Origin: an uncultured Candidatus Micrarchaeota archaeon | GTDB lineage: Archaea > Micrarchaeota > Micrarchaeia > Anstonellales > Bilamarchaeaceae | Length of the DNA: 64,000 nucleotides | Assembly (NCBI GenBank): GCA_963800555.1 | Contig: CAWDBH010000008.1 | Location: forward strand, 48,258-112,257 | Reading direction: 5' to 3' | Shown: piece after piece, positions 1 through 64,000 of the stretch | How the letters are laid out: each line of letters opens with the position of its first letter | How positions within the stretch are numbered: the first letter of the stretch is position 1 | Notes under the pieces: generated by a model | Seen by the model: the letters and a program-made list of their open reading frames with translations, nothing else | Databases searched by the model: none | What the model was told of the DNA's origin: nothing | Position numbers and translations under genes: made by a program

Positions 1-1087
1 TAAGTTTCCTCTCGCCATTCATTATGCGGTTCCCGGTGGTACCCTCAGCCTGGTACCCCACGAATATCATCGTGTTCCTGGGGTCTGACCCAAGCTTCTC
101 GAGATAGGACAGCACAGGACCTCCGCTCAGCATGCCGGATGTGGTTATTATTATGCATGGCTCCTTCAGCACGTCTTCTTTGGTCTTCGAGCGCGGATGA
201 TGAAAATTCGGACTGTTGAAAGGATCATCCTCGCTCATCAGTATGCGTCTCTTTATGTCGTCATTGGCATAAATGGCGTTGTGGCGGTATATCTTCATCG
301 CTTTGCCGATCATGCCGTCTATGAATATCTTCGTTGGATCCAGTGCGCCGGAACGCATGTGATCATCGAGCGCGAGGAGCACTTCCTGCGCCCGGCCCAC
401 CGCGAAGCTGGGTATGATCACATGGCCTCCTTTGTCCATGGTCTGTTTGATTATAGATATCATCTTGGAATAGCTCTCCTTGTAGCTCGGGGTTATGTCG
501 TTCCTGCCGCCGTATGTATTCTCCATTATAAGCGTCCCTGCGGAGAGCCCCCTCTCACACGGGTCGAGCACACGGGTTTTGCGCATGCAGATATCCCCGC
601 TGAAGAGGAGTTTGTGGCCGGAATGCTCGACCATGGTCATTGCGCTGCCCATTATATGTCCGGCTGTGTAGAACGCAGTCTTGAAGCCGCAATCCACGCT
701 TTCGCCGTACTGGATCATTTTCGCATCCTTCATGACGTCTTCGACATCCTTGGACGTGAACAGTTCTCTCTGCTCCTTGTCGCCTTGGCGTATCCTGTAA
801 TAATCCGACAGCAGGACTCCCATCAGATCCCTCGTGGGCTTGGTGAGGAAGACCCTAGGCCTCGCCTTCTTGGAATAGACATGAGGTAAGTATCCAGAGT
901 GGTCCAGATGGGCATGCGATATGGTGATATTCTGGACGCGCCGCAGCTCGTCATCGTGGAGCAGGGGATACTCCGTATCCTCGCCGAGCTTGATGCCGCA
1001 ATCGAGCATGAGGTTGTGCGCCCCTTCCTCGAGCAGCATGCACGCCCTTCCGACCTCCTGGGCCCCTCCGTAGAAGGTCACCCTCAT
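1..1087 (-). CDS. beta-CASP family metallo-beta-lactamase ribonuclease (aCPSF2/RNase J-like); 5' end complete, 3' end runs off the window
   Basis: Minus-strand translation from the ATG at 1087-1085 gives MRVTFYGGAQEVGRACMLLEEGAHNLMLDCGIKLGED...ISHAHLDH, the MBL HxHxDH motif. The start overlaps the upstream gene's stop (ATGA). The plus-strand ORFs 197..889 and 899..1408 in the track are its antisense. Confidence 0.7.
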   Translation of the reverse strand, partial: MRVTFYGGAQEVGRACMLLEEGAHNLMLDCGIKLGEDTEYPLLHDDELRRVQNITISHAHLDHSGYLPHVYSKKARPRVFLTKPTRDLMGVLLSDYYRIRQGDKEQRELFTSKDVEDVMKDAKMIQYGESVDCGFKTAFYTAGHIMGSAMTMVEHSGHKLLFSGDICMRKTRVLDPCERGLSAGTLIMENTYGGRNDITPSYKESYSKMISIIKQTMDKGGHVIIPSFAVGRAQEVLLALDDHMRSGALDPTKIFIDGMIGKAMKIYRHNAIYANDDIKRRILMSEDDPFNSPNFHHPRSKTKEDVLKEPCIIITTSGMLSGGPVLSYLEKLGSDPRNTMIFVGYQAEGTTGNRIMNGERKL

Positions 1088-1398
1088 ACCAATCCCAGCT
1101 TTATCTTGGCCTTCTGGCTCAGCCGGTCTATGGTCCAGAGGGGGTCGAATACGATGTTGATTTCGATATCCGCATCCTCGAAGACCTCGAGCTTCGCCTT
1201 CACGCCTTCGAGTATCTCATTGATCATCGGGCATGCTGGAGTAGTGAATGTCATCTTTATGAACACCTTCTGGAGCTTCCCCTTCTCCTTTTTCCTTACG
1301 TCGACGTCATATATAAGCCCAAGGTCGACGATGTTCATGCCCAGCTCAGGATCCGACACCTCGCTGAGCTTGGCCAATATCTTTTCCTTGCTCACCAT
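1084..1398 (-). CDS. DUF59 / MIP18-family FeS-assembly (SufT-like) protein
   Basis: 104 aa with the ...TTPACPM... motif typical of DUF59. Translationally coupled to the MBL gene by a 4-bp overlap. Confidence 0.7.
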   Translation of the reverse strand: MVSKEKILAKLSEVSDPELGMNIVDLGLIYDVDVRKKEKGKLQKVFIKMTFTTPACPMINEILEGVKAKLEVFEDADIEINIVFDPLWTIDRLSQKAKIKLGLV

Positions 1399-1419
1399 GA
1401 AAGGATAATCGGGGAAAGG

Positions 1420-1431
1420 TTATTTAATTTT
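1420..1431 (+). promoter_or_regulatory. TATA-like box (ttatttaatttt) about 25 nt upstream of the ACT-gene ATG; likely a leaderless transcript
   Basis: AT-rich octamer at the archaeal TATA distance from the ATG at 1451. Confidence 0.4.
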
Positions 1432-1450
1432 GGGCGCCATGCTTTTGAAT

Positions 1451-1843
1451 ATGAAAGAAATCGTGGTTGTTACGACTAATGACGTGGGCGCCCTGGCGAC
1501 TATAGCCGAGGCGATAGGCGGGCTCGGTGTCAATATCGAGGCGATATCTGCCTATGGCCTCAGTGGGAAAGCGGTGTTCAGAATCATTACCAATGATGTG
1601 ACTAGCGCGGTCAAGGCGATGTCCCGGATTCCCAACGTGGAAGTCCAGGAAGCCGAGACGATAGTATACCAGATGATGAACAGGCCAGGCGAACTCGGCA
1701 AGATAACTAGGAAGCTCGCGAACAGGGGAGTAAATATCGAGAGTCTCTATATCGTGAGCAAGAAGCAGGATTTCACAGAGGTGGCGATAAGACCGGTTGA
1801 GAAGGACATCGCCAAAGCCAAAGATGCGCTGGGCATGAAATGA
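1451..1843 (+). CDS. ACT-domain protein (two tandem ACT-like halves)
   Basis: MKEIVVVTTNDVGALATIAEAIGGLGVNIEAI... The track start at 1430 is probably too early given the TATA position. Confidence 0.6.
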   Translation: MKEIVVVTTNDVGALATIAEAIGGLGVNIEAISAYGLSGKAVFRIITNDVTSAVKAMSRIPNVEVQEAETIVYQMMNRPGELGKITRKLANRGVNIESLYIVSKKQDFTEVAIRPVEKDIAKAKDALGMK

Positions 1844-1856
1844 AATTAGAAAGATG

Positions 1857-2148
1857 AATATAAGAAAATAAAAATTTAGTTAGAGCTGATGGTCGCGAAA
1901 ACCGCGCTCCGCCCTCCTGAAGACAGAATCACAGTTAGCCCGTCTATTTTGCTAACGCCACCCGGCAGAAGCTGGTCTGTCGCAGGACCGTTGCCGCAGG
2001 CGAAGCTCAGATCATACATGCTGGCTCCTCCATCCGTGGCAACTATGCCCTTATACGTTATCGTCCAACTGCCGTATTGCAGCGGCTGATCAAGGTTCAT
2101 GTAGTCCTTGAATGTGGTGCTTGCCCCTTGGCATGCCGGTCCTTCGCT
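1857..2148. repeat. 292-bp near-perfect direct repeat, copy 1 (copy 2 at 4299..4590; 1 mismatch)
   Basis: Base-by-base comparison. The repeat covers the 3' end of two paralogous lipoprotein genes plus their downstream flank. Partial, more diverged copies lie at about 2846..3072 and 3189..3230. Confidence 0.8.
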
Positions 2149-2715
2149 TGCCGCATCTCCGACAACCGTTCCATCCACAGTTGTAGGTCCATCCTGGGAA
2201 ATTGGAACCGCACCATCGGTGATCGGTCCAGTTGAAGCAGGGCTAGTGTCTCCGACAACCGATCCATCAACAGGCCCGGTTACGGATCCATCAGCTGCTA
2301 CCGGCCCATCTGTGGTCGATACAGTTGCAGCATCAACGACGATTACAGGTCCAGTCGCAGTCATGCATACTGTCTTACCCGCAAGGGTTGTGCATTCTGC
2401 AGCATCCGTGGTAACGGATCCGTCTACGGACGGTTTAACAGTCGAAGAGTCAAGTGCACCACCATCTCCCTCAAATTCACTGACCTCTCCTTTTTCAGCA
2501 TCAGATTCCTCTCTGGCTTCGGAACCTCCATCCTTGGAAGGGACTTGTATAGTGGAAGTCGGACTACCAGCGCAGGCAACCGCGCCAAAGAGCGCACCTG
2601 TCAGAAGAGCGGCAGACAAGGTTTTTCGACCCGTAAAGGCATTCTGCCTTGCTTCCGTAACTGACCCATTAGTATCTTTCCCAACCTTAGTTATCTTTTC
2701 AAGGTTCAATTCCAT
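1876..2715 (-). CDS. secreted putative lipoprotein, paralog A, with a conserved about 80-aa C-terminal domain
   Basis: N-terminal hydrophobic segment with a lipobox-like AVACAG, then a Gly/Asp/Thr/Ser/Val-rich region, then a C-terminal domain KDYMNLDQPLQYGSWTITYKGIVATDGGASMYDLS...SSGGRSAVFATISSN shared with 2828..4192 and 4318..5178. Confidence 0.6.
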   Translation of the reverse strand: MELNLEKITKVGKDTNGSVTEARQNAFTGRKTLSAALLTGALFGAVACAGSPTSTIQVPSKDGGSEAREESDAEKGEVSEFEGDGGALDSSTVKPSVDGSVTTDAAECTTLAGKTVCMTATGPVIVVDAATVSTTDGPVAADGSVTGPVDGSVVGDTSPASTGPITDGAVPISQDGPTTVDGTVVGDAASEGPACQGASTTFKDYMNLDQPLQYGSWTITYKGIVATDGGASMYDLSFACGNGPATDQLLPGGVSKIDGLTVILSSGGRSAVFATISSN

Positions 2716-2827
2716 TGTGCAATCACCTTTGTTTGATTATGTGTTTAATATTATATTATGATGGCAAACATTTATAAATATTCATTTTTTACCATTTCTA
2801 ACTACCCATATATGAAAGAGAATAAAA

Positions 2828-4192
2828 TCAAGGGCAGGTCACATTGATGGTCGCGAAAACCGCGCTCCGGCCTCCTGAAGACAAGTCCAAGCTCATCAGT
2901 GCGTCTCCTAACGGGATGATGCTCACACCATCCGGGAGAATATGGTTTGTCGTCGCTCCGTTTTCGGATCCGACGCTTATATCATACGCACTTGCTCCTC
3001 CATCCGTGGCAACTATGCCCTTATACGTTATCGTCCAACTGCCGTATTGCAGCGGCTGATCAAGGTTCATGTAGTCCTTGTAAACTTCGGATGCGGTACA
3101 ACTTCCTCCTTCAGAAAGATCCGCGTCGATGGCCCCACCCGGAGATACGGCATCTGATCCTCCGTCTTGGCTTTGGATCTCATCTACCGTGATGGTCGCG
3201 AAAACCGCGCTCCGCCCTCCAGAGGACAAATCAATGGTTATGCCCTTTCCGACTGTATTCGGACCGCCGGTCAGAGTTGTGCTGGTTTTGGAGTTTCCGC
3301 ACGATACTTCTACTACATACATTGAAGCCCCTGCATCCGTGACTATCAAGCCCTTATACGTGAATGTCAAACCACCGACAGGCACCTGCTGATCGAGGTT
3401 CATTTCCCCTTTGAACACCCCTGCGCTTTGGCCATTGCAGATAATCGGTTGCGGGCTTGCATCCTCAGCCACTACTATATGTGAGTCGTGAGATGCTGCG
3501 GAATCAGTATGTCCAACCTCGCCGGAAGACTCCACTCCATCAGTGGCTTCCTTGCCATCGATTGTGAAATTCCCGCTTTTGGTATCACCACTTGCATCGT
3601 CTTTTGATTGGCTGTCGATTCCCGAAGCAGAATCCACTGAAGTAGTTCCGCCATCTTGATTCTGTCCGGTTGCGCTATCTGTTCCAGATTCAGAATTATT
3701 GGCCGGGGCATCTGCGACATTATTGGTTTGCCTGGCATTTCCATCCGTCGTGCTCGCGCCATCCACGCCACCGGTAGGTTGTCCTGCATCATCTTCTATT
3801 GCGCTGCCATCTGTTACTCCAACCGGAGTTCCAGAGTCATCTGTGACTCCCCCATCCGCTGTAGAGTTCCCGTCAATTGCCTGGTTAGAAGCTCCAGTGC
3901 CGCCATCGAATCCCGCGCCGCCATCGACTCCGGAACCGCTTTGGTTCGGCCCTGTTTCGATAGTTCCGGCTTCGTTGGATCCGCCAGATGTGCGGTTGGC
4001 GTCGGTGAGCGCAGCATCGCTCTGCGGTGCTCCTGGTATCGAAATAGGGTTATTGATATTTACCCCGTTGCTGCATCCAACCAACGCGGCTATGCCACTT
4101 ACAAGAAGATATCTGCCCAATCTCGGCTTATTTTCACAATTAGATCCGTTTCCTGTCTCCCCAGTCCTTTTACTAATGTGATTCAGTTCCAT
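2828..4192 (-). CDS. secreted putative lipoprotein, paralog B: long low-complexity region plus two copies of the conserved C-terminal domain
   Basis: Start set at MELNHISK, homologous to the starts of paralogs A and C (the track start at 4246 adds 18 residues). Lipobox-like LVGCS. About 250 aa of D/G/S/T-rich low complexity. Two ...YKG(I/L)(V/I)(A/V)TD(G/A)GAS...SSGGRSAVFATI units. Confidence 0.6.
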   Translation of the reverse strand: MELNHISKRTGETGNGSNCENKPRLGRYLLVSGIAALVGCSNGVNINNPISIPGAPQSDAALTDANRTSGGSNEAGTIETGPNQSGSGVDGGAGFDGGTGASNQAIDGNSTADGGVTDDSGTPVGVTDGSAIEDDAGQPTGGVDGASTTDGNARQTNNVADAPANNSESGTDSATGQNQDGGTTSVDSASGIDSQSKDDASGDTKSGNFTIDGKEATDGVESSGEVGHTDSAASHDSHIVVAEDASPQPIICNGQSAGVFKGEMNLDQQVPVGGLTFTYKGLIVTDAGASMYVVEVSCGNSKTSTTLTGGPNTVGKGITIDLSSGGRSAVFATITVDEIQSQDGGSDAVSPGGAIDADLSEGGSCTASEVYKDYMNLDQPLQYGSWTITYKGIVATDGGASAYDISVGSENGATTNHILPDGVSIIPLGDALMSLDLSSGGRSAVFATINVTCP

Positions 4193-4298
4193 TGTTATCC
4201 CACCCTTGTTAATATTATTGTATAATTGTGTTATAGAAGAAAACATTTTTAAACATTGGTATAAACATAAAGAAATCGCTCGACGATATATAATCGAT

Positions 4299-4590
4299 AA
4301 TATAAGAAAATAAAAATTTAGTTAGAGCTGATGGTCGCGAAAACCGCGCTCCGCCCTCCTGAAGACAGAATCACAGTTAGCCCGTCTATTTTGCTAACGC
4401 CACCCGGCAGAAGCTGGTCTGTCGCAGGACCGTTGCCGCAGGCGAAGCTCAGATCATACATGCTGGCTCCTCCATCCGTGGCAACTATGCCCTTATACGT
4501 TATCGTCCAACTGCCGTATTGCAGCGGCTGATCAAGGTTCATGTAGTCCTTGAATGTGGTGCTTGCCCCTTGGCATGCCGATCCTTCGCT
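4299..4590. repeat. 292-bp direct repeat, copy 2 (see 1857..2148)
   Basis: Identical to copy 1 except for one base. Confidence 0.8.
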
Positions 4591-5178
4591 ATCGACAGCG
4601 TAAGCATCTATTGTTCCCCCTGCCTCTCCGATCTGTCCATCATTTGCCTTTGAGGATATATCCACCGCTGATGTATCGAGAGAGATTATCTGATCCGGGG
4701 CGACATCAACGCCTAGATTTTCAGCATCAACCGTCTTGACTGAAGCAAGATCGGGGGAGTTGGCTAAAGTGGTATCGGAGACGCTGCCAGGAACATCCGT
4801 TGCAGACCCATCTTGCGGATTGATACTTCCAACACCATTTGGTCTATCTTCCATTGCATCAATTCCGGCCACATTGACTTCTGTGCCGGAGCCGCCGTCG
4901 CTTTCTATTGCAGAACCGCTATCAGAGACTGCGTCGCCGTCGCTCGCGTTTCCATCGCTGCCTTTCGTTTCTTGACCAGAATCTTTCGTGGTCTTACCGC
5001 TATCTACTGCGGCATCCACAATCGGAATCGGGATGTTATCCTGAACCGCCTGATTAGAGCAGCCAAATGCCAGTGCGACGGCTGGTATTCCAAGCCATTT
5101 TGCCCATGGTTTTGCATGAGTCTTCTCATTCTCATGCGTTTTCGGACCTTTCTCAATCCGTTTCTCAGAAATTTCCAT
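4318..5178 (-). CDS. secreted putative lipoprotein, paralog C; C-terminal 90 aa identical to paralog A
   Basis: Start set at MEISEKR; lipobox-like AFGCS. The upstream 5' UTR/promoter (...caagggtgggRtaaca-ATGGAA) is shared with paralog B. Confidence 0.6.
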   Translation of the reverse strand: MEISEKRIEKGPKTHENEKTHAKPWAKWLGIPAVALAFGCSNQAVQDNIPIPIVDAAVDSGKTTKDSGQETKGSDGNASDGDAVSDSGSAIESDGGSGTEVNVAGIDAMEDRPNGVGSINPQDGSATDVPGSVSDTTLANSPDLASVKTVDAENLGVDVAPDQIISLDTSAVDISSKANDGQIGEAGGTIDAYAVDSEGSACQGASTTFKDYMNLDQPLQYGSWTITYKGIVATDGGASMYDLSFACGNGPATDQLLPGGVSKIDGLTVILSSGGRSAVFATISSN

Positions 5179-5258
5179 CAATACCCCACCCTTGTTAATA
5201 TTGCTATATAATTGTGTTCTAGAAGAAAACATTCTTAAACATTAGTATTAACAGCTAG

Positions 5259-5912
5259 CTAGAGGATGCGATACCCTTTCTCGTTTCCTACAATGATCAG
5301 ATCGAATTTGGTGAAAATGCCGTTCTCTATGATGCCAGGGATGTTTTTGAGCCAGTCCTCGGTTTTCTTCGGATCCTCGAGCCTCATCTGGCAGTCTATT
5401 ATGAAACTGCCGTTGTCGCTTATCACTGGGCCGAGCTTGGCCTTCGCCATCCTAATCTTAGGGTTGAATCTCTTCAACTGTTTAATCACCAGCGGAGCGG
5501 CAAAAGGCAGGACCTCCAGGTTCACCTCGCCTTCCAAGACATCCCCGCAAACCTTTCCCTCATCCACTATGACGATGAATTTTTTCGCGTTATAATCTAT
5601 TATCTTCTCCCTAGTCAGGGCACCACCACCGCCTTTCAGGAGCGCGGTCTTAGTCACAGTATCAGCCCCGTCTACGGCAAGGTCTATCTCATCTATGGCA
5701 TCGGTCTCTGTGACGAACAATCCGCTTTCGATAGCCAGCATCCTAGAATCGAATGACGTGGTGACGCATGTGATCTTGAGCCCCTTTTTGGCTTTCTTAC
5801 CAAGCAGGACGATGAACTCACGTACAGTGGAACCGCTCCCCAGGCCTATGCACATGCCGTCTTTGACATACTCTAGTGCCGCCTTGGCGGCGTTTATCTT
5901 GGAGAGGCTCAT
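5259..5912 (-). CDS. rpiA: ribose-5-phosphate isomerase A
   Basis: GLGSGST and DGADE motifs; 217 aa. Confidence 0.9.
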   Translation of the reverse strand: MSLSKINAAKAALEYVKDGMCIGLGSGSTVREFIVLLGKKAKKGLKITCVTTSFDSRMLAIESGLFVTETDAIDEIDLAVDGADTVTKTALLKGGGGALTREKIIDYNAKKFIVIVDEGKVCGDVLEGEVNLEVLPFAAPLVIKQLKRFNPKIRMAKAKLGPVISDNGSFIIDCQMRLEDPKKTEDWLKNIPGIIENGIFTKFDLIIVGNEKGYRIL

Positions 5913-5915
5913 GGA

Positions 5916-6146
5916 TTATGCCTTTGAGAATGTGATGCCCTTGCCCCCTTCCTGCCTGAGCACTTCGAGGACGTTCCCTTTTGTATCAGCTATGGAGAGT
6001 TCGGTGAAATCCTCTCCGATGCGCATGGTTATTATGCGGGGGCGGTTGTCGAGAGTGACTTTCACGCTGTAGATCTTCTGCCTCTGGTTGTATGCATATT
6101 GCATAGTCGCGTTCTTGAAAAGGTCAGGTATCATGTCTTCACCCAA
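5916..6146 (-). CDS. small hypothetical protein
   Basis: 76-aa ORF directly upstream of rpiA on the same strand. Confidence 0.4.
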   Translation of the reverse strand: MGEDMIPDLFKNATMQYAYNQRQKIYSVKVTLDNRPRIITMRIGEDFTELSIADTKGNVLEVLRQEGGKGITFSKA

Positions 6147-6423
6147 AGCACTGCTTCATCTCGCTGCCGTTTAGGGCGCCTGTCGTGCCCTCTGTCTTAG
6201 CCTTATTATAGCACGCAGTGAAGAATTCTGTACAAAACCCCTGCAGCATCTTGCTTCGGGTATCCTCACCCACCTTCGGTGATTCTGCCCTGGATATCCT
6301 CACTTCCCGGAGTCTCGCCATCATATCAGCGACGCCCGGTGCAGTTTCCCTTGCCTGGGGTTGCTGGCGTAACGCCTCCTCCGGTTTCTTCATCATATTG
6401 TCCTCAGCCATAATCATCAGCAT
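6139..6423 (-). CDS. small hypothetical protein
   Basis: 94-aa ORF; the start may be one of the internal Met codons. Confidence 0.35.
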   Translation of the reverse strand: MLMIMAEDNMMKKPEEALRQQPQARETAPGVADMMARLREVRISRAESPKVGEDTRSKMLQGFCTEFFTACYNKAKTEGTTGALNGSEMKQCFG

Positions 6424-6454
6424 TAAATTATGCTTTCCTGAATTTATAAAGATT

Positions 6455-7162
6455 ATGACCGATGCGCTTTATCTGAAAGATAGCTATCTGAGGGAATGCG
6501 AAGCGAAAGTGGAATCTATTACAGGGAAAGAGATCGTCTTGGATCGGACCACATTCTATCCGAGGGGTGGGGGCCAGCCGGGCGATATGGGGAAATTGAT
6601 CTCTGCATCCGAGTTTCGAGTCCTGAACACGCTGAAGAAAGACGGCAATATCATCCACGAGCTTGAGTCCGAGGCCGGACTAGCAGTTGGAGATTCCGTG
6701 CGATGCGTGCTCGATTGGGATAGACGATACAAGCTCATGCGGATGCACACGGCTGCGCATGTGCTAGGCTCGATGATGTTCAACGAGCTGGGCGCCAAGA
6801 TCACCGGCAACCAGCTAGAAGTGGATAAAACAAGGTTCGATTTCAACCTAGAAGAGTTCGACCGCGTGAAGTTCGATGCCGCTGTTGCGAAGGCCAATGA
6901 GGCTTTATCCAAATCCGTGGAATTGAGTATCTATTCCCTTCCACGTGAGGAAGCGATGAAAATCCCCGGAGTCGTGAAGCTGGCCGGTGCGCTTCCCCCT
7001 TCGATCAGCGAGCTCCGCATAGTGGAGATACCTGGCGTGGACATACAAGCGGACGGAGGGACCCACGTTCATAACCTATCCGAGGTCGGAAGGATCGAAA
7101 TCATGAAACTTGAGAACAAAGGCAAAGAAAACCGAAGGATTTATTTTACTTTAATGCCATAA
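6455..7162 (+). CDS. alaX: alanyl-tRNA editing protein AlaX (AlaX-M type)
   Basis: MTDALYLKDSYLRECEAKV...HTAAHVL... zinc-binding editing motifs. The TATA-like tttataaa lies 5-12 nt upstream, so the track start at 6218 is too early. Confidence 0.8.
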   Translation: MTDALYLKDSYLRECEAKVESITGKEIVLDRTTFYPRGGGQPGDMGKLISASEFRVLNTLKKDGNIIHELESEAGLAVGDSVRCVLDWDRRYKLMRMHTAAHVLGSMMFNELGAKITGNQLEVDKTRFDFNLEEFDRVKFDAAVAKANEALSKSVELSIYSLPREEAMKIPGVVKLAGALPPSISELRIVEIPGVDIQADGGTHVHNLSEVGRIEIMKLENKGKENRRIYFTLMP

Positions 7163-7178
7163 ACATATTGGGGATGCC

Positions 7179-7670
7179 ATGAACAACAACACAATCGTAT
7201 GCGCTCTTTTCGTTATCCTGACGGTAATCATAGCGGCAGGTTCGTTCTATTTTGTTTTATCATATGCGACGAGCTTACTGAACGCTATCGTCGCTTTCGT
7301 TTCTTCGAACGACATGTCAGCGCTGGCGAAATGCGGCATGACAATTCCTACTGAGTTCGTCAGGCTCAGAACAGACCTTGCCACCCTTATACTCCCGTTC
7401 CTATATATCGGCATACCCGCGATACTCATCGTGGTGGGCATCCTGATGTTCGCCGGGGGATTTTATTACCACAAATCCAAATCAGAGGATGAGCAAGCGA
7501 AGAAGGATCAGATGGAGCGCGAGATGGTCCACCGGCTCGTGAAGAAGCTCGATGCGGGGAAACCGCAGGATGCTGTGGAGATGCAAGGCTCCGATACACC
7601 CCCCATGGAAGAAGTGACTCCAGTGGAGGAGCCGATGCCCAAACCTGCGCCTCAGAAGAAGAGGAAATAG
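7179..7670 (+). CDS. hypothetical membrane protein
   Basis: Several predicted TM segments and a charged C-terminal tail. Confidence 0.5.
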   Translation: MNNNTIVCALFVILTVIIAAGSFYFVLSYATSLLNAIVAFVSSNDMSALAKCGMTIPTEFVRLRTDLATLILPFLYIGIPAILIVVGILMFAGGFYYHKSKSEDEQAKKDQMEREMVHRLVKKLDAGKPQDAVEMQGSDTPPMEEVTPVEEPMPKPAPQKKRK

Positions 7671-7731
7671 GTATTCGCTGCGGAAATGAACCTCCGCAAT
7701 CTTATTATTTTTCCGTATAGTTGATTTAATC

Positions 7732-8583
7732 ATGGAAAAAAAGGCGATTGTGAAGGAATATCTAAATCTTATTCCCACAAAAGAAATCTCCTCAGAATAT
7801 GATTTACCTGTAAGCGAAGTAAAAGCCATCTTGAAAAGTTCCATGCCGTTTTCGAAATATATTCATACGTCACGCCTTATTGGAGCCAAGATGGTCAAAC
7901 GACTGCTGCAGAACCCAATCTATAGAGAAAAATATATCCGTAAAATGAAACGCTCAGTTAGTGATTCTATACTAAGACGAATGAGCGAAACCCGTTTTAG
8001 AGAAACCTGGAAAAAGAAAGCCAAATCTGGTTCGTTGAGGGGGAATGCTCGGATTTCAGAGCTTATGTCAGATTCTTCATTCTCTTCGTCGTGGTCTGCA
8101 AAGTGTTCGCTTGGTGGCCATGCAACTGCCGAGCACCAGAGAGGGATTTTCGATCCAACCCTGCATGAGGCAAGAAAATTATGGTCTCAAAAAGGCTTAA
8201 GACGGACTTCACGAAAGTATACCGGTCCCAAAAGAGAAAATATGTATAATTACCTTGAAACCAGAGTCGCGAAAATATTGATAGATGCTGGATTGAGCTA
8301 CTTATATGAAAAGCATTTTGATTCAGATACGAAAAATGGCTTCTTCAGCATCGATTTTATTGTAGAATCGTTAGACCTTGCAATAGAAGCAACCTACTGG
8401 GATAAAGTTGCAGATAAATGCTCGATTTTAAAGTCAAAATTCAAGCAATTGAAACGCCTCAACCCATCGTTTAGATTTGTGGTTGTTGCAAAAACTTCCC
8501 TCGCTGATAAGTATAAAAAGTCGTTGCCCTCTAATATCGTTGTTCTAACTCCCACAGAATTAGAACAAATGATAATGGGATGA
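7732..8583 (+). CDS. hypothetical protein with a DUF559/Vsr-like endonuclease-fold C-terminus; low-GC gene
   Basis: AT-rich relative to its neighbours. The C-terminal ...ETRVAKILIDAGLSYLYEKHF...FSIDFIV...LAIEATYWDK resembles DUF559. Confidence 0.45.
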   Translation: MEKKAIVKEYLNLIPTKEISSEYDLPVSEVKAILKSSMPFSKYIHTSRLIGAKMVKRLLQNPIYREKYIRKMKRSVSDSILRRMSETRFRETWKKKAKSGSLRGNARISELMSDSSFSSSWSAKCSLGGHATAEHQRGIFDPTLHEARKLWSQKGLRRTSRKYTGPKRENMYNYLETRVAKILIDAGLSYLYEKHFDSDTKNGFFSIDFIVESLDLAIEATYWDKVADKCSILKSKFKQLKRLNPSFRFVVVAKTSLADKYKKSLPSNIVVLTPTELEQMIMG

Positions 8584-8595
8584 ATCTCCAGGCAT

Positions 8596-8701
8596 AGCGG
8601 GGTAACAGAATCTAATGATTTAGATTCTGCCCTATGGGAAGCTTGGAGTTCCCGCTGGGCTCATAACCCAGAGATCGGTGGTTCAAATCCACTCCCCGCT
8701 A
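8596..8701 (+). tRNA. initiator-type tRNA-Met (CAU) interrupted by an about 31-nt insertion between positions 9 and 10 (non-canonical intron candidate, about 8605..8635)
   Basis: A1:U72 acceptor pair (AGCGGGG/CCCCGCT), three G:C pairs in the anticodon stem (CTGGG-CTCATAA-CCCAG), and T-arm GGTGG-TTCAAAT-CCACT. Removing acagaatctaatgatttagattctgccctat restores a canonical D arm (GGGA-AGCTTGGAGT-TCCC). The insert holds a perfect 10-bp hairpin, CAGAATCTAA-tgat-TTAGATTCTG. A T7 run follows. Confidence 0.6.
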
Positions 8702-8708
8702 TTTTTTT
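8702..8708 (+). terminator. oligo-T tract after the tRNA
   Basis: ttttttt immediately after the discriminator base. Confidence 0.4.
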
Positions 8709-8719
8709 CTTACTCTTTC

Positions 8720-9247
8720 TCAGGCAATCGTTCCGAGCGTGTAAGCTCCGAGCATGGCCAGCAGTATGTATCTCAGCACCCGCCCAGCGGCGCAGGCAAT
8801 CAAGAACTGCCACCAGGGGATATGCAACGCACCTGACGCGATGCCTGCCACATCGAAAAGCGGATTCGGGATGAAAGCGAGGACGAATATAGCGAGCAGC
8901 CCGTATTCTTTGACGAGCGCTTGGATGTCCTTGGTCTCCTTTATCTTGCTGTTGAGGAGGTCCCTGGCTCCTTCCCCCGCCATATACCCAGTCAGCTCTC
9001 CCAAGGCAGAACCGATCCCGGCCATGAGGCCGAGCAAATATGGGTTCAGGTACCTGCCCATCATCACTATGATCGCCCAGCCTGGGGCCGGAAGCAATAT
9101 AGTCGCCGAACTCAGGGCGCTTATCACGAAAGCCCCGATATATCCGTATCTCCTAAACTCAGCGATATGGTTTGAGAAATAAAGGGCAAGTGCTACGATG
9201 GCTATAGTCAGAATTATGAAAAATGCGCCCTCTACCCTCTTATCCAT
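8720..9247 (-). CDS. DedA/VTT-domain (SNARE-associated) membrane protein
   Basis: ...YGLLAIFVLAFIPNPLFDVAGIASGAL... characteristic of the DedA family. Confidence 0.8.
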   Translation of the reverse strand: MDKRVEGAFFIILTIAIVALALYFSNHIAEFRRYGYIGAFVISALSSATILLPAPGWAIIVMMGRYLNPYLLGLMAGIGSALGELTGYMAGEGARDLLNSKIKETKDIQALVKEYGLLAIFVLAFIPNPLFDVAGIASGALHIPWWQFLIACAAGRVLRYILLAMLGAYTLGTIA

Positions 9248-9504
9248 ATAATCTCCTTATGCGGTTCAGAGAATGACTTTCATCATTTTTCAGAAATACC
9301 TTTTTTCTTCATAACCGCATAAGAGAATCGCAGAGAAAGGATTTAATTGCATGGACCTCGCTTGAAACCGGGTTGATAGTCCATCTAGAGCCATAAGGCT
9401 AGTGCAGGTGAACATAATGGACTTCTACTTGACCTGCTGGCCCAGTCAGTCCACTTTTTCAAGATAAAATCGAAGGTCTTCTCTGTGGAGTTAGAAAGAA
9501 AAAG

Positions 9505-9576
9505 TGGACTTGGGGGGACTCGCACCCCCGGCATCTCGCATGCAAAGCGAGCGCTCTGCTGCTGAGCTACAAGCCC
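9505..9576 (-). tRNA. tRNA-Ala (UGC) with atypical D and T loops
   Basis: GGGCTTG acceptor with the G3:U70 Ala identity pair; anticodon arm CTCGC-TTTGCAT-GCGAG; but T loop TGCGAGT (G at position 55) and D loop AGCAGCA lacking GG18-19; followed by CTTTTTC. Confidence 0.55.
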
Positions 9577-9617
9577 GTTGATTAGGAAAAGATGGATGTA
9601 CTGATTTAAAAAAAGAG

Positions 9618-9815
9618 TTATTCGCAGCCGCCCCAACCGCACGCATAGCAGACCTTGCATCCTTCCTGGAATGTCAGGTCGCCGTCGCACGAGGGGCAGA
9701 TGCCCTTCTTTATCTTCTCTGCTTCCGACAGATTGGAAGGGTTAGGAGCCGCAGGAGCAGTGAATTCCGTTCTTATTTCTTGCATGGTTTCAATCCCTTC
9801 ACTTTCTCGCATCAT
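9618..9815 (-). CDS. small zinc-ribbon (4-Cys) protein
   Basis: ...CPSCDGDL...CKVCYACGWGGCE. Confidence 0.4.
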   Translation of the reverse strand: MMRESEGIETMQEIRTEFTAPAAPNPSNLSEAEKIKKGICPSCDGDLTFQEGCKVCYACGWGGCE

Positions 9816-9880
9816 CTTATTTTAAATGATTCTTTTATCGCCGAAAAAATAAATACGCAAAATCTATTTTCCGCGACATG

Positions 9881-10120
9881 TCATTGCCATGCCGGCATGC
9901 CTGCCATGTATTGGTCGACGTATTTCTCTGCATCCGTCCGCTCCATCCTCTTCATCTTCATGTAATACTTCACCATATTTTCGCGTATCAGGTAACGGGC
10001 CATGAGCTCTCCGCTCGGGTAGGAGCAGTGGACGCAGTATCTGTTGCCTTCCTTCTTGCCGCCGAAATCTGATATCTTCATCATCGGCATACCGCAGCTT
10101 TCGCATTTCTTCATTTCCAT
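9881..10120 (-). CDS. small zinc-ribbon protein
   Basis: CESCGMPM...YCVHC in 79 aa. Confidence 0.45.
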   Translation of the reverse strand: MEMKKCESCGMPMMKISDFGGKKEGNRYCVHCSYPSGELMARYLIRENMVKYYMKMKRMERTDAEKYVDQYMAGMPAWQ

Positions 10121-10181
10121 AGTATCACATCTGACGCTTCGAACGCATGGCTATCGCTAATAAGGCGTAAATATCTTTGCT

Positions 10182-11438
10182 TCATCTGAGCGTCGGATTG
10201 CAGACGGATGCATTCAGCAGCGGAAGATGCGCGTTCCCTATATATTCAGAGCCGCGCAGTGCGCGGATCGGCCCCACATCGATGACTTCCTCGAGCGGTT
10301 TCCTGGCTAGCCTTATGAAGCATGAATCCAGGCACCTATCAGCCCAGTTTTGGAGGTACTCTTCCTCATGCAGGAATGCAAGACCATTGTGCCTCTTCAG
10401 ATCCCCCGCCAGATTCGGGAGCTCTTCATTGATGTTTATCGCTTTCTTGTGCACATCCGCATCAGCTTCGCTGACCAGTCCGCTGAACGCTATGTCCGGA
10501 CGGGAATGAACCGCTTCGATAAGGTATGCCAGCAGCTCCATATGATTCCTTCTGACGTGCAGTTCGCCATTGGCTCTCCTCTCGGTTATATACGCCGCTT
10601 CATGGACGAGCGTCGCAGCTACGTAGGAATTGATGGCATTGAGCAGGAATGTCGCTGGTTCATCGCATTCGGTCATCATCCTCTCGAGGCGGGCGATGCC
10701 AGCACGGGTCGTAATCACATTAAGCGCGAAGAGCGTGGGATTTGCAAAAGCGGAACCAATCTCCGCGAAGCACTTGGTTACTTCCTCGTAGCTCATGCGC
10801 ATCACATTCCTCGTCATGAGCATCCGATCGAGCATTTCGCGTGCGTCTGTGAGGCTGATACTGTACTTGTCCATCCTATACTTGACCAATCTATATTCAT
10901 GGTTTTTGATAAGTGGGTCGGATATCTCGAGCATGATATCGAGCATCTCGACCAGTCGCCCCACCGCATTCGTGACATTTATCGCCAGATATGCGCCCTT
11001 CCCGTCCGAGTCAGGGCGTCCGGAGTGCAAATGCCCTCCATCATATTTGCCGAGCACGAGATAGGTATCCAACCCCAGAATCTCCGTCTTTTCGAGGATT
11101 AGGCCGAAGCTAGCGGATCTTCCGAAATCCGCGAATATCCCATGCTCAGCGAATATATCGCGCGCTTTCCTGGATATCCTATCCTTCTCTTTAGGAGTAT
11201 TCTTCTGGGCCAGCGTTGCGAGCGCCTTGGTAATCGGGGCTTTAAGGCAAGGATTCGCGTCCTGCTCTTCGAGCTGAAGGCGTTGGGAAACGGCTTTCTG
11301 GCTGGAGAAAGCCTCTCCGAACCTGAGATCGCGCATCCGGTCCTCTCCGATGGCATCCCTCAGATTGCCGAAGCTGAAGTTCTGCCGTCTGAGGAAGGGC
11401 GCGCAGTACGTTTTCAGTTGTTCTTTTGTGATAGGCAC
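10182..11438 (-). CDS. conserved hypothetical protein (about 419 aa); no family assignable by eye
   Basis: Long ORF of protein-like composition. A TTTTTAAA TATA box lies about 25 nt upstream of an in-frame GTG at 11438 (leaderless candidate); the track start at 11513 is probably too early. Confidence 0.5.
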   Translation of the reverse strand: MPITKEQLKTYCAPFLRRQNFSFGNLRDAIGEDRMRDLRFGEAFSSQKAVSQRLQLEEQDANPCLKAPITKALATLAQKNTPKEKDRISRKARDIFAEHGIFADFGRSASFGLILEKTEILGLDTYLVLGKYDGGHLHSGRPDSDGKGAYLAINVTNAVGRLVEMLDIMLEISDPLIKNHEYRLVKYRMDKYSISLTDAREMLDRMLMTRNVMRMSYEEVTKCFAEIGSAFANPTLFALNVITTRAGIARLERMMTECDEPATFLLNAINSYVAATLVHEAAYITERRANGELHVRRNHMELLAYLIEAVHSRPDIAFSGLVSEADADVHKKAININEELPNLAGDLKRHNGLAFLHEEEYLQNWADRCLDSCFIRLARKPLEEVIDVGPIRALRGSEYIGNAHLPLLNASVCNPTLR

Positions 11439-11680
11439 GCATATTCTATGGTTAGTAAAATTTAAAAATTGTGATATTAAACATTTGTGATATCTGCATC
11501 CAGCTTCTTTCAAGCCATTTCTATCCCGTTACCTTGCAAAAATTCGCGGTCGATTCGGAATCGCTATCCCGAAACCGTCAAATCCTCCATCCTGCAAAAC
11601 TGAGGATGCGCCTGCAAAACAAATGAAAATTTGCCGTCGATCTGGAGCTGCTGCTCCACATCCGGCAAATTTGAAGAATT

Positions 11681-11811
11681 TGCCGAGGGGGGAATTTGAA
11701 TCCCCGACCTCTCGATTTCTCGAGTGCATAATATCATCGGCATGATGCCTCATCACTCATCGGGTTTGCACCTATGAGTCGAGCACTCTCAACCAGCTGA
11801 GCTACCTCGGC
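11681..11811 (-). tRNA. elongator tRNA-Met (CAU) with a 56-nt intron at the canonical 37/38 position (intron about 11717..11772)
   Basis: Exon 1: GCCGAGG-TA-GCTC..GAGT-G-CTCGA-CTCATA. Exon 2: A-TCGAG-AGGTC-GGGGA-TTCAAAT-TCCCC-CCTCGGC-A, with a perfect acceptor stem. The intron carries GUGAUGA and GAUGA motifs. The track ORF 11529..11756 overlaps this tRNA and is spurious. Confidence 0.75.
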
Positions 11812-11836
11812 GATTAGTACAGTGCTTGTTGTCTGA

Positions 11837-11848
11837 TTAATTTTTAAT
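11837..11848 (-). promoter_or_regulatory. TATA-like box (ttaaaaattaat on the minus strand) about 28 nt upstream of the tRNA-Met 5' end
   Basis: AT-rich element at the archaeal promoter distance. Confidence 0.4.
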
Positions 11849-11899
11849 TCCCGCCGCCCTGCGCATTCTTTTCTCATTTTTCCGAGCCGGGAGCGCATC

Positions 11900-12565
11900 T
11901 CAGTCTATCGAGTCCGCCAGCGATCCCGCCAGATCCGGTCCGAGGATGTCGTAAGAGAGGATCTTGCGGATCTTTCTGCTCGTGCTGGGATGGAAATAGC
12001 GGCTTTCGCTTCCGATATTTTCCCGCTTGGCGTATAAAACCGATACGGTCTCTTTCTGCGCTACTGGGTCGGTGACATAGCCGCTCAGAAGGGCATCGCA
12101 GGCCAGGGAAGACACCATCCGGTTCCTTATGTTCCGGGCCTCCTCCCTCAGGATTTTATAGGCGCATTCGAATAACCGTACGCTGAGCTTTAATCCGATG
12201 ATGCCGCTGATTATGAATGGCAGGGGATTGGGGGCATGCCCGGGAGGGAACGAACTCTGATATGTACCGCATAACCATCCGGTGACAGCGGTAGGGGCTA
12301 GGAACACCAGGGCTGAAAAAACGATCGTATCCATGGCATCGGCGCATCGCGTTCTGAATCTGGCTCCCGGCGGATTGAGCCTGATGCGCTTCAAGGACCT
12401 TGCGATCTCCATCTGATCTGAAGAAGGCAGCACAGTGGCAGCTTTCGGGCCGTTTCCAGGCTTGACATCGAAATACCTGCTGAAAACCTCCCTCGCACGG
12501 ACTAGCTCCCTGGGGGTTGGCTGTTCTCTGATACGGAGCGCGTTGCCAGGCACCATCAATTCCAC
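11900..12565 (-). CDS. hypothetical protein, possibly membrane-associated
   Basis: 221-aa ORF with two hydrophobic segments. The overlapping ORF 12156..12638 in another frame has junk-like composition. Confidence 0.4.
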   Translation of the reverse strand: MELMVPGNALRIREQPTPRELVRAREVFSRYFDVKPGNGPKAATVLPSSDQMEIARSLKRIRLNPPGARFRTRCADAMDTIVFSALVFLAPTAVTGWLCGTYQSSFPPGHAPNPLPFIISGIIGLKLSVRLFECAYKILREEARNIRNRMVSSLACDALLSGYVTDPVAQKETVSVLYAKRENIGSESRYFHPSTSRKIRKILSYDILGPDLAGSLADSID

Positions 12566-12676
12566 TCATCTCGTTATATGAAGGAACACCATATATTCTT
12601 TGCGCCTCTTGAAGGGCATGCGTGCTCCGGAACGGCACCCGCCCTTTTTATTCTCTTCATCGGATATCTGGACTGG

Positions 12677-15600
12677 ATGGCGGTTCCGTATTCTGATATG
12701 CTGCGTGATGGGCTGCAGAAAGCCTATGCTGTCGCGAGCGAAGCCAGGGCGAAAGGGCTGGACCCGAGCGACGAGATAGAAGTGAAGCTCGCAAAAGACG
12801 TCGCGGCCCGCGTGGAAGGTATCGTCGGACCCCCGGGAGTCGCGGACCTGATCCGCTCCCTCGAAGCGGGTGGCATGTCCCGCGAGGACCTGTCATTCGA
12901 GGTCGCGAGGAAGATAGCCTCCGGCGAGGTCATGGAGGGGGACAAAACCGCTCTCATGGAGCAGGCAGTCCGCACGGGCTTGGGCATAATCACCGAAGGA
13001 GTCCTGGTCGCGCCCACCGAAGGCATAACGCACGTCAAGATAAAGCAGAATCCGGACGGCAGCGATTATCTGGCCATCTATTTCGCAGGCCCTATCCGGA
13101 GCGCGGGCGGCACGGCTGCTGCGCTCAGCCTCGTCCTCGCGGATATAGTCCGCAGGATATGCGGTGTCGGGGATTACAGGGCGACGGATTCCCAGATCAT
13201 GCGCTATATCGAGGAGGTCATGGTCTACGAGAACCGCGTCTCCCACCTCCAGTATATGCCGCACGAGGAGGACATGAAGATCATACTCGCCAACTGCCCG
13301 GTCTGCATCGATGGCGATCCCACGGAGGATGTCGAGGTGTCCGCCTATCGCGGGGTGCCAGGCGTCGAGACCGACCGCGTCCGTGGCGGCGTGCCCCTCG
13401 TGCTGTGCGAAGGCGTCGCGGCGAAGGCGTCCAAGCTCCTCAAATACACCAAGAAGCTCAAGCTCGGCTGGGACTGGCTCGAGAAAGTGATCAAGATAAA
13501 GAAAAAGGCCGACACGGTTGAGATCAAGCCGGATCCGACATATCTGGAAGGATTGGTCGCGGGACGCCCGGTGTTCGCGCACGCCAGCGCCAAAGGCGGA
13601 TTCCGCCTGCGCTATGGCAGGAGCAAGACGAACGGCCTGATGGGCCGCAACGTCCATCCAGCTACGATGCTGCTTCTGGATAATTTCCTGGCCTACGGCA
13701 CGCACATGAAAGTGGAGCGGCCTGGCAAGGGCTGCGTGGTCGCCGCGCATGACGGCCTCGAGCCTCCTGCGGTCCGCTTGAAATGCGGCCGGGTGATGAA
13801 GGTCCGCACGCTGGATGAAGCGGAGAAGATAAAGAGCGATGTCGAGGAGATCCTTTTCCTGGGGGACATACTGGTCACCTACGGAGATTTCCTGAAATCG
13901 AACCATCCCCTCATGCCTTCAGGGTATTGCGAGGAATGGTGGCAGAGGGAACTGGAGGCCAAGGGAGTGCAGGCGCCGCAGAACCGCGACGCGAAATCCA
14001 TGTTCGAGCTCTCCCGTCTCCACGGAGTGCCTCTGCATCCGGACCACACGTTCCACTGGCATGATATCACCCCAGACCAGATCCGCTCCCTGGCGCAATG
14101 GCTCAGGGCAGGCCAGTTGGATATGGAAGGCGGAGCCATCAGCTCCCTCAAGCTCCCCAAATCCGACGCGAAACGGGTCCTCGAAGAATTGATATGCGAG
14201 CACCGCGTCAATGAAGGCACGATCGTCCTGGAGAGCGACATCGCGTTCGCATTGCTATCCTCCTTGGGATGCCTCGTTGACGGGAAGATCGAGACGTTCG
14301 CGTTCGACCAGGCATGGGATGCGTCTAAAGCGCCTCTCGCGTTGGTGAACGAGCTCTCAGGGATCTCCATCAAGGCAAAAGCGCCGACTTACATAGGCGG
14401 CAGGATGGGCAGGCCGGAGAAGGCGAAGGAGCGCGCCATGGAAGGCTCGCCGCACGTGCTTTTCCCGACCGGCTCCTTCAAGAACCGTAGCATCTCAAAG
14501 CAATACCGCACGCTGAAGAGCCGGGAAGGCGAGAAGACGCTCAATCTGGAGCTCGTGCGAATGCGCTGCACCAAATGCAAGCGGCTCGGATACACCCGCA
14601 GGTGCGAGGTATGCGGAGAGCGCGCCCTGGAGGAGCGGGTTTGCCACAAATGCGGCAGGATCGTGGAAACCGAGATCCACTGCGACATGAAGACCCTGCC
14701 CTATGATGTGCGTCCCGTGGACGTGGTGACGCTTTTCGAAGGGATAAAGGACCGGCTCGGCATCCTTCCGGATGACGTGAAAGGCGTGAAAGGACTCTCG
14801 AACATGTCCAAGATACCCGAGAGGCTGGAGAAGGGGTTCCTGCGGTCCAAGCACGGGGTTTTCGTGTTCAGGGACGGGACCTCCAGATTCGATGCGACAG
14901 ATGTCCCGCTAACGCATTTCACTCCTCACGAGGTCGGCTTGAGCCTGGAGAGGGCCCGGGAGCTAGGCTATGAGAACGATTATCTGGGCAACCCTCTCGA
15001 GAACGGGGAGCAGCTACTCTCCTTGCGTCATCAGGACATAATCCTGGCTGAAGCCGGATATCAGTACTTCACCAAGGTCTGCAATTTCATAGACGAGATG
15101 CTGGTCAATTTCTATGGCCAGAAATCGTTCTACAACATCAAGAGGAGGGAGGATTTGATCGGGCACCTTGCTGTCGGATTATCACCTCACACCAGCGCCG
15201 GCGCCCTCTGCCGCATAATCGGATTCACCAAGGCCACGGTCGGATATGGGCACCCATATTTCCATACCGCCAAAAGAAGGAACTGCTTCCATGGTGATGA
15301 GACCATCATGGTCCACGACGGCAAATGTTTCAGTCATATGCGCATGCGAGACCTCGTCCAGTCCAATCTGAATGGGAGGATAGAGAAAGACGATTTCGGT
15401 ACAGAATACAAGATGGTTAGCGGGCTCAAGACATTCGCATTCAACAAGGACACAAAAAGGTTCGAGCTCGCGGAGATAACACATGTCTCCAAGCATATCG
15501 CACCATCCAAGCTCATGGAGATAAAAACGAAAAGCGGGAGGCGGATCCGCGTCACATCCGATCACCCGTTCCCGAATTCCTCAGGCCATAAAATCCCGGC

Positions 15601-17422
15601 TTCGGATGCCTCCGAACTCCTCTCTCCGTGGAATATAGAGAACTGCGCTGAGAACGATACGCGCTCTATACCCCTCCTTCCAATCGCAGGGGAGGGCGCT
15701 ATGATACGGACCGATGAAGAAATCTTCCCAGACGCGCAGCTATCAGATATAAGCCGCTCTCTCGGCATGAGCTACAAGACGTTCACCAATTACTCCTATC
15801 GCGGTTCCTATCCAATAGGGCTCATACGCAGATTCAGGCCATCCATTCTAGATGGAAAATACAAGCTCGGCAGCAAACGGGACAGGGTATCGCTGAACCC
15901 AGACGTGCAGGTCGATGATCCCCTACTCTCCATCTTAGGTTTTTATATCGCGGAAGGGTATATGAGGAAAACCCAGGTGAGGACGAATCAGGTTGCCATC
16001 ACCGCCACCAAGAGATGGGCCAAGAGATATCTTGCCAGCACGATAGAAGAGGTATTCGGCATTAAGCCTGCCATATGCGAGAACCAAGTGGTCATCTGCT
16101 CGAGGATAGTCCGCGAGCTATTCTCACGCTTGGAGATAGGTTCGGATGCCTATTCGAAACGGGTGCCTGGATTCATCTATTCATTGCCGAAAGGGAAACG
16201 GCACGCATTCCTCAGGGGATACTTCTCAGGAGATGGTTCATGTTCCCTCCAGAGTACCTTGGAAGTGAATGTGACGTCAGTCAACAAACCGCTCATAGAT
16301 GCTGTCTCGTATCTCCTTCTCTTCTCCGGGATAAAGCATTCCATACAAGAGGAAAAACGTTTCATCACCAGCGGTCAGGTATATGAATTCTATGGCAAGC
16401 CCAAAGAGTGCCACTCCTACAAGATACGCATCTTCGGAGAGCAAGCCCGGAGGTTCATCCAGGATATCGGTTTCCTTGATGAGAAGCACGCTCATGCCGT
16501 GAAATTGCTTGACAAATGGCTCAAGAAAAGGGGTACCGGGCGCACGAGATTCGATGGCGACGCATTCTCAGACAAAATCGTCTCTAAAAAAGAGATAGAC
16601 TCTGACGAACGCCATGTATACAGCCTCACGGTTTCTCCTCATCATACACTCATATGTTCAGGAGTTATAACAAATCAGTGCGATGGGGATGAAGATTGCG
16701 TGATGCTGCTCATGGACGCGTTCCTGAATTTCTCCCGCAAGTACCTGAACGAGAAGCGCGGGGGCACGATGGATGCGCCATTGGTGCTCTCAATGGAGAT
16801 AAACCCCAAGGAGGTGGATGACGAGGCGCATTGCATAGAGTTCGTCTGGAAATATCCTCTGGAGTTCTACCAGGCGGCGGAGCGGTTCGCATCGCCCGGA
16901 GAAGTCAGGCTCAAGACCGTGAAGGACGTGCTCGGCACTCCGGAGCAGTTCGAGCTCCCGATAACGCATATCGGCGGAAGCATTGATGTGGGGAACTGCC
17001 GCACGGCCTATGTGCTCCTGAACTCCATCCCGGAGAAGATCGATATCCAGTTCAGGCTCCAGGAACGACTCCGCCCGGTGGACCAGCGCGATGCGGCCGA
17101 GCGGTTGATACTCAGCCATTTCATCCCAGACCTCTACGGCAACCTACGTTCGTTCTCGAGGCAGACCTTCCGGTGCGTGTCATGCAACAACATCGCTCGG
17201 AGGGTCCCGCTCTCAGGCCGGTGCGCCAAATGCGGCGGAAACCTCCTGCTCACTATAAACAAGGGCGGGATAGTGAAGTACCTGGAGATATCCAAGGAGA
17301 TCGTGCGCCGCTACGACCTGCCGGATTACCTGAAGCAGAGGTTAGAACTCGTCGGCAAGGAGATAAAGAGCATATTCGAGGATGACAAGATAAAGCAGAC
17401 CGGTCTCAGTGAATTCCTATAA
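12677..17422 (+). CDS. polC: DNA polymerase II (PolD) large subunit DP2, containing a 465-aa intein
   Basis: The N-terminus MAVPYSDML..GLQKAY..ARAKGLDPSDEIEV..A.DVAARVEGIVGPPGVA matches DP2 N-termini. The intein sits at the conserved AKRRN|C...Q|CDGDED site. C-terminal Zn-finger cysteines are present. The extein is about 1116 aa. Confidence 0.9.
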   Translation: MAVPYSDMLRDGLQKAYAVASEARAKGLDPSDEIEVKLAKDVAARVEGIVGPPGVADLIRSLEAGGMSREDLSFEVARKIASGEVMEGDKTALMEQAVRTGLGIITEGVLVAPTEGITHVKIKQNPDGSDYLAIYFAGPIRSAGGTAAALSLVLADIVRRICGVGDYRATDSQIMRYIEEVMVYENRVSHLQYMPHEEDMKIILANCPVCIDGDPTEDVEVSAYRGVPGVETDRVRGGVPLVLCEGVAAKASKLLKYTKKLKLGWDWLEKVIKIKKKADTVEIKPDPTYLEGLVAGRPVFAHASAKGGFRLRYGRSKTNGLMGRNVHPATMLLLDNFLAYGTHMKVERPGKGCVVAAHDGLEPPAVRLKCGRVMKVRTLDEAEKIKSDVEEILFLGDILVTYGDFLKSNHPLMPSGYCEEWWQRELEAKGVQAPQNRDAKSMFELSRLHGVPLHPDHTFHWHDITPDQIRSLAQWLRAGQLDMEGGAISSLKLPKSDAKRVLEELICEHRVNEGTIVLESDIAFALLSSLGCLVDGKIETFAFDQAWDASKAPLALVNELSGISIKAKAPTYIGGRMGRPEKAKERAMEGSPHVLFPTGSFKNRSISKQYRTLKSREGEKTLNLELVRMRCTKCKRLGYTRRCEVCGERALEERVCHKCGRIVETEIHCDMKTLPYDVRPVDVVTLFEGIKDRLGILPDDVKGVKGLSNMSKIPERLEKGFLRSKHGVFVFRDGTSRFDATDVPLTHFTPHEVGLSLERARELGYENDYLGNPLENGEQLLSLRHQDIILAEAGYQYFTKVCNFIDEMLVNFYGQKSFYNIKRREDLIGHLAVGLSPHTSAGALCRIIGFTKATVGYGHPYFHTAKRRNCFHGDETIMVHDGKCFSHMRMRDLVQSNLNGRIEKDDFGTEYKMVSGLKTFAFNKDTKRFELAEITHVSKHIAPSKLMEIKTKSGRRIRVTSDHPFPNSSGHKIPASDASELLSPWNIENCAENDTRSIPLLPIAGEGAMIRTDEEIFPDAQLSDISRSLGMSYKTFTNYSYRGSYPIGLIRRFRPSILDGKYKLGSKRDRVSLNPDVQVDDPLLSILGFYIAEGYMRKTQVRTNQVAITATKRWAKRYLASTIEEVFGIKPAICENQVVICSRIVRELFSRLEIGSDAYSKRVPGFIYSLPKGKRHAFLRGYFSGDGSCSLQSTLEVNVTSVNKPLIDAVSYLLLFSGIKHSIQEEKRFITSGQVYEFYGKPKECHSYKIRIFGEQARRFIQDIGFLDEKHAHAVKLLDKWLKKRGTGRTRFDGDAFSDKIVSKKEIDSDERHVYSLTVSPHHTLICSGVITNQCDGDEDCVMLLMDAFLNFSRKYLNEKRGGTMDAPLVLSMEINPKEVDDEAHCIEFVWKYPLEFYQAAERFASPGEVRLKTVKDVLGTPEQFELPITHIGGSIDVGNCRTAYVLLNSIPEKIDIQFRLQERLRPVDQRDAAERLILSHFIPDLYGNLRSFSRQTFRCVSCNNIARRVPLSGRCAKCGGNLLLTINKGGIVKYLEISKEIVRRYDLPDYLKQRLELVGKEIKSIFEDDKIKQTGLSEFL
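15284..16678 (+). other. intein within polD DP2 (Hint domain plus LAGLIDADG homing-endonuclease motifs; C-terminal Gln)
   Basis: Begins CFHGDETIMV and ends SGVITNQ followed by the extein Cys. It carries the LAGLIDADG-like blocks LLSILGFYIAEGY and HAFLRGYFSGDGS. A C-terminal Gln is known for the Pyrococcus abyssi PolII intein. Confidence 0.8.
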
Positions 17423-17446
17423 AAGGAAATAAAAAAATTAAAAAAT

Positions 17447-17824
17447 TCAGGTAGACATCTTGTCCGCCTGGTTCCCGATTATCGGCAGCCTGTATTTCTC
17501 GCCGCTGTAAGCTTTCCACATGAGGAAGAGCCACAGCACGAACACGCCCACATAGAACACGAACCCGAGCAGTAAGCTGAGGATCCATCCCAAGACTGGG
17601 ATTATCGCGAGTATGATTTGCACGATGAAGAGGACGATTGCCAAGATTATGATCGCGATTCCGGTCAGGATGCTCTGCATCGCGTGGAATCTCGCGTAGC
17701 TGTCATCCTTCTTCATCAAGTAGACCAATATCCCGGTCAGGATGCTAAAGAAGTACGCCAATGCGCCAAATAGTTTGCTGTCGTTGCTCACTCCATTCGG
17801 AACTGTAGCCTTTTCGCCCGCCAT
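17447..17824 (-). CDS. DUF4870-family membrane protein
   Basis: ...YLMKKDDSYARFHAMQS... motif plus TM helices. Confidence 0.55.
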   Translation of the reverse strand: MAGEKATVPNGVSNDSKLFGALAYFFSILTGILVYLMKKDDSYARFHAMQSILTGIAIIILAIVLFIVQIILAIIPVLGWILSLLLGFVFYVGVFVLWLFLMWKAYSGEKYRLPIIGNQADKMST

Positions 17825-17888
17825 ACTTTTCTTACCTCCCTAATTAGTATTTACGGCTTCTGCCGTCCAAGGCTACTCACGCACTATC

Positions 17889-17896
17889 TTTATAAA
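17889..17896 (+). promoter_or_regulatory. TATA box (tttataaa) about 25 nt upstream of the cysS ATG; leaderless transcript likely
   Basis: Spacing to the ATG at 17921. Confidence 0.45.
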
Positions 17897-17920
17897 TATT
17901 TTTAGGCGCACAGATTGGCC

Positions 17921-19381
17921 ATGCGTCTATTCAATTCCCTGGCAAAATCGGCCGAATCATTCGAACCTGTGGATGATAAAGTCATAATGTACGTCTGTGG
18001 AATCACCCCATACGACAGCGCGCATATCGGCCATGCCCGGACCTATGTGTCGATGGATGTACTCAAACGATTCCTCATGAAGAAAGGCATCAAGGTCTAT
18101 CATATCCAGAACATCACGGACGTGGACGACAAGATAATCCGGCGTTGCAAGGAGAGCGGAGCGGACCCCAAGAAATTGACCGAAGAGAACCATTCCGAAG
18201 CCCTCGAGCTCCTCGGCAGGCTAGGCGTCCTGCCCGCGGATGTATACCCGAAGGTCACGGAGCATATACCGGACATAATCTCCCTCATCCAGATCCTCAT
18301 CAAGAAAGGCTCTGCCTACGAGACCACTAGCGGGATCTATTTCAGCGTCCCATCATTCCATGCGTACGGAAAGCTATCAGGCCAGGACCTCGAGCAGATA
18401 AAAGCCGGGGCGAGGGTCGAGGTGGACGAGAGCAAGCATGATCCGGCGGATTTCGCGCTATGGAAGAAGACCAAAGGCGAGATAATCGAGTTCGACAGCC
18501 CCTGGGGCCGCGGTAGGCCTGGATGGCATATAGAATGCTCGGCCATGGCGAAAAGATACGCCAAGCGGACGCTCGACATCCATGGCGGCGGCAGGGACCT
18601 GATATTCCCGCACCACGAGAACGAGATAGCGCAGAGCGAGGCCGCGAGCGGAGAGAAATTCTGCCGCTTCTGGGTGCATCCTGGCTTCCTCAGCGTGGAT
18701 GGGGAGAAGATGAGCAAGTCGCTCGGGAATTTCGTCACCCTGAGGCAGGCGCTCGGCCGCTTCACGCCCAATTCACTGAGGCTGTTCTATCTGCAGGCGC
18801 ATTACCGGAGTCCCTTGGATTACGATGAGGACAAGGTGGAAGGCCTGGACGAGAGCGTGGAGAGGATATTCAACTCGCTCGGCCTGATCCGCGAGGAATG
18901 CGCGGCCAAGCGTGAATCAGTCGAGGATAATGCTTTCCGGAAGGAGAGCGACGGGTTGATCATGATGTTCTGGAAGTGCATGGATGACGACCTGGACACC
19001 CCGCAAGCCATAGCATCGCTTTTCGACCTGATCCGCTCCGCGAATTCTCATATATCCCATTCCGACATTGACCGCGAGCAGCTGCTTCGGATAAAGAATG
19101 AGATGGAAAGCATGCTCTGGGTCTTGGGTTTGGAGGAAGAAAGGGCGGATCTGGATTCCAAGAAGGCCGCCATAACAGCGCTGGCTGATGAACTTGGTCT
19201 CTCATCAGGAGACGCGGCTACGATGTTGGACCTCCTCATTGATGAGAGGGAGAAAGCACGCGCTTCAAAGGATTACGCAAAATCAGACCTGATACGCTCC
19301 AAGCTAAACGCGATAGGGATACAGCTCGAAGACAAGCGCAAAGACAAGGAAAGCGGGCCCAGATGGAAGATCACTGCTTAG
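17921..19381 (+). CDS. cysS: cysteinyl-tRNA synthetase
   Basis: HIGH motif (HIGHARTY) and KMSKS; the ATG at 17921 is preferred over the TTG at 17915. Confidence 0.9.
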   Translation: MRLFNSLAKSAESFEPVDDKVIMYVCGITPYDSAHIGHARTYVSMDVLKRFLMKKGIKVYHIQNITDVDDKIIRRCKESGADPKKLTEENHSEALELLGRLGVLPADVYPKVTEHIPDIISLIQILIKKGSAYETTSGIYFSVPSFHAYGKLSGQDLEQIKAGARVEVDESKHDPADFALWKKTKGEIIEFDSPWGRGRPGWHIECSAMAKRYAKRTLDIHGGGRDLIFPHHENEIAQSEAASGEKFCRFWVHPGFLSVDGEKMSKSLGNFVTLRQALGRFTPNSLRLFYLQAHYRSPLDYDEDKVEGLDESVERIFNSLGLIREECAAKRESVEDNAFRKESDGLIMMFWKCMDDDLDTPQAIASLFDLIRSANSHISHSDIDREQLLRIKNEMESMLWVLGLEEERADLDSKKAAITALADELGLSSGDAATMLDLLIDEREKARASKDYAKSDLIRSKLNAIGIQLEDKRKDKESGPRWKITA

Positions 19382-20081
19382 TGTACCCTTTCATCACGTC
19401 TACGCCGCCGCCCATCATGGCCGAGATGTTGCTCCATCCCCAGAGCGCGACTGTCCTGAAGAACCCGTCGCTCTTGAACCTGCGGTCCGAGAGCATCATG
19501 ATCAGTTTCGAATCGTAGACTATATCCCTTGACGGAGGGAGCCTCGCCATCAAGTCGGTGTCCTCGCAGATCACCGAGCGGTAGCCGCCCACGCTGAAGA
19601 ACACGTCCTTCCGTATCGCGCAGTTGTTCGCCGGGACCCAGTATTTCCCGGTGATGAAGTGGTTCAAGCGGACCAGATGGAAAACACCGACGGAATAGGA
19701 ATTGTATATCGTGCCCATGACCCTTGAATCGCATTCGTAGAGGTCCAGGCCGCCGACCGCGACGGTCTTCTTCTCCTTGAAATGACTCTTTATTCGGGAT
19801 GAGAAATCTCCCGGGACCACGCAATCGGCGTCTATGAAGACCAGGATGTTGTTTTTCGCCTCCTTGGCCCCTTCGGTCCTGGCAACGCCCACGCCCTTCT
19901 TCGGCCGCAGGAGCACCTTGGCGCCATGCTTCTTGGCTATCTGGGCCGTCTTGTCGGTGCTGTTGGCATCCACGACTATGACTTCATCTTCTCCATCTAA
20001 CTGGGGCTTGAGAGATTTGAGTATGCGATCTATGTGCTCTTCTTCATTCAGAGTAGGAACGATATAACTCAACATTTCCAT
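19371..20081 (-). CDS. family 2 glycosyltransferase (dolichyl-phosphate sugar transferase-like)
   Basis: IVPTLNEEEHI...VIVVDANSTD...FIDADC. Its 3' end overlaps the cysS 3' end by 11 nt (convergent). Confidence 0.8.
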   Translation of the reverse strand: MEMLSYIVPTLNEEEHIDRILKSLKPQLDGEDEVIVVDANSTDKTAQIAKKHGAKVLLRPKKGVGVARTEGAKEAKNNILVFIDADCVVPGDFSSRIKSHFKEKKTVAVGGLDLYECDSRVMGTIYNSYSVGVFHLVRLNHFITGKYWVPANNCAIRKDVFFSVGGYRSVICEDTDLMARLPPSRDIVYDSKLIMMLSDRRFKSDGFFRTVALWGWSNISAMMGGGVDVMKGYTKQ

Positions 20082-20174
20082 CCACCTTCCGATATATCAT
20101 CAGGATAGAAAGCTATAAATCCATAAGCCACGGCGCATTCTGGCCTTTCGGGAACCATTGAACCGGTCGGTCCG

Positions 20175-20465
20175 TCATCTAGAGAAGTTCGAAAGCTGCA
20201 CCGAGAGGATGTGGCATTGCCTCTTGAGCGCGTTCAGCTCATGCAGGCTGTATGTCGCGAGTTCCGCTTCCCTGATGCTCGTTATCCTGCCTTCCCACGC
20301 CTTCAGGTTGAAGCACTCGCGTTTCTCGTTCACCTTGCGGGCGCTCTCCAAGAGGCGGTGGCAGTCCGACGCTATGCCTTTGCGCAGGTTCCCTATGATG
20401 ACTTCTATCGGCTCGTCCGTGAAGTCCGCCAGATCGTATTTACCTGCCATAGCCTCTTTTCTCAT
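20175..20465 (-). CDS. hypothetical protein
   Basis: 96-aa helical and charged ORF, divergent from purN. Confidence 0.4.
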   Translation of the reverse strand: MRKEAMAGKYDLADFTDEPIEVIIGNLRKGIASDCHRLLESARKVNEKRECFNLKAWEGRITSIREAELATYSLHELNALKRQCHILSVQLSNFSR

Positions 20466-20500
20466 ATGTTAATTTAAACAGTTTTGACATTCTCCTACCC

Positions 20501-21115
20501 ATGACAGTGAAAGCCGCGGTCCTCGCATCCGGAAGGGGCAGCAACTTCAAGGCTATCCTCGAAGAGATCGCCGCCGGCAGGTGCGACGCGAAAATAGCGG
20601 TGCTGATCACGAACAATCCCGATGCCCCGGCCATCCAGATAGCCAGATCAGCCGGCATACCGGTAGAGATCATAGATAAGAAAAGATTCAAGAGCAGGGA
20701 AGAGATGGATGATGAGATAAAAAAGCTCCTGGATAAGTACGGCGCGGGCCTCGTCGTCCTCGCCGGATATATGCTCATCCTGAAAGGGAAAAAACTTCTC
20801 GAGGCATACCAGAATAAGATAATCAATATCCACCCCGCCCTCCTCCCGGCATTCCCAGGTGCCACTGCCCAGAAGGACGCATTCGAATACGGGGTCAAGG
20901 TATCCGGGGTGACCATACATCTGGTCGATGAAAGCCTCGATGCCGGTCCGATATTGCATCAGGAGGCAGTTGATATCGGCGCATGCGCGAATTCCGAAGA
21001 TGTGGCGAAGAAGATCCTGAAGATCGAGCACAAGGCGTACGCCAAAGTGATAGATTCATTCTCCAAAGGGGATTATGTAATAGAAGGCAGACGCGCGCGG
21101 TTCGTTCCTAGATGA
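20501..21115 (+). CDS. purN: phosphoribosylglycinamide formyltransferase
   Basis: VLASGRGSNF...NIHPALLP...SGVTIHLVDE..LDAGPI; the TATA ttaatttaaa lies about 25 nt upstream. Confidence 0.85.
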   Translation: MTVKAAVLASGRGSNFKAILEEIAAGRCDAKIAVLITNNPDAPAIQIARSAGIPVEIIDKKRFKSREEMDDEIKKLLDKYGAGLVVLAGYMLILKGKKLLEAYQNKIINIHPALLPAFPGATAQKDAFEYGVKVSGVTIHLVDESLDAGPILHQEAVDIGACANSEDVAKKILKIEHKAYAKVIDSFSKGDYVIEGRRARFVPR

Positions 21116-22094
21116 TGTTCGGGTAGGCGGAATCCCTCCTTTTCAGGAGGACGATGCGCGATATCTCGTCATCGCTCGCTATCGAATACGTTGGAAGAGC
21201 ATCGGCCAGTTTTTTCGTGAAAGCCACCACTTCATCATGCTCGAGCATGTTCTTCGGTCCCAGGCGCTTGCGCGAGAATCCGAGCGCCATGTATGATTTT
21301 ATCTCGATGAAATCCGTTTTCGACCTCTCAAGCAGCGCGGCATAAGATGGTATGTAATCCAAGGAATCGTTGACCCCTTTGATGAGCGTGAACCTTATCG
21401 CCCTCCTGCACTTGAGCGAAGGGAAGAGGTCAATCGTCCGCAGCAGTCTCTGCCACCCGTCCTTATACACGCTCCTGTTCACTTCATTGAATTTCTTTTC
21501 GTCATGCGCGGACAATGAGAGGTAAAGCTGGGTGGGCAAGGCATCTTCCTGCGCGAGTTTTTCGATCCTCTTTGATTCCTGACCGTTCGTCACCACGAAG
21601 ATCGTCCGGACCTCGGGATTCTCCTTCAGTTTCTTTATCATATGGCCAAGCTTCGGATATATCGTCGGCTCGCCGCTCAAGGATATAGCCCAATGCGAAG
21701 GGAAGCGTTCGAACGATTCGTCGAATCTGCCCGCGCTCCTGAATGTCCCGAACCCGGACATGAGCTTCTTCCTCGCTTTCACACAGCCGCTTATTATCTC
21801 GTCCGGCTCGTCGACCTCATTCTCATCGAAACTCGTCTTCTTCATCCACTCCATCGGCCGCCAGCAGAAGATGCACGCCTCGTTGCACCATGCGAGCGCT
21901 GGAGATATCTGTGCGCACCTGTGGCAGTCCACTCCGTAGAATCTGACCTTGTAGCAACCCTTTCCGCCATGGAGCGCGTTTTTGGTCCAGTGGCATATCT
22001 GCACGCCGCTGTGATTGCCCACAATGCCGTAGCTCTTCGCATACTGCTTGCGGGCGCTCTCGCTGAATGTGACTTTCACGGAATCACTTTGCAT
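21108..22094 (-). CDS. taw1: tRNA 4-demethylwyosine synthase Taw1 (TYW1-like radical SAM)
   Basis: CHRCAQISPALAWCNEACIFCWRP matches the TYW1/Taw1 cluster motifs. Start set at MQSDSV. Confidence 0.8.
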   Translation of the reverse strand: MQSDSVKVTFSESARKQYAKSYGIVGNHSGVQICHWTKNALHGGKGCYKVRFYGVDCHRCAQISPALAWCNEACIFCWRPMEWMKKTSFDENEVDEPDEIISGCVKARKKLMSGFGTFRSAGRFDESFERFPSHWAISLSGEPTIYPKLGHMIKKLKENPEVRTIFVVTNGQESKRIEKLAQEDALPTQLYLSLSAHDEKKFNEVNRSVYKDGWQRLLRTIDLFPSLKCRRAIRFTLIKGVNDSLDYIPSYAALLERSKTDFIEIKSYMALGFSRKRLGPKNMLEHDEVVAFTKKLADALPTYSIASDDEISRIVLLKRRDSAYPNII

Positions 22095-22194
22095 GGTTAG
22101 GAACAAAAAAGAGACGGTCGGCAAAAAACAAAACCAGAGGGATTGATAAAAAGGTTTAAACCATGTATGAACGACTTATGGTGGGAGTGAGCAT

Positions 22195-23151
22195 ATGGCA
22201 AAAACAACTGTAGGCATGCCTCTTGAACACAGTACGCGCGGGGATGTGATAAGCGTCGGATGGAGGGTAGCGGAACGTCGATGTTATGCGAACCGCAGGC
22301 CGATAGCCGAATGCATCGAAAGGCTGGACCGCGGCAAGTTGCTGGCAGTGAAGGCCGCGTTCGAGATGGACGCGAATGCATGGACGGGTTATGATTATCT
22401 CCTGGGCACAGCAATACGCGGCCCCGGGAACCACGCGGGCGGGGGGTTCATACAGCTGGAGTGCATGGAAGACGGGATAAAGGCCGTCGATTTGCTGCAA
22501 CCGGTCTACAATCTGAATGCCCGGCTCTCCCATCCGCGGATCTGGTACGACCAGTCCTGGTTCAGGGCCTGCCGCGGGGAATACACCATCGAAGAGGCCA
22601 GGGCCGTGCTCGACCGTGCAATATCCGACATGGTCTTCGGTTGCTGGAATTCGCATTTAGCCGGAACCTACTACCCTAGCTATGACAAGATACTAGGGGT
22701 CATAAAGAAACTTACAACGCCCGAGGGGCAAGAGGACATAACCGGCATGGTGAACATGAGGCGCATGATCAAGTTCGACTCGTTCTGCATCTCAACGCAA
22801 CCTGGAAGAACCAATGATGGCGAGAACTGGGAGCTCGCGCAGGAGAAGATGGCTGCGAGGGCCATCCTGTACATGAGGGACAATCCCTGGACTAATACCG
22901 GCTGGGACCGCTGGCTGGACATATCCGGGCCGCTCGATATGCCGAAACCATATGCCTCCATCAATGAGCTCGGCATGCTGGATAGGACCGATAGGCTCAA
23001 ACTCTTCATCCACGTGCTGGAGCTGCTGAAGACGGATCACAGCATACATCTGGCCAAGGCGGATATGTCGGCGCAGTCGTACCTGTTCTACATCTCGGGC
23101 AGAGACAAGCCGGATGAAGATCGGTTCCGCGCAGCGGAAGTGACACTATGA
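22195..23151 (+). CDS. conserved hypothetical protein, unknown family (tandem paralog 1)
   Basis: 318 aa. It shares an about 65-nt identical stretch with the downstream paralog (AARAILYMRDNPWTNTGWDRWLDISGPLD) and ...GGGF(I/M)(Q/R)L(E/V)CME.G(I/S)(K/S)AV(D/E)LLQP(V/I)Y(N/D)L.A(R/W)LSHP(R/Q)IWYD. Confidence 0.55.
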   Translation: MAKTTVGMPLEHSTRGDVISVGWRVAERRCYANRRPIAECIERLDRGKLLAVKAAFEMDANAWTGYDYLLGTAIRGPGNHAGGGFIQLECMEDGIKAVDLLQPVYNLNARLSHPRIWYDQSWFRACRGEYTIEEARAVLDRAISDMVFGCWNSHLAGTYYPSYDKILGVIKKLTTPEGQEDITGMVNMRRMIKFDSFCISTQPGRTNDGENWELAQEKMAARAILYMRDNPWTNTGWDRWLDISGPLDMPKPYASINELGMLDRTDRLKLFIHVLELLKTDHSIHLAKADMSAQSYLFYISGRDKPDEDRFRAAEVTL

Positions 23152-24041
23152 CAGCTGAAAGGAAGCTTCTAGGACGCAGCGGATGCGGGGATAAGATAAG
23201 CATCGGATGGAGGGTCAGGGAAGGGAAAAAGAAGGACCGCGAGCCGATCGCCGAATGCATCGAAAGGCTGGGCAGTATCCTGAAAGCTACGACCGCGTTC
23301 GAGACGGCCGGGAAGCTAAGTTATGATTATCTCGAGGACACGACAACGAGCTGCTCCGCTGCCGAGTTGGGCGGTGGGTTCATGAGGCTCGTGTGCATGG
23401 AAAGCGGGATAAGTGCCGTTGAATTGCTGCAGCCCATATACGATTTATGCGCCTGGCTCTCCCATCCGCAGATCTGGTATGACCGGGTCGAACCAACGTT
23501 CCCGAAGGGGGAATATGCCATAGAAGAGGCCAGGGCGGTGTTCCCGACCGACAAGTCAGACGCGTTCTTCGGAGCGCATAACCGGGAATTCGCCGGAGCT
23601 TACTATCCCAGCTATGACAAGGTCCTCGGGATCATAAAGAGACTCACGCCGCTCGGAACTGATGAGAACCTGGATATAAAGGATATGCTCAAGGTGGATG
23701 CGTACTACGCATTCAAGAATACGAGAAGGACAGAAGAGCTTGCGAACTGGCTGCTCGCGCAGGACCGGATGGCAGCGAGGGCCATCCTGTACATGAGGGA
23801 CAATCCCTGGACTAATACCGGCTGGGACCGCTGGCTGGACATATCGGGGCCGCTGGATATTCCTGACAGCCATCGTCCATCCAGGGACTTGGGCATGCTC
23901 GACGGAACTGGCAAACTGGACCTCTTCATCCCCCTGCTGGAGATGCTGAAAGCGGACGACAGCATACATCTTGTCAAGGCGGACATGCCGGCGTGGCTGT
24001 ACCGGGACGGTTTGACGGCCTGGAACAGAGGCGACGATTAA
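23148..24041 (+). CDS. conserved hypothetical protein, unknown family (tandem paralog 2)
   Basis: 297 aa; 4-bp ATGA overlap with paralog 1. Confidence 0.55.
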   Translation: MTAERKLLGRSGCGDKISIGWRVREGKKKDREPIAECIERLGSILKATTAFETAGKLSYDYLEDTTTSCSAAELGGGFMRLVCMESGISAVELLQPIYDLCAWLSHPQIWYDRVEPTFPKGEYAIEEARAVFPTDKSDAFFGAHNREFAGAYYPSYDKVLGIIKRLTPLGTDENLDIKDMLKVDAYYAFKNTRRTEELANWLLAQDRMAARAILYMRDNPWTNTGWDRWLDISGPLDIPDSHRPSRDLGMLDGTGKLDLFIPLLEMLKADDSIHLVKADMPAWLYRDGLTAWNRGDD

Positions 24042-24080
24042 TCCTGTATAGCTTGCGCTCGGGTTCGTATAAAGAAAAAT

Positions 24081-24185
24081 ACGGGCCTGGTGAGATTTGA
24101 ACTCACGACACACGGATTTCACCTTTTAGGAAAAGATTTCCTTCAGATAAGAGTCCGTCGCTCTACCAAGCTGAGCTACAGGCCC
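24081..24185 (-). tRNA. tRNA-Lys (CUU) with a 31-nt canonical (37/38) intron (about 24117..24147)
   Basis: GGGCCTG-TA-GCTC-AGCTTGGTA-GAGC-G-ACGGA-CTCTTA[intron]A-TCCGT-GTGTC-GTGAG-TTCAAAT-CTCAC-CAGGCCC-G. A TTTTATATTG box lies about 30 nt upstream and a T-rich tail follows. Confidence 0.75.
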
Positions 24186-24221
24186 ACGTGGATTGGAATG
24201 TGATTAGAAAACAATATAAAA

Positions 24222-25256
24222 TCATGAGCCGAGCGAGTCGATGGCGTATTGGCTGCCTGTGACCGTTATCCGCAGGGTGCCGTTGTCGTAGTTGTCGTAC
24301 CATTTGATATCGTTCTGCGACATGTTCAGGAGCCTTTCGAACGGCGCCCTGGACCCGCCATTGGCAGCGGATTCATCCGCGCTCCCGCTTATCACGACCA
24401 CCTGTGGCTTTGCGGTATTGAGGAATATGCCCATATTCGCGGTCCCTGAGCCGACCCCGTAGTACGGGGCTTCCAGCACCGTGGTGCTGATGAGGCCCGG
24501 ATACTTGTTGATCAGGTTCCCCTGGGCGCCAGTCTGTATGTCCGATGTCAGCAGCATCGAGAACCCGTCCTGCGACAGCCTGATGACCATCGCGTCATTG
24601 TTGACATCCTGGAACAGCTTGCCGGGATTCGGGTTGATCACCGTGAAATTTATCCCATCATACGAGTTGCTGTAGCCGTCATCAGCTATGACGACCTGTT
24701 TCGTGGCGTTCGCCATCCTGGCCGCTATCCCAGCGTATTCAGTATTGCCTAAGGTCTCGCCAGGCCACCAGTAGCTCTGAATGGGGAAATTATCGGCTAT
24801 CGCTTCGATGCCTCCGAAACGGCGCGGATCACCGGTGGTCGAAACCAGCACGGCGATATTTTCGACGCCCTTGGATTTTAGGAAATCGACCACTTTGCCC
24901 GATTCCTTCGCAGGCCCGGCATCCACGAGCATGTTGAAATCCCCTTTCTTGATCAGTATGGCGTCTCCCTGTGAGGTATCCCCGACATATATGAGATATA
25001 TCCCTAGGGGTTGCGTCGGGTCGTAGGTGAACTGGATCGAGTTGTTCGGCGCCGTAGGGACGGTGTTGTTCTGCACGCTGTTGTTCTGCTCGGCGCTCTG
25101 GTTCGTCTGGTTGTTGATGATGATGGTGACCGGGCCTGTGCTATTGGTGGTATTGGCCGGGGTTGTCGAATTGGTCTCGTTCGAGACAGGCGTCCGCCCT
25201 CCGCATCCTAATATCAGCATGAACACGACAATCGCGAGTATAGGAACCAGTTTCAT
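24222..25256 (-). CDS. secreted putative lipoprotein with an Asn/Thr-rich linker and a degenerate (His-less) ComEC-like MBL-fold domain
   Basis: Signal/lipobox ILGCGG. YLIYVGDTSQGDAILIKKGDFNMLVDAG resembles an MBL N-terminus, but STTGDPRRFGG sits where HxHxDH is expected. Confidence 0.55.
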   Translation of the reverse strand: MKLVPILAIVVFMLILGCGGRTPVSNETNSTTPANTTNSTGPVTIIINNQTNQSAEQNNSVQNNTVPTAPNNSIQFTYDPTQPLGIYLIYVGDTSQGDAILIKKGDFNMLVDAGPAKESGKVVDFLKSKGVENIAVLVSTTGDPRRFGGIEAIADNFPIQSYWWPGETLGNTEYAGIAARMANATKQVVIADDGYSNSYDGINFTVINPNPGKLFQDVNNDAMVIRLSQDGFSMLLTSDIQTGAQGNLINKYPGLISTTVLEAPYYGVGSGTANMGIFLNTAKPQVVVISGSADESAANGGSRAPFERLLNMSQNDIKWYDNYDNGTLRITVTGSQYAIDSLGS

Positions 25257-26776
25257 AGCGTCACCCTGCTCTCACGGACCGCTTTCCGCAGATGCGATTC
25301 GCATTCGCTGATTTTAATCCTTTCCTGCTTGCCGTCATTCCTGTACCTTATGGTCACGGTACCGTCCTCGAGCGTCTGGTAATCGACCGTCAGGCAATAC
25401 GGGATGCCTATCTCGTCGGCGCGCGCGTACCTTCGGCCTATGCTCCCGCTCTCGCGGTAATCCGCATCGAGTCCGGCCGAGCGCAGGATGCCTGTGAGCT
25501 CCAACGCCTTCTCCCCCATGCCGTCCTTCTTCATTAGCGGGAAGACAGCGACGTGGTACGGGGCTATGCATGGCGGGAAGTCGAACCATTCCCATTCCTT
25601 TCCGGTTCCTAATTTCCACTCCCCTTTCTCATCCTTCTCGTCCTTGTCCCGGAAGCAGTGCTCGAGCAGGCAGTAGAAGAGCCGGTCCACGCCCATCGAT
25701 AGCTCGAAGACGTGCGGCATGACCTTCTTCTTCTCCTCCTCGACGAAAACGCTGAGGTCCTGGCCGCTATGTTTGGTATGGGAAGCCAGATCGAAATCCG
25801 TGCGGTACGCGTTCCCGATCGTCTCGATGCTTCCGAACGAGGTCTCGACTTCCATGTCTATGTTGGCCCGAGAATAATGCGGTATCTCCGCGGAATCCAG
25901 CACCCTGAAGACCATCTTGCCAGTGGGGATGCCGACCTTCCTGTAGAATTCCCATTCGCGGGCCATGAAATACGCCATTATCTCGTTGGCCGCGAGTTTT
26001 TTCTGAACAATCTCGTCAGCGCTCATCTCGCTCGTCTGGCCTTTGACGCCCATCCGCATCCGCGAATCCTTGATAGCGGAAAATCCATCGAATTCCCCAT
26101 GGGTCGGGTTGAAGAAATATTCGAGCTCCATCTGCGTGAACTCCCGCATCCTGATGAGCCCTTTCCTGGGGGATATCTCGTTCCTGAAGCTCTTGCCCAC
26201 CTGCCCGACCGCAATGGGGAGCCGCGTTCCGTGGTTCCGGAATATCCTGGGGAATGCCGTGAATATGCCTTGGGCCGTCTCTGGCCTGCAGTACGCGGGC
26301 GATCTCTCCCCCCCGATGCCCGTCTGGAACATCAGATTGAACATGAACGCGTTACCGAACTCCCCGCCGCATTTGGGGCATTTCAGCTCCTTCTCCTTGA
26401 TTATCCTATCCAAAGAGTCGAGCTTCCCATCCCATTTCTCGCCATGGAGGTCGTAGTGCTTCTCGGCCACGAAGCTGTCCGCGCGGATGCGCGTCTTGCA
26501 TTTGCCGCACTCGATGACCGGGTCCGCGAAGCTGCCGACATGGCCTGACGCGACCAGCACCGGCTCTGGGGTGATTATGCTCGTCTCCACCTCATGGAAG
26601 CCCTCGTTCTTGATGAACGTCTCGCGCCAGAGGTTCTCGATCTTCTTCTTTATTAGCACGCCGACCGGGCCGTACTCGTAGAATCCAGCGATGTTTCCGT
26701 ATGGCTCGTTGCTCGGGAAGAAGAACGATCGTTTCAGCGCTAGCTCGAATATCTTCTCATGTATAGGGACTTGCAT
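25253..26776 (-). CDS. glyS: glycyl-tRNA synthetase (archaeal/eukaryal alpha2 type)
   Basis: 507 aa with class II motifs and an overall GlyRS fold signature. Confidence 0.9.
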   Translation of the reverse strand: MQVPIHEKIFELALKRSFFFPSNEPYGNIAGFYEYGPVGVLIKKKIENLWRETFIKNEGFHEVETSIITPEPVLVASGHVGSFADPVIECGKCKTRIRADSFVAEKHYDLHGEKWDGKLDSLDRIIKEKELKCPKCGGEFGNAFMFNLMFQTGIGGERSPAYCRPETAQGIFTAFPRIFRNHGTRLPIAVGQVGKSFRNEISPRKGLIRMREFTQMELEYFFNPTHGEFDGFSAIKDSRMRMGVKGQTSEMSADEIVQKKLAANEIMAYFMAREWEFYRKVGIPTGKMVFRVLDSAEIPHYSRANIDMEVETSFGSIETIGNAYRTDFDLASHTKHSGQDLSVFVEEEKKKVMPHVFELSMGVDRLFYCLLEHCFRDKDEKDEKGEWKLGTGKEWEWFDFPPCIAPYHVAVFPLMKKDGMGEKALELTGILRSAGLDADYRESGSIGRRYARADEIGIPYCLTVDYQTLEDGTVTIRYRNDGKQERIKISECESHLRKAVRESRVTL

Positions 26777-26812
26777 AAGATTGTGATTATATGTGCGGTA
26801 TTAAATCGCTTT

Positions 26813-28009
26813 TTATCTGCAGAACACCGCCATGCCGATTGCGCCGAGCAAAGCGATGAATGCCGCGGAGATGAACGCAGCCGGGGCCCCGAATGCCGCC
26901 CATATCGCTCCTGCCACTATGCTCGCGGGGAGGTAGGCCACTCCGACCGCGGTGTTGTACGCCCCGAGCGCGATCCCGCGCTTCTCCTCTTTCGCGATGT
27001 CCGTTATGTACGCCTTGTTCACCGAATCGTCGATGGCCACGAATACCCCGTATATGATGAATAAGCCCGCCAGCTGCAGATACGAGCCTGCGAGGGTGAA
27101 TCCTAAGCAGACGAGGGCGTAAAGGACGAACGAGCCCGCTATCACGCCCTTGCGCCCGATTTTGTCTGATAGCATCCCAGCGGGTATGGACGCGAGAGCG
27201 TAGGCGATGTTGTATATCAGGTAGAGTATGATTATGGAGTCCTCGGCGATCTTCAGGTCCGACGCCCTCACTATGAAGAACGCGAAGCTGAAGTAAGAGA
27301 GCGAGAAGAGGATCGACACTTTCAAGTAAACCATGTACTCTGGCGGCATCTCGCGCAGAGCCTGCCAGAACGGGGTCCTGGTCTTCGGGGCCACCGCGGT
27401 TTCCGGCTTCGGCTCCCTAACGAAGAAGTATAGGACGGCCACCGAAAGGAACGCAGGGATGATGGCCAAAAAGAACACGGTCCGGTATGCGGATTCGCTC
27501 TGGCCTATGAGGATGAAGATGATGAGCGCCAGCGTCGGGCCGACAACCGCCCCTGCGGTGTCCATCGCCCTGTGTATGCCGAACGCCTTGCCTCTCTGAT
27601 CCGGAGGGGAGTCGGATGCTATGATGGCATCGCGCGGAGATGTCCTAATGCCCTTGCCCACCCGCTCCAGCGCGCGGGCTACGAAGATGAAGGGCCACGA
27701 GTTCGCGATCGCTATGAATATCTTCATGAAGGAGGACAATCCATAGCCGAGCTCCACGAGCTGCTTCCTGTTCCCGGTCCGGTCCGCCCAATAGCCGGAG
27801 AAAATCTCCACGATGCTCGCTATGCTGTCTGCGGTCCCCTCTATCAGGCCGAGGATCGCCGTGCTGGCCCCTAGGAACGTGGTGATGAAGACCGGCAAGA
27901 TGGGAAAAATCATCTCGCTCGACACGTCCGTCAGGAAACTTACTATCCCGAGCGCGAAGACGCTCACCCCTATCTTTCGGGGCTCCGGTTTCGCATTCCC
28001 CTTGGCCAT
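26813..28009 (-). CDS. MFS transporter
   Basis: 12-TM pattern with an MFS motif region. Confidence 0.8.
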   Translation of the reverse strand: MAKGNAKPEPRKIGVSVFALGIVSFLTDVSSEMIFPILPVFITTFLGASTAILGLIEGTADSIASIVEIFSGYWADRTGNRKQLVELGYGLSSFMKIFIAIANSWPFIFVARALERVGKGIRTSPRDAIIASDSPPDQRGKAFGIHRAMDTAGAVVGPTLALIIFILIGQSESAYRTVFFLAIIPAFLSVAVLYFFVREPKPETAVAPKTRTPFWQALREMPPEYMVYLKVSILFSLSYFSFAFFIVRASDLKIAEDSIIILYLIYNIAYALASIPAGMLSDKIGRKGVIAGSFVLYALVCLGFTLAGSYLQLAGLFIIYGVFVAIDDSVNKAYITDIAKEEKRGIALGAYNTAVGVAYLPASIVAGAIWAAFGAPAAFISAAFIALLGAIGMAVFCR

Positions 28010-28070
28010 GCCTCGCTTTCTCTCCCCTATCTGTTAAAACCCTTTCATCCCCATCTGTCTCTTGATACTC

Positions 28071-30812
28071 ATGGATATTGACAAGAACGTTCTCCGAAAG
28101 GAATTCGCCGCTGAATGGGAGAAGCACTACAAGATAAAGGCGCTCATCGACCGCGGCTACATCAGGCAGAAGTGCGGCAAATGCGGAAGGATGTTCTGGA
28201 GCAAGCAGAAGCGCGACCTGTGCGGCGACCCCTCGTGCATCGGCTACCAGTTCATCGGAAATACGCCCGTGAAGAAGAAACTCGATTACATCGGCACCTG
28301 GAAGACGATAGAGAAGTATTTCACGAGCACGGGCCACGGCTATGTCAAGCCTTACCCGACCGTTGCAAGGTGGCGCGATGATTTGTATTTCACGATAGCT
28401 TCGATAAACGATTTCCAGCCCTATGTCGTGAACGGAGAGCTCGACCCTCCGGCAAACCCCCTCATAGTCCCGCAGCCATGCATCCGATTCCCGGATATCA
28501 GCAACGTCGGAGTGAGCGGCAGGCATTACACGAATTTCGTCATGGTCGGCCAGCATGCTTTCAACACGAAAAAAACGGGATTGTTCTACTGGAAGGACGA
28601 AGCGCTCACCCATGATATAAATTACATGAATGCCTTAGGCATCCCTGAGGAGGAGATCATCTTCCAGGAGGATGTATGGGCAGGCGGAGGGAATTTCGGC
28701 CCGTGCATAGAGTATTTCTGCCGCGGGCTGGAGCTCGGGAACTGCGTCTTCATGCAGTACGAGACGACCCCTACCGGGAGCCGGGAACTCTCCACTAAAG
28801 TGATAGATATGGGCGCGGGCCTGAGCAGGCTCGCATGGATAACCTCCGGAGAGCCGACGAGCTACGAGGTCGTCTTCGGCCCGGTGATAGACGAGATGAA
28901 GAGAAAGGCCAACGTGAAGATAGACAAGGACCTTTTCGTCAGATTCGCCAAGATATCCGGTAGCCTGAACGAGGACGAGGTGCCGGACCTGGAGAAAGAG
29001 AAGGAGCGCATAGCAGGGGTCTTGGGGATAAGCAAGAAGGAGCTCTTCGATACTCTCGAACCATTGCAGGCGCTCTACGCTTCAGCGGACCATATGTGCA
29101 CATTGCTCTTCACTGTGACAGACGGCATGCTGCCGAGCAATTCAGGCGGAGGATACAACCTGAGGATGCTTCTCCGGCGCGTGTTCGGTTTCCAGCAGCG
29201 CTTCGGCTACGATCTGGATTATGCGAAGATAATCCAAGGCCACGCGGACCATCTCGAATACATCTTCCCGCATCTCAAATATGGCGTGAATACGACACTT
29301 GATGTCATCGCCGAGGAGGAGAAACGCTACAAGGCGACTAAAGAGAAGGCCCAGAGCGTGGTATTGAACCTGGTGAAGAAAGCAAATAGCGGACCGCAGC
29401 ATAGGACTCCGGGTTCCACGAATAAAGAACGGGTTGTTTCTGGAGGGAAGATAACCGCATCCGATCTGGTAACCCTTTATCGTAGCAACGGCATCCCGCT
29501 GGACGCCGTGATAAACGTCGCCAAGGAGAACGGCGTGGAAGTGGAGGTGCCGGGCAACTTCTACCAGCTGGTGCGCGCTGCTGATGGCGAGGAGAATGTA
29601 GTCGATAATGCTCCTCAGGTGAAAGCGCTATCATCGGACCTCGCCACGATCGAGAGGACGAAACCGCTCTACTATTCGCGAGAGAAAAAATTCAGCGCCA
29701 CGGTGCTGGCTGTCGTGGCCGGGAAGTACATCGTCCTGGACCAGACCGCTTTCTATCCGGAAGGCGGTGGCCAGGTCTCCGACACAGGGACCTTAGGCGG
29801 CGCGCCAGTCACGCTCGTGACGAAGCAGGCGGGCATCGCTCTCCATTGGATGAAAGACACCTCCGGTTTCAAGATAGGGCAGAAGGTCGAGGGCGAGGTC
29901 GATCTCGCGAGGCGGACGGCGATCGCGCGCCATCACACCGCGGCGCACATGCTGAACGCAGCCTGCCGCGAGATTTTAGGCCCGCATATCTGGCAAGGCG
30001 GCTCGCACAAGGACGAGGAGAAGGCGCATCTCGATGTCACTCATTACCGGAAGATAACTTCCGAAGAGCTCGCCGACATAGAGCAGAAGGTGAACGAGTA
30101 TATCATGCGCGACATGCCTATAGTGACCGAAGTCCTTGCTAGGAACGTAGCCGAGGTCAAATACGGCTTCAGGCTCTATCAGGGCGGCGCGGTCCCTGGG
30201 AAGGAGCTGCGCGTGGTGAGCGTCGGTGACATCGACAGCGAAGCCTGCGGGGGCACGCATCACATGCTCTCGAAGACCGGGGAGATCGGCTGCTTCAAGG
30301 TCGTCAAGCGCGAGAGCGTCCAGGACGGCATCGAGCGCATAACCTACAAATGCGGCTCCGTGGCAATCACATACATGCAGGAGCGCGAGCGGATGCTCAA
30401 GGAGGCCGCGGATGTCGTCTCCGTCCCTGAAGGGGAGCTCAAGCGGACGGTAGAAAAATTCTTCGATGAGTGGAAATCGCAGCGCAAAAAGATCGAGGAG
30501 CTGACAGAGCTGCTCGTCCATGAGGAAGCCAAAGAACTATTATCCGAATCTGAAGGGAAACCCGTGATGAAGGTTCTCGACTTGGATGACGCATCCCTGC
30601 GCAAGCTCGCTACTAAGGTAGCTGAAAGCGAGCGTTCGGCAGCCTGTTTACTGAATAAAACCGGCACGATAGTCTGCGGAGCCGGTAAATCTTCCGGTCA
30701 GAGCGCGAAAGCAATGCTGGACAAGGCTCTTGCCGCGCTAGGCGGCTCGGGTGGTGGGAACGAGAGAATCGCACAGGGCAAGGCGAAGAAGGTAGGCGTG
30801 GTCGGGCTCTGA
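28071..30812 (+). CDS. alaS: alanyl-tRNA synthetase
   Basis: Archaeal AlaRS N-terminus and HTAAHMLN editing-domain motif; ATG at 28071 (the track TTG is at 28062). Confidence 0.9.
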   Translation: MDIDKNVLRKEFAAEWEKHYKIKALIDRGYIRQKCGKCGRMFWSKQKRDLCGDPSCIGYQFIGNTPVKKKLDYIGTWKTIEKYFTSTGHGYVKPYPTVARWRDDLYFTIASINDFQPYVVNGELDPPANPLIVPQPCIRFPDISNVGVSGRHYTNFVMVGQHAFNTKKTGLFYWKDEALTHDINYMNALGIPEEEIIFQEDVWAGGGNFGPCIEYFCRGLELGNCVFMQYETTPTGSRELSTKVIDMGAGLSRLAWITSGEPTSYEVVFGPVIDEMKRKANVKIDKDLFVRFAKISGSLNEDEVPDLEKEKERIAGVLGISKKELFDTLEPLQALYASADHMCTLLFTVTDGMLPSNSGGGYNLRMLLRRVFGFQQRFGYDLDYAKIIQGHADHLEYIFPHLKYGVNTTLDVIAEEEKRYKATKEKAQSVVLNLVKKANSGPQHRTPGSTNKERVVSGGKITASDLVTLYRSNGIPLDAVINVAKENGVEVEVPGNFYQLVRAADGEENVVDNAPQVKALSSDLATIERTKPLYYSREKKFSATVLAVVAGKYIVLDQTAFYPEGGGQVSDTGTLGGAPVTLVTKQAGIALHWMKDTSGFKIGQKVEGEVDLARRTAIARHHTAAHMLNAACREILGPHIWQGGSHKDEEKAHLDVTHYRKITSEELADIEQKVNEYIMRDMPIVTEVLARNVAEVKYGFRLYQGGAVPGKELRVVSVGDIDSEACGGTHHMLSKTGEIGCFKVVKRESVQDGIERITYKCGSVAITYMQERERMLKEAADVVSVPEGELKRTVEKFFDEWKSQRKKIEELTELLVHEEAKELLSESEGKPVMKVLDLDDASLRKLATKVAESERSAACLLNKTGTIVCGAGKSSGQSAKAMLDKALAALGGSGGGNERIAQGKAKKVGVVGL

Positions 30813-30866
30813 GCGAAATAAATCTTTTTATAAATTCTCCCCACAATATTATATTTAAAGAAACAG

Positions 30867-32147
30867 GTGGGTCGGCTGGAAAAACGCAAACTGTCTTGGG
30901 AGAGCTATCGTGGTGCCAGGTCGATCCCTGGCCTTACCACCAGTTCGGTCGCGAAGATGATTCTCGGAGACCATTCGTTTGCGGTTCCTGATTTCCGGAA
31001 AGCGAAGCCAGAGCCGGACAGGATAAAAAAAGCCCCTTATCATATCCTGCTTAATATAGTGCAATCGGATGGCTCGCCAGGCCATTCATCAGTCGAGTGG
31101 TGCAAGGACTCTTGCTTCAGCATCACAATAGGCAATCGTGAGGGTTCAGATTATCGTGTAGAGGGCGAAAATGTCGCGAAGGATCAAGCCCGAATCGATA
31201 TGACCGAGTCGGGTTGCCATATAACACACCTCGGTTCATCCCATGGCACTTTCGTCAATGGGGAGAAAGTCCACAAGCGCATTCTCAGGGAAGGCAACAG
31301 GATAACGGTAGGATCCGTGACGTTCGAGGTAACTATAGTAAAATATAGAATCAATGCGCCGACTCCGGATCCGTCCGCGCATAAATATTCTATCGCTCTA
31401 GGCAGTCTTGATCGCCGCGGTTCGATCCTCGATACGATATTGCAGGTATTCCAATTCGATGAACCGGTCATCAAAGTAGGCAGACTCCCGAGTTCACATC
31501 TTCGTGCAGTTCACGATTCGGTTTCGAGGATGCATGCCGTCTTGGAAAAGACCGAGGGGGGCTGGATGGTAATAGACCTAGGTTCCACTCAAGGCACCCG
31601 TGTCAATGGAGAGAGGATCAACAAATGCCTACTCAAGAAAGGCAACACGGTAAAATTCGGAGACGTGCCGTATGAGATATTGGAGCTAAATGAAGCCGTT
31701 CCATCTGCGTCTGCTCCGCATGTTGCTGCGCCACCAACTATGGCCGAGGGATCCTTGCAGCCTTTGCCATCTATTCCTGTAGCCCCTCCAGTTGAAGAGG
31801 AATGCCACCTGTCGGTACGCGCTCCAATAAACACGAGCAGATTCTCGATTGGGCTTTCCGAAATCAAATCGGACGGCTCGAGATTCGAGGATATCACGGT
31901 ATATGGTTCTGAACGAGTCATCAAAGTGGGCAAGCTCATGAGTTCGCATGCTTACATCGATCACGAATCGGTTTCGAGGATGCACGCGGTCATAGAAATG
32001 AATGGTTCTGAATGCGTATTAATCGACCTCGGTTCCACCCGCGGCACTTATATCAACGGAGAGCAAATCGCCAAATGCGTGCTCAAGCAAGGCGACAAGA
32101 TAAAGTTCGGGGATGTGTCGTTCGAGGTAACGCAGATAAATTATTGA
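30867..32147 (+). CDS. protein with three FHA domains
   Basis: Three repeats of ...(I/V)(G/K)(R/K)...S..V...VSRMHAV(L/I)E......(L/V)IDLGS(T/S).GT.(V/I)NGE.I.K..LK.G..(I/V)KFGDV..E(V/I). GTG start in the track; an in-frame ATG at 30957 is an alternative start. Confidence 0.7.
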   Translation: MGRLEKRKLSWESYRGARSIPGLTTSSVAKMILGDHSFAVPDFRKAKPEPDRIKKAPYHILLNIVQSDGSPGHSSVEWCKDSCFSITIGNREGSDYRVEGENVAKDQARIDMTESGCHITHLGSSHGTFVNGEKVHKRILREGNRITVGSVTFEVTIVKYRINAPTPDPSAHKYSIALGSLDRRGSILDTILQVFQFDEPVIKVGRLPSSHLRAVHDSVSRMHAVLEKTEGGWMVIDLGSTQGTRVNGERINKCLLKKGNTVKFGDVPYEILELNEAVPSASAPHVAAPPTMAEGSLQPLPSIPVAPPVEEECHLSVRAPINTSRFSIGLSEIKSDGSRFEDITVYGSERVIKVGKLMSSHAYIDHESVSRMHAVIEMNGSECVLIDLGSTRGTYINGEQIAKCVLKQGDKIKFGDVSFEVTQINY

Positions 32148-32153
32148 ACCGAT

Positions 32154-32882
32154 TCAAGCTTTGAACAGCAGCTTCGGCTTCTCCAGGAACGTGAACTTCT
32201 CCGGCGCCTCTTCGACTTCTGCCAGGATGTCCTTGCACGAGAACCCGTATCTCGCGTTCAGCTCCTTCGCGGTAATCCTGTCGCTCACCCGCACTATATA
32301 GCTCCCGTTCTGCTCGATATCGCCGTCTTTGAGCAGATAGTATGCGGCGCCGTGGTTCTCATCATATTCATCATACATCGATTCGAACCGGTCATAGACG
32401 AGATTCGAGAGGATCAGCGGCTCGTTCCCGTCATTGACCGTAACGTGGCCGTAGCCAGGCGGTAGCAGGAGCACTTCACCTTCCTTCGCTTTCACTATAA
32501 GCGCGTCCACGGTGCCGTTCTTGTTCTTCTTCTGGAGTATGAAGACCGCGCTTCCCCGCACGACCTGGTATATCTCGGGGTAAGCCATCCCGTCCTCGCT
32601 CCCTGGGTGGTAATGCCCGTGCGTTTTGGGCAGTTCATCCCCGAAAGGCGTGGGCGGTATTATCGTGATATCGAAGCGCATCGCTCCGCTCTGGTGGACC
32701 TTCCGATACATGTAATAGGCGTCCATGTTGCCGAGCCCTTCGGAATAGTTCCGCAGGGTCTTCCTCATCTCTCGCAATGTACGCGTGGTGCGCGGATGCT
32801 GGGCGCCATTCACAAATAGGTTGATGCCCACCAATTCTATCTTCGCGGGAGTCTCATATAATACCATGGCCATTCTCCACAA
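32154..32882 (-). CDS. pgiA: cupin-type glucose-6-phosphate isomerase (cPGI)
   Basis: THGHYHP and PPGYGHVTVN metal-binding motifs as in Pyrococcus cPGI. Confidence 0.7.
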   Translation of the reverse strand: MWRMAMVLYETPAKIELVGINLFVNGAQHPRTTRTLREMRKTLRNYSEGLGNMDAYYMYRKVHQSGAMRFDITIIPPTPFGDELPKTHGHYHPGSEDGMAYPEIYQVVRGSAVFILQKKNKNGTVDALIVKAKEGEVLLLPPGYGHVTVNDGNEPLILSNLVYDRFESMYDEYDENHGAAYYLLKDGDIEQNGSYIVRVSDRITAKELNARYGFSCKDILAEVEEAPEKFTFLEKPKLLFKA

Positions 32883-33264
32883 CCCCCTTCATCCTTCCGA
32901 ACTCGCCGCGCATGGCGAGCGGTTTCTTGACTCTTATCTTCTGTTTCTCGAATTTATAAATGAGAAGCTTGAGGAATATCAAAAATTGCGTGTTCTTCTG
33001 CTTCCTGGCGTCGAATTCCTTCTCAATCTTGCGCATCGTCTTGAGCGACGCCATCAGATAGGAGAGGTCGATGAAGCCGTTGCCGTTCCACTGGCGTATC
33101 TCCTCGTACATCAGCATGCGTATCAAGCCGAGCTGAGCACGCAGCTTCTTGGAGGCGGCGTCATTCCCTTCTATTCCACTGCTTATGGTCTTGAGGGTGT
33201 ATGCCAGCGTCTCCCATTCTGCTTCAGCAAGGCTATCGCTTATGCTAATGGGAGGAGAACCCAT
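32854..33264 (-). CDS. hypothetical protein
   Basis: 136-aa ORF whose 3' end overlaps the cPGI start by 29 nt; start uncertain. Confidence 0.3.
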   Translation of the reverse strand: MGSPPISISDSLAEAEWETLAYTLKTISSGIEGNDAASKKLRAQLGLIRMLMYEEIRQWNGNGFIDLSYLMASLKTMRKIEKEFDARKQKNTQFLIFLKLLIYKFEKQKIRVKKPLAMRGEFGRMKGVVENGHGII

Positions 33265-33430
33265 GGGGTTAGAATTGGTGCAATAATCTTATTAATCCGA
33301 GTGAGATTCATGCGATCAGTGATTTGAATACCGCTCTTTTGGCGGGTCCCATCCATACTCTTGACCGGGGTGGCTTTCTGTGTCAGGTGCAAGCACAACT
33401 TTTTAAATAATCTGACACAATTGTCAATAC

Positions 33431-34207
33431 ATGCAAGATTATATTCGGCGACACGACGGGTCAGTCGCGCGCGACAAACGATCCGAAGCCAGAAAGATCG
33501 CCAGGATGTGGCCTGATTTCGTCAACATAGAGAAGAGGATGGGGAAGGAGGCCCAGTTCCTGGCGAGCCAGCTCTCTGGGAGAAACCGTATGGTTTTCGA
33601 TTCCTGCCTCGGCTGCGGGGCGACCACCATAGGGCTGAGGCTGAATAAAGTCGCGAACGTGCTTTCGAACGAGATAGACCCCAACATGCTTGACGTCGCG
33701 GTTGCGGAAGCCCGGGCAAGAGGCGTGCGGATAAAAGCGCTTTCATACGACTGGAGGGACATCCCGCCGCATCTGCATGGCATGTTCAGCATGGTCACGT
33801 GCCTGGGGAACTCTCTCACCTTGGTTTTCGAGAGGGAAGGGCGCCTCAGGACGCTCCGGAACTTCGCATCTCTGCTTGACCCTAAAGGAGCGCTAGTCAT
33901 CGATGAGCGGAATTATCCCAGCATACTCGAAGGGAGGTTCAATCCCAGCGGCGACTACGTCTATTGCGGGCTCGACAAGGTGGTCTGCAGGCTCGTGAGG
34001 GCATCTCCCGAATCGGTCGTCATGGAGTACAAGCACCTGGGGATAGGGGATGTCGTGCAGCTCGAGATGTATCCGTTCAAAAGTGGCGAACTCATCGGCC
34101 TACTGAGGGAAGCGGGATTCAGTCGGATCCAAGTTTTCGGGGATTACAAGGAAGAGCCGTTTCACACCGGAGACGTCGAGTTCTTCACGTACGTGGCGCG
34201 TAAATGA
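33431..34207 (+). CDS. class I SAM-dependent methyltransferase
   Basis: VFDSCLGCGATT (motif I) ...LSNEID (motif II) ...CLGNSL. Confidence 0.7.
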   Translation: MQDYIRRHDGSVARDKRSEARKIARMWPDFVNIEKRMGKEAQFLASQLSGRNRMVFDSCLGCGATTIGLRLNKVANVLSNEIDPNMLDVAVAEARARGVRIKALSYDWRDIPPHLHGMFSMVTCLGNSLTLVFEREGRLRTLRNFASLLDPKGALVIDERNYPSILEGRFNPSGDYVYCGLDKVVCRLVRASPESVVMEYKHLGIGDVVQLEMYPFKSGELIGLLREAGFSRIQVFGDYKEEPFHTGDVEFFTYVARK

Positions 34208-34234
34208 GAATAAATTCCATTGAGGAAAATAAAA

Positions 34235-34307
34235 TAGCCCCGATCGGATTCGAACCGATGTCAAAAGGTCCAGAGCCTTCTATCCTTGACCACTAGACGA
34301 CGGGGCT
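34235..34307 (-). tRNA. tRNA-Gln (CUG)
   Basis: AGCCCCG acceptor, anticodon arm GAAGG-CTCTGGA-CCTTT, T-arm ATCGG-TTCGAAT-CCGAT, and a T-rich tail. Confidence 0.8.
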
Positions 34308-34389
34308 AAGTAGCAACAACACTTTATCTCCCAAAGTGATTTAAAGTTACGGGACTGCCGGACAAACGAAGCCGATCATTCCATTGAAC

Positions 34390-34662
34390 TCATTGCATCT
34401 TCATTGCCGCTACCCCTATCAGGCCTATGATGAGGGCGCTGCCGCAGCAGCCTGAGCTGGATGAACCACCGGAGCAGCTGTCCGTGCATGACAGGTAATC
34501 GCTGTACGCCGAAGTGCCTGGGTCGAGATCGCAGGTGTTATCCCCGCTGACCCATCCCCCGCCGTTGTTTATGCAGCAGTTTTGTTGGCATCCCGTCCCT
34601 GCGGCATGGACGAGCCCCGCCCCAACGATCATCAGCAGCACGATTATCCCAGGAAGCTTCAT
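34390..34662 (-). CDS. small secreted Cys-rich protein with a C-terminal hydrophobic anchor
   Basis: Signal peptide, about 11 Cys in 90 aa, a Gly/Ser-rich stretch, and a C-terminal ALIIGLIGVAAMKMQ. Confidence 0.45.
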   Translation of the reverse strand: MKLPGIIVLLMIVGAGLVHAAGTGCQQNCCINNGGGWVSGDNTCDLDPGTSAYSDYLSCTDSCSGGSSSSGCCGSALIIGLIGVAAMKMQ

Positions 34663-35016
34663 GCAACCAATCTAAGACTAAAGGAATAAATCCCTTTCCC
34701 AATCCTGTCTGGCCGGCGCTTCGCATGATGCGCTAAACGCCCAAATGCCCGATTCTGTTACAAACATATAAATAGTGCGAAACTTGCAGTCTGCATACCA
34801 AAGAAGGTGTCAACGGTGGTGAACGGCAGGGATTTGCTTCATAGGTCTTCGTGATCCCCAGCCCAGCGAAACTTATTCTATAATCCATCATAAGCATTGA
34901 GATTCAGCCTCAGCGAGAATCTCCATTGATCTTTTCACATCAGCAAAAGCCATAGAAAAAACAGGAGGTGTAGCATATGAAACAAGGAAGGGATTTACTT
35001 CATAAGGAAAGATAAG

Positions 35017-35847
35017 TTGGTCATAGCGGTACCGAACAAAGGAAGGGTGAAGGAGCCGTCATTCAGGCTCCTAGAAGAGATCGGCATAAGGGCCAATATG
35101 GCGGACGAGCGCAGGCTCATCCTCCCGACGTCGAGGCAAGGCGTGAGCGTGCTGCTTGTGCGCTCGATGGACATTCCGCTGATGGTGGAACGCGGGGCAG
35201 CAGATATCGGGATAGCCGGACAGGATGCGATAGCCGAGCGGGGCGCGGAAGTGGAAGAGCTCGTAGTTCTCGATTTCGGATCCTGCAAAGTAGCTTTGGC
35301 AGCTTCGAGGGATGTCAAGACTCCCAGATGCATCGCCACAGCGCTGCCGCGCATCACCGAAAGATACTGCAAAGGGAGACGCCTCAAGGCCGATATTTTG
35401 GAGCTTCAGGGCGCGCTCGAATCTGCGCCGATGCTCGGCATAGCGGATTCTATAGTGGACCAGGTCGCCACAGGGACGACGCTGAGGGAGAACAAGCTCC
35501 GAATCCTGGACGTGATAATGGAAACAAGAATATTCCTGATCGGGAATCCGGTTTCCGTGAGGGAGAAAGCGTCTGAAATAAGCCAGATATCTCTATGCGT
35601 GGGCGGCGTCCTAGAGGCGAAGAAACGGATGTACATGCGGCTGAATGCAGCGACCGATGCGATACGCGATAAGGTGTCCGGCATCCTGCCTGCGATGAAA
35701 AGTCCTGATATCAGCGACCTTGTGGGGGGCGGCTATGTGCTTGCGGCTGCAGTGCCTAAGAAAGGGATCGAGGACCTGGTCGTCCGGCTCAAAGCGGCGG
35801 GCGCTTCCGACATAATCGTGGAATCGCTCAGGATGATAATTCCGTGA
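35017..35847 (+). CDS. hisG: ATP phosphoribosyltransferase (long form)
   Basis: (M)VIAVPNKGRV... with a C-terminal regulatory domain; TTG start. Confidence 0.85.
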   Translation: MVIAVPNKGRVKEPSFRLLEEIGIRANMADERRLILPTSRQGVSVLLVRSMDIPLMVERGAADIGIAGQDAIAERGAEVEELVVLDFGSCKVALAASRDVKTPRCIATALPRITERYCKGRRLKADILELQGALESAPMLGIADSIVDQVATGTTLRENKLRILDVIMETRIFLIGNPVSVREKASEISQISLCVGGVLEAKKRMYMRLNAATDAIRDKVSGILPAMKSPDISDLVGGGYVLAAAVPKKGIEDLVVRLKAAGASDIIVESLRMIIP

Positions 35848-35848
35848 G

Positions 35849-36262
35849 GTGATGATGATGAGAAAACTACGGCAGCAGAGAGAAATGAAACTTCCTGACC
35901 CGGCGAAGGTCTTCGGGAGGAGGGACATCGATTCTATCCTGAGGCAGTCCGGCCCGAGCGCTCTAGCGATGCAATTCGAGACTGCCGCGATACGGGAGCG
36001 CCAGCGGAATCCGGACCCTTCCTCATACACGTCCAAGCTCCTTGGAGATCCGAGGAAAATAAGGAAAAAAATCATAGAGGAGGCCGTGGAGCTGATAACC
36101 GCGCGCGGGAAGAATATGATCTGGGAGGCGGCGGATCTGCTCTATTTCGTCCAGCTCTACCTAGTGGACCGGGGAGTGGAAATCGAGGATGTGCTCGGCG
36201 AGATCATGCGGCGCAGGGTGAGCGAAAAGAAGAACGAGCGCTACAGTCCCATCCCGAAGTGA
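35849..36262 (+). CDS. hisE: phosphoribosyl-ATP pyrophosphatase
   Basis: ...IWEAADLLYFVQLYL..GVEIEDVLGEI.RR; an N-terminal extension, so the start may be the later MKLPD. Confidence 0.7.
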   Translation: MMMMRKLRQQREMKLPDPAKVFGRRDIDSILRQSGPSALAMQFETAAIRERQRNPDPSSYTSKLLGDPRKIRKKIIEEAVELITARGKNMIWEAADLLYFVQLYLVDRGVEIEDVLGEIMRRRVSEKKNERYSPIPK

Positions 36263-36303
36263 TTACCCTCTAAAACCTTGCTCCAGAATAGGGATGGATA
36301 CTC

Positions 36304-37548
36304 ATGTCGACCAAACTCACTCCGAAAGGCATGCGGGACATCGGGCCCGAGGAGATGTTCGTCCGCGAAGAGGTAATAAGCAAAATCAGGACGACCTTCC
36401 AGTCCTACGGCTACCGGCCAATAGAGACGCCTGCGATGGAATATCTGGAGACGATGCGGGCCAAAGCGGGGCAGGAAGTCGACAAGCAGATCTTCGTCAT
36501 CGACGGCGATGAATACGGCCTGCGTTTCGACCTAACGGTGCCGCTCGCGCGCTTCGCGGCGTCCGCGGATGTGCCAAAGCCGTTCAAGCGCTATGCTATA
36601 GATGTCGTCTGGAGGAAGGAGGAGCCGCAGCGCGGCCGCTTCAGGGAATTCTACCAGGCGGATGCCGACATAATCGGGAGCGGTTCCATGAGATGCGAAG
36701 CAGAGCTGCTTTCGCTCGCACGCGATGTCTGCATCGCGTTCGGATTCGACAAACCGAAAATCATGCTGAACAACAGGAAGATACTGGACGGCATAGCGGC
36801 GAGCGTCGGCGTCGAAGGCGAAGAGCGCGCCGAAATGTTCCGGGTGCTAGATAAACTCGACAAGATCGGAGAAGAGGAAGTCGAGAAGCTGCTTCGCGAG
36901 ATATTGGGGAAGAAGGCGGACCAGCTAATCAAGGTGATATGGGCCAAAGGCGATAACGAGAAGAAACTCGCCATGGCGGCCAAATACAGCGAGGAGGGCG
37001 TCAAGGAGATGAAGGAGATACTCGCATTGTGCGATTTCCCGATCGAGTTCGACCTTTTCCTCGTCCGCGGCCTCGGCTATTACACCGGGCCGGTCTACGA
37101 GATAAAGCTGAGCGATGATATCGGTACCGTGATGGCCGGAGGCCGCTACGACAACCTTCTCGGAGTGTATGGTCAGCCATCCCCGGCGGTGGGTATCTCG
37201 GTCGGTATAGAGCGCTTGATAACCTTGATAGGAGAGCAGAAGAAGGGCGGAACTAAAAAGACCGACACGGTCGTTTTCGTTGCTGCAGTCAAATCAGAAT
37301 TCTATTCATATGCCGTAGAAGTGGCTGCAAAATTTCGTGCAATGGGCATAGAATGCGAAACAGACCTTAACGAACGCAACTTGAGGAAGCAGTTTGATTA
37401 TGCGAACTCCCTGTCAATCCCGTTCGTCGCAGTTGTCGGCGAGCGCGAGAAGAGCGAGAAGAAAGTCACGCTGCGCGACATGAAGGGTGGGAAAGAGGAG
37501 AGCCTGAAGATAGAGGACGCGATTGAAAGACTTCGTTCAATAAAATGA
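36304..37548 (+). CDS. hisS: histidyl-tRNA synthetase
   Basis: Class II aaRS motifs; 414 aa. Confidence 0.9.
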   Translation: MSTKLTPKGMRDIGPEEMFVREEVISKIRTTFQSYGYRPIETPAMEYLETMRAKAGQEVDKQIFVIDGDEYGLRFDLTVPLARFAASADVPKPFKRYAIDVVWRKEEPQRGRFREFYQADADIIGSGSMRCEAELLSLARDVCIAFGFDKPKIMLNNRKILDGIAASVGVEGEERAEMFRVLDKLDKIGEEEVEKLLREILGKKADQLIKVIWAKGDNEKKLAMAAKYSEEGVKEMKEILALCDFPIEFDLFLVRGLGYYTGPVYEIKLSDDIGTVMAGGRYDNLLGVYGQPSPAVGISVGIERLITLIGEQKKGGTKKTDTVVFVAAVKSEFYSYAVEVAAKFRAMGIECETDLNERNLRKQFDYANSLSIPFVAVVGEREKSEKKVTLRDMKGGKEESLKIEDAIERLRSIK

Positions 37549-37585
37549 ACGATGATTCAATATTTTGAACGATGGAGATTGAAAA

Positions 37586-38113
37586 ATGACCCTTGAGATA
37601 CGCTCCATGATAGTGCGGGACAAGCAGGCCTTCGTGCAGAAGGACGGCATGATGCGCCTGATAGGCAAGCCCATAGATGTCGCGAAGAAATGGACGGAGC
37701 AGGGCTGCAAGCTCATACACATAATCGATTCCGATGCGCAGAAGGGCATGTCGACCAACCTCGACATATACGACAATCTCACCTATTTCGTGAACGTCCA
37801 GGTGGAGTGCGCCCCCGTGCCCGCGATATTCACCAAGCTCCTGACGCTAAAATGCCGGATCGTCCTCCCCCCTTCCGCCGGCGCTTCCATAGCCGCGATG
37901 GCCGAGAAGAAGCTCCTTGTCGCGAAGATAGCCTCCGGTTCCTCTGTGAAAGATGCGGAGCTCAAGCCATTCCACGATGTCATATTGGAGGATGCGGACG
38001 ACGCATCCGTGGAACGGTTCGATTCCCTGGGGAAGAGGGTCATAATCTACGAGAAGGACAAGGGCAAGCTGAAAAACATGAAAAAGGTATGGGGCGTCAT
38101 TTCGACTTCTTGA
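37586..38113 (+). CDS. short HisA/HisF-like TIM-barrel-family protein (175 aa; possible half-barrel or degenerate copy)
   Basis: IRSMIVRDKQAFVQKDG... KPIDVAKKWTEQGCKLIHIIDSDAQKG ...VNVQVECAPVP align with HisA strands 1-3, but the GGG phosphate-binding motif is lost and the length fits only about 4-5 beta-alpha units. Confidence 0.45.
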   Translation: MTLEIRSMIVRDKQAFVQKDGMMRLIGKPIDVAKKWTEQGCKLIHIIDSDAQKGMSTNLDIYDNLTYFVNVQVECAPVPAIFTKLLTLKCRIVLPPSAGASIAAMAEKKLLVAKIASGSSVKDAELKPFHDVILEDADDASVERFDSLGKRVIIYEKDKGKLKNMKKVWGVISTS

Positions 38114-39092
38114 TTATCTTGCTCTTGGCCTGGGCGAGCTTGGCTGCCAGCGAGAGTTTGGCTGCGGCGATGTCCCGCTCCGTCTTGCTTTTCGGAGCAG
38201 CGACTTTCGCGATGCTTCTTGCGACCGGAGCGATCCTGGCTTTCTGTGCTTCGGGCGCTCTCGGAGCGGGCCCGGGGGGCATCATGATCCTGCGCATGGG
38301 CTTTGGCTCTCCGGCAGGCGGTTCCATCTCGATCCTGGGAAGCGGAATGGATCTGGGGGCCTGTTCTTTAGGGGCAGGCCGCTTAACCGGGCCTCCGAGG
38401 GTGAATCCCTCCGAACCGATGGTGGCGGGGTGCGGCTTCATGGAATGCGCGACTCCTTTCATCTTGAGCACTTCTATGTAACGCTGCCTCTCGCCCTTCT
38501 CCTCGTCGAAGCGGTAAGAGATATCTATCCAGCCGTCGGTGAATTTCTCTATCCCATAGTTAGATGTCGGCATCTCCCAGCCCGCTTCCGGAGTGGTGTC
38601 TTCGGATAAGATGAGTGTGGTGGTCTCCCATTTCCTGACATTCTCGATGAATTTGAGGAAGCCTTTCTTCCGCTCATCGTCGCTATGGAACTGGAGCGCG
38701 ATTGGCATGACCGAATCGATGACCACGCGCTTGGCTCCGACGCTGTTTATCAACTCGGCCACCGCGGTTGATTGGCCAAGTATCTGGTCGACCTCATGGA
38801 CCGGATAATCCAGGAAAATGAGCTTCCGCTCGCCTTCTGCTTTCGCGATATCCCACACATATCCGCTCATATGGAACATGAATTCCTGCCGGTTCTCCTC
38901 GATGCAGATGTAGACCCCTACCTCGTCGCTCTCATAGGCGCCGTTGTATAAGAACTGGAATCCAAACGTGCTCTTGCCGCTCCCAGACGGCCCTCCGACT
39001 GCGACTATAGAATTCTGCAGGAACCCCCCGCCGAGGTATCTCATCCAGACCCGGGATGCCGCTCTTGATGAATTTCCTTTCCATCCCTTCAC
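38097..39092 (-). CDS. KaiC-like / RecA-superfamily ATPase with a Pro/Ala/Lys-rich C-terminal tail
   Basis: Walker A GGPSGSGKST, a Walker B region and a KaiC-type fold. Confidence 0.8.
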   Translation of the reverse strand: MKGWKGNSSRAASRVWMRYLGGGFLQNSIVAVGGPSGSGKSTFGFQFLYNGAYESDEVGVYICIEENRQEFMFHMSGYVWDIAKAEGERKLIFLDYPVHEVDQILGQSTAVAELINSVGAKRVVIDSVMPIALQFHSDDERKKGFLKFIENVRKWETTTLILSEDTTPEAGWEMPTSNYGIEKFTDGWIDISYRFDEEKGERQRYIEVLKMKGVAHSMKPHPATIGSEGFTLGGPVKRPAPKEQAPRSIPLPRIEMEPPAGEPKPMRRIMMPPGPAPRAPEAQKARIAPVARSIAKVAAPKSKTERDIAAAKLSLAAKLAQAKSKIIKKSK

Positions 39093-39697
39093 CCCTTCCT
39101 GTCTTTTTTGTTGAGGATCTCCTTTCCCATATCCGCTCTTCTCTTCATGTTCTCCTTCATCTGGGTCAGCTCCTCAGGATTCGCGACCTTCGTGAGGATA
39201 TATCTCTTGTATTCTGCCGTGGTGGCCGACATGTTGCCGAGGAGGTTATGCGCCTCGCTCAGCGGCAGCTTGATCTCGTCAGGCCTGAGTATCTCGGTGC
39301 TGAAAGGGCTGTTCGTCATGCAGATGCTGGCGAGCGTGTTGAAATCGATCGTGAGTATCTTGACGATAACGGAGGTGGTCCAGTTCATGTTCTTCTCACC
39401 GCCTACGGGCTCGTTTATCTCTCCGAGGGCGTATACCACGCCTTGCTTGGCGATCAAGGTGTTGACGAATCCTGTCCCGAGCTCCTGCACCATCTCTTTG
39501 GTGGCCGCATGCACATCGAAATAAAGCATGGCCAGCACACCGCCGTTGGCGATGGTCTCTTTAGTTACTTTCTCGACATCCATATCAAACACTCTGCCTT
39601 GCTCCAGTACGGAGCGTTTAAACAATCGCAATCTGCTTATTTCCAGAATATCCTTTATTAATACCCCCCAGACATTCTTTCTATAGGTGCTAATCAT
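39089..39697 (-). CDS. hypothetical protein co-transcribed with the KaiC-like ATPase
   Basis: 202 aa; ATGA overlap with the downstream KaiC-like gene. Confidence 0.45.
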   Translation of the reverse strand: MISTYRKNVWGVLIKDILEISRLRLFKRSVLEQGRVFDMDVEKVTKETIANGGVLAMLYFDVHAATKEMVQELGTGFVNTLIAKQGVVYALGEINEPVGGEKNMNWTTSVIVKILTIDFNTLASICMTNSPFSTEILRPDEIKLPLSEAHNLLGNMSATTAEYKRYILTKVANPEELTQMKENMKRRADMGKEILNKKDRKG

Positions 39698-41009
39698 GTG
39701 TGCATGGAAAAACGAGAGGCAAGGACGCCCCAGAAGACCCCAAAGCGAAGGTGCTCCGCAGAGAGAAAGCGGTCAAAGAAGCCCGGCAAGTTCTGATCAA
39801 GGAAACCCGCGGCCATCCTACAATCGCGAGAGGAGATACCCTCCACGAGAAGGAAGGGGCGGTGAAAGATACACTCCAAGCGAAGGCGCTCCACGGCGTG
39901 AAGGCGGTGAACGGAGATACCCTCCGCGTGAAGGGGAAAGGAGATATCCACGCGAAGGAAGCCATCAAGGGGGCGAGAGAAGATATCCTCCACGCGAAGG
40001 TTTCCAGAGGGGTGAAGGTGGAGGCGAAGTGCGGGAAGCGAACAGGCCCTACGCGAGCGGTGAAAGGAGATACCCTCCACGCCAGGTGGATCGCCGAGAA
40101 GGCGGTTTCCGCGGCCCGCCAAGAGAAGGCGGATACTCGAAGCCTCCGATCCCGAACGACCGTGGCGGATATGACCGCGCCATGAAGCGCGAGAGGTTCA
40201 TGTCACGATCCAAGGAAAGCGTGATGGAAGCGCTGAGGAGCAGGGACATGCTCCTCGCCAGCGTGACCAAGGCGCAGGACGACCTGGACAAGACGATCAA
40301 CCTCCTCGGCGAGAGGCTCGAGGACTGGTACGGCATCTACTTCCCGGAGCTGCGCGCGGAGGACAAGCTCAAATACGCGGAGGTCTCGCTCATAATAGAC
40401 CGGGAGAATTTCGATGAGAGCACAGTGCTCGCGATACTCGGCCCCAAGGCAGCCGCCGGGCTCTCCGAAGCTTCCAAGAAGAGCCTCGGCGCGAAGATAT
40501 CTCCGAAGGATCTCGACCAGTGCAAATCGCTGGCGAGGACCGTCGTCTCCTTGGACACGCTCCGCAGGGAATACGGGACCTACCAGAAGGAGATCGCCCT
40601 GGAGCTATGCCCGAACCTCACGGCGGTCGGAGGGTACGAGATCGCCGCGAAATTGGTTTCCCACGTGGGTTCGCTTGCGAAGCTGGCGATACTTCCGGCA
40701 AGCGCCATACAGGTGCTCGGAGCCGAGAAGGCGCTTTTCAAGCACCTCAAGAACCGGAACATCCCTCCGCCCAAGCACGGCATCATCTTCCAGCATCCGA
40801 AGATCTCATCTTCGCCAAGGATGGTCCGCGGGAAGATCGCCCGCGCCCTCGCGAACAAGCTTTGCCTCGCCGCCAAGGCGGACGCTTTCAGCAAGCGGGA
40901 CATCTCCGCTGATTTGAAGACCGGTTTCGAAACGCGGTTCGCGCAGATCATGAATCAGTACGAGAGCGCCAAGGCCAAAGGCCAGGTGCCGCGGGCCCCG
41001 GAAGAATGA
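39687..41009 (+). CDS. Nop-domain protein (Nop5/Nop56/58-like) with an N-terminal Arg/Gly/Pro/Glu-rich decapeptide-repeat extension
   Basis: C-terminal NOP domain ...LTAVGGYEIAAKLVSHVGSLAKLAILPASAIQVLGAEKALFKHL...HGIIFQHP...; the N-terminal about 165 aa are degenerate GERRYPPREG repeats. TATA tttattaata at 39653-39662. Confidence 0.7.
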   Translation: MLIMCAWKNERQGRPRRPQSEGAPQRESGQRSPASSDQGNPRPSYNRERRYPPREGRGGERYTPSEGAPRREGGERRYPPREGERRYPREGSHQGGERRYPPREGFQRGEGGGEVREANRPYASGERRYPPRQVDRREGGFRGPPREGGYSKPPIPNDRGGYDRAMKRERFMSRSKESVMEALRSRDMLLASVTKAQDDLDKTINLLGERLEDWYGIYFPELRAEDKLKYAEVSLIIDRENFDESTVLAILGPKAAAGLSEASKKSLGAKISPKDLDQCKSLARTVVSLDTLRREYGTYQKEIALELCPNLTAVGGYEIAAKLVSHVGSLAKLAILPASAIQVLGAEKALFKHLKNRNIPPPKHGIIFQHPKISSSPRMVRGKIARALANKLCLAAKADAFSKRDISADLKTGFETRFAQIMNQYESAKAKGQVPRAPEE

Positions 41010-41013
41010 TCGG

Positions 41014-41637
41014 ATGAGGATCCTGGCAGTGTCCGATATCCACGAGGAGGAAGCCGCGCTCGAATCGATCGCCGCGCTTTCATCGTCATACGATCACGTT
41101 TTCGTGTGCGGGGACATCTCGCGCAGCGTCTCGTTCGCGGAAGAGCTAATGAGAATCCCCAACGCGTTCATAGTCCCGGGCAACTGGGACAACGAGCAGG
41201 TGGGTCAGGCCCTTTCGAAATCCGCGCATTACGTTCATGAAAAGCGCGTCGAGATCGAGGATGGCCTGAACGTCGTGGGATTCGGATATGCGCCTCCGAG
41301 CCCGTTCTTCACGTACGGGGAGATCAGCGAAGAGGAGATATACTCCAGGATGAAGAAGCTGAAGATAGATGGCAACACTTTACTGCTGATGCATTCGCCT
41401 CCGAAAGGCTACCTCGACACAGGGTCATTGGGAAGGCACATCGGGAGCGAATCGATACTGAGAATCATCCAGGAGAAGAAACCGCTAGCCGCGTTCTTCG
41501 GCCATGCGCACGAGGCGCTCGGCATCGAGGAGCTGGACGGGACCACGCTCGTGAAGATCCCGCCTGCCAATTCAATGCGCGCCTGCGCGGTCACCGAAAT
41601 GCGTAAAAGAATTCACGCGGAGTACATATCGCTATGA
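41014..41637 (+). CDS. metallophosphoesterase (calcineurin-like)
   Basis: DIHEEE...VCGDIS...GNWD...HSPP...GHAHE motif series. Confidence 0.75.
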   Translation: MRILAVSDIHEEEAALESIAALSSSYDHVFVCGDISRSVSFAEELMRIPNAFIVPGNWDNEQVGQALSKSAHYVHEKRVEIEDGLNVVGFGYAPPSPFFTYGEISEEEIYSRMKKLKIDGNTLLLMHSPPKGYLDTGSLGRHIGSESILRIIQEKKPLAAFFGHAHEALGIEELDGTTLVKIPPANSMRACAVTEMRKRIHAEYISL

Positions 41638-42035
41638 TGGAATGGATGATAACGCTGCGCACGGCCATGCATTCAGACATGGACGATGCCAAAGGCTTCA
41701 TACGCAAGCTCTTCCCCAGGGCAATGGTCAGCGTAGCCGATGATGACGTGATAATCTTGGCCGAATACAACAACCGGATAGTCGGCTTCGCCCATATGAT
41801 AGACGAAGGAGACCGTATGGTGCTCCAAGGGCTCGGTGTGGATGGCGAGGCGCGTGGCCGCGGCGTGGGGACGTTGCTCCTCCAGCACATCCTGAACTCC
41901 ATAGACGAGGACGTCCCGGTGATGCTCAAAGTAAAGGCCATGAACCCGGCGGTGGACCTCTACGCGAGGCACGGCTTCTTCGTGAAACGGATGAACGACC
42001 ACACGCTGACGCTGGTCAGGAAGCCGAACGCGTGA
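41634..42035 (+). CDS. GNAT family N-acetyltransferase
   Basis: ...GLGVDGEARGRGVGTLLLQHIL... acetyl-CoA-binding motif; ATGA overlap with the upstream gene. Confidence 0.75.
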   Translation: MMEWMITLRTAMHSDMDDAKGFIRKLFPRAMVSVADDDVIILAEYNNRIVGFAHMIDEGDRMVLQGLGVDGEARGRGVGTLLLQHILNSIDEDVPVMLKVKAMNPAVDLYARHGFFVKRMNDHTLTLVRKPNA

Positions 42036-42082
42036 ATAGATTCCGTTAATAAGAATTTGCAATTGAAGTTTTGATTACTCAT

Positions 42083-42155
42083 GGGGAAGTGAGCCAACCT
42101 GGTATGCTGCTAGCTTTGGGAGCTGGTTATCTGAGTTCAAATCTCAGCTTCCCCA
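42083..42155 (+). tRNA. tRNA-Pro (UGG)
   Basis: GGGGAAG/CTTCCCC acceptor, anticodon arm CTAGC-TTTGGGA-GCTGG, T-arm CTGAG-TTCAAAT-CTCAG, followed by ttttattttt. Confidence 0.8.
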
Positions 42156-42283
42156 TTTTATTTTTGCTAATTTTTGCCTCGCAGCAAAATTCGCAATCTG
42201 GACAAATAGGCTCGCGTTGAACGCGTTTTCTCCTCCTCGGAACCCGACGTATCATTTATATAGTTAATTGCGAAAAACACCAC

Positions 42284-43438
42284 ATGGCAACCAGAAAGAT
42301 CCGACTCCCCAGCATAGAGGTTACTGGGTACCTCGAAGAGAACAAGAAGAAGATAAAACCGCCCCAACGCGGGGCGCTAGCGCAGGACCGCTACAGCTTA
42401 TCGCATTTGGCAAGCATCCTCACCAGCGGGACGCGACTGGCGATGCTCAATGCCGTGGACCGTCTGCGAGGAAGGGTCCGCGTGCTCGTCGAGCTCGCAT
42501 CATTCTCCACGTTCCAGTACGTGAGGCTCGCGGCCATAGAGAACCTGGCCGATGAGATCGAAGCCCTGGTCGATATCGCGAAATTCTGCCAGTACAGCGA
42601 CACGCGCTCTGCCGCAGTGGATGGATTATCATCAGAGACGAACGCGCTGTCCGAAGTATCGTGCTCCTCGCTTTTCGTCGATACGCGGCTCGAGGCCGTG
42701 AGCACCCTGACGGATCCGCAGGCCCTCTCATCAGTCGCCGCCCGCTCCCCGCACAAGGATTCCCGGAGCGCTGCCCTAGGGAAGATCGCTAAGAATCCCG
42801 CCGCACTGAAGAGGGTCGCAGAGGATTCATCCTACCGCACCTCCCGCCTCGAGGCCATAAAATGCCTCTCGAACGATATCAAGACGCTTTCCTCGCTCGT
42901 CCTCTCATCCAGGAACGCCGAGGTCAAGAAGACCGCTGCCTCCATGCTCTCTATCTACGTGGAAGAGCTCGATGACCCGGAGACGCTCGCCGAGATCGCG
43001 AAGCAGTCCCCGAACGAGGATGCACGATACCTCGCTGTCGGGAGATTATCCGGGGATCCGTGGGCGTTGCGCGGCATAATAGCGGACGCGAAATACGCGG
43101 ACGCCAAAAGCACCGCCATCATGCTGCTCTCCGATATGGTGCCAGAGCTTCAGGACGCTGAGATACTCTCCGATGTCGCGGTCATGTCCCCATACAAGGA
43201 CTGCAGGAGCGCCGCTATAGAGCGGCTCGCAGGCCAGAGCAATTCTCTGCTGAATGTGGCATCGAAATCCCGGTTCAAGGAATCCCGCGACATGGCACTC
43301 AACCTGCTCAAAAGCGACGTCGAGGCGTTGAAAAGCGCATCGAAGCTCTCGCGCTACCACGACACGAGAAAGAAGGCGCATGCGATGGTCTCGAAGCCGG
43401 ACGTGTTCCAGAACGAGCTGGAGCGGATACTCGGTTGA
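42284..43438 (+). CDS. HEAT / PBS-lyase-like repeat protein
   Basis: Repeated about 31-aa units of the form ...(S/D).(R/Y)..A(A/L)..L.... Confidence 0.6.
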   Translation: MATRKIRLPSIEVTGYLEENKKKIKPPQRGALAQDRYSLSHLASILTSGTRLAMLNAVDRLRGRVRVLVELASFSTFQYVRLAAIENLADEIEALVDIAKFCQYSDTRSAAVDGLSSETNALSEVSCSSLFVDTRLEAVSTLTDPQALSSVAARSPHKDSRSAALGKIAKNPAALKRVAEDSSYRTSRLEAIKCLSNDIKTLSSLVLSSRNAEVKKTAASMLSIYVEELDDPETLAEIAKQSPNEDARYLAVGRLSGDPWALRGIIADAKYADAKSTAIMLLSDMVPELQDAEILSDVAVMSPYKDCRSAAIERLAGQSNSLLNVASKSRFKESRDMALNLLKSDVEALKSASKLSRYHDTRKKAHAMVSKPDVFQNELERILG

Positions 43439-43540
43439 ATTTTATTTTTTATTTCTTATCCTGGCGCATCGTCTGCAACCAATAGTCCAAATAAACCCAA
43501 TTAGTTATAAATACTACCACACACCGTATCTGCCGATCTC

Positions 43541-44128
43541 ATGGCATTCAAGGAGAGGCGGCTGTCGAATCTCAGGAAGGCTATAGATGGGGCAACGCAA
43601 TCCAGGCAGGATGCATTCGCTCGTATGGCAAGGAATTTCGGACCCGATACGCTCGAGCTGATGGATAATCTCGCCGCGGAAGGCTTCTATATCCGCGATG
43701 GCATAGTCAACCGCATTCAAGGCAAATGGCGATCATACCCCAAGATGTCGCTTGCGCAAGCGAGTGAAGCGATGAAGCTGAGCAGGCTTCCGGCGGAGAA
43801 GCTGCCCACCGAAGTTGTTGAAACGCCTCTAGCAGCGCTCGCGAGAACTCATAATGTCATATTGCCGGCCGAAGCACTCTCTTCCGCTGGGATAACACGT
43901 GTGAAAGACTTCTTGGAAGCACCACAAGGAAGGTTGTCCGAAGCGATTGGCGTTGAGGGTTACCAGGAGCTGAGGCATTTTCTGCTCTTTTGCGGCATAA
44001 GGACCCGCACGAATCCACCGCCATCGTATATAGGGACATCAGAAATCGTTTTCTTCGGAGAGATGGTCCTCGGCATGCGAAGGGATCCGCCGGAAGATAT
44101 CACGCGGATGTTCCCTTTTGGAATTTAA
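43541..44128 (+). CDS. hypothetical protein
   Basis: 195-aa ORF. Confidence 0.4.
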   Translation: MAFKERRLSNLRKAIDGATQSRQDAFARMARNFGPDTLELMDNLAAEGFYIRDGIVNRIQGKWRSYPKMSLAQASEAMKLSRLPAEKLPTEVVETPLAALARTHNVILPAEALSSAGITRVKDFLEAPQGRLSEAIGVEGYQELRHFLLFCGIRTRTNPPPSYIGTSEIVFFGEMVLGMRRDPPEDITRMFPFGI

Positions 44129-44258
44129 GCCCCCGGAGCAGTCAGAGGGCTTATCTGAGAACTCCCTTTACACTGCGGTGCCAATATTCGCATCAATTGT
44201 AAAATAGCCCAAAACAGCACATCTGCACGATGGCCGACCTTCCGCTGGAGTTGGGTGC

Positions 44259-45452
44259 ATGAACAAGGTGGATATATACGACTTTCAGCGCAGGCTAGAG
44301 CAAGCGATGGATAAGCTCAGGAAAGATAATATAGGCACGGAAAATATTCGCGATATATCCTCATTCTCCAAAATCAAGCTTGCCAAGGGAGTATCGCCCG
44401 GAAGGGCTGCCAAGATAATCCATTGCCTCCGATTGTTGGCAAAACGGCTCAGAAAACCCTTCAGGCAAGCCACAAAAGACGATTTGATTGCCCTAGTCGG
44501 AAATCTCGAAAGAAGCGACTATGCTGAGCATACAAAGTACGACCTAAAGGTCATGCTGAAAATGTTCTACAAATGGCTCAAAGGAAATGATGAATCCGCC
44601 CCTCCGGAAATCGCTTGGCTGAAGAAAAGCAAGAAAAACCTAAACCATAAGCTCCCCGAAGACCTGTTAAGCGAAGACGAAGTCCTTCAGATGGTCGAAG
44701 CCGCGATAAACCCTCGCGATAAAACCCTGATTTTGGTATTATACGAGACTGGCTGCCGGATTGGTGAACTCCTATCCTTACAGATGAAAAACGTCAATTT
44801 TGACCAATATGGCGCGGTTCTGAGGGTAACTGGTAAGACTGGCGACCGGAGGGTTCGGATTATCAGTTCAGCGCCGGTTCTGGCCTCCTGGCTCAATGCC
44901 CACCCTAGGGCTAATGATCCGGACGCCTGGCTATGGTTCCAATACAAGAATAACAAGAAAACCGATAAGTGCCTGAGGCATGGAACGGTTTATGCGACGC
45001 TCAAGAAGATTGCCAAGAGGGCTGGAATCCAAAAGAAGGTATATCCTCACCTTTTCAGGCATTCAAGAGCTACGGCCCTGGCAAACAAGCTGACGGAAGC
45101 CCAGATGAAAGAACATTTCGGTTGGGTCCAGGGTTCTGAGATGGCGGCTACCTATGTTCATCTATCAGGCCGGGATGTGGATAACGCTTTCTTGAAAATA
45201 CATGGTCTGGTTCAAGCTGAGAACGCTCAAGAAGAAAAACTAAAGCTCAGAATTTGCCAGCGGTGCAAGGATCATAACTCTCCAAGCTCGAAGTTTTGCA
45301 CAAAATGCGGTTTGCCTCTGGACGAACAAACGATGGCTATGATTGAGAATAAGCGGGAGAAGAGCGACAATCTCATGAACAAGCTGATGGACGATGAGGA
45401 ATTCAAGAATTTTATGATGAAGAGGATTGCCGAATTGAGGCTAAATCTTTGA
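44259..45452 (+). CDS. tyrosine recombinase / integrase with a C-terminal zinc ribbon
   Basis: Catalytic R..HLFRHSRAT...Y pattern (R, H-x-x-R, Y) and a C-terminal CQRCK...CTKCG. Confidence 0.85.
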   Translation: MNKVDIYDFQRRLEQAMDKLRKDNIGTENIRDISSFSKIKLAKGVSPGRAAKIIHCLRLLAKRLRKPFRQATKDDLIALVGNLERSDYAEHTKYDLKVMLKMFYKWLKGNDESAPPEIAWLKKSKKNLNHKLPEDLLSEDEVLQMVEAAINPRDKTLILVLYETGCRIGELLSLQMKNVNFDQYGAVLRVTGKTGDRRVRIISSAPVLASWLNAHPRANDPDAWLWFQYKNNKKTDKCLRHGTVYATLKKIAKRAGIQKKVYPHLFRHSRATALANKLTEAQMKEHFGWVQGSEMAATYVHLSGRDVDNAFLKIHGLVQAENAQEEKLKLRICQRCKDHNSPSSKFCTKCGLPLDEQTMAMIENKREKSDNLMNKLMDDEEFKNFMMKRIAELRLNL

Positions 45453-45727
45453 GTTCGCTCCACGACGATGGTTTATGAAATATGCTTGTGTCGTTCGGGG
45501 ATATATAAAGGGATGGCGAATTCAATAGCTCTGAGGCGTATCTCTTGCGAGTTCAGCATCAGGAAAGCCTGTTTTTACTGATTTTCGAGGATGGGAATTC
45601 GCCATACTTCAAGCGTTCTGGGCGTCAATTCGCTTGAACCCGCTCAAAAAGTCAGGGTGAATTATTGAATACCCTCTCGAGTGTTTCTCTGATGTTTGTT
45701 CTAGTTATTCTCTTTTTCGCGCTCTCA

Positions 45728-46070
45728 CAACTATCTATATGGTCAGAACGCTTGTTTCAGTGTGTTCTGGGCTTCAGAACGTTTGAAGCAGTGTGAAAGC
45801 AGTGTGCTTGTTTATATACGCAAAATAGGCGTAACACACTGGTTTTTAGGGGTCAGAAAAGCGGTGTGCAGCGCTTCTTTACACAATAACTCTCGCTCTC
45901 TCATCTCAGGGCAGGAAAAATGCTTGATTCAATGTGCTAATCACGTCGATGAGCCCTAAAAAGCATTGTGCTTTTCATTGTGTTTCTTTATAAACCTGGA
46001 AACGCTTCTGCACAATGATTTCAAGGTCAAAAAAGGCATTGTGCTAACCGAAGAGACGAGTCTTCAATAA
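45728..46070. repeat. array of about 8 degenerate iteron-like repeats (core CAGTGTG / GCATTGTGC) in AT-rich DNA
   Basis: tcagaacgcttgtttcagtgtg, cttcagaacgtttgaagcagtgtg, gcagtgtgcttg, gcggtgtgcagcg, caatgtgct, gcattgtgcttttcattgtg, ctgcacaatga, ggcattgtgct. Confidence 0.45.
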
Positions 46071-46124
46071 GGTAATAAATCTGTTCGAAGTTATGATTAC
46101 GGTGCTATTTTGTCAGATGCCCAA

Positions 46125-47806
46125 ATGGAAGCCGCAAGGAAAGAAATCGAAGAACTCCTAGTGAAATTCAAGCGGGATTCCGAAAGCGGGCGAACCAAGA
46201 CATTGAAGGAGGAGAACACAAAGAAGGATTACATAACTCCTCTTTTCCGGGCCCTCGGATGGGATGTGGAAAACAAAAATGCATCCGACGAAGTAACAAA
46301 TGAAGACAAAATATCAAGAGGAAGGGTTGATTATGCATTCCGGCTGCATAGTATCCCAAAGTTCTTTCTTGAAGCAAAAGCCATGGATAAGGGGCTAGAT
46401 GAAGCCAAAGATGCGATTCAGGCGATTAACTACGCGTGGCATAAAGGCGCGACATGGGCCATTCTCACAGATTTCAAAACGCTCATTGTTTACAACGCAG
46501 AAGTGAAAGAGGAGAATCTTTCGAACTGCCGGTTCATACAGTTGACTTGCGATCAATATCTAGAGCAGTTTCATAGATTATGGTGGCTTTCAAAACCTGC
46601 ATTTCAAGAGGGACTGCTGGACAAGGAAGCCCTGAGTTGGGGCAAAAAACTTAGGAAGACAAAAGTCGGAGACCAATTGCTTCAAGAGCTCATGAGCTAC
46701 CGGATGGCGCTCTCCAAGAATATCCTGAAGAACAATTCCAGTAAAAACCTTTCTGAGGAGGAGATAGACGAAGCGGTACAGAGGATAATCGACCGCCTGA
46801 TTTTCATAAGGACAACCGAGGATAGGCTGGTAGAAGAACCGGTTTTACGACCTCTGGCTCGAGAATTCGATGATAAAAAACGAGGGAAACTTACTACTTC
46901 GCTCAATGAGGTTTATCTTAGATTTGATGATACCTACAATAGCCGGCTTTTCAGCTTCAATCCCAACGATAAAACGCAGAGACACCTATGCGAAAGCCTG
47001 GAAATAGACAATGAAGTTCTAATCGATATCATCAATGGCCTCTATCAGAGCAAAGACGGGCTAACACACTACGATTTTTCGGCAATAGATGCGGATGTCC
47101 TTGGGAATATTTACGAGCAATACCTTAGCCATATCCTAAGAAAAACCGAGAAACGGGCCAAACTGGAAAGCAAGGAGGCACATCGCAAAGAGCAGGGGAT
47201 TTACTATACTCCAACATACATAGTCGAATATATCATCAGAAATACTCTTGGCGAAGTCCTGAAGCGGAAGAAATCAGAAGAGGCCGATAAAATCAAAGTC
47301 CTTGACATGGCTTGCGGCTCCGGCTCTTTCCTTTTGAAGGCTTTTGATGTGATAGACGCGCATCACCAGAAGAATGATAAAGAATACGCCCAGACAAAGC
47401 TGGACCTTGAGAACGAGTCTGCCAGGATAACCAAGAAGATAAAGATACTGAAAAACAATATTTATGGGGTTGATCTAGATCCGAAAGCGATTGAAATAGC
47501 CCAGCTTAACCTCTTGCTCAAGGCGGCTGAAACCCGCCATCGCCTTCCAGATTTGAGGGAGAATATAAAATGCGGGAACTCAATAATTTCAGACCCGACA
47601 GTTGCTGGAGAGCGTGCCTTTGACTGGAACAGGGAATTCGAGGCGATTATGAAAGATGGGGGGTTCGATGTCATTATTGGCAATCCCCCTTATGTAGATA
47701 TCAAGCAGCTAGAACCAAGAATTGTTAATTATCTTTTCAATACATATCCGACAGTTGAAAATAGAATGAATCTATACTCTGTTTTTGTAGAGAATGGTCT
47801 AAAATT
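46125..47806 (+). pseudogene. Type IIG restriction-modification fusion enzyme (N-terminal PD-(D/E)xK nuclease plus gamma-class N6-adenine methyltransferase), N-terminal fragment, interrupted by an IS element
   Basis: N-terminal HsdR-N/Mrr-like nuclease region. GIYYTPTYIVEYII (motif X), VLDMACGSGSFL (motif I), NIYGVDLD and GNPPY (motif IV). The reading frame continues on the far side of the IS. Confidence 0.75.
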
Positions 47807-48838
47807 GGCTCTGTAGAAATGCTTAATTGATAAGTATGCCAATGGGTTTCATCGTCGAGGCTTACCAGGGCCTTGACTCCTCCCAGCGGCGAAATCCATG
47901 CAAAAGAGAACGTCAAAGTTAATTAGAGTAGCGGTTAGGGCCCAGCAGGCAGCCAAGTACGTGCTGCCTGAATATGGAAACAAATTCTCAAGAAAAGACT
48001 TCACTCAGCATCAGCTCCTAGCGATAGCTGTCCTGAAACAGAAGACTGACGAGGATTACAGGGATACTGTTGACGGCATTGGCAGCGACTTGATGCAAGC
48101 GATGGGTCTCACGAAGATACCTCATTTCACTACCCTCCAGAAGTTCATCAAGAGGCTGGACTCACAGGTATTGGATACCCTTATCGCAGTGGTCGCAATC
48201 CTCATCATAGGGGATCAATTGATCAGGGGAGCCGTCGTAGGGATAGACTCTTCAGGATATCCTGCTTCGCATGCCAGCAGCTACTTCGTGAGGAGGATAA
48301 AACGCAAGCCTACGCATAAGACGTTCCTCAAAGGTTCATTCGTTGGGGACCTGACAAATCAGGTCATCGTCTGCTGCAGGCTAAGGAATTTCCCGTCTCA
48401 TGATATCATTGATTTCAGGAGGCTGATGAAACGCGCCCTGATACTCTTGAAGAAGATTTCAGAGGTTCATGCTGACAAGGGGTACGATGGCAAGGATGAG
48501 ATCCTTCTCGTGGAGAAGCTTCTGAAGGCCGTGCCGTACATCAAGATCAAGGAAACCGACAGGCACAAATGCAAAAGCCAGATAAGGCGCAGGGTTTTGA
48601 ACAACTGGAATCGGCTCACCTTCGCTTTGAGGGGGCGGCAGCGCAACCTCATAGAAACAATCAACTCCGTTGTAAAGAGGGTCTTCGGAGACGCCCTCTA
48701 TAGCAAGGGCATCTGGATGCGGCGCAAGGAATTGAAGCTGAAGTACTTTGCCTACAACATTTACCGGTCAGTCCAGCTAGAGGAGATTTTTTGTTGCCTC
48801 GTCTTAAGCTGGACTTAAGAGAGGGTTTCTACAGAGCC
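47807..48838 (+). mobile_element. IS element, copy 1: 1032 bp, 13-bp perfect terminal inverted repeats (ggctctgtagaaa / tttctacagagcc), 8-bp target-site duplication ctaaaatt
   Basis: Identical base-for-base to copy 2 at 57818..58849. TSD at 47799-47806 and 48839-48846. Confidence 0.85.
47898..48818 (+). CDS. DDE transposase (IS4/IS5 superfamily)
   Basis: ...GIDSSGY...ADKGYDG...E pattern; 306 aa. Confidence 0.8.
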   Translation: MQKRTSKLIRVAVRAQQAAKYVLPEYGNKFSRKDFTQHQLLAIAVLKQKTDEDYRDTVDGIGSDLMQAMGLTKIPHFTTLQKFIKRLDSQVLDTLIAVVAILIIGDQLIRGAVVGIDSSGYPASHASSYFVRRIKRKPTHKTFLKGSFVGDLTNQVIVCCRLRNFPSHDIIDFRRLMKRALILLKKISEVHADKGYDGKDEILLVEKLLKAVPYIKIKETDRHKCKSQIRRRVLNNWNRLTFALRGRQRNLIETINSVVKRVFGDALYSKGIWMRRKELKLKYFAYNIYRSVQLEEIFCCLVLSWT

Positions 48839-49936
48839 CTAAAATTGCTAAAAAACGGGGGGTACTTCGGTTTCATCATTCCAAATTCTATCCTTTACAA
48901 CGAATCATACAGTAAGATACGAGACAGACTTTTGCAATCAACTTCATTGAAAAAAATTGTGCGGCTACCGGATAATGTATTCAAAGATGCAAAAGTAGAA
49001 ACGATAATTTTAATCTTCCAAAAAGGCAACCCGCATAAAAATATCTGCGAAGTGCTAATATATGATAGACTTGCAAATATCAACTCCATAACTATCGAAA
49101 CTTGCAAACAACATGTTTTATTTAATCAAGATACCTGGAACGAGGGGCAGAAAACGATAAACATCACCCTCAATAAGTCGTTTAGTGAGTTATTGAAGAA
49201 AATCGAAATGACTACTGTTCCTCTCGTTGAACTATGCGACTTTTCTCTTGGTCTTACCCCTTATGATAAATACAAAGGACACACACAAAAACAAATAGAA
49301 GAGCGTGTGTTTCACTCTTCAACGAAAAAGAACGAAACTTTCAAACCGCTCTTATCTGGGGAGAATATAGTGAGGTATGGCATTTTTTGGGATAAGAAAG
49401 AGTACATTAGCTACGGTAGTTGGCTAGGTGCAGCTAGAGAAAAAAGATTTTTCACCGAACCTCGGATTGTAGTTAGGCAGATTATTAGTGGCAAGCCACT
49501 GAGGATCTACGCGGGGTATAGCGAGGATGAATTGTACAATGCACAAATCGGCTTTAATCTATTGCCAAAAGACAAAGCACAGATCCAGATTAAGTATGTG
49601 CTGGCAATTTTAATTTCGAAGTTAATGACTTTTTACCACCGAGAGAGGTATTTAGACCCATCAAAAAATCTTTTCCAGAAAATATTAATAGCAAACGCTA
49701 AGAGATTCCCTATAAAACTCGCACCTTCTAGCGAACAGCAAAAAGTTGTAAATTTAGTCGATAAACTACTCGCTTTGAAGAAACGATTATTTGATCTAGG
49801 CGATAAACAAACCGAAGAATCAGCCAAACTTGAAAAGGAGATTGCCGAACTCGACCGCAAGATTGACGAGCTGGTTTTTGATCTTTACGGTCTAACAGCG
49901 GAAGAACGGAAAATCGTTGAAAAAGCGATGAAGTAG
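48839..49936 (+). pseudogene. Type IIG restriction-modification enzyme, C-terminal fragment (remaining methyltransferase motifs plus target-recognition domain), downstream of IS copy 1
   Basis: Continues ...FVENGLKL|LKNGGYFGFIIPNSILYN...; the track ORF 48791..49936 starts inside the IS right end. Confidence 0.7.
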
Positions 49937-49941
49937 AAGTC

Positions 49942-50274
49942 TTAATGAACTAACAAGATAATGGCAGCAACGACAATTGAGCAGTATGCCCAACTGAGCC
50001 AATAATAAATCTGGGGGAGACTGTTACCAATCGCATATGCAGCGATACCGACCACCCCCATAATTAGTCCGATATTTGAATACCAGACTAAGAGGTCGCT
50101 CGGGTTCGATAACGATATCACAAATAGATTTATCGCCAGCGTATTACAAAATGTCGAGGTTCGCCCCACGAACTGCTTTTCTACAAGATAGCCTACGATA
50201 AACAGGGATAAGGCGGGTAACAATCTTAGAAGCGTGTCTGGCAAAATATTTATCCAAAGTGAAGACATACTCAT
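49942..50274 (-). CDS. hypothetical membrane protein
   Basis: 110 aa, 3-4 TM. Confidence 0.4.
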   Translation of the reverse strand: MSMSSLWINILPDTLLRLLPALSLFIVGYLVEKQFVGRTSTFCNTLAINLFVISLSNPSDLLVWYSNIGLIMGVVGIAAYAIGNSLPQIYYWLSWAYCSIVVAAIILLVH

Positions 50275-50278
50275 CCCT

Positions 50279-50635
50279 TCAAGCTATCGGTAGTCCCTTC
50301 GGTGTCAGTGCATCTGCAAGCAAGTGGCTGAGATAAGCTGCTGCAAGCGAAGCGGCTGCCGCTTTTTGCTCCGCTGAGGTTGTGCTCTGCCCCCACGTCT
50401 CTTTGGCCATATGGGTAACAATCCCGGCTGCGGTCAAGCTGTGCGCGAATGACCGGTGGTTAGGTCCATAAGCTGGCTCGATAATGTCTGGGAGTACCGC
50501 TACTCCAGCCCCCATGACGCCCCATCCCACTGCATTCCCCAAGTCAACCGTTTCACCCTGCGCTCGCTTAGCGGCAACATATGTTCCAAAACCAAACAGA
50601 GCTCCGAGAAGGAGATGTTCATTGCAATTTGACAT
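50279..50635 (-). CDS. DUF457 (YdjM-like) membrane-associated metal-dependent hydrolase
   Basis: ...LPDIIEPAYGPNHRSFAHSLT... Confidence 0.5.
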   Translation of the reverse strand: MSNCNEHLLLGALFGFGTYVAAKRAQGETVDLGNAVGWGVMGAGVAVLPDIIEPAYGPNHRSFAHSLTAAGIVTHMAKETWGQSTTSAEQKAAAASLAAAYLSHLLADALTPKGLPIA

Positions 50636-50640
50636 CCGTC

Positions 50641-50979
50641 TCACCTCTTCTTCCTGCTCCAATTGCCAAGGAACTGCCATCTTTGCTGGCCCTCGCTTCT
50701 ATGGACGGAAACTGCAACTCCGCCCCTTTCCTTTGCCAAGGCCCGGAGATCCCTACGTCCATCGCTATCCAGGCGAGCCCCACCGCTCTTGACTTGGACA
50801 TAATACTTCACACCATCTTTCTTTGCATATATGTCCGCAGGTCCACGGCTTCCAGCGCTCAAACGGATATTCTCGTATCCCTTATCCGCAAGATCACGCG
50901 CCACTTTTCCTTCCGCGATTCTTCCAGAACGATATCGGTTTATCATTCCACCATCCCGTTGCTTATGGCAACTTTGCAA
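50641..50979 (-). CDS. Hjc-like PD-(D/E)xK nuclease (archaeal Holliday-junction-resolvase fold)
   Basis: GRIAEGKVARDLADKGYENIRLSAGSRGPADIYAKKDGVKYYVQVKS matches the Hjc pattern G..E..V...L...G...R...S...DI.A.K.G....V.VKS. Confidence 0.5.
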   Translation of the reverse strand: MQSCHKQRDGGMINRYRSGRIAEGKVARDLADKGYENIRLSAGSRGPADIYAKKDGVKYYVQVKSGGARLDSDGRRDLRALAKERGGVAVSVHRSEGQQRWQFLGNWSRKKR

Positions 50980-51040
50980 TTTACTTTGTTTTAAATGTTA
51001 TGTGGAAAGTTATTTAAAGCTGCTCTTTGGATAACTACTC

Positions 51041-51346
51041 ATGGATATTCGTGAGCTGGTTCGGGACGCCCAGGCTCTCAATTCCAAATTGATATCCGTT
51101 CCACGGCTTCTCATCCTTTTCTCATTAGAAGGTCTTGGACGTGATGGGGCTGCCTATAGGGAATTGAAAGCAGGGTTGGAGATGGATGATGGGTTGCTGT
51201 ATTCAAACGTGGATGCCCTCAAGGAGATGGGGTATGTCAAAGAAAAGGACATTAGATTGGAGAACAAAGAGATGACGTCGTATTATATTACCGAGGAAGG
51301 GAAGGAAGCCCTTAGCAGTGCCAGAGCATGGTTGAAGAAAATCTGA
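51041..51346 (+). CDS. winged-helix transcriptional regulator
   Basis: 101 aa, wHTH-like; translationally coupled (TGATG) to the next gene. Confidence 0.5.
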   Translation: MDIRELVRDAQALNSKLISVPRLLILFSLEGLGRDGAAYRELKAGLEMDDGLLYSNVDALKEMGYVKEKDIRLENKEMTSYYITEEGKEALSSARAWLKKI

Positions 51347-51891
51347 TGGACGGTGGCAACATGGGGGAGCTGAGAAAAGTTATTGCTTGTATACGAGAGT
51401 TGGACAAAAAAATGAAGGTTGACAATTTTCAGGATAAACTAGTGATCCAGAAGACGGTTTGTCTTCTTGAATTGCTTGGTTTCGATATGAAATACGGATT
51501 TTCTATGTATGTCCGGGGACCGTATTCTCCGGCATTAACAGAGGATTTATATCAAAATAAAGAAGCAGTCGAGAACCTCAGGACCGATTATGTGCCTAGT
51601 GGCAAAGAGAAATCTATGATTTCCGTGATAGGCGAAGCCAGCAATCATTTTGAGCCTTCGATGCTGGAAATCATGGCAACATATGCCTTCCTCATAAAAA
51701 GGAGCTCTTATGGAGGGAAAGAAGCCATCACAGAATTGAAAAGAATTAAACCATTCTATTCCGAAACCAAGATTGCGGTGGGTGTTTCAAGGGCGAAGCA
51801 GCTTTTCCCGGCAACTGAAAAAGAGGTTCGGGATATGAAAGCTGAATTCAAGGAGATCGAAGCAGCATCGACATCTGATAACAAATATTGA
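51346..51891 (+). CDS. Panacea-domain (DUF4065, SocA-like) putative antitoxin
   Basis: ...KLVIQKTVCLLELLGFDMKYGFSMYVRGPYSPALTEDLY... matches the DUF4065 core. Confidence 0.6.
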   Translation: MDGGNMGELRKVIACIRELDKKMKVDNFQDKLVIQKTVCLLELLGFDMKYGFSMYVRGPYSPALTEDLYQNKEAVENLRTDYVPSGKEKSMISVIGEASNHFEPSMLEIMATYAFLIKRSSYGGKEAITELKRIKPFYSETKIAVGVSRAKQLFPATEKEVRDMKAEFKEIEAASTSDNKY

Positions 51892-51901
51892 TAGTGGAAA
51901 A

Positions 51902-52240
51902 ATGGCGGGCCATGTTAAAGCAGAGATTTGGCAGGCAGACTTCAGCGGCTCCAGAGGGCATGAACAGAAGAAAGAGCGTCCATGCATTATTTGGAGGGAT
52001 TTGGATCATCTTGGAATGGCCGTGGTTATACCGCTAACTGGTTCTCTTGAAAGGGACAATCTGCCCCATACCCTTCGTATTGACCCATCCACCAAGAACG
52101 GACTGGAAAAGGAAAGCATTATCCTTGTTTTTCAGATAACCGCGATAGACAAGTGCAGATTGTTAAAGAAAGTGGGGGTACTGGACGACGGAGAAATTGA
52201 AACTGTGGCTGCCCTCTTGAAAGACCTTTTACGGATTTAG
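51902..52240 (+). CDS. MazF/PemK-family endoribonuclease toxin
   Basis: ...GHEQKKERPCIIW...GMAVVIPLTGS... motif. Confidence 0.7.
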   Translation: MAGHVKAEIWQADFSGSRGHEQKKERPCIIWRDLDHLGMAVVIPLTGSLERDNLPHTLRIDPSTKNGLEKESIILVFQITAIDKCRLLKKVGVLDDGEIETVAALLKDLLRI

Positions 52241-52654
52241 TCAATCGTCAAACTTCCTTCAGGTCAAACCTTAAATAGCTCATATCCCAGAAATGCCTTC
52301 AGTGGAAGGCTAACTCGGTCTTCGTGCAAGGTGCGTCCTCAGATAAAACTAGAAAGCCCCCGGAGGGGTGCCGGGCCAAAGATTGTTTCCTTACACAACC
52401 ATATGACATCAAGCATGTCTAATCAATATATTGCAGGGAAAATTTTTATGCGTTTTGGAAACTTTCTTCACTATCCATACATGAAGGTGCTGAAGACTAG
52501 CAAATACGTCTTTGTCCTGGAATTTAAGGATTTTATCGGAAGACCCGTTCTATCGTGAGACATTTACCAGCATTTAAAAGAACTGAAGTGGAATGCGAAC
52601 GTAGACGGGAAACTGCCGGTTGGGAGACTGGCACTGCCATAAAGGTTTTGGAGT

Positions 52655-54031
52655 ATGAACCGGGAAGAACTGCTAGACCTAATAAAGACGGGCGAAGGTT
52701 ACTGCCTTGACTTCAAGGAGCGGCTACCCTTGGATTTAGGCAAGGACATATGCGCGTTCATCAATGGTTCTGGAGGCAAGATAATCCTCGGAGTGCGCGA
52801 TGATGGTTCACCGTCAGGCTATATCCTGGACAATACGGATGAGGCAAGGATAAATTCGATGGCGAGAAATCTTGATCCTTCGGTCAGGGTGACGGTTGAG
52901 AGGGTGGGCGAATTCGCAGTTATCCACATACCCGAAGGTGAAAACAAGCCGCATTCATTGTCCGGGCGGTTCTACCTGCGGATCGGTTCCACTTCCCAGC
53001 AGCTTGAGCGTGACGAGATACGGGATTTTTTCCAAAAGGAGCGGCTCGTGCGCTTCGATGAGAAACCGAACATGGAATTCGATTTCGAGCATGATTTTTA
53101 CAAGCTGAAATTCGACGATTACCTCAGAAGAGCGAAATTGACGCCGCTTCAGGATCAAAGGGATACGCTCGTGAACCTCAATCTCCTGGACAGCGGATAT
53201 ATGAGGAACGCAGGGGTGCTCTTCTTCACCCAGAGGATAACCAAATTCTTTATGAGTGCCACTGTGGTTTGTGTGCTTTACCAAGGTACTGACAAGCACC
53301 AGATACTTGACAGAAAAGAGTTCAACGCAGATCTCCTCTCCAATTTCGAGAATGCGTTCGTTTATACTTGCTCCAAGCTCAACACGAATTTCATTATAAA
53401 GGCAGAACGCACCAATCGACTTGAGCTTCCGGAAGAAGCGCTGCGAGAGGCGCTTATCAATGCCATCGTTCACCGCGACTATTTTTCTACCGGACAAGTC
53501 CAGGTCGATATTTACCTTGACAGGGTGGATATTTCAAACCCCGGAGGACTCGTTTCTGGGCTTGAGAAGAAAGACTTAGGAAAAAGAAGTATGCCCCGTA
53601 ATCCCTTGCTGATGGACCTCCTGCTTCGCATCGACAAAGTGGAAAAAGTAGGCTCCGGCATAAGGCGGATACGAAAGGCTATGGAAGAATACGGGCTTAA
53701 GGCGAAATTCGACATAAGTCAAGGTTTCTTTTCGGTTGTTTTCCCAAGAACCCCCCAAGGCGCTTATCAGGGTATCCCCCAAAATGCCCCCGGAAGTACC
53801 CCCCCAGTGACCCCCCTAGTTACCCCCCCAGTTGGACTTACCCCCCTAGAGCAAAAAATATACGATGAGATAAAAAACGATCCGAAAGCATCCAGCAAAA
53901 TACTTTCAACCCGACTTTCAATCAGCAAGGACACGGTCAAAGAGTACCTGGAAAAACTCAAGGCTAAAGGTGTCATCCGCAGGGTCGGCAGGACAAGCAG
54001 TGGGCACTGGGAGATCATTAAAAGAGAGTGA
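52655..54031 (+). CDS. AlbA_2 (Schlafen-like divergent AAA) plus HATPase_c_4 ATP-binding protein with a C-terminal wHTH
   Basis: N-terminal ...CLDFKE...ICAFINGSGGKIILGV... (AlbA_2); ...LREALINAIVHRDY...VDIYLDRVDISNPGGL (HATPase-like); C-terminal HTH. Confidence 0.7.
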   Translation: MNREELLDLIKTGEGYCLDFKERLPLDLGKDICAFINGSGGKIILGVRDDGSPSGYILDNTDEARINSMARNLDPSVRVTVERVGEFAVIHIPEGENKPHSLSGRFYLRIGSTSQQLERDEIRDFFQKERLVRFDEKPNMEFDFEHDFYKLKFDDYLRRAKLTPLQDQRDTLVNLNLLDSGYMRNAGVLFFTQRITKFFMSATVVCVLYQGTDKHQILDRKEFNADLLSNFENAFVYTCSKLNTNFIIKAERTNRLELPEEALREALINAIVHRDYFSTGQVQVDIYLDRVDISNPGGLVSGLEKKDLGKRSMPRNPLLMDLLLRIDKVEKVGSGIRRIRKAMEEYGLKAKFDISQGFFSVVFPRTPQGAYQGIPQNAPGSTPPVTPLVTPPVGLTPLEQKIYDEIKNDPKASSKILSTRLSISKDTVKEYLEKLKAKGVIRRVGRTSSGHWEIIKRE

Positions 54032-54111
54032 TGAAGTTGATGGTAAGTCTGAGATGATGCGGGGGATGTGTTAGCAGGTGAAACAAAGAATCGCCAAAGC
54101 GGGAAGCCTAA

Positions 54112-56028
54112 ATGAGGGGGTTGAATATGATAACATACAAAACAGAGCCATATGAAGAACAGACACATATGAAACACAAAGTATTTCAGGAGTATTTTGA
54201 CAACTGGGTTAAGATACTTGGGAGTGCAAATAACCTAAATTATATAGATGGTTTCTCTGGTGCTGGGGCATATAAAGATACCAAGACCGGCAAGGTATTT
54301 TTTGGTTCGCCAGTTCTTGCAGCGCAAACTATACAAGCGAATAAAAAGGAGAAAACAACAACTCTCGTGTTCATTGATAAAAAACAAGAGAGTCTGAACA
54401 ATGTTAAAAAAATACTAACTGAGAGTGGATTAACGGATTTAACTATTCATTACATAAACGACGATTTTGATAAAACGATTAATTCACTTCTAGCGGAATC
54501 AAAAAATCTAGCCCCAACATTCGTTTTTATAGATCCATTTGGATACAAGATAAACTATCAAACTTTAAAACGAATAATGAGTATAAACAAATCAGAAATT
54601 TTGCTCAATTTTATGTTCAATTCCGTCAGTAGATTCATGAGTGATAAAAAGTTGGATAAGACAATTACAGAACTTTTCGGAACAGATGAATGGAAAGAAA
54701 TAGTCAAACTCGAAGGGATACCTAGAGAGGAAGGAATACGCAAATTATATCGCCAACAACTTAAGAAGATTTCTAAGTTCGTAATGCCATACCGGTTAGA
54801 GTTTCCAGACAAAAAACGCACTTATTACTACATATTTCATCTAACCAACCACGTCAAGGGCTGTAGTATAATGAAGTCGAGTTTTGCCAAATATGCTCAT
54901 GGAAGGACCGAATGGCTGGGAACAGATGCAGATCAGATAAAGTTAACCGAGATTGATGGGATAAAAGATGAATCGCTCGAAAATTATTTCATAACGAAAT
55001 ATAGTGGAAAGAGACCATCATTCGCGAAGATAATTGAAGAGAACATTGATGAAACTGATTATCTTGAAAGCGATATGACCAAAGCAATTCGAAAACTAGA
55101 GGATAGTAACCGAGTATACATAGAACGATTTCCAAAACTTACTGAAAAAAGAAAACAAATGCGCGAAAGCTTAGAAAAAAATGATATTATACATTTCAAT
55201 GTTTTTCCGAGCATAGAAAGAAAGACACTTTTATACAAGACTAAAGTCGAATATGGTAACTATACTATAAATCATGTTTTGGGTTGTGCGCATGGATGTG
55301 CGTATCCCTGTTATGCAATGATGATGGCACAAAGATATGGACGCGTAAAGAATTACGATGACTGGATCCACCCGCGCCTTGTATCCAATAGCCTTGAAAT
55401 TTTGGACAGAGAAATACCAAAATATAAGAACGATATCGACTTTGTTCATCTGTGCTTCACCACCGATCCATTCATGTATGACGCTAAGAACAAGAGAACG
55501 TACAAAGAAATCGAAAAAATGACGTTGAGTATAATAAAAAAATTGAATAACAACGGAATCAAGTGTACAGTGCTTACAAAAGGTCTTTACCCCAAAGAAT
55601 TAACTAAAGATGAATTCTTGAGGGATAACGAGTATGGAATAACAATAGTTTCGCTTGATGCCAAGTTCAGAAAAGAATTTGAGCCATTTTCAGCGCCATT
55701 TGAACAAAGAATTGCCGCGCTTAAACATTTACATGACAACAGATTGAAAACTTGGGTGAGCATTGAACCATATCCAACTCCTAACATAATCAAGCAAGAC
55801 CTAAGCAAGTTGCTTGAAACATTATCGTTCGTCGACAAGATAATTTTCGGAAAAATGAACTATAATGCATCAATAAAAGCATATGAAAACAACGAAGAAT
55901 TCTATAAGAAGTGCAGCCAGACTGTGACGGATTTCTGCACAAAAAAGAGGATAAAGCTCCATATAAAAGAAGGAACACCGACTAACTACTGCAATCAAAC
56001 GGAAGAAATATTTAAGGGTGAAGAATAA
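54112..56028 (+). CDS. fusion protein: N-terminal TcmP-like domain plus C-terminal radical-SAM-like domain with a non-canonical Cx3Cx3C motif
   Basis: N-terminal ...NYIDGFSGAGAYKD...FGSPVLA...FIDPFGY (assigned to the three-Cys-motif partner protein TcmP family from recalled family descriptions, not a search). C-terminal ...HVLGCAHGCAYPCYAM... with downstream SPL/photolyase-like radical-SAM core blocks. Confidence 0.6.
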   Translation: MRGLNMITYKTEPYEEQTHMKHKVFQEYFDNWVKILGSANNLNYIDGFSGAGAYKDTKTGKVFFGSPVLAAQTIQANKKEKTTTLVFIDKKQESLNNVKKILTESGLTDLTIHYINDDFDKTINSLLAESKNLAPTFVFIDPFGYKINYQTLKRIMSINKSEILLNFMFNSVSRFMSDKKLDKTITELFGTDEWKEIVKLEGIPREEGIRKLYRQQLKKISKFVMPYRLEFPDKKRTYYYIFHLTNHVKGCSIMKSSFAKYAHGRTEWLGTDADQIKLTEIDGIKDESLENYFITKYSGKRPSFAKIIEENIDETDYLESDMTKAIRKLEDSNRVYIERFPKLTEKRKQMRESLEKNDIIHFNVFPSIERKTLLYKTKVEYGNYTINHVLGCAHGCAYPCYAMMMAQRYGRVKNYDDWIHPRLVSNSLEILDREIPKYKNDIDFVHLCFTTDPFMYDAKNKRTYKEIEKMTLSIIKKLNNNGIKCTVLTKGLYPKELTKDEFLRDNEYGITIVSLDAKFRKEFEPFSAPFEQRIAALKHLHDNRLKTWVSIEPYPTPNIIKQDLSKLLETLSFVDKIIFGKMNYNASIKAYENNEEFYKKCSQTVTDFCTKKRIKLHIKEGTPTNYCNQTEEIFKGEE

Positions 56029-57817
56029 CAAAATTGAACTGGTAAATGGCCCTGTTAATATTTGGAATATAATAAAGCAATCCACTGGTGAAACAATGAG
56101 AAAACTGGCTCAAGATACAAAACTCTTCAAACCTAAATTCGATCAAGTCAAATATAATCAATTTTTACAGGTAATATCTGGGATATACTCCCTTCTTTCC
56201 TTAAAACTTAAGGATAACGTATCGCTCTCTTCAGTTCTTGAAAATAAGTCCCCTCTGAAAACAAATCTAAAGCCTGATTTTGTCGGAAAGCCGGAATTCT
56301 TTACACGTGAAAACGTTATTGATCTGCTCTTGAATTGCTTAGGATACACTCTGCAACATCGAGCTGGAGAAAGTGATCTTAAGCAAATCTTTGGTAGCAA
56401 ATATCCAGATTATAAGCTGATAACCAGTCCGACTTTACAGATTTTAGTCGAAGCAGAGCCTCTGAACGAGGACATTTACAGTACACCAAACGCTGGGTTG
56501 AATCAGGTCTATGTTTGGCTTGAATCTAAGCGAAGTAAAACGGATTATGGTATCGCAACTAACGGTTTCGAATGGGTACTTGTACAATATCTTGTTGAAG
56601 CTAACAAAAAAATCGAAATTAAAAAAGTTGATTTAACCCCCTTTTTCTTAAAATTATTTGGAAAGCAAGTGTCTGATTCGACTCTAAAAGAAATCTTTCT
56701 TGATTTTATTTCCTACTTTTCCATCGAAACCTCCGAATCTGCGATAAGTGGATTTGTTAAAATTCAAAATGATAAACGAGAAGAAATCAGTAAGAAGTTT
56801 TATGAGAGGTATCTAGAAGCAATCTTTGGTGTGAATAGAGAGGGTAAAAAAATATACCATCATTCTCTTTTTGATGCTATCCAGAATGTACCGAATAATG
56901 AAGAAAGAAAGATAATCGCTCAGCTTACAGTGAACAGATTAATCTTCATCAAATTTATTGAAAGTAAGGGGTGGATAAACAACAATCCTCGTTTTCTTAA
57001 GGATCTCAAGGAGCAATACGCAAAAAGCCCCACTCCGGCCGGCTTTTTCAAAACCTATCTTGAGCCTCTTTTCTTCTTGGCACTGAATAACCCCAACACA
57101 AAGAAACCACATCCATACGAGAATGTTCGCTACCTTAACGGAGGTCTTTTCAGAAAGGATAGAATAGAAGAAGCAAATGCATCCTATGACATTTCTAACG
57201 ATGAATTACTGCGGATTATAGATTTCCTCGAAGACTATGATTTCAAGATTAAAGGAAGTACTACCCACGAAGGTAAAGAAACACTTGATCCTGAAATCCT
57301 GGGTTATATCTTCGAAAGAACGGCAAATCACGAAGCAGGTGCATATTATACACCAGAACCAGTTACTAGATATATTGCAGATCAAACAATTGAATCACTT
57401 GTCATAGAACGAATCAATGCCTATCTTAGGGAAAAGGGGGAAAAAGAAAAATCTGACTTATATTCAATATTTGGAGAAAATGGGCTGGACATAGATCATT
57501 TAAGAAACCTTTATGAAAAACGTCAGATTCTGAGCATAAAAATTCTTGATCCTGCATGTGGTAGTGGGGCATTTTTCATTCCTGTAATACGAAAATTGAT
57601 GGATACTTCATAAGCGTTTTTATAAAGAAATCAACAGAATTGAACCAAATCAGTACCAGCTCCAGAAAAGAATTGTCGAAGATAATATCTATGGTGTAGA
57701 TATAAACGAAGAAGCAATAGAAATTGCTAAACTGCGTTTGTGGCTTGACCTTCTTGATTCTGTTGAGGCTATCGAAGAAGTTGATGCGTTACCCAATATT
57801 GAATATAACATAATGGC
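56018..57817 (+). pseudogene. second Type IIG restriction-modification fusion enzyme, N-terminal fragment; frameshift near 57610 and IS insertion at 57818
   Basis: N-terminal nuclease domain, AYYTPEPVTRYIAD (motif X), ILDPACGSGAFF (motif I). After the stop at 57613 the +1 frame continues NIYGVDINEEAIEIAKLRLWL...LPNIEYNIMA up to the IS. Confidence 0.7.
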
Positions 57818-58849
57818 GGCTCTGTAGAAATGCTTAATTGATAAGTATGCCAATGGGTTTCATCGTCGAGGCTTACCAGGGCCTTGACTCCTCCCAGCGG
57901 CGAAATCCATGCAAAAGAGAACGTCAAAGTTAATTAGAGTAGCGGTTAGGGCCCAGCAGGCAGCCAAGTACGTGCTGCCTGAATATGGAAACAAATTCTC
58001 AAGAAAAGACTTCACTCAGCATCAGCTCCTAGCGATAGCTGTCCTGAAACAGAAGACTGACGAGGATTACAGGGATACTGTTGACGGCATTGGCAGCGAC
58101 TTGATGCAAGCGATGGGTCTCACGAAGATACCTCATTTCACTACCCTCCAGAAGTTCATCAAGAGGCTGGACTCACAGGTATTGGATACCCTTATCGCAG
58201 TGGTCGCAATCCTCATCATAGGGGATCAATTGATCAGGGGAGCCGTCGTAGGGATAGACTCTTCAGGATATCCTGCTTCGCATGCCAGCAGCTACTTCGT
58301 GAGGAGGATAAAACGCAAGCCTACGCATAAGACGTTCCTCAAAGGTTCATTCGTTGGGGACCTGACAAATCAGGTCATCGTCTGCTGCAGGCTAAGGAAT
58401 TTCCCGTCTCATGATATCATTGATTTCAGGAGGCTGATGAAACGCGCCCTGATACTCTTGAAGAAGATTTCAGAGGTTCATGCTGACAAGGGGTACGATG
58501 GCAAGGATGAGATCCTTCTCGTGGAGAAGCTTCTGAAGGCCGTGCCGTACATCAAGATCAAGGAAACCGACAGGCACAAATGCAAAAGCCAGATAAGGCG
58601 CAGGGTTTTGAACAACTGGAATCGGCTCACCTTCGCTTTGAGGGGGCGGCAGCGCAACCTCATAGAAACAATCAACTCCGTTGTAAAGAGGGTCTTCGGA
58701 GACGCCCTCTATAGCAAGGGCATCTGGATGCGGCGCAAGGAATTGAAGCTGAAGTACTTTGCCTACAACATTTACCGGTCAGTCCAGCTAGAGGAGATTT
58801 TTTGTTGCCTCGTCTTAAGCTGGACTTAAGAGAGGGTTTCTACAGAGCC
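57818..58849 (+). mobile_element. IS element, copy 2: identical 1032 bp, same terminal inverted repeats, 8-bp target-site duplication ataatggc
   Basis: TSD at 57810-57817 and 58850-58857. Confidence 0.85.
57909..58829 (+). CDS. DDE transposase (IS4/IS5 superfamily), identical to copy 1
   Basis: Protein identical to the 47898..48818 product. Confidence 0.8.
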   Translation: MQKRTSKLIRVAVRAQQAAKYVLPEYGNKFSRKDFTQHQLLAIAVLKQKTDEDYRDTVDGIGSDLMQAMGLTKIPHFTTLQKFIKRLDSQVLDTLIAVVAILIIGDQLIRGAVVGIDSSGYPASHASSYFVRRIKRKPTHKTFLKGSFVGDLTNQVIVCCRLRNFPSHDIIDFRRLMKRALILLKKISEVHADKGYDGKDEILLVEKLLKAVPYIKIKETDRHKCKSQIRRRVLNNWNRLTFALRGRQRNLIETINSVVKRVFGDALYSKGIWMRRKELKLKYFAYNIYRSVQLEEIFCCLVLSWT

Positions 58850-60442
58850 ATAATGGCTGGAAATAGCCTTATCGGTACTGACGTGATTCCAGAAATGGCG
58901 CGGGCAGATTTCTATACCTATTATCATCCTACCCGATTTGAACAAATTATTCAGGTATATCCTGACTTGAAAATCGAAACAGACGCACTTATTGGCAAGT
59001 CTACTCAATTCAATATGACCTTTAATGACCTCTTCTTACTTAGGAATAAATTAATCACCAAATACCGCAGCGAGACTCATCCTATATATGCCACAAGATT
59101 AAGAGATATTATCGAGCAAATCTCCGAAAAATTCCGTTTTGAACTCTCAAGGGTATATTTCCATAATGCTCTGAGAATAGAAAAAACTGAAGATTTAAAT
59201 TCAGCAATAATCAAGTTTAAACCCTTCAACTGGATTATGGAATTCTCAGATGTTTTCGAAAAAGGCGGATTTGATGCAGTAATTGGAAATCCCCCGTATG
59301 ATGTTATTTATTCAGGTGAGAATCCTTTAGATGTTAAAACCTTCAAAACGATTTATACAACGGCTGAGTATAATCCGAATTTATTCTGTTTATTCGTAGA
59401 CCGTTCATTATCATTATTAAATCAAAAAGGACTTTTAGGATTTATTATCCCAGATACTATATTAACAAATAAATATTTTGGTAACCTTAGAAGAAAGATT
59501 TTATCAATTTCGAGTATTCTCCAAATTTTAGACTTAAGTAGTGGCGTTTTTCCAGAAGCTATAGTGGATACAATAATTTTTATTCTGAAAAAAGAAGTTA
59601 TACAAGATAATGAAATATTTATAGGTTATAATATAACAAGTAGTGAAGCTATCGCATCAAGAAACTTCAAAAGTAAAAAAATGTTTCAGAAAGAATTTAT
59701 TAATTCCAATAACAACGAGTTTAATATTTATTTTGATAGCGGACTCGAACCTTTAAAAAATCAGATATGGCTGAATTCGGTAAAAATTGAAGAAATTGCA
59801 AATATAAAACGAGGCTTAGTTACCAAAGATAATTCTAAATTTGTGTACACTGACAAAACAGTCGATAAATGCTCTGATAGCTCAAAATTAAAACGTGTTT
59901 TAATTGGTGGAGATGCAAGTCGATACCTATTACATTATAGCGGTAATTATGTTCTTTTTGATGCTTCTGCAAAAGGCGGTGGGTGCTGGGATCGAGAGAT
60001 TTACGAAAATAAGGAAAAGATACTAATCGCATTAATTACAGGAGGAATGAATTATAGAATTAATGCCACTTATGATTCAACCAAATTTTATGCATTACAA
60101 AATTATAACGTGCTTATAGTAACTGATTCTAAATTTTCAACAAAATACGTTTTAGGAATCATAAATTCAAAACTAATATCAAACTATTATGAATTATTTT
60201 TCAATGATAAAAATATAAAAAGAGTGCAACTATTGAGTTTACCCATAAAAGTTGCAACTGACGCAGAGCAACAAAAAATTGCTAATTTAGTCGATAGGCT
60301 CCTTTCGTTAATGTCTGATTGCAATGTAGAAAAGCATAAAACAGAAATTAAAAAAGCGAATGAAGAAATCGATGAGTGTGTTTACAAATTATACGGCATA
60401 ACTGAGACTGAAAGGAAATTAATCGAAAATAATCTGGCGTAG
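58850..60442 (+). pseudogene. second Type IIG restriction-modification enzyme, C-terminal fragment (motif IV GNPPY plus target-recognition domain)
   Basis: ...IMAGNSLIG...FDAVIGNPPYDVIYS...; the track ORF 58802..60442 starts inside the IS. Confidence 0.7.
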
Positions 60443-60768
60443 GGGGGCTTCCAGCGAAGAAGTAAAATGAAAAAGAAGTCATCCCGCTCGGCCGGAAACG
60501 CACTTAAAGTTTAGGCCTTCGGTTCGCTCTTCGAGCGAAAACTTTAATGTGCCTTTCGGCCTCGCTTCTACCATGATTTTGCTTCGCCAGGCTTAGCCTT
60601 ACTCGAATTTTCTTTGTCTTCTCTTAGGTTTTCTTCTTGCCTCATCTTTAGCTCCACCCCTGCTATTTTCTCTCGCTTCAAAACATCCGCCCTTTAGCCA
60701 GGGGGCGCGGGCGTCGTTTTGAAGCTCGCGAGAAAAAACGGGCTTCAAGAAGTCCGGGAAGTGGTAAA

Positions 60769-61242
60769 ATGACGAATGAAAACAGCGGAATTATGGAAGC
60801 CTTTTCCTTCCGAAAAGGCGTTGTGAAGATAAGCGGCAGATGGATCCGCTTCGGTCCGGAGGCCGAGAGCGCCGTAAAGGCCCTGTCGAAGGGCGACTGC
60901 GTGAGCTACGTTGTCGAGAATGGCAATCTCAAACGGATTGAGAAAAGCCAGCAGAAGCCCACCCCCGCAGTGGTTACAGCCCCTGTGAAGGCCCAGACTT
61001 CAGCAAATCCAGGTAATCCGGCCAATCCATCCTTCCAGGACCGGAACAAGAGCATAGAACGCCAGGTGGCCCTGAAGGCGGCGGTGGAGCTCGCAGGGCT
61101 CTACGGCTACAAAAGCACCAAGGAGTGCCTGGACGTGGCGGCCAGCTTCGCGGCTTGGATCGAAGCGGGCAGTTCTGGGGACGTGCAGTTTAACGGTTCC
61201 GCAGCAGCGGGGAGGACGGCGAACCCGTCCCCCTCCAACTGA
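60769..61242 (+). CDS. hypothetical protein (GC-rich)
   Basis: 157-aa ORF. Confidence 0.4.
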   Translation: MTNENSGIMEAFSFRKGVVKISGRWIRFGPEAESAVKALSKGDCVSYVVENGNLKRIEKSQQKPTPAVVTAPVKAQTSANPGNPANPSFQDRNKSIERQVALKAAVELAGLYGYKSTKECLDVAASFAAWIEAGSSGDVQFNGSAAAGRTANPSPSN

Positions 61243-61243
61243 G

Positions 61244-61444
61244 GTGATGACCATGAGCGAACCCAACACTTGGGAGGGCAAATCCGCCATCCTTTTCACC
61301 AAGGAAGACAGCGTAGGCATGCCGGTCCGCATCGTCCGGTTCCTAGGCGTTTTCGTGGAAGTAGAGAACAACCAGGGCAAGGCCCGCCTCTACCCCACGG
61401 ACAATATAGCCTATTTCCAGTTTTTAGGCTCCAAGGGGTGTTGA
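61244..61444 (+). CDS. small hypothetical protein
   Basis: 66-aa ORF tightly following the previous gene. Confidence 0.3.
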   Translation: MMTMSEPNTWEGKSAILFTKEDSVGMPVRIVRFLGVFVEVENNQGKARLYPTDNIAYFQFLGSKGC

Positions 61445-61446
61445 AC

Positions 61447-61818
61447 ATGGCTGAAACTCTCTTCGAAGGTGCTGAGGTCATATCCAGCTACACGACCAAG
61501 GACGCCGTTGAGGACGGCGTTCTGATTGACCTTCACGCCATCGGTAAGATTCCGGTCTATCTGCCGGTTTATAGCGGCATCCGGTACGCCACGGCCGCCC
61601 TTCTTGGCAAGGGGTACATGTCCGGTACGGAGTTCAACCGCCCAAATCTGGCGGATCTCCTTGTCCAGATATCCCTGGGTATTCGGAAGGGCCTGTCCAA
61701 GGGCGAGGACCGGCTTTTCGAGGCCAAAGTCGAGTTTCCGGATGGTCATAAAGAGAAGGTCTGGGCCGTCCTTAATGAGGAAGGGAGCCTGACGATCATG
61801 CTGCCGGAAGACTACTGA
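61447..61818 (+). CDS. hypothetical protein
   Basis: Start moved to MAETLFEG; the upstream part of the track ORF 61270..61818 overlaps the preceding gene and is low-complexity. Confidence 0.4.
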   Translation: MAETLFEGAEVISSYTTKDAVEDGVLIDLHAIGKIPVYLPVYSGIRYATAALLGKGYMSGTEFNRPNLADLLVQISLGIRKGLSKGEDRLFEAKVEFPDGHKEKVWAVLNEEGSLTIMLPEDY

Positions 61819-62246
61819 GGTATTTGAGGCGTTCCGCCCCCTTCGTACATAATGCGTTAAAAACTCTATCAATCCATATTGATATAGAAACGGTTATGCT
61901 CATCTTGGGAGAGTGCCGGAGTAGTCTAACGGGCTGGTTTTGCAAACCAGTGGCTTAGTGCCTTCGTGGGTGCAAATCCCACTTCTTATTGCATTTAGCG
62001 TCAGCCAGCAAGGAAGCGAAGCGATGCCGCGACCAGCGCACCGACCACGCTCACGGTGAGCGCACTGCGACACAATTTCTTTATCCTTAATGCGGGATCG
62101 GATTAGCGGCCGGCCCCGCAGGCGGGGCACGTACGGAAGAGCGCTGCCGGGCGCCCTGGGAAAAGATTGATTCTGAGAGAGCCGAGGATACGATTCCACC
62201 GGGTCATTCACCACTGAGGCTTCCCTCTTAGCTATGTAAGTTCGTA

Positions 62247-62618
62247 TTAGACCGATCCGATTCCAAGGTGTTTGATGATCGCCATCGATTTCTTCTCTCT
62301 CTTATCTTGCCAATTTGCTCCGTGAATCATGAAGATTACACCGCATATGATTGCTATCAAACCAAGAATGTACGGCATCATCGTAGTGGGCATGGCTAGC
62401 GATATCACGATCGCAGTACCCGTCATGTTTCCCCCCATATTCTCTAGCCATCGCCCGCATATCTTCAATGTCTTTTTCGTTACCATCTGTTTCATCTCCG
62501 CTTCTACTAACGCGCCACCGACAATTTCAAGAGTGATCCAGATTTTCGCATCTGACCTGGATATATCCGAAATCGTTCTCAGCGAGACATTCGGTTGGCC
62601 TATCATTCCCTTTCGCAA
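62247..62618 (-). CDS. hypothetical membrane protein
   Basis: 123-aa ORF with a TM segment; the overlapping plus-strand ORF 62329..62631 is equally plausible. Confidence 0.3.
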   Translation of the reverse strand: MRKGMIGQPNVSLRTISDISRSDAKIWITLEIVGGALVEAEMKQMVTKKTLKICGRWLENMGGNMTGTAIVISLAMPTTMMPYILGLIAIICGVIFMIHGANWQDKREKKSMAIIKHLGIGSV

Positions 62619-62728
62619 AGGGAGTATTTAATGATACATGTTTTACTACTACTACTAACAGAGATGCGTGAGTTGCGAGCTGCTAAGTCATAGTGGGCAA
62701 AGAAGCGGAATCCCGCTCCGAGAGATCA

Positions 62729-63832
62729 TCAGCTCAGATCCGTTATCTCCCAGGTCCCTGACGGTATGTGGAGCAGCCGCCTGGCCTTCTGCCCGCCTAT
62801 CGGCCCGAGGAAGTCGTCATAGAGCTGGCGGGCCTGCGGGTTCTCCCCGGCATCCGGATACGCGGCGTCCTTGCCGAGCGAGTAGAGCCCAGCCCTCCTT
62901 TTCTCCACGATTTCCGGGTTTCCAGGTGGCTGGCCCGCCCCCCCGATGCATCCGCCAGGGCAGGTCATGACCTCGATGAAATGGTACTTTTCGAGCAGTG
63001 CCTTGTCCTTCATGACCGGCGCCGCGTTCTGCAGCCCGTAGATCACGAGTATCTTCAGCTCTTCCCCTTCTATCGTGAACTTTATCTCGTGGGTGCTCTG
63101 GAAGCCGCGCAGCTCTTTTATGACCGGATCGGCGAGCGTCTTGCCGTGCAGGTGTGCATGGTACCTCAGCGTGGCTTCGGACACGCCGCCGCTGGCGCCG
63201 AAGATGCGGGCTGCGCCGGAGGATTGCCCCATCAATTTGTCGAAGTCGCTCTCCTCGCAGCTCCTGAGGTCGATCCCCTTGGATTTGAGGAACTGGCCGA
63301 GCTCGTTGGTCGTTATAACGTAATCCACTGCCGCGAGGCCGTCCTCGAGCAGCATCTCCGGGCGCCTGGCCTCCATCTTCTTGACAAGGCACGGCATGGC
63401 CGCCACCGAATATATCCTGCGGGGATCGATGCCCTGCTTCTGGGCGAAATACGATTTGACCAGCGCGCCCATGGTCTCCATCGGGCTTTTCACGGTGGCC
63501 ATGTTCTTCCTGCGCAGGTCCGGGAAATTCCTCTCCAGGTAGAGGACGAAGCCCGGGCAACACGAGTTGAGGAGCGGGAACGGCCCTCCTTTGGCATGAC
63601 GCTGTTCCAGCTCCAGGTTCTCCTCCATGACCACGATATCTGCGCCGAACGTGGTGTCGAACACGTAGTCGAAGCCCAATGCCCGCAGCGCGCCGACCAG
63701 TTTCTTCGTGAGCGGTGTTCCTGGTTCATAACCGAACATCTCGCCTATCCCTACCCGCACGGCAGGGGCCATCTGGACGACCTTGACCATGCCCTTGTCA
63801 GCTAGCGCCTTTTCCAGTCCCGCTATTTCCAT
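62729..63832 (-). CDS. [FeFe]-hydrogenase H-cluster-domain protein (HydA-like, no N-terminal ferredoxin domains)
   Basis: Motifs L1 NSCCPGF, L2 MPCLVKKME (MPCxxKxxE) and L3 EVMTCPGGCIGGAGQP (ExMxCxxGCxxGxGQP). Start at MEIAGL, with a TATA-like tattattatt about 55 nt upstream. Confidence 0.7.
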   Translation of the reverse strand: MEIAGLEKALADKGMVKVVQMAPAVRVGIGEMFGYEPGTPLTKKLVGALRALGFDYVFDTTFGADIVVMEENLELEQRHAKGGPFPLLNSCCPGFVLYLERNFPDLRRKNMATVKSPMETMGALVKSYFAQKQGIDPRRIYSVAAMPCLVKKMEARRPEMLLEDGLAAVDYVITTNELGQFLKSKGIDLRSCEESDFDKLMGQSSGAARIFGASGGVSEATLRYHAHLHGKTLADPVIKELRGFQSTHEIKFTIEGEELKILVIYGLQNAAPVMKDKALLEKYHFIEVMTCPGGCIGGAGQPPGNPEIVEKRRAGLYSLGKDAAYPDAGENPQARQLYDDFLGPIGGQKARRLLHIPSGTWEITDLS

Positions 63833-64000
63833 GATTCCACGTCCTTGTCTTTCTAGTCCTCCCCAAGGAATAATAATACGGATGCAAGCGGCTGGTGGAA
63901 GGCGCACCAGCCCACACGGAACCTAAGTCCCCTCCGCTCGGCCAGGAAATGAGTTAATGCTCAAGCTGCCCTGCGGGCAGTTCGCCCTTTCGGGCGAAAG

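Follow-up and report, generated by a model that had tools for sequence, protein, structure and literature searches.

The identical 3' ends of two of three tandem paralogous genes in the genome of a tiny archaeon of symbiotic type (Micrarchaeota) are best explained by gene conversion, a reading well supported by comparison with related genomes. The three genes, named C, B and A in their order on the minus strand, are all real open frames and probably encode lipid-anchored surface proteins. To the model as a whole, in which tandem exported lipobox proteins carry conversion-homogenized heads on diverging stalks, we assign a probability of about 80%. All positions are those of the window, by which we mean the whole stretch of 64,000 nucleotides that was analyzed.

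4318-5178, minus strand: gene C, 286 aa; signal peptide, lipobox Cys40, 160-aa acidic stalk, one C-terminal beta domain
2828-4192, minus strand: gene B, 454 aa; signal peptide, lipobox Cys40 (LVGC), 210-aa acidic stalk, two beta domains with a 25-aa linker between them
1876-2715, minus strand: gene A, 279 aa; signal peptide, lipobox Cys48, 145-aa stalk, one C-terminal beta domain

Database protein P0002 is gene C read from 5178, and P0003 is gene A. Read as the longest ORF, B (to 4246) and C (to 5232) would begin within the promoter; the true starts are ATG 4192 (MELNH) for B and ATG 5178 (MEISEK) for C, the latter chosen by the spacing of the GGTG and TATA elements. The GGTG lies 8 nt and the TATA-like box 61-63 nt upstream of the ATG, and the boxes, as read from the sequence, would act as archaeal promoters.

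5230-5239, minus strand: TATA-like box of C, TTTAAGAATG, 61 nt upstream of the ATG; GGTG at 5187-5190
4244-4253, minus strand: TATA-like box of B, TTTAAAAATG, 61 nt upstream of the ATG; GGTG at 4201-4204
2769-2778, minus strand: TATA-like box of A, TTTATAAATG, 63 nt upstream of the ATG; GGTG at 2724-2727
4187-4267: promoter and 5' leader block of B, 81 nt, 86% identical to the C block at 5173-5253

The last of these features bears out the original prediction that the promoter and 5' UTR are conserved between B and C. The TATA-box region of B is nearly identical in three related loci (L036, L038 and L001), and the TATA, GGTG/SD and ATG elements are kept across genomes for all three genes, as is the signal peptide. 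Between genomes, the intergenic regions are 95.5% (B-A, versus L036) and 86% (C-B) identical, while identity is lower in the coding regions (71-76%). The 5' leaders are strongly conserved, short and AT-rich, and resemble a plain promoter with an SD.

Export signals, stalks and the beta domain

The N-termini of A, B and C consist of a positively charged n-region and a hydrophobic segment followed by the lipobox Cys (A, ...GRKTLSAALLTGALFGAVAC; B, ...KPRLGRYLLVSGIAALVGC; C, ...AKPWAKWLGIPAVALAFGC). The lipobox core of PROSITE PS51257 is {DERK}(6)-[LIVMFWSTAG](2)-[LIVMFYSTAGCQ]-[AGS]-C, and the PROSITE rule places the Cys within about 35 residues of the start. A regular-expression search matched the core pattern in A, B and C and in the orthologues of L035, L038 and L001. 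The Cys at residues 40 (B and C) and 48 (A) lies beyond the 35-residue limit because the n-region is long. In all family ORFs (26/26) a Cys directly follows the hydrophobic segment; many distant members deviate from the core (AHAC, PSC, PNC), some with H or P near the Cys. A strict lipobox is defined as [L/V/I] at -3, [A/S/T/V/I] at -2, [G/A/S] at -1 and C at +1 (PMC12462473); B (LVGC) fits it, whereas A (AVAC) and C (AFGC) have Ala at -3 instead of L/V/I. The core pattern and the Cys after the hydrophobic segment agree with the earlier description of the three as paralogous lipoprotein genes, with lipidation as a predicted property.

The proteins resemble archaeal lipobox lipoproteins (AliA/AliB, thioether-archaeol; PMC12462473) in their basic n-region, hydrophobic segment and small-residue lipobox ending in Cys. 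They differ in the unusually long n-region, in the -3 residue of A and C, and in a conserved K-[WY]-L-L before and N-x-[IV]-P-x-P after the hydrophobic segment; unlike most known archaeal lipoproteins, they are not solute-binding. AliA is reported to be present in DPANN (PMC12462473). We propose that the three genes downstream of rpiA, each with its own promoter, encode exported cell-surface proteins whose lipobox Cys (Cys40, Cys40 and Cys48) would be archaeol-lipidated by an AliA-type enzyme before the signal peptide is cleaved. The lipidated Cys would tether the protein to the outer face of the membrane, and the acidic stalk of 145-210 residues would keep the end domains away from it.

The stalk of B contains 17% G, 13% S, 12% D, 11% A and 10% T and has a net charge of -29. 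The original prediction had described two domain copies in B after a D/G/S/T-rich region of about 250 aa; this arrangement was confirmed, with a stalk of 210 aa. In the AlphaFold2 (AF2) model of full-length B, residues 1-248 and 340-364 have a pLDDT below 50 and the only folded parts are two 8-strand domains (pLDDT 70-85); the acidic G/S/T/D-rich stalks are predicted to be disordered. The stalk of gene A has a conserved Cys-x9-Cys hairpin motif.

Four copies of the beta domain are present, one each in A and C and two in B; the remainder of the 64-kb window holds no further copy.

1879-2136, minus strand: beta domain of A, aa 194-279
4321-4578, minus strand: beta domain of C, aa 201-286
3185-3442, minus strand: beta domain D1 of B, aa 251-336; 49% aa identity to the A/C domain
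2831-3103, minus strand: beta domain D2 of B, aa 364-454; 68% aa identity to the A/C domain

The unit of 86-91 aa is all-beta. For the A domain, AF2 predicted 8 strands (pLDDT 89.4, pTM 0.77) in an up-and-down meander, and the last strand (GGRSAVFATI) is the best conserved part; the C-termini read ...AVFATISSN and ...AVFATINVTCP. D2 of B has a C-terminal Cys in place of the mid-domain Cys. All aligned copies, including the distant ones, have Cys4 plus either the mid-domain or the C-terminal Cys, never both, and each domain is probably disulfide-bonded. The domain probably serves as a binding head on its stalk; it would be the selected, presumably ligand-binding part, leaving the stalks free to diverge.

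Shared tracts and their origin

The domain-coding regions share several tracts at the nucleotide level.

1857-2148: first 292-bp copy; covers the gene A 3' end with its stop codon and a T-rich flank of 19 nt
4299-4590: second 292-bp copy; covers the gene C 3' end with its stop codon and a flank of 19 nt
2994-3080: 87-nt tract in D2 of B, identical to A 2024-2110 and C 4466-4552
3190-3241: last-strand tract of D1 of B, in a four-copy family with 1887-1938, 2845-2896 and 4329-4380; encodes LSSGGRSAVFATI in all four domains

Besides the stop codon, the 292-bp block takes in the final 90 codons and, downstream, a T-rich flank of 19 nt. Its copies are 99.7% identical, with a single mismatch at 2139 (G versus A) that changes Pro to Ser and lies 10 nt from the block edge, and outside both edges the identity is random at once. 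A near-identical block with one mismatch, set in genes with unlike 5' parts, had been noted before, and its coordinates, like the remaining details of the observation, were confirmed. The 87-nt tract is perfect, although it sits in an A/B D2 pair that is otherwise 74% identical.

Comparison with relatives indicates that the identity is younger than the genes. The A and C domains have a dS of 0 over 64 synonymous sites, whereas dS between orthologues is 0.83 (A/C-type, L035), 0.62 (D2) and 1.06 (D1), and A is 78% identical in nucleotides to the C' of L035. Likewise, the 87-nt tract shows 0/87 differences between paralogues and 15/87 and 18/87 between orthologues. The last-strand motif is specific to each genome and common to all copies within it, being LTNGG(R/Q)GAVFATI in L035 and EGG(K/P)G in L001. 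Since the C-B-A order is also found in L035, L036 and L038, on short contigs cut inside the repeat, C predates the genome split and its identity with A arose later. L035 and L036 share terminal overlaps of exactly 123 and 141 nt, values equal to the assemblers' k, indicating that this relative has its own identical A'/C' repeat at which the contigs were collapsed or cut. Paralogues more alike than orthologues, sharp-edged mosaic tracts and a duplication older than the identity together form the signature of concerted evolution, and support the gene conversion put forward in the original prediction. Because the tracts in the related genome are independent, concerted evolution that keeps the heads uniform appears to be ongoing; since the paralogous domains of more distant relatives are only 74-86% identical, homogenization is episodic, not constant. 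The domain is under purifying selection, with a dN/dS between orthologues of 0.17-0.33.

As a mechanism, non-reciprocal homologous recombination among the tandem copies probably overwrites the domain-coding 3' ends repeatedly. The newest tract, of 282-292 bp including the stop codon and terminator flank, would have made A and C identical, an older or shorter tract of 87 bp ties D2 of B to A and C, and a last-strand tract of about 30 bp is common to all four copies.

A recent duplication, in which unequal crossing-over created gene C by fusing the 3' end of A with a B-like 5' part and left a block that is identical because it is young, would fit the B-like promoter, leader and N-terminus (GCSN...IPIP) of C and its A-type 3' end. 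Copy number does change in the family, as rpiA and the ACT gene of L001, the closest GTDB genome, are separated by only a B-like and an A-like gene, the first of which resembles a mosaic made from C-like and B-like N-terminal segments. Such an origin is nevertheless unlikely: L035, L036 and L038 contain a C-type 3' end with the B promoter, B and A behind it, and C must be older than the A/C identity because lineages with the C-type end diverged from the window by a dS of about 0.6-1.0. Moreover, a single duplication could not produce the shorter tracts in D2 and D1 of B or the genome-specific motifs. An exact repeat of 292 bp exceeds the usual k-mer length and as a rule interrupts assemblies of short reads, which occurred in L035, L036 and L038, and polishing with multi-mapping reads homogenizes repeats, so the copies could in principle differ in reality or one could have been rebuilt from the reads of the other. 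We regard an artefact of this kind as very unlikely, because both copies are in frame, lie in different genes with unique flanks on each side and retain one mismatch. Independent assemblies support the order and the junctions: in L001 rpiA adjoins a C-type promoter and A adjoins the ACT gene, and L035, L036 and L038 have the C-B-A order. The repeat also occurs in the relative, in two metagenomes of independent origin (JGI and ENA). The 87-nt and 30-nt mosaic tracts cannot arise from assembly error. An assembly collapse, which the original prediction had named as a possible source of the block, is thus not what the data indicate; the exact A/C identity rests on the assembly, in which consensus polishing could have erased a few real differences.

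Neisseria pilE/pilS, Borrelia vlsE and Anaplasma msp2 are cassette systems of antigenic variation, and antigenic or adhesion variation had been proposed as the purpose of the exchange at the present locus. Segmental conversion would then diversify an exposed surface protein in a programmed or contingency manner. The locus shares with these systems a segmental, non-reciprocal recombination among surface-protein paralogues, here tandem and with clear tracts; its coding regions are less conserved than its intergenic regions, and DPANN symbiont surface proteins are reported to carry an excess of non-synonymous variation (PMC6142677). The proposed purpose did not hold up and is most improbable, as A, B and C all keep intact, highly conserved promoters (TATA, SD) and start sites and none of them is a promoterless silent cassette. 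There is no single expression site, the window offers only three or four possible donor copies, and a tandem-repeat search of the window region found no relevant phase-variable simple repeats. Conversion makes copies alike, and the part exchanged is the most conserved one; since this segment is under purifying selection and no gene is a silent cassette, recombination homogenizes the domain instead of diversifying it. A role of the C-terminal unit in sorting or anchoring, either as a signal of the archaeosortase (PGF-CTERM) type or as a cell-wall anchor, would agree with its invariably C-terminal position in single-domain members and with its well-conserved last strand. We give it next to no credence, since the unit is a globular all-beta domain that lacks a terminal transmembrane helix or basic tail, occurs internally as D1 of B and as mid-protein copies in L008 and L010, and belongs to proteins that already have an N-terminal lipobox anchor.

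Homogenization by gene conversion has its closest parallel in the duplicated outer-surface protein genes babA and babB of Helicobacter pylori, whose 3' segments are reportedly homogenized within a strain while the 5' and middle parts diverge. In both cases the 3' segment of the paralogues is identical within a genome and the orthologous segment differs, the 5' and middle parts are distinct and the tract edges are sharp. The present case differs in that it concerns a DPANN archaeon and tandem instead of dispersed genes, in that a whole small globular domain and the terminator are converted, and in that it has no known link to host-receptor switching.

Distribution and significance of the domain family

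At E values up to 5, Pfam matched none of the three proteins and none of 11 domain copies; NCBIfam gave only sub-threshold noise, and the PDB sequences gave no match. A Foldseek search of the PDB with the predicted domain model returned no structure with an E value below 0.01 or a TM score above 0.37. These searches uphold the earlier statement that the domain could not be named, and point to no well-known family. The hairpin motif W-T-[IV]-T-Y-x-G-x-x-x-T-D-x-G gives weak profile matches to Ig-like and other small beta domains (HYR_4C, Big_1/Invasin_D3, Ig V-set), which are likewise all-beta, of about 90 aa and found at the end of stalk-like surface proteins. The present domain differs in its predicted 8-strand meander and has no Pfam match at threshold, and the weak matches are to heterogeneous repeat proteins. 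We rejected a kinship with the Ig-like, HYR or Big families, as these matches are non-specific, include Tudor repeats and are inflated by repeat number.

Among 1.84 billion proteins searched with a HMMER profile, only about seven proved to be true relatives, and all of these came from close Micrarchaeota. Word-indexed homologue searches with the domain and with a 10-sequence alignment returned no relatives, which reflects a limitation of the index since the full HMMER scan found some. Scans with the domain alignment gave no match among genome contigs or viral contigs and only the one JGI contig among metagenome contigs. The taxon, a Micrarchaeota (DPANN) archaeon, and the synteny were obtained by scanning genome contigs with RpiA, which is 75-89% identical to its counterparts in Micrarchaeota/Bilamarchaeaceae MAGs. 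In 11 related loci, 1-5 tandem copies of the family follow immediately downstream of rpiA. It is thus a new, apparently uncatalogued domain family that is confined to one clade and part of a known kind of system. Assemblies of short reads break at the repeat, precisely in these genes, and the family is consequently under-represented in metagenome bins.

Micrarchaeota and other DPANN archaea rely on cell-to-cell contact with other organisms' cells, and to our knowledge almost nothing is known of their surface proteins. A tentative reading, to which we attach only a small chance, is that the 88-aa unit is a new fold that serves this clade as a host- or partner-recognition head, conversion keeping the heads matched to one ligand that changes from lineage to lineage and takes the head sequence with it. 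If so, one and the same head would be presented by all the tandem genes, on stalks that vary in length and valency, which would make the locus a candidate determinant of host specificity in a DPANN ectosymbiont. Apart from this, the locus provides a clade-specific extracellular domain family with a confident predicted structure, and a clear lipobox architecture in a DPANN lineage that is relevant to the newly discovered archaeal lipoprotein biogenesis (AliA/AliB). It is also a very clean natural case of ongoing conversion in an uncultivated archaeon, in which the domain stays uniform while stalks and copy number change. Conversion of surface-protein genes is well known in bacteria; the case is real and clean, yet not very unusual, it does not overturn current understanding, and the function of the domain is a prediction.

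The neighboring genes are housekeeping genes and give no functional clue to the head domain. Rfam, but not ARAGORN, finds two unusually long tRNA matches of 104 and 131 nt, which may contain introns, and the PolD encoded in the window carries an intein.

Gene order, repeated block and gene starts

Between rpiA and an ACT-domain gene, the three paralogues lie on the minus strand and are transcribed in the order C, B, A.

Borders and gene starts (window coordinates)
1430-1843, plus strand: ACT-domain gene bordering the cluster on one side
5259-5912, minus strand: rpiA, bordering the cluster at the other side
4192, minus strand: real start of B, with GGTG 8 nt and TTTA(A/T)(A/G)AATG 61-63 nt upstream of it
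5178, minus strand: real start of C, with the same two spacings (8 nt and 61-63 nt) from GGTG and TTTA(A/T)(A/G)AATG

Direct comparison of 1857-2148 with 4299-4590 revealed a single mismatch at 2139 (G versus A), which results in Pro in A and Ser in C, and identity dropped to the random level beyond both edges. Within the block lie 90 codons, followed by the stop codon and a T-rich flank of 19 nt. A tblastn search of the 64 kb with the C-terminal domain returned exactly four copies; A and C have one each and B has two (D1 and D2). An iterated HMM found no further, more diverged copies in the window. The feature is real, and the original prediction described it accurately.

The upstream regions of B and C are alike over 81 nt (86 %), which bears out the claimed conservation of promoter and 5' UTR. 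The longest ORFs of both genes open at an ATG within the TATA-like box of the promoter (extra parts 4193-4246 and 5179-5232); the conserved peptide "MFSS.TQLYNNINKGG" was accordingly rejected as protein sequence, being the translated TATA box and leader. The starts at 4192 and 5178 agree with the database proteins P0002 (C) and P0003 (A), and position 5178, predicted as the end of the region, is the real start of C according to the GGTG and TATA-like spacing and P0002. Both database proteins are encoded on one NCBI/ENA contig of 191.5 kb. The same promoter-internal mis-start was also found in database proteins, e.g. P0007.

Protein anatomy and a new domain family

The N-termini of A, B and C consist of a charged n-region of 25-30 residues and a hydrophobic segment, followed by a Cys after small residues (lipobox regions ...LFGAVAC in A, ...AALVGC in B and ...ALAFGC in C). 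A, B and C match the PROSITE-type lipobox core pattern, as do the orthologues closest to them. All 26 family ORFs examined have a Cys after the hydrophobic segment, with distant members departing from the canonical box. Lipobox proteins and the lipidation enzyme AliA have been reported in DPANN archaea (PMC12462473). We put the probability that A, B and C are exported through Sec and anchored by a lipid attached to the lipobox Cys at about 0.7. Two further motifs common to the family lie outside the canonical lipobox, K-[WY]-L-L ahead of the hydrophobic segment and, roughly, C-x(3-8)-[NT]-x-[IV]-[PQ]-[IV]-P from the lipobox Cys onwards.

The Cys is followed by a stalk of 145-210 residues that is rich in G, S, T, D, A and V and has a net charge of -19 to -29. 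For full-length B, the AF2 model gives a pLDDT below 50 at residues 1-248 and 340-364, consistent with disorder, and shows the two C-terminal units as eight-stranded beta domains (pLDDT 70-85). The isolated A/C domain, modelled from a 10-sequence alignment, likewise displays eight consecutive strands (pLDDT 89.4, pTM 0.77). Each domain copy, also in distant members, carries Cys 4 together with either Cys 49 or an extreme C-terminal Cys, never both; this pattern suggests a disulfide bond, which in turn would place the domain outside the cell. On the predicted structure, and with the location we infer, a flexible acidic stalk would keep one or two beta heads, each with a disulfide bond, at a distance from the membrane. 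We tentatively regard the head as a binding module, a reading we consider somewhat short of even odds, and its ligand could belong either to the envelope of the cell itself or to a host cell. Surface proteins of DPANN archaea are fast-evolving and suspected mediators of host contact (PMC6142677), and the locus would gain weight if the head domain proved to be a host-recognition determinant.

A small conserved motif, C-T-x-L-[AG]-G-x-x-V-C with GPV[IV]VDAA after it, sits midway along the otherwise low-complexity stalk of A-type proteins and may form a disulfide hairpin.

Occurrences of the Cys-x9-Cys motif
Window 2343-2400: gene A, aa 106-124
L001 (closest genome) 12093-12872: conserved
L036 (contig of a relative), gene A': conserved

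In the stalk of L036 A' (2294-2416), a 51-nt unit is repeated in tandem (2.4 copies, 90 % identity); this repeat is absent in the window, which indicates that stalks change length by repeat expansion.

The domain could not be named in the original prediction, and our searches agree. Neither the proteins nor 11 domain copies taken separately matched anything in Pfam or NCBIfam, and a profile search of all PDB sequences returned nothing below E = 2. The best Foldseek match against the PDB had an E of 0.018, TM was at most 0.37, and BFVD matches were limited to unnamed phage proteins. When 1.84 billion representative proteins were scanned in full with HMMER, only 14 matched, seven of them the domain family itself: A and C of the window, a B orthologue (P0001 represents the B cluster), two L001 proteins and one further relative. 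The remaining matches were long repeat proteins with HYR_4C, Big_1/Invasin_D3, Ig V-set and even Tudor repeats, which we rejected as kin and read as non-specific beta-hairpin matches multiplied by repeat number. The domain is a new clade-restricted family within a familiar kind of system.

Evidence for gene conversion and the question of variation

Two short contigs, independent of each other, stand for one related genome: L035 (JGI 3300010341) and L036 (ENA ERZ27315280). On both, the C' end is followed by B' and then by the first part of A'. The same order (C end-B-A) was found in L038, a third relative, so C predates the split between these genomes. Orthologous domains of the window and L035 differ with a dS of 0.83 (A/C-type), 0.62 (D2) and 1.06 (D1), whereas A and C within the window show no synonymous difference at 64 synonymous sites. 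Each of the relative's contigs begins and ends in the same sequence, with an exact overlap of 123 nt (L035) or 141 nt (L036), which we take to be the maximal k of the respective MEGAHIT runs. Such an overlap is what a graph cycle through an identical repeat leaves behind, so the relative has an A'/C' repeat of its own, with only 78 % identity to that of the window.

Shorter tracts were found as well. A perfect 87-nt tract is shared by A (2024-2110), C (4466-4552) and D2 of B (2994-3080), across which the orthologues differ at 15 and 18 sites in the two comparisons; the relative's equivalent paralogue pair has a different perfect run of 44 nt inside a tract of ~95 nt with two mismatches. Each genome also has its own version of the last strand, common to its copies: LSSGGRSAVFATI in all four copies of the window, LTNGG(R/Q)GAVFATI in three of L035, TPSSAGRAG in two of three of L038 (TPYNAGVAG in the third) and EGG(K/P)G in L001. 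Paralogous domains in more distant genomes are 74-86 % identical, which shows homogenisation to be episodic. Taken together, the absence of synonymous change between A and C against an orthologue dS of 0.83, the relative's own repeat and the shorter tracts lend good support to the proposed gene conversion.

A 20-nt string encoding AVFATI, GCGCGGTTTTCGCGACCATC, recurs without a single change, even at synonymous sites, in each of the seven domain copies of the window and L036, two genomes that otherwise differ at ~50 % of synonymous sites. This identity may reflect a recombination anchor or a nucleotide-level constraint.

Occurrences of GCGCGGTTTTCGCGACCATC
Window 1887-1906, 2845-2864, 3190-3209 and 4329-4348
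L036, at the domain ends

Antigenic or adhesion variation had been suggested as the meaning of the pattern, and the evidence speaks against it. The dN/dS of orthologues (0.17-0.33) places the domain under purifying selection, all three genes retain promoters and leaders, leaving no silent cassette among them, and a tandem-repeat search found no phase-variable repeats in the window region. We therefore rejected a cassette-based system: conversion makes the heads uniform, and the variable parts are the stalk and the gene number. Concerted evolution, of which babA/babB is an instance, fits the A/B/C pattern. Homologous recombination among the tandem copies would keep the heads matched, and conserved stretches, for example the invariant 20-nt string, could seed it.

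Between genomes, the intergenic stretches that hold promoters and leaders are more conserved than coding DNA, with identities of 95.5 % (B-A) and 86 % (C-B) compared with 71-76 %, and ~75 nt upstream of A are identical between the window and L036.

Intergenic regions compared
Window 2716-2827 (B-A) and 4193-4317 (C-B)
L036 292-403 and 1763-1874

Distribution of the family and other genes in the window

The RpiA of the window is 75-89 % identical to those of Bilamarchaeaceae-like Micrarchaeota MAGs (best CAWDQD010000019, 89 %). An HMM iterated on roughly 29 fetched Micrarchaeota loci detected the family in 11, namely those with an RpiA at least about 81 % identical. In all 11, one to five tandem copies lie directly downstream of rpiA, and four have copies elsewhere too, as a second cluster in L013 or as partial ORFs at contig ends in L002, L005 and L010. 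Some relatives have up to five family genes in two clusters (L013 5204-6755 and 10669-13564). A third, mid-protein domain copy is occasionally present; that of L008 (4356-7528), L010 and L029 (CTPQTVSA...RITATMRC) is a divergent copy according to the iterated HMM.

In L001, the interval from rpiA to the ACT gene contains just two genes, one B-like and one A-like. The first of these has a flank matching the one upstream of the window's C and an N-terminus resembling a mosaic of C-like and B-like parts. Copy number therefore changes, probably via unequal crossing-over. The independent short-read contigs L035, L036 and L038 (2.3-2.6 kb) break inside the A/C repeat with k-length terminal overlaps; since assemblies of relatives break there, the family is likely systematically fragmented or missing in Micrarchaeota MAGs.

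Elsewhere in the window, an intein splits the gene for the PolD large subunit (DP2; 12578-17422, plus strand) and includes a LAGLIDADG homing-endonuclease domain (Pfam matches at about aa 921-1364). Two Rfam tRNA matches are unusually long, 104 nt at 24082-24185 and 131 nt at 11681-11811 (both minus strand), and are not reported by ARAGORN; judging from their length, these genes probably contain introns. PolD indicates an archaeal source, with which the long tRNA matches are compatible. The window also has a partial tRNA-like match (8636-8693) and, at 61907-61990, a second tRNA-Ala(TGC), 84 nt long.

Follow-up and report, generated by a model that had tools for sequence, protein, structure and literature searches.

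A predicted protein-spliced intron between positions 9 and 10 of an initiator tRNA-Met gene from a Micrarchaeota archaeon

Introduction

Introns at non-canonical positions, relaxed splice motifs and genes with more than one intron are known from archaeal tRNAs, and so are disrupted initiator tRNAs (PMC3239211, PMC4090602, PMC8450103). Among the closest described systems is that of ARMAN-2 (Candidatus Micrarchaeum acidiphilum), in which 56% of the tRNA genes are interrupted (PMC3239211). Its three-unit ε2 splicing endonuclease was shown biochemically to cleave both strict and relaxed motifs (PMC3239211).

The locus described here resembles the non-canonical tRNA introns of ARMAN-2 (Fujishima et al. 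2011, PMC3239211; 4FZ2, PMC3488258) in four respects: the intron is short, its position is non-canonical, its motif is relaxed, and the host belongs to Micrarchaeota, a phylum of the DPANN archaea. Judged from the sequence, it is very probably a functional initiator tRNA-Met gene, interrupted at position 9/10 by a 31-nt archaeal intron that would be removed by protein enzymes.

Results

Organization of the gene and initiator identity

The initiator tRNA-Met gene occupies positions 8596-8701 on the forward strand of the window (the whole stretch of DNA analysed, 64,000 nt), and the 31-nt insert separates tRNA position 9 from position 10 (Table 1). AGCGGGG (8596-8602) and CCCCGCT (8694-8700) form the acceptor stem with A1:U72, followed by the discriminator A at 8701. 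The anticodon stem CTGGG/CCCAG lies at 8655-8659 and 8667-8671, and the T-arm reads GGTGG-TTCAAAT-CCACT. In order, the pieces are the leader ending in ATCTCCAGGCAT; the 5' exon AGCGGGGTA; the intron ACAGAATCTAATGATTTAGATTCTGCCCTAT; then GGGAAGCTTGGAGTTCCC, G, CTGGGCTCATAACCCAG, AGATC, GGTGGTTCAAATCCACT, CCCCGCT and A; and finally TTTTTTT. The CCA end is not encoded in the gene.

Archaeal initiator tRNAs are marked by A1:U72, by three consecutive G:C pairs at 29-31:39-41, by the anticodon CAU, and by a purine11:pyrimidine24 pair. All of these marks are found here: A8596:T8700, GGG 8657-8659 with CCC 8667-8669, CAT, and G8637:C8652 (G11:C24). The A1:U72 pair is described as an initiator feature also in PMC8450103 and in PMC5393177. 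The other tRNA gene with a CAU anticodon in the window, at 11681-11811, has G1:C72 and C11, and is thus of the elongator or Ile2 type.

Table 1. Coordinates of the features of the initiator tRNA gene and its leader in the window
Feature	Position	Strand	Basis
Probable TATA box, TATAAA, 84-79 nt upstream of tRNA position 1	8512-8517	+	Sequence reading; conserved in the leader class
Hairpin at the 5' end of the putative leader, GTTCTAA (8542-8548) / TTAGAAC (8560-8566)	8542-8566	+	Inverted repeat; TTCTRAC...GTYAGRA arms recur in aligned orthologue leaders
Leader block CTCCAGGC, complementary (one G-U) to the D-loop segment GCTTGGAG; candidate outer helix h	8586-8593	+	Minimum-free-energy fold of 8577-8655; role inferred
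5' exon, tRNA positions 1-9 (AGCGGGGTA)	8596-8604	+	Same as positions 1-9 of L025
5' strand of H, GGGG (tRNA G4-G7), also used in the mature acceptor stem	8599-8602	+	Geometry scan; 96% of cells paired in 14 orthologues
Intron, 31 nt (ACAGAATCTAATGATTTAGATTCTGCCCTAT), between positions 9 and 10	8605-8635	+	Predicted cuts A8604/A8605 and T8635/G8636
Intron hairpin h', perfect 10 bp (8606-8615 / 8620-8629), loop TGAT	8606-8629	+	Folding and covariation
3' strand of H, CCCT, followed by A8634, T8635 and, after the cut, G8636 at the 3' splice site	8630-8633	+	Geometry scan, alignment
3' exon, tRNA positions 10-73 (D-arm, anticodon arm, variable loop, T-arm, acceptor 3' strand, discriminator A)	8636-8701	+	Partial match to Rfam tRNA (8636-8693); same as positions 10-73 of L025
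D-loop segment GCTTGGAG, partner of the leader block in the precursor	8641-8648	+	Predicted folds
Anticodon CAT	8662-8664	+	Sequence reading; ARAGORN on the spliced form
Seven consecutive T that follow the discriminator without a gap, likely archaeal transcription stop	8702-8708	+	Sequence reading; role from general knowledge of archaeal terminators

The insert places the acceptor and anticodon stems 52 nt apart (8603-8654). ARAGORN called no tRNA on the unspliced gene, with its intron option either on or off, and the Rfam tRNA model matched only a part of it (8636-8693, model positions 10-63, 31.8 bits). When 8605-8635 was removed, ARAGORN called a 75-nt tRNA-Met(CAT). Furthermore, this predicted spliced product is identical at 75 of 75 positions to the uninterrupted gene of Ca. 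ainarchaeum sp. STA_81 (L025), which matches the Rfam tRNA model over its full length (positions 1-71) with 59.4 bits. The hallmarks of an initiator, the distance of about 52 nt between the stems, and the restoration of a tRNA by deletion of 8605-8635 had been proposed in an earlier note, along with a check by ARAGORN, and all of them agree with the present analysis. The same note had placed the insert in the D region. Its boundaries hold; the site, in contrast, is the junction between the acceptor stem and the D-stem, not the D-loop.

Group I introns reportedly occur in archaea, including Micrarchaeota, so that a self-splicing (group I or II) intron, or else a mobile insertion sequence, might be considered. 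The insert is far too short for this, since a ribozyme core takes hundreds of nucleotides. In addition, no Rfam intron family matches at the locus, and the insert has neither coding capacity nor terminal repeats. An origin of this kind is hardly credible here.

Geometry of the splice motif

In the standard archaeal intron at 37/38, each cut falls inside a 3-nt bulge, 2 nt beyond the 3' end of one strand of a 4-bp helix. Every combination of two cut sites in the region was checked against this rule. Only one register, 8604/8605 with 8635/8636, combines four of four pairs in the central helix H, an abutting 10-bp hairpin h', and a tRNA as the product. H is formed between G4-G7 of the 5' exon and CCCT near the 3' end of the intron, with one G-U among the four pairs. 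The 5' bulge consists of T8603, A8604 and, across the cut, A8605; at the 3' site, A8634 and T8635 precede the cut and G8636 follows it. The hairpin h' begins 1 nt past the 5' cut and stops immediately before CCCT: it abuts both the bulge and H. Its pairs have probabilities of about 0.9-1.0 in the full pre-tRNA fold and of 0.70-1.0 in truncated folds, where the first pair gives the value of 0.70. Two other candidate introns, 8607-8633 and 8606-8634, keep H, but their product is not a tRNA.

The outer helix h shows a different picture. The strict hBHBh' motif requires at least 2 bp in this helix, and C8598:G8637 (C3:G11) is the only contiguous pair. The motif is therefore classed as relaxed HBh'. 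A discontinuous outer helix would arise if 8586-8593 of the leader paired with 8641-8648 across a purine-rich internal loop, as seen in predicted folds.

These results bear on three points of the earlier note. The perfect 10-bp hairpin at 8606-8629 was seen as described, and a structure of the bulge-helix-bulge type, which had been suggested as a check, exists in the relaxed form at both predicted cuts. On the other hand, the proposed pairing of GGGTA (8600-8604) with TGCCC (8628-8632) is out of register, overlaps the hairpin, and offers no valid cleavage register; GGGG with CCCT fits instead.

Splicing may proceed as follows. In the precursor, G4-G7 would pair with CCCU near the 3' end of the intron to form H, the intron hairpin would serve as h', and U8, A9 and the first A of the intron would make up the 3-nt 5' bulge. 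At the 3' site, A-U-G10 would be presented with a weak or missing outer helix, that is, in the relaxed HBh' form. The tRNA splicing endonuclease would then cut between A9 and the intron and between the intron and G10, in each case 2 nt beyond a strand of H, and the exons would be sealed by an RtcB-type ligase. Finally, G4-G7 would be free to pair again with C66-C69, so that the acceptor stem is completed; this order of processing is itself presumed. The predicted exon junction joins AGCGGGGUA to GGGAAGCUUGG, the 3' side of which starts with GGGAAGC. If the intron is circularised, its predicted junction joins ...GCCCUAU to ACAGAAUC...

Orthologues and covariation

A scan for the D-arm pattern (GGGAAGCTTGGAGTTCCCRCTGG), with one genome per species, gave 27 loci, one in each genome. 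The titles of 22 of them name Micrarchaeota or a member genus, and the other five read just "archaeon". Seven more loci came from metagenomes scanned for the interrupted form. In total, 35 distinct complete tRNAi genes were parsed. The 9/10 intron, 29-37 nt in length, is present in 15 of the 35, and nine have no intron at all. Introns at 30/31, at 43/44 or within the T-loop occur in many of the genes, and a single gene has as many as three introns. In syntenic relatives, which were traced via the neighbouring VTT-domain gene, the intron lies at the identical site and its sequence differs.

Fourteen distinct genes with the 9/10 intron were aligned for the analysis of covariation. The proposed structure is paired in 88% of the cells overall and in 96% of those of H. 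In seven of the ten pairs of h', both partners are altered (G-C replaced by A-U, or A-U by U-A, among others). Of the five measures, four never reached the observed value in 500 shuffles; the fifth, "further pair types", did so in 136 of the 500. Sliding the pairing partners by 1-3 columns lowered the paired share to 23-55%. In one gene, L016, the 9/10 insert lies outside the register of H and the bulge that the other orthologues have.

The exons are invariant or changed in a compensatory manner across the 35 distinct genes. Compensatory variants of the T-stem (GGTGG/CCACT, GGTAG/CTACC and GTTGG/CCAAT) are kept in intron-bearing genes. The combination of a conserved, covarying intron with constrained exons indicates selection on the splice structure and argues strongly against a pseudogene. 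The earlier note had raised the latter as an alternative, in which the initiator gene was inactivated by a 31-bp insertion and an intact second copy elsewhere does the work. The failure of standard finders on the unspliced gene counts in its favour. However, the insert occurs at the identical site in 15 distinct orthologues, varies in sequence with compensatory changes in its hairpin while the exons do not, and has the exact splice geometry. Moreover, the promoter box and the T-run terminator are retained, and the lone D-arm gene in each of the 27 related genomes is interrupted in many of them. We regard inactivation as very improbable. The suspicion that this may be the only initiator copy, also voiced in the note, seems right: the single D-arm gene in each of the 27 related genomes suggests that the intron-bearing gene is probably the sole one. 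Its proposal of a non-canonical archaeal intron is borne out by the exact boundaries, the relaxed bulge-helix-bulge geometry, the product identical to L025, and the covariation in the orthologues.

Competition with the acceptor stem

G4-G7, which form one strand of H, pair with C66-C69 in the mature tRNA. This means that H competes with the stronger acceptor stem. When the precursor was folded from position 1, a cloverleaf was obtained with the intron hairpin as an extra arm, and the probability of H was 3e-5. Such a fold would suit a tRNA that retains the insert and works with a hairpin arm between positions 9 and 10. Several observations speak against a retained arm. Orthologues without the intron have the identical mature sequence, so that the arm is dispensable. 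Cleavage needs, and an arm does not, the conserved CCCU set 2 nt ahead of G10 and the gap of 3 nt that follows G7. An arm at this site would also be expected to disturb U8-A14 and the tertiary contacts of position 9. Retention thus appears very unlikely, and removal of the insert by splicing remains the preferred reading.

With the leader included, the probability of H in the full-length precursor rose to 0.03-0.07, and the structure constrained to contain H was 2.6 kcal/mol above the minimum. It is tempting to extend the preferred reading on this basis: splicing of the 9/10 intron might depend on the 5' leader, which would reshape the precursor through one of two unrelated designs. We put this forward tentatively, as a suggestion from folding models that may well prove wrong. 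If it is correct, splicing would come before trimming of the 5' end.

The 5' leader and its promoter

The TATA box in Table 1 implies a leader of about 55 nt: from the usual archaeal spacing between TATA box and start, transcription would begin near 8539-8542. Genes with the CTCCARGY leader have a canonical TTATAAA or TATAAA, mostly 74-88 nt upstream, with three at -52 to -59; the other gene classes have a TATA box 41-77 nt upstream. The leader is probably transcribed, as most genes of its class have the box at distances similar to that in the window (-84 to -79), although the start itself is deduced from TATA spacing. A/T-rich stretches at -20 to -30 had also been considered as the promoter and were displaced by the conserved canonical box at about -84.

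The aligned leaders share the 5' hairpin, a CTGGG block, and the CTCCA(R)G(Y) block, which reads CUCCAGGC in the window. CTCCA is invariant in 17 distinct leaders amid variable flanks, and the substitutions, A to G and C to U, keep the pairing as G-U. Two other roles were considered for parts of the leader. It is not a C/D-box guide RNA directed to the D-loop, since no D box (CUGA) follows the complementary block. The idea that the CUGGG block acts as a decoy for the orthologues' 30/31 intron was also rejected: the predicted probability of the central helix of that intron was mostly unchanged by the leader, with a 2- to 11-fold rise in four genes.

Two possible designs of leader assistance

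In the lineage of the window, the CUCCA(R)G(Y) block of the leader of about 55 nt would pair with the D-loop. This pairing would supply the missing outer helix and offset the loss of the acceptor and D stems. The segment 8577-8655 folds exactly in this manner: the leader helix is followed by C3 paired with G10 or G11, H, the UAA bulge and h'. Its folding z-score is -4.24, and none of 200 dinucleotide shuffles fold as well.

In other lineages, a copy of the 5' exon (AGCGGGG) in the leader would occupy the 3' strand of the acceptor stem as a decoy, so as to free G4-G7 for H. All six genes that have the 9/10 intron and lack the full CTCCARGY block carry such a copy, AGCGGG(G). When the whole precursor was folded for three of the genes (L009, L036 and L016), the structure of lowest energy had the leader copy on the 3' acceptor strand and the GGGG of the exon on the intron. 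The upstream copies could, however, be inert scars from recombination or intron gain.

The native 40 nt upstream raised the predicted probability of H in all 14 orthologues, by about 90-fold to more than 100,000-fold, and the native value was reached by just 0-17 of 100 shuffled leaders. The leader of the window itself is less exceptional, as 7% of the shuffles matched it (21/300; 7/100). The effect seems specific to the 9/10 intron: on the 30/31 intron the leader usually had none, and the largest rise, seen in one gene, was about 11-fold.

The distribution of the leader features points in the same direction. Every one of the 15 genes that have the 9/10 intron shows one or the other, as do 9 of the 20 genes that do not (Fisher p = 4e-4). 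The copy of the 5' exon is found in six of the former and in none of the latter (p = 0.003). These counts ignore shared ancestry, which inflates both statistics. The CTCCARGY leader also precedes eight genes that do not have the 9/10 intron, one of them the intron-less L025, which counts against a dependence of splicing on the leader. In addition, the D-loop partner of the block never varies, so that covariation can give no test of this helix. It should also be noted that the involvement of flanking sequence is not new in principle, as tRNAscan-SE scans 60 nt of flank for introns near the ends of a gene (PMC8450103).

Host and splicing enzymes

The gene downstream of the tRNA (8720-9247, reverse strand) encodes a VTT domain, and its close homologues are found in Candidatus Micrarchaeota bins. 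The gene order is common to the window and Micrarchaeota bins: DNA polymerase II large subunit with an intein, a zinc-ribbon protein, the VTT gene, the tRNA, an AlaX-like protein, and ribose-5-phosphate isomerase.

A tblastn search with the M. jannaschii EndA as the query found no EndA in the window or in about 300 kb of related loci, and neither EndA nor RtcB came up when 26 ORFs from the window and these loci were scanned against Pfam. A search with fragments of the ARMAN-2 enzyme, taken from a PDB alignment (4FZ2), gave at least 1,416 homologues of the three-unit endonuclease. The best 120 of these are 368-406 aa long and cover 97-100% of all three units; where their source is named, it is mostly Micrarchaeota, with a few Marsarchaeota and one Nitrososphaerota. 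A three-unit ε2 enzyme is therefore well grounded for the phylum, and from the phylum we infer it for the source genome.

Discussion

Implications

The initiator tRNA is essential and here probably encoded by a single copy. The present gene suggests that such a tRNA can rely wholly on protein-mediated splicing. The number of introns in the initiator gene (0-3, at four sites) turns over fast among close relatives, and this makes the gene family a convenient natural series for studies of intron gain and loss.

The gene also matters for annotation. ARAGORN misses it, and the general Rfam tRNA model recovers only a part. The training set for the splice-motif models of tRNAscan-SE 2.0 consisted of Crenarchaeota, Euryarchaeota and Thaumarchaeota (PMC8450103). 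Given these failures and this training set, the initiator tRNA may be reported as missing from Micrarchaeota bins. A wrong report of this kind would affect completeness scores and claims of gene loss in the reduced genomes of DPANN.

If the dependence on the leader is true, the locus would be a simple, testable case in which flanking RNA steers substrate recognition by the archaeal splicing endonuclease. The sole initiator tRNA would then be spliced before its 5' end is trimmed, and an essential RNA would carry, in its leader, its own guide to folding.

Comparison with known systems

Position 9/10 does not appear in the list of intron positions given in a review (PMC4090602), a non-exhaustive list that ends with "etc." Literature searches for a 9/10 intron or for introns in Micrarchaeota initiator tRNAs, which did not extend to the primary surveys, found nothing specific. 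The 9/10 initiator intron is real and conserved, and it is a fresh example of a known phenomenon, not a new kind.

The likeness to ARMAN-2 extends to the high share of interrupted tRNA genes: four of the seven in the window are interrupted or aberrant. Homologues of its three-unit enzyme are, as described above, abundant in Micrarchaeota. There are also differences. The published introns of ARMAN-2 are at 59/60, 53/54 and 37/38, and the relaxed one that was tested is hBH, whereas the present intron is at 9/10 and HBh'. Unlike the ARMAN-2 examples, the gene of the window encodes an initiator tRNA, and its central helix borrows four nucleotides of the acceptor stem.

The canonical 37/38 intron, for example that of the tRNA at 24082-24185 in the window, would be processed by the same presumed enzymes, with the same rule of cutting 2 nt past each strand of the 4-bp helix. 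In that case, the anticodon stem serves as the outer helix and the rest of the cloverleaf stays intact. The 9/10 intron, in contrast, must transiently unpair the acceptor stem.

In Thermoproteales, tRNA genes have introns at many positions, with up to three in a gene (Sugahara et al. 2008, cited by PMC4090602), as in the orthologues here. Their intron at 3/4 of the acceptor stem is like the 9/10 intron in that a site near the 5' end must involve nucleotides of the acceptor stem. Thermoproteales belong to another phylum, however, and have an (αβ)2 endonuclease, as opposed to the three-unit ε2 enzyme of Micrarchaeota.

The split tRNAs of Nanoarchaeum equitans and the permuted tRNAs, including the tRNA-iMet of Thermofilum pendens, come close to the possible role of the leader. 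In these systems, a leader or trailer outside the mature tRNA pairs so as to present a relaxed motif, and even an initiator can be disrupted. Those tRNAs are trans-spliced or circularly permuted, whereas the gene of the window is collinear and the proposed pairing of its leader would take place within one transcript.

Intron content of the orthologous tRNAi-Met genes

In addition to the 9/10 intron, which lies between tRNA positions 9 and 10, orthologous initiator tRNA (tRNAi-Met) genes from related Micrarchaeota and metagenome loci also contain 30/31 introns of 32–138 nt, 43/44 introns of 25–44 nt, and T-loop introns of 31–110 nt. A single gene carries up to three introns. The loci with these additional introns are L004, L007, L011, L014–L018, L020, L022, L024, L026, L027, L030–L033, L036, L038, L039, and L043. 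L022, in which only the 30/31 intron is present, and L023, in which only the 9/10 intron is present, have near-identical leaders (the sequence upstream of tRNA position 1). Furthermore, L025, which has no introns, is a close relative of L031, which has two. This means that close relatives differ in intron content; gain and loss of tRNAi-Met introns is therefore fast.

The 9/10 insert of L016 (JACRGB010000005.1) is 32 nt long, AGATGATTCAGTAAATGAATTGTCTCTCGAGA, and does not match the helix/bulge register common to the other 14 introns.

Leader and copies of the 5' exon

In the window (upstream region 8512–8595) and in the 60–90 nt upstream of the orthologues, the inferred tRNAi-Met leader is unusually long (~55 nt), conserved, and structured. 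This upstream region contains a TATA box, a hairpin, a CTGGG block, and a CTCCA block that is invariant and complementary to the D-loop. The conserved leader is also found in some genes lacking the 9/10 intron, so that it may have a function beyond this intron.

The 5' exon (tRNA positions 1–9), AGCGGG(G)TA, is copied in part or in full upstream of the tRNA in L009, L016, L017, L032, L036, and L042, at a distance of 0–21 nt from the genuine exon. Such copies are limited to genes with the 9/10 intron. In L017 and L032, the copy forms a perfect tandem TAGCGGGGTA repeat.

At the other end of the gene, the tRNA 3' end is duplicated ~150–200 nt downstream of the tRNAi-Met gene in L019 and L023, following a TATAAAAA box. 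The second copy reads GGTTCAAATCTACCCCC...; it is complete with the trailer in L023 and truncated to ...CCCCCGTTA in L019. This copy resembles a duplicated attachment site, such as would belong to a small inserted element.

Neighbouring genes

Other features of the window, with positions and strands
Feature	Position	Strand	Remark
283-aa ORF	7732–8583	+	ends 12 nt before tRNAi-Met
Archaeal C/D-box small RNA-like match (sR44/sR17)	9264–9316	-	weak, sub-threshold, ~22 bits
tRNA-Ala	9505–9576		normal
Elongator-type tRNA(CAU)	11681–11811	-	58-nt intron, anticodon loop
DNA polymerase II (PolD) large subunit	12578–17422	+	interrupted by intein
tRNA-Lys(CUU)	24082–24185	-	32-nt intron at 37/38
Nop56/58 gene	39696–41009	+	followed by 207-aa ORF
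207-aa ORF	41014–41637	+	follows Nop56/58 gene
tRNA-Pro	42083–42155		followed by tyrosine-integrase gene
Tyrosine-integrase gene	44259–45452
tRNA-like sequence, 84 nt	61907–61990	+	odd; 37 bits

The 283-aa ORF overlaps the TATA box and leader of the tRNAi-Met gene. It is confined to the window and the closest relative (L002/L003), and no Pfam match was found for it. At the same place, L009 has an unannotated 299-aa gene.

The PolD intein contains a LAGLIDADG homing-endonuclease domain, and the same is found in most syntenic relatives. Neither an intein nor a LAGLIDADG match was found in the PolD large subunit of L011. A weak LAGLIDADG-like gene is located upstream of the L011 tRNA.

The small RNA-like match is placed between the VTT-domain gene and tRNA-Ala. 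UGAUGA (C-box-like) motifs are present inside the intron of the elongator-type tRNA(CAU). ARAGORN labels both this tRNA and tRNA-Lys(CUU) as tRNA-Ser, which is wrong in both cases.

Low-GC island

The stretch following tRNA-Pro and the integrase gene, to ~60 kb, has a GC content of 38–45%, versus ~54%. Schlafen/AlbA-type and MmeI-like methylase-related proteins are encoded in it. The tRNA-like sequence is positioned at the far edge of this island. Its variable arm is long, its acceptor stem is weak and G-U-rich, and its apparent anticodon, TGC, is the same as that of the normal tRNA-Ala. The region 42083–61990 looks like an integrated element.

Follow-up and report, generated by a model that had tools for sequence, protein, structure and literature searches.

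The window (the whole stretch of DNA analysed, 64 kb in length) carries a nop5 gene of the Micrarchaeota type, in which a putatively disordered Arg-rich arm is followed by a coiled-coil and a Nop domain, and in which the fibrillarin-binding N-terminal domain (NTD) is missing. Two short genes follow it closely. The features of the locus are:

39653..39665 (+): TATA-box-like element CTTTATTAATACC, aligned with CTTTAAAATACC, which stands equally far ahead of the ATG in over 15 nop5 loci of Micrarchaeota
39686..39695 (+): conserved 10-mer GGTGCTAATC (consensus GGTGCTAWTY) with a Shine-Dalgarno-like GGTG, abutting the start codon on its 5' side
39696..41009 (+): nop5, Micrarchaeota type (437 aa plus stop)
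39696..40169 (+): N-terminal arm (aa 1-158) enriched in R, G, P, E and Y, probably intrinsically disordered, supported by composition, AlphaFold2 and substitution pattern
39700..40185 (+): spurious +1-frame ORF within the repeat region, which public assemblies of relatives (L001, L004) annotate as a gene; non-coding
39828..39854 (+): repeat copy 1, ERRYPPREG (aa 45-53)
39861..39884 (+): degenerate repeat copy, ERYTPSEG (aa 56-63)
39909..39935 (+): repeat copy 2, ERRYPPREG (aa 72-80)
39936..39959 (+): repeat copy 3, ERRYPREG (aa 81-88)
39975..40001 (+): repeat copy 4, ERRYPPREG (aa 94-102)
40062..40085 (+): repeat copy 5, ERRYPPRQ (aa 123-130)
40170..40985 (+): structured Nop5 core (aa 159-430), comprising a linker helix, a coiled-coil and a Nop/C-terminal domain with GAEKALFKHL, PPKHGIIFQ and RGKIAR
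41014..41637 (+): metallophosphoesterase (YfcE/MPPED2-like), operon partner, beginning 4 nt past the nop5 stop
41634..42035 (+): GNAT acetyltransferase (RimI-like), third gene of the conserved cluster, overlapping the metallophosphoesterase stop

The ORF ends at 41009 (+) and offers two candidate starts, a GTG at 39687 (440-aa reading) and an ATG at 39696 (437 aa). The GTG, from which the gene had been read when only the sequence was considered, falls within the conserved GGTG element and was rejected; the ATG is most likely the start. Both the TATA-like box, which we suggest acts as a promoter, and the GGTG-containing 10-mer are found again before the start codon in over 15 species, the 10-mer being kept in L011-L014, L016-L018, L020-L024, L029, L030, L035 and L037. 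This conserved 10-mer also accounts for the apparent "VLIM/VLFM" prefix of ORFs that are read from the GTG.

The Arg-rich arm and its translation

Low complexity and richness in arginine had been ascribed to the first ~165 residues, and the composition of the first ~160 bears this out (R 22%, G 16%, P 14%, E 12%, Y 6%); lysine makes up 2% of the arm, and there is a single RGG. AlphaFold2 gives the arm a pLDDT of ~46-59 and no secondary structure. When its k-mer counts were compared with those of 5000 composition-preserving shuffles, the arm proved repetitive beyond chance, with ERRYP occurring five times and 21 redundant 5-mers against a shuffle mean of 0.31 and a maximum of 5. The sequence-only reading had described about 16 Arg-rich decapeptide repeats, of which the repetition itself stands but the number and regularity do not: we find five clear copies of ERRYP(P)RE(G), at aa 45, 72, 81, 94 and 123 with an irregular spacing of 9-29 aa, and ~6 degenerate units (one ERYTPSEG and ~5 shorter xREG/SEG). 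As these are too diverged and irregular at the DNA level, Tandem Repeats Finder reported no tandem array in 39600-40300, though find_repeats picked them up, as did the k-mer shuffles. A search of the 64-kb window for other R/G-rich arms turned up only alternative-frame artefacts.

Translation of the arm from ATG 39696 is indicated by its pattern of divergence. In a frame-blind DNA alignment of the arm region, substitutions at codon phases 1/2/3 of the nop5 frame number 18/25/56 against L004/L011 and 38/36/67 against L001, indels relative to the relatives are mostly multiples of 3, and the long in-frame ORF running through the arm stays open in L001, L002, L004 and L011 despite 15-50% divergence. 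The earlier claim that the repeat region is really coding is thus upheld by the third-position excess and by the indel lengths. An untranslated leader, with the protein beginning at the internal Met (40182) or at the conserved RFM Met, would agree with the public gene callers, which put the start of the closest homologs (P0001-P0003) at the internal Met, and with the many Micrarchaeota Nop5 proteins that start near it. It is nonetheless extremely improbable, as an internal start is contradicted by the codon-phase pattern, the indels and the frame kept open in all the relatives, as the promoter-like box and the GGTG element precede ATG 39696 and not the internal Met, and as Met163 is not conserved in L002. 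The +1-frame ORF at 39700..40185 is open because of the composition of the arm, and it was rejected as a real overlapping gene since substitutions fall on the third positions of the nop5 frame and not of the +1 frame. Public gene calls for Micrarchaeota Nop5 are often wrong, combining a truncated start with a spurious +1-frame ORF.

Arms rich in Arg and Gly occur in other Micrarchaeota as well, with differing repeat units, lengths of 0-221 aa and a location at either the N- or the C-terminus, and they appear from these sequences to have arisen repeatedly within the phylum. The arm of L060 repeats REGGRSREGGFSRD ~15 times; further N-terminal arms are found in L047, L052, L025, L042 and L037, and C-terminal ones in L062, P0091 and P0100. 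As to whether homologues carry the repeat extension, some have arms, but many Micrarchaeota Nop5 proteins have none (N-extension of 0-10 aa), and the arm therefore cannot be a general substitute for the NTD.

A Nop5 core and the missing fibrillarin-binding domain

The C-terminal NOP domain is as clear as the sequence-only reading had it. Pfam Nop (PF01798) matches aa 198-417 of the 440-aa reading with an E-value of 3e-53, and phmmer aligns aa 169-429 to residues 122-385 of S. solfataricus (Sso) Nop5 (E 4.5e-57, 42-44% identity over ~260 aa). The coiled-coil, which in Nop5 is the dimerisation domain and sits between two halves of the C-terminal domain, has helices spanning 159-215 and 270-304 in the AlphaFold2 model, whose core has a pLDDT above 90, and the Foldseek match that ranks best by target TM-score is 3icx_A, Nop5(135-380) (TMt 0.90, rmsd 1.9 Å), with 3nvi_A at TMt 0.85 and Prp31 at TMt ~0.8. 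The motifs of the RNA/L7Ae face, GAEKALFKHL, PPKHGIIFQ and RGKIAR, are invariant across the 45 members of the family alignment. Against Prp31 itself the core reaches an E-value of ~1e-13 and 21-23% identity, and the earlier suggestion of a "Prp31/Nop-like paralog" is not supported, since the core is far nearer to archaeal Nop5. The gene thus appears, on sequence grounds, to be the Nop5 ortholog of the Micrarchaeota lineage, with a Prp31-like architecture.

That the arm stands where the fibrillarin-binding region should be is supported, inasmuch as Pfam NOP5NT does not match this protein, an NTD HMM gives E >0.1, and aa 1-158 are predicted to be disordered. Alignments to canonical proteins begin only at Nop5 residue 122, or at position 126 of the NCBIfam aNOP56 equivalog NF011121, of whose 417 model positions 126-391 are matched, at 275.6 bits and thus below the cutoff of 452. 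By tblastn, with a fibrillarin query validated on 26 control loci, neither fibrillarin nor L7Ae was found in the 64-kb window, and so the earlier remark that no fibrillarin gene lies alongside was correct.

The same architecture extends across the phylum. Our genome scan took the best 80 of 514 relatives, with ~6-20 kb readable around each gene, and we compared 54 Micrarchaeota species representatives with 26 controls from Bathyarchaeia, Nitrososphaeria and Thermoprotei. Both the Nop5 NTD and a nearby fibrillarin are absent in 54/54 of the Micrarchaeota in this set of the best 80 of 514 (fibrillarin within 3 kb of nop5: 0/54 loci), whereas the NTD is present and fibrillarin immediately downstream in 26/26 controls. 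The NTD HMM finds all 26 controls, gives E >0.1 for 54/54 Micrarchaeota proteins and detects nothing in a six-frame translation of ~0.5 Mb; as it was built from these 26 canonical proteins, all from Thermoproteota, and as the NTD is poorly conserved, its sensitivity is limited. The absence of the NTD from every Micrarchaeota sampled makes an early loss within the phylum most likely, and the comparison indicates that the NTD-less Nop5 characterises the lineage as a whole and is neither a local peculiarity nor a paralog. Our literature search on fibrillarin and Nop5 of Micrarchaeota and DPANN returned no paper describing such an architecture, and the PMC8561730 supplement holds nothing on either protein.

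Fibrillarin and other candidate partners

Micrarchaeota keep fibrillarin as an unlinked, stand-alone gene without a canonical nop5 beside it. The genes for the NTD-less Nop5 and for fibrillarin are ~22 kb from each other on contig JAVZHX010000001.1. The fibrillarin has a full length of ~220 aa and shows 57-64% identity over the methyltransferase domain. An L7Ae-type match is given for one Micrarchaeota MAG in the PMC7608942 supplement. Rfam at gathering thresholds identified tRNAs only in the whole window, and a regular expression for C / D' / C' / D sRNAs was uninformative, since the 0.16 Mb of control DNA gave 0 matches just as the window and the 0.5 Mb of Micrarchaeota DNA did.

Could this gene be an ordinary, Prp31-like extra copy, with a canonical nop5-fibrillarin pair elsewhere in the genome? 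With just 64 kb of this genome in the window and the best 80 of 514 relatives in the scan, there is some room for such a pair. Yet a single NTD-less nop5 locus per species was recovered in 54 species, and no second one from those assemblies, among the best 80 of 514 relatives; no nop5 stands beside the Micrarchaeota fibrillarin genes, and in E-value the core stands 40 orders of magnitude closer to Nop5 than to Prp31. A single NOP56-type match is likewise reported for the one Micrarchaeota MAG covered by a published survey (PMC7608942, supplement). We regard a paralog as very improbable.

It is also unlikely, though less so, that Nop5 was split, with the NTD persisting as a separate small protein that bridges fibrillarin to the NTD-less Nop5 within an otherwise normal C/D methylation RNP with an extra subunit. 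The retention of a well-conserved fibrillarin argues for a remaining partner or function, and only short flanks of each genome were readable. However, no stand-alone NTD-like ORF adjoins nop5, or fibrillarin in L008, L009, L010 and L092, where the upstream ORFs encode a 51-52-aa Cys-rich peptide or a hydrophobic 174-aa protein, and the NTD HMM, within its limited sensitivity, was negative in the ~0.5 Mb of Micrarchaeota DNA. Another thought is that the NTD-less Nop5 has exchanged fibrillarin for a new effector, the MPE (metallophosphoesterase) of its operon, with or without the GNAT protein, forming a K-turn/guide-RNA RNP with phosphoesterase activity while fibrillarin acts alone. The downstream gene had already been called a metallophosphoesterase, and PF12850 and PF00149 agree. 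It lies directly downstream of nop5, either a few nucleotides away or overlapping it, in ~45/54 Micrarchaeota species loci among the best 80 of 514 relatives, with an MPE identity of 33-90% across these loci, and also in L091 and L093; it thereby holds the position that fibrillarin has in the 26/26 canonical loci. But in compact genomes gene order alone says little, and a gene of this kind is missing downstream of nop5 in the Micrarchaeum-like group (L048-L050, L054, L057-L059, L061). Nor does Nop5 offer a docking domain for the MPE, which is of a generic YfcE/MPPED2-like type not known to be linked to RNA, and for which a PDB sequence search gave weak MPPED2 matches only. A change of effector thus seems quite unlikely.

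Comparison with known RNP proteins and interpretation

The archaeal Nop5 proteins (aNOP56/58; S. solfataricus 3ID5/3PLA, P. furiosus 2NNW), scaffolds of the box C/D sRNP in which the methyltransferase fibrillarin carries out RNA-guided rRNA methylation, share with the Micrarchaeota protein the coiled-coil and Nop/C-terminal domain and the motifs GAEKALF, PKHGIIFQ and RGKIAR, and the predicted fold of the Micrarchaeota core superposes on theirs. They possess, however, a fibrillarin-binding NTD of ~120 aa and typically, though not obligatorily, form an operon with fibrillarin; the Micrarchaeota protein has neither, and here it carries an N-terminal, putatively disordered Arg-rich arm instead of or besides a short C-terminal tail. 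Prp31 of the U4 snRNP (2OZB, 3SIU) has the same architecture, a coiled-coil and a Nop domain without an NTD, and its Nop domain reads the K-turn bound by 15.5K/L7Ae. It is thought to come from Nop5 through loss of the NTD (PMC11213020). The Micrarchaeota protein differs from it by its low identity and by being archaeal, with no spliceosome; it falls outside the Prp31 clade, and its NTD loss appears to be independent. Further counterparts are laboratory truncations, the delta-NTD constructs of Nop5 (3ICX, Sso Nop5 135-380; 3NVI, P. furiosus truncated Nop56/58 with L7Ae and C/D RNA), whose boundaries are nearly identical to those of the Micrarchaeota core. According to the entry titles they still assemble with L7Ae and C/D RNA. 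Being truncated, they are unable to recruit fibrillarin; what was engineered there seems to have arisen naturally in Micrarchaeota and to hold for the entire phylum.

Charged low-complexity extensions of snoRNP and splicing proteins include the KKE/D, GAR/RGG and RS domains. The arm had been likened to GAR/RGG and KKE/D extensions, which is apt as an analogy only. Like the KKE/D tails of Nop56/58, the GAR/RGG domains of fibrillarin and Gar1, and RS and Arg-rich mixed-charge domains, it is a charged, repeat-built, fast-evolving and apparently disordered RNP appendage. Its composition is different: KKE/D tails are Lys-rich and C-terminal, whereas the arm is poor in lysine and N-terminal, and it departs from GAR/RGG by its single RGG, its content of P, E and Y and its ERRYPPREG unit, of which we know no description as a motif. 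The arms of L037 (RGGDRGG) and L025 come nearer to GAR. Unlike the extensions of snoRNP and splicing proteins, the arm is found N-terminally in the place of a folded domain.

We consider it rather probable that Micrarchaeota Nop5 has a derived, lineage-wide architecture, in which the NTD was lost, the nop5-fibrillarin operon is gone and the coiled-coil and Nop core were kept, with a translated Arg-rich arm added in the organism studied here. The ancestral NTD would have been lost early and the operon dissolved, and the remaining core would most likely still homodimerise and bind L7Ae-bound kink-turn RNAs. The arm, ~158 aa of net-positive mixed charge at the new N-terminus, would have grown by duplication of ERRYPPREG-type units. 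Its composition suggests a role in binding RNA, and by analogy with KKE/D tails and GAR/RS-type domains it may bind RNA non-specifically or act in chaperoning or condensation. Canonical docking of fibrillarin through Nop5 would, we infer, have ceased.

To our knowledge, the Nop5 NTD is the only known means of placing fibrillarin on the guide-target duplex, and delta-NTD Nop5 assembles in vitro with L7Ae and RNA but fails to recruit fibrillarin. As Micrarchaeota keep fibrillarin and seem to have only an NTD-less Nop5, there should be a new recruitment route, a guide-free fibrillarin or a non-methylation role of the Nop5-L7Ae-RNA particle. Going further, fibrillarin may be fully uncoupled, acting alone or via an adaptor, with the only Nop5 being a natural delta-NTD, Prp31-like K-turn RNP protein, maybe an RNA chaperone or assembly scaffold that does not guide methylation, possibly with the MPE as a partner and with lineage-specific Arg-rich arms. 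Archaea would thereby have repeated, independently, the passage from Nop5 to Prp31; we put this reading forward tentatively, as conceivable though not likely.

Any of the three outcomes (new recruitment, guide-free fibrillarin, non-methylation particle) would alter the textbook picture of the archaeal box C/D RNP. Micrarchaeota Nop5 would moreover offer a natural model for the origin of Prp31 from Nop5, and its Arg-rich arms, which seem to have evolved repeatedly, may represent a rare prokaryotic counterpart of the GAR, RS and KKE/D appendages found on eukaryotic RNP proteins.

Nop5 without a fibrillarin-binding domain

The window protein retains the coiled coil and the Nop domain of Nop5. Nop (PF01798, E = 3e-53) is the single Pfam domain in the ORF, and the fibrillarin-binding N-terminal domain (NTD) of canonical archaeal Nop5, NOP5NT, has no Pfam match in the protein. 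Residues 169-429 of its 437 aa align with residues 122-385 of S. solfataricus Nop5 (E = 4.5e-57, phmmer against PDB), that is, with all of that protein beyond its fibrillarin-binding domain, versus only ~1e-13 for Prp31, which has this architecture in common with the window protein but to whose clade the latter does not belong. The NCBIfam aNOP56 equivalog aligns only over model positions 126-391, and its 275.6 bits fall below the cutoff of 452. An AlphaFold2 model built from a 45-sequence family alignment shows residues 1-158 devoid of secondary structure (pLDDT ~46-59) and residues 159-430 mostly above pLDDT 90; the modelled core can be superposed on 3icx_A, the Nop5(135-380) fragment solved by crystallography (TMt 0.90, rmsd 1.9 A), and on 3nvi_A, an N-terminally truncated P. 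furiosus Nop56/58 (TMt 0.85). In the same alignment, the motifs which in solved complexes face L7Ae and the K-turn do not vary across the family. The protein is an ortholog of archaeal Nop5 predicted to work alike, yet without the NTD and operon features that define the family.

An NTD-less Nop5 is the rule in Micrarchaeota and not the exception. The best 120 matches of two protein searches were exclusively Nop-only proteins (254-447 aa), the named ones nearly all from Micrarchaeota, Micrarchaeia, Bilamarchaeum or Anstonellaceae. A genome scan with one genome per species (best 80 of 514 relatives) gave 54 Micrarchaeota loci and 26 control loci from Bathyarchaeia, Nitrososphaeria and Thermoprotei. 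All 26 controls carry an N-terminal extension of ~113-157 aa before the core and a fibrillarin gene directly downstream. Among the 54 Micrarchaeota loci of this set, none has fibrillarin within 3 kb of nop5, no protein matches an HMM of the control NTDs (E above 0.1), and the core is preceded by 0-15 aa or by ~20-221 aa of low-complexity sequence rich in Arg and Gly; at a few loci, reading the longest ORF carries the extension upstream past the conserved ATG into non-repeat sequence. No second Nop5 or separate NTD was found within the 64 kb covered of the window genome and the short flanks covered of the others. A metallophosphoesterase gene lies directly 3' of nop5 in ~45 of the 54 loci, usually followed by a GNAT gene, a pair not present downstream of nop5 in the Micrarchaeum-like group; upstream, closer relatives carry HisRS, a KaiC-like ATPase and an MJ0538-family gene. 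The kept nop5-metallophosphoesterase order weakly suggests a functional link.

Fibrillarin itself has not been lost from Micrarchaeota. The supplement of a published survey (PMC7608942) gives one fibrillarin, with its sequence, one NOP56-type protein and an L7Ae-type match for one Micrarchaeota MAG. A search with that fibrillarin returned fibrillarins of ~220 aa, the named ones almost all from Micrarchaeia, Anstonellaceae, Ca. Burarchaeum or Ca. Gugararchaeum. On four such contigs the gene stands alone, with neither nop5 nor an NTD-like ORF adjoining. Contig JAVZHX010000001.1 carries an NTD-less nop5 followed by the metallophosphoesterase at ~106.6 kb, and fibrillarin at ~129.2 kb on the opposite strand; therefore one genome holds both genes, unlinked. 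Two related Micrarchaeia contigs share a 51-52-aa Cys-rich ORF (MKRCPLMFVAEKGVGVFGSSTGECIGE.CMWFVD.DCAVSVIAKG) just 5' of fibrillarin (L008, 4747-4905; L092, 3326-3481).

Start and translation of the arm

39653-39665, + strand: upstream element CTTTATTAATACC, aligning with CTTTAAAATACC in relatives
39686-39695, + strand: upstream element GGTGCTAATC, aligning with GGTGCTAWTY in relatives
41007-41009, + strand: stop codon of nop5 (ORF reading)

In more than 15 further Micrarchaeota species, CTTTAAAATACC and GGTGCTAWTY stand at the corresponding positions 5' of the ATG. Since GTG 39687 belongs to the conserved GGTG element, ATG 39696 is the likely start. Both elements (window 39653-39695; loci L011-L037 of relatives) are strongly kept though the proteins are only 65-70% identical, a conservation that exceeds the need of a plain Shine-Dalgarno.

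The long in-frame ORF is open in four close relatives (439-463 aa), whose cores are 95-96% (L004, L011), 91% (L001) and 85% (L002) identical to that of the window. In a frame-blind DNA alignment, substitutions at nop5 codon positions 1/2/3 number 18/25/56 versus L004/L011 and 38/36/67 versus L001, and gap runs in the arm are mostly multiples of 3; codon-aligned counts agree. Because substitutions concentrate at its third positions and gaps mostly keep the frame, the nop5 frame is the selected one. This pattern and the open ORFs uphold the sequence-only reading that the repeats are really coding; the substitution pattern rejects both an untranslated leader and the +1-frame ORF 39700-40185 as a gene. 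Pattern and open ORFs also speak against a start at the internal Met, which had been named as the refuting case; Met163 is not conserved in L002. Public gene calls in relatives split nop5 into a spurious +1-frame ORF, equivalent to window 39700-40185, and an N-terminally truncated Nop protein starting at an internal Met:

L001, 5444-6004: spurious +1-frame ORF
L003, 1-396: spurious +1-frame ORF
L004, 156-632: spurious +1-frame ORF

No stop interrupts the real, long ORF in any relative with such calls, and database lengths for Micrarchaeota Nop5 therefore under-report the frequency of the arm.

The first ~160 residues contain 22% R, 16% G, 14% P, 12% E and 6% Y, with five ERRYP(P)R copies (aa 45, 72, 81, 94, 123), one ERYTPSEG and ~5 shorter xREG/SEG units. 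Given so few clear copies and their irregular spacing, the earlier count of ~16 decapeptides was too high, while the Arg-rich repeat arm of ~160 aa stands. Its redundancy is far above chance (21 redundant 5-mers; mean 0.31 and maximum 5 in 5000 shuffles). The copies are 62-88% identical at the DNA level, and TRF found no tandem array in the arm DNA.

Other genes in the window

8636-8693, + strand: partial tRNA match (Rfam, model positions 10-63)
11681-11811, - strand: tRNA (Rfam), 131 nt
24082-24185, - strand: tRNA (Rfam), 104 nt
37586-38113, + strand: ORF directly after HisRS, conserved at 168-176 aa (L001, 3260-3790; L002, 3392-3898; L005, 7886-8392)
38097-39583, - strand: KaiC-like ATPase and MJ0538-family (PF27325) pair, divergent from nop5
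42284-43438, + strand: 384-aa protein with many degenerate HEAT/PBS-lyase-like repeats (weak PF13646 match)

All three tRNA matches were missed by ARAGORN and probably represent tRNA genes with introns or other unusual features, as known for ARMAN-type Micrarchaeota. The sole match of the post-HisRS ORF is a weak one to His_biosynth (PF00977, aa 23-73), and it may encode a shortened HisA/HisF-like barrel protein. The KaiC-like/MJ0538-family pair is conserved in L001, L002 and L005-L007, the window KaiC-like protein having a Pro/Ala/Lys-rich low-complexity C-terminal tail. The HEAT-like gene follows tRNA-Pro (42082-42156), a position kept in L005 (12174-13331).

Repeated origin and possible role of the arms

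Arg-rich arms arose repeatedly in Micrarchaeota. The arm unit is REGGRSREGGFSRD in L060 (~15 copies), DQPRDQPR in L042 and RGGDRGG in L037; the arms of L047, L052, L053 and L025 are GG/RS/Y-rich, and the Arg-rich repeats are C-terminal instead of N-terminal in L062, P0091 and P0100. The closest clade has in common a short ancestral N-terminus of 20-55 aa ('M-R/K-x-K/R-R-P...RGxRG'), which grew to ~160 aa in the window species. REGGRSREGGFSRD includes RS dipeptides, as in eukaryotic RS domains; the L062 protein ends in a 239-aa GDRREGGSRSYGERPRSNY array, and tandem repeats are much more regular in L060, L052, L047 and L062 than in the window.

We found no paper on NTD-less Nop5 in Micrarchaeota or on its arms. 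The arm is accessory and not a replacement of the NTD, because many Micrarchaeota Nop5 proteins have no arm at all. Judging from its composition, this net-positive, mixed-charge disordered segment could confer non-specific RNA affinity or chaperone/condensation behaviour, which would make it similar to appendages of the KKE/D, GAR or RS type. From what is known of box C/D RNPs and of crystallised delta-NTD constructs, the window protein would dimerise and bind L7Ae-bound K-turn RNAs, and would be unable to hold fibrillarin in the canonical way. Fibrillarin may be used through an adaptor, through a stand-alone NTD or without guides, or may not work with Nop5.

Follow-up and report, generated by a model that had tools for sequence, protein, structure and literature searches.

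Low-GC DNA in a 64-kb window of a Micrarchaeota (DPANN) genome, the window being the whole stretch that was analysed, raises the question of whether it entered as one integrated element or was assembled from several pieces. An earlier note on this DNA had read a single element of about 16 kb that starts on the left with a tyrosine integrase (44259), shows a GC drop rightwards from a core-like left flank and carries mostly defence or mobile cargo. GC content is 0.53–0.62 in 35–44 kb, 0.31–0.50 in 44–61 kb and 0.54–0.60 from 61 kb. The tetranucleotide correlation with the 10–44 kb core is 0.80–0.93 in the core itself, 0.40 to −0.10 in 44–61 kb and 0.79 in 61–64 kb, and GC3 is 0.70–0.80 in flanking core genes, compared to 0.40–0.56 and 0.26–0.57 in genes of the left (E1) and right (E2) parts of the block. 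GC, GC3 and tetranucleotide usage all break at about 44.1 kb, and host values are regained at 60.4–60.8 kb. The low-GC block is foreign DNA, and in this, in the GC drop and in the kind of cargo the note was right: Pfam, NCBIfam, PADLOC and motif counts recover the two RM systems, two IS copies, MazF, AlbA_2 protein, TcmP–radical SAM fusion and repeated-motif non-coding stretch that it had listed. Its outline has to be redrawn. The left edge is not at 44259 but at 44127/44128, in the stop codon of the upstream gene, and an internal att core with a family right arm at 52250–52365 closes an element of 8.2 kb. We consider it likely that the island is a composite, consisting of a complete site-specific integrative element with both att sites (E1, 44127–52365) and an integrase-less defence block (E2). 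Table 1 lists the features of both.

Table 1. Features of the island and of its edges, in window coordinates.
Feature	Position	Strand	Evidence or remark
Stop codon of upstream 195-aa core gene	44126-44128		Overlaps attL core
attL core AAGCCCCCGGAG	44127..44138	+	44128-44138 are the last 11 nt of the minus-strand tRNA-Thr(CGT)
E1 left arm, beginning CAGTCAGAGGGCTTATCTGAG	44139..44258	+	Upstream of integrase gene
Tyrosine integrase, 397 aa, XerA-like, C-terminal zinc ribbon	44259..45452	+	Pfam Phage_integrase (PF00589) E=4.9e-22, and zinc-ribbon models
Non-coding motif array (earlier 'iteron array')	45709..46050	.	Two similar modules, CAnTGTG/CACAnTG sites around TTTATA(T/A)A boxes
Type IIG RM1, split by IS copy A	46110..49936	+	Pfam Eco57I, N6_Mtase, TaqI_C; PADLOC REase_MTase_IIG E=2.7e-102
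IS copy A, 1032 bp; IS4/IS5-superfamily DDE transposase 47898-48818	47807..48838	+	Pfam DDE_Tnp_1
110-aa membrane protein, YdjM-like 133 aa, PD-(D/E)xK-like 112 aa	49942..50979	-	YdjM E=2.1e-10; Mrr_cat 21 bits (at cut-off)
Operon: wHTH (101 aa), 187-aa protein, MazF toxin (112 aa)	51041..52240	+	HTH_34 E=2.7e-13; PemK/MazF E=4e-21
E1 right arm and attR core AAGCCCCCGGAG (52354-52365)	52250..52365	+	
Block E2, integrase-less, lower-GC defence DNA	52366..60442	+	Pfam, NCBIfam, PADLOC matches
AlbA_2/HATPase_c_4/HTH protein	52655-54031		In E2
TcmP–radical SAM fusion	54112-56028		In E2; TIGR04474 189.6 bits, cut-off 53
Type IIG RM2, split by IS copy B	56018-60442		In E2
IS copy B, in RM2	57818..58849	+	Identical to copy A; own target duplication ATAATGGC
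Hairpin-rich spacer at compositional right edge	60443..60768	.	Two long hairpins

Comparison with relatives that lack the island, which the note had proposed, identifies the target site as the 3' end of a minus-strand tRNA-Thr(CGT) that directly follows the 195-aa gene (ending at 44128). The related locus L022 is 94% identical to the window over the HEAT and 195-aa genes; homology stops at 44138, and beyond this breakpoint lie tRNA-Thr(cgt) (3438–3510, minus strand, starting with bases that match the window core), tRNA-Gly(tcc), TIM and L10e. L023 is likewise an empty site, with tRNA-Thr(cgt) straight after the 195-aa gene and homology ending at 44138. The window keeps just 11 nt of this tRNA (44128–44138). 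In L026 and L027, whose integrases are 92% identical to that of E1, the site is occupied: the core occurs twice, enclosing 6.9 kb, and the second time it forms the 3' end of a tRNA-Thr that is intact; TIM and L10e follow as in L022. L024 is occupied in the same way, with 9.6 kb enclosed and an intact tRNA at attR. The HEAT gene to the left proved to be core, as had been supposed, with the synteny KaiC-Nop56-YfcE-GNAT-(tRNA-Pro in most)-HEAT kept in about 19 of 21 other Micrarchaeota loci, and the tRNA-Pro at 42082 had rightly been set aside as the att site.

The note had seen no flanking direct repeat and had suggested a search near 60.4–62.3 kb. The exact 12-mer AAGCCCCCGGAG is such a repeat; its only two copies in the 64 kb have the same orientation and start at 44127 and, well to the left of the proposed interval, at 52354. 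These direct copies of part of the target flank E1 only. The left arm shares about 90% identity with its counterpart at this position in L024–L027 and 77% with that in L005, the similarity beginning exactly at the core. The right arm (52250–52367) is 85% identical to L026 16656–16773 and L027 9067–9184 and 86% to L024; in all three the homology ends at the core that starts tRNA-Thr, giving an arm of about 115 nt. Since a core of 11–13 nt is short, the case for the second copy is carried by the arm homology and not by the repeat by itself. Because the core recurs at 52354 after an arm conserved in the complete islands of L026, L027 and L024, we take 44127–52365 to be one complete element. Neither a circular form nor an attP junction was found, and a pattern scan of viral contigs for core plus left arm was negative, as were the other scans of viral contigs.

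The E1 integrase has, by sequence, the full R-K-H-R-(H/W)-Y set of a tyrosine recombinase (R167, K193, H264, R267, W289 and Y299), together with CxxC motifs at 333/347. The closest solved structures are archaeal XerA 4a8e (E=1.9e-19) and 5hxy, and integrases of two viruses, Geoglobus acetivorans pleomorphic virus 1 and pleomorphic virus ThalV2, are 38% and 34% identical over 92% of the protein. Homologues of 92–93% identity lie at the same site in L024–L027; beyond these, the integrase was found at this position in L005 only and is missing from 18 other Micrarchaeota loci whose sequence reaches the site. We considered and rejected a chromosomal XerA dimer resolvase, since att repeats flank the gene and its presence is variable; its score against the NCBIfam XerA model NF040815 is 115 bits, for a cut-off of 220.

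Conserved across the family are the integrase, the two arms and the CAnTGTG array, and the cargo of E1 is variable. Nine of the 20 CAnTGTG sites in the window fall within 45453–46110, where 0.2 are expected, and the array is kept downstream of the integrase in L024, L026, L005 and L034, with two copies in L026; no convincing RNA covariation was found in it. In the cargo, removal of the IS and one target duplication restores RM1 to a single 928-aa ORF. Copies A and B of the IS are 100% identical (47807–48838 and 57818–58849), and each has its own 8-bp target duplication; copy A has 13-bp terminal inverted repeats (GGCTCTGTAGAAA) and the duplication CTAAAATT. The transposase scores 125 bits against the NCBIfam IS5 family, under the cut-off of 140. 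Both IS copies in the window sit in type IIG RM genes, and both of the clustered type IIG RM genes are disrupted in this way. In this island one IS has silenced two restriction genes; it entered each independently, probably after the island was assembled.

Two labels of the note were not upheld. The 112-aa PD-(D/E)xK-like protein, called 'Hjc-like', has no Hjc match, just a borderline Mrr_cat match (21 bits) and a weak YraN match. The 187-aa protein, called 'Panacea', does not match Panacea/DUF4065 or, a spurious 13.8-bit match aside, any Pfam family at E≤5; it has a weak PADLOC match to DarG (E=3.4e-4), and its reading frame and those of the wHTH protein and MazF overlap or abut. Several independent defence systems cluster in the island (two type IIG RM, MazF, the TcmP–radical SAM fusion, matched in PADLOC by the candidate systems PDC-M30A and PDC-M41, and the AlbA_2/HATPase_c_4 protein). 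Pfam detects no virion, packaging, replication or conjugation genes, as would mark a provirus or conjugative element. A PHROGs scan of ten E1, E2 and flank proteins gave named functions only for the integrase and a regulator, the other matches being to families without known function.

Block E2 is mixed in composition, the AlbA_2 gene having a GC content of 0.49 and the radical SAM fusion and RM2 0.31–0.36, and it has no similarity to any fetched locus. The sequence that follows the core (GGGTGCCGGGCC...) is unlike the family left arm and unlike every fetched locus. E2 has a core on its left only (52354); a third core or a tRNA-Thr body is absent from the whole 64-kb window, so that flanking of E2 by att sites lacks support on the right. 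There the hairpin-rich spacer, with fold z-scores of −2.4 (plus strand) and −2.6 (minus strand), lies at an intermediate GC of 0.46–0.47, between 0.24–0.38 in the last RM gene and 0.55–0.61 from 60769. The earlier suggestion that structured repeats here (60445..60768) may mark the right boundary holds for composition but not for an integration end: the spacer has no Rfam match, no significant att core and no tRNA, no att core was found at 60.4–62.7 kb, and the right-hand synteny expected from relatives (tRNA-Thr, tRNA-Gly, TIM, L10e) is never regained within the window. An independent short-read contig, L038, covers 52338–57846 and includes the E1/E2 junction. The apparent RM2 frameshift is missing from it.

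We suggest the following history for the composite island. The integration hot spot is the 3' end of tRNA-Thr(CGT), directly after the 195-aa gene in related Micrarchaeota, where the XerA-like integrase would recombine the last 11–13 nt of the tRNA with attP. The latter would arise when right arm, core and left arm are joined in an excised, circular intermediate, and integration of E1 would leave the 12-nt direct repeat at each end. Integrase, arms and CAnTGTG array form the backbone and the rest is exchangeable cargo, in E1 a type IIG RM gene, three small genes and the MazF module. E2 (52366 to about 60442) is a second foreign defence piece joined to the attR core of E1; it was most likely added to the same tRNA by tandem accretion. 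A later rearrangement may have split off the tRNA-Thr body and the far end of E2, or both may lie beyond the window. Tandem arrays occur in this element family, judging by L034, where one of three direct cores bounds an integrase-less segment of 1.2 kb, and probably by L036 (integrase 73% identical), which has repeated 12-mers at the 3' end of a tRNA-Glu.

E2 may instead never have used the att site. On this account, which we regard as possible but rather unlikely, E1 integrated normally, and the tRNA was later broken 13 nt short of its 3' end by an inversion, a deletion or an illegitimate recombination event that brought in an unrelated defence block and the p157–FeFe hydrogenase region. The tRNA-Thr body, tRNA-Gly, TIM and L10e are indeed missing from the window and the family arm from the left end of E2, 60.8–64 kb has a host-like GC3 of 0.69–0.80, and elsewhere in related genomes the FeFe hydrogenase has homologues (70–72% identity) in core surroundings. 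However, the breakpoint is at most 2 nt from the att core, as site-specific accretion predicts, whereas a random break would hit this spot only by coincidence. Moreover, L034 and probably L036 contain segments that have no integrase and are flanked by cores.

Alternatively, the inserted DNA may run past the window, with E2 or further tandem elements including p157, p66, p123, a tRNA-like gene and even the hydrogenase, and with an intact tRNA-Thr past 64.9 kb. This is unlikely. The window reaches 64000, and L028 64919, without a return to the synteny of L022; no fetched Micrarchaeota locus has a homologue of p157, p66 or p123, the gene just past the window encodes a wHTH protein without known role, and the L024 element carries metabolic cargo of near-host GC. 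Set against this, composition is back at host values by 60.8 kb and the hydrogenase has the highest GC3 of the region (0.80).

We think it very unlikely that a single integrated element of about 16.5 kb extends from the integrase to about 60760. The low-GC block is unbroken from 44.1 to 60.8 kb and just one integrase was found, but the exact core at 52354 lies behind the very arm that ends islands in three relatives, the far end has no core, and GC3 falls stepwise from E1 to E2. A chimeric assembly at a short repeat at the junction is hardly credible: the window, long-read-like sequence, has at least one indel error (57605) and L038 has a break 17 nt to the left of the core, implying a graph branch there, but its first 31-mer, identical to the window, joins right arm, core and first E2-specific base. 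Each IS insertion is also consistent in itself, its target duplications matching and the ORF being restored, which leaves the only long repeats free of misjoins.

A bolder extension of the composite reading, which we hold to be improbable, would make these elements a distinct class of minimal 'defence shuttles', made up only of an integrase, two att arms and a conserved palindromic CAnTGTG array that serves as cassette-exchange site or as origin of the circular form, with the integrase mobilising E2-like neighbours in trans. In L026 two array copies bracket one cargo cassette, which speaks for this; repeated accretion could then cost a reduced genome its tRNA-Thr(CGT) gene.

To our knowledge, little has been described of the mobile elements of Micrarchaeota, a tiny-genome lineage within DPANN; for one family of integrative defence islands in this lineage, the loci compared here resolve the att sites to the nucleotide and supply an empty site and a conserved backbone. 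Several metagenome-assembled genomes carry members of the family at this tRNA-Thr site, each with its own cargo, so the site can serve as a marker in searches for DPANN defence systems, the TcmP–radical SAM fusion among them. The window copy has apparently lost the tRNA gene at the integration hot spot. Current concepts of genomic-island function are unchanged by these findings; the island is of the ordinary kind, in a little-studied lineage.

Genomic islands that target tRNA genes and carry an intact tyrosine integrase are well known, from pNOB8-type archaeal integration and from bacterial tRNA-linked defence islands. The Micrarchaeota island resembles them in the integrase beside one att site, short direct repeats equal to the tRNA 3' end, an empty site in relatives, foreign base composition, variable and mainly defence cargo, and presumed tandem accretion at the same tRNA. 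It differs in its DPANN host, in a core of just 11–13 nt, in that no genes for replication, conjugation or virions were detected, in a conserved part limited to integrase, two arms and a palindromic motif array, and in the absence of the tRNA itself from the window copy. The IS copies share DDE_Tnp_1 transposase, terminal inverted repeats and target duplications with the IS4/IS5 superfamily, and depart from it in the sub-threshold IS5 score and the 8-bp duplication. With archaeal XerA and the two pleomorphic-virus integrases, its best sequence relatives, the E1 integrase shares the catalytic residues; it differs in a C-terminal zinc ribbon and an N-terminal extension, both of them additions, and no viral genes are linked to it. 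SSV-type integrases are also archaeal tyrosine recombinases that target tRNA genes; their attP is internal to the integrase gene, which is therefore split on integration. A partitioned integrase of this type was rejected for E1, where the gene is an intact 397-aa ORF, 120 nt inside attL, and attP would lie outside it.

Composition sets the 44-61 kb stretch apart from its surroundings. GC is 0.53-0.62 at 35-44 kb, 0.31-0.50 at 44-61 kb and 0.54-0.60 after 61 kb, and the tetranucleotide correlation with the 10-44 kb core (3-kb windows) is 0.80-0.93 for the core itself, 0.40 to -0.10 for 44-61 kb and 0.79 for 61-64 kb. The compositional break described in an earlier note is thus real by GC, by tetranucleotides and by GC3 (see the table). 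At 200-nt resolution the right-hand transition runs from 60442 to ~60770, and the compositional right edge lies at 60.44-60.77 kb.

That note had read the stretch as a single island of about 16 kb, for which no flanking direct repeat could be seen by eye. We find that the 12-mer AAGCCCCCGGAG occurs exactly twice in the 64 kb, on the same strand, at 44127 and 52354. The left arm of the element family lies to the right of the first copy of this att core. The second copy is preceded by 115 nt of the family right arm, 85% identical to positions 16656-16773 of the related locus L026 and ending at the core. With two cores and two arms, 44127-52365 therefore has both att sites and is one complete element of 8.2 kb (E1) with an intact integrase. 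The single island has to be given up, since the core and right arm at 52354 close E1 internally. What stands is the lack of a direct repeat between the left edge and 60.3-62.6 kb, where an exact-word search against 41.9-44.5 kb returned chance 10-11-mers only.

Features of the element E1, the adjoining block E2 and their flanks, with GC3 by gene group
Feature	Position	Basis	GC3
Flanking core genes			0.70-0.80
E1 genes	44.2-52.3 kb		0.40-0.56
Tyrosine integrase	44259-45452	profile search	
Type IIG restriction-modification gene RM1	46110-49936	profile search	
YdjM-like protein and small PD-(D/E)xK-like protein	E1 cargo	profile search	
Operon wHTH / 187-aa protein / MazF	E1 cargo	profile search	
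E2 genes	52.6-60.4 kb		0.26-0.57
AlbA_2/HATPase_c_4/HTH protein	E2	profile search	
TcmP-radical SAM fusion	E2	profile search	
Type IIG restriction-modification gene RM2	56018-60442	profile search	
Three small genes	60.8-61.8 kb		0.69-0.75
Hydrogenase gene			0.80

The gene order KaiC, 202-aa gene, Nop56, YfcE-like, GNAT, tRNA-Pro (in most cases) and HEAT-repeat gene is kept in ~19 of 21 loci, which makes tRNA-Pro and the HEAT gene core, in line with what the earlier note had assumed. Its doubt about tRNA-Pro (42082) as the att site was also justified: this tRNA lies upstream of the conserved HEAT gene and is ruled out. The Nop56 gene (39687-41009) has matches in Micrarchaeota genomes only, with a top identity of 86%. 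Further left, 12578-17422 (+) is a DNA polymerase II large subunit (DP2) gene with an intein containing a LAGLIDADG homing-endonuclease domain. Another stretch of deviant composition (1-10000; GC 0.46-0.51, tetranucleotide r 0.47-0.76), which may be a further variable region, encodes several proteins without a Pfam family (1876-2715, 2828-4246, 4318-5232, 7732-8583) and ends near tRNA-Ala 9504-9576.

Scanning metagenomes with the 195-aa protein (43541-44128) brought up two close relatives with an empty site. In one of these, L022, the comparison with relatives proposed in the earlier note could be made directly: across the HEAT and 195-aa genes the identity is 94%, and the homology stops at window 44138. 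Here a minus-strand tRNA-Thr(CGT) overlaps, by its 3' end, the stop codon of the 195-aa gene; next come tRNA-Gly(TCC), a gene for a secreted protein, TIM and L10e. In the window just the last 11 nt of tRNA-Thr(CGT) remain (44128-44138), and to the right the sequence diverges from L022 into one common to the locus L005, whose integrase is 80% identical and lies downstream of L005's own HEAT gene.

Integrases 92-93% identical to that of the window were traced to contigs, among them L024, L026 and L027. L026 and L027 each have two copies of the core AGCCCCCGGAG in direct orientation: one lies 120 nt before the integrase gene, and the other is the 3' end of a tRNA-Thr(CGT) that is intact. The 6.9 kb between the cores hold two unknown genes and an MmeI-type RM gene, and past the island TIM (~89% aa) and L10e (~95% aa) agree with those on the right of the empty site in L022. 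L024 has the same arrangement with 9.6 kb between cores, and in all three islands GC falls inside. In L024 the stretch 9870-19500, with the same cores, has a GC of 0.45-0.53, slightly under its flanks, and encodes a Na+/H+ exchanger, an MFS transporter, enolase, a dynamin-like GTPase and a prenyltransferase-like gene, none of them defence genes. Tandem arrays also occur. At tRNA-Thr, the locus L034 has three direct cores (8649, 9888 and 15149), the first two bounding an integrase-less 1.2 kb segment, which encodes DUF134, DUF5320 and AdoMet decarboxylase. In L036, an integrase 73% identical sits at a tRNA-Glu(CTC) 3' end, with repeated 12-mers as three direct att cores at 9785, 15781 and 16720.

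The sequence past the 52354 core is GGGTGCCGGGCC in the window and GGATTTGAACCC at the intact site, the tRNA match extending two bases only. Within 52366-60442 (E2) we found neither an integrase nor a family arm, and its sequence resembles none of the fetched loci. The 64-kb window has no third core. We favour a gain of E2 by accretion at the att site, because tandem arrays such as those in L034 and L036 occur in the family. These same arrays speak against a later rearrangement as the origin of E2's position, which we consider unlikely, although the tRNA-Thr body, tRNA-Gly, TIM and L10e are found nowhere in the 64-kb window, as a rearrangement would have it. That the inserted DNA runs on past the window end seems a little less probable again. 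The E1/E2 junction has independent short-read support: a contig from run ERR11571142 (L038) equals window 52338-57846 save one base, crossing the right arm and core into E2. Its start, 52338, is that of the first 31-mer containing the first E2-specific base. Judging from this one contig end, such a start fits a de Bruijn branch, suggesting another continuation after right arm, core and GG in the same sample, which most simply would possibly be E1 joined to an intact tRNA-Thr body.

To the right, the spacer 60443-60768 contains two long hairpins (fold z-score ~-2.5) and has no Rfam match. A sensitive repeat search of 52.24-52.66 kb against 60.4-64 kb gave chance matches only, among them an inverted 8-mer of the core at 60443 (E ~18). 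The genes at 60769-61818 are host-like in composition and have no homologue in any fetched locus. Neither the context of an AlbA_2 homologue nor those of hydrogenase homologues (70-72% identity, in unrelated core contexts) located the right boundary. The contig L028 equals window 58826-64000 and adds 920 nt past the window end, encoding a wHTH protein. The hydrogenase gene itself (62729-63832, -) encodes a minimal 367-aa [FeFe]-hydrogenase-like protein, the catalytic domain alone, with 50-81% identical homologues in other Micrarchaeota and DPANN contigs. At 61907-61990 (+) lies a tRNA-like gene of 84 nt, called tRNA-Ala(TGC) by ARAGORN (Rfam 37 bits), with a class-II-type D arm, a long variable arm and an acceptor stem with four G-U pairs (including 1-72, 3-70 and 7-66) and a G2-A71 mismatch; the normal tRNA-Ala(TGC) is at 9504-9576. 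As an att site the tRNA-like gene is ruled out, having no sequence in common with the left junction.

Profile searches agree with the earlier note on the integrase, the two RM genes, MazF, the AlbA_2 protein and the TcmP-rSAM fusion. Two of its labels were not reproduced: the 187-aa protein (read as Panacea) matched no Pfam family, and the 112-aa nuclease (read as Hjc-like) reaches the Mrr_cat cut-off only. These searches turned up no genes for replication, conjugation or virions, and viral-contig scans with the integrase, p157, p123, the rSAM fusion and the att pattern were all negative.

Each RM gene carries a copy of one IS (47807-48838 and 57818-58849), identical over 1032 bp with 13-bp inverted ends. 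The 8-bp target duplications differ, and the copies are therefore separate insertions; recombination between them is ruled out, as each has its own duplication. Deleting the first copy and one duplication gives back a 928-aa ORF in RM1. A seeming extra frameshift in RM2 is a single additional A at 57605, not in L038, which suggests a long-read assembly, with some indel errors left in it, as the source of the window. Thus both RM genes are broken by the IS alone. This is the sole IS of the window, found nowhere else in the 64 kb; its confinement to type IIG RM genes may reflect chance, target preference or selection for restriction loss.

Only four parts are kept between elements: the two arms, the integrase and one non-coding stretch; the cargo is different each time. 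The non-coding stretch (45709-46050), the iteron array of the earlier note, has 9 of the window's 20 CAnTGTG/CACAnTG sites (0.2 expected), in two modules that resemble each other, built around TTTATA(T/A)A boxes. It also lies downstream of the integrase in L024, L026, L005 and L034, and in L026 two copies flank a two-gene cassette. Alignment folding gave no convincing covariation, and an RNA gene was rejected; more likely than an RNA is an array that binds protein, as a promoter/operator or as a binding site of the integrase, and a role as replication origin is possible. Rfam gave no match within the island and two tRNA matches, both outside it. The 256 nt between integrase stop and array (45453-45708) are absent in L005, L024 and L026 and contain a perfect inverted repeat of 11 bp, its halves lying at 45513-45523 (ATGGCGAATTC) and 45595-45605 (GAATTCGCCAT).

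In kind, this is an integrative genomic island that targets a tRNA gene; it has an intact tyrosine integrase and defence cargo, and a second block has probably been gained at that site. A full-text literature search found no description of such an island for Micrarchaeota, and in practical terms it can serve as a defined hot spot at which DPANN defence genes integrate. The kind of element is already well known. The integrase of E1 has R167, K193, H264, R267, W289 and Y299, plus a CxxC...CxxC zinc ribbon. Its best relatives are XerA structures from archaea and the integrases of pleomorphic viruses of Archaeoglobi, and it scores well under the XerA family cut-off.
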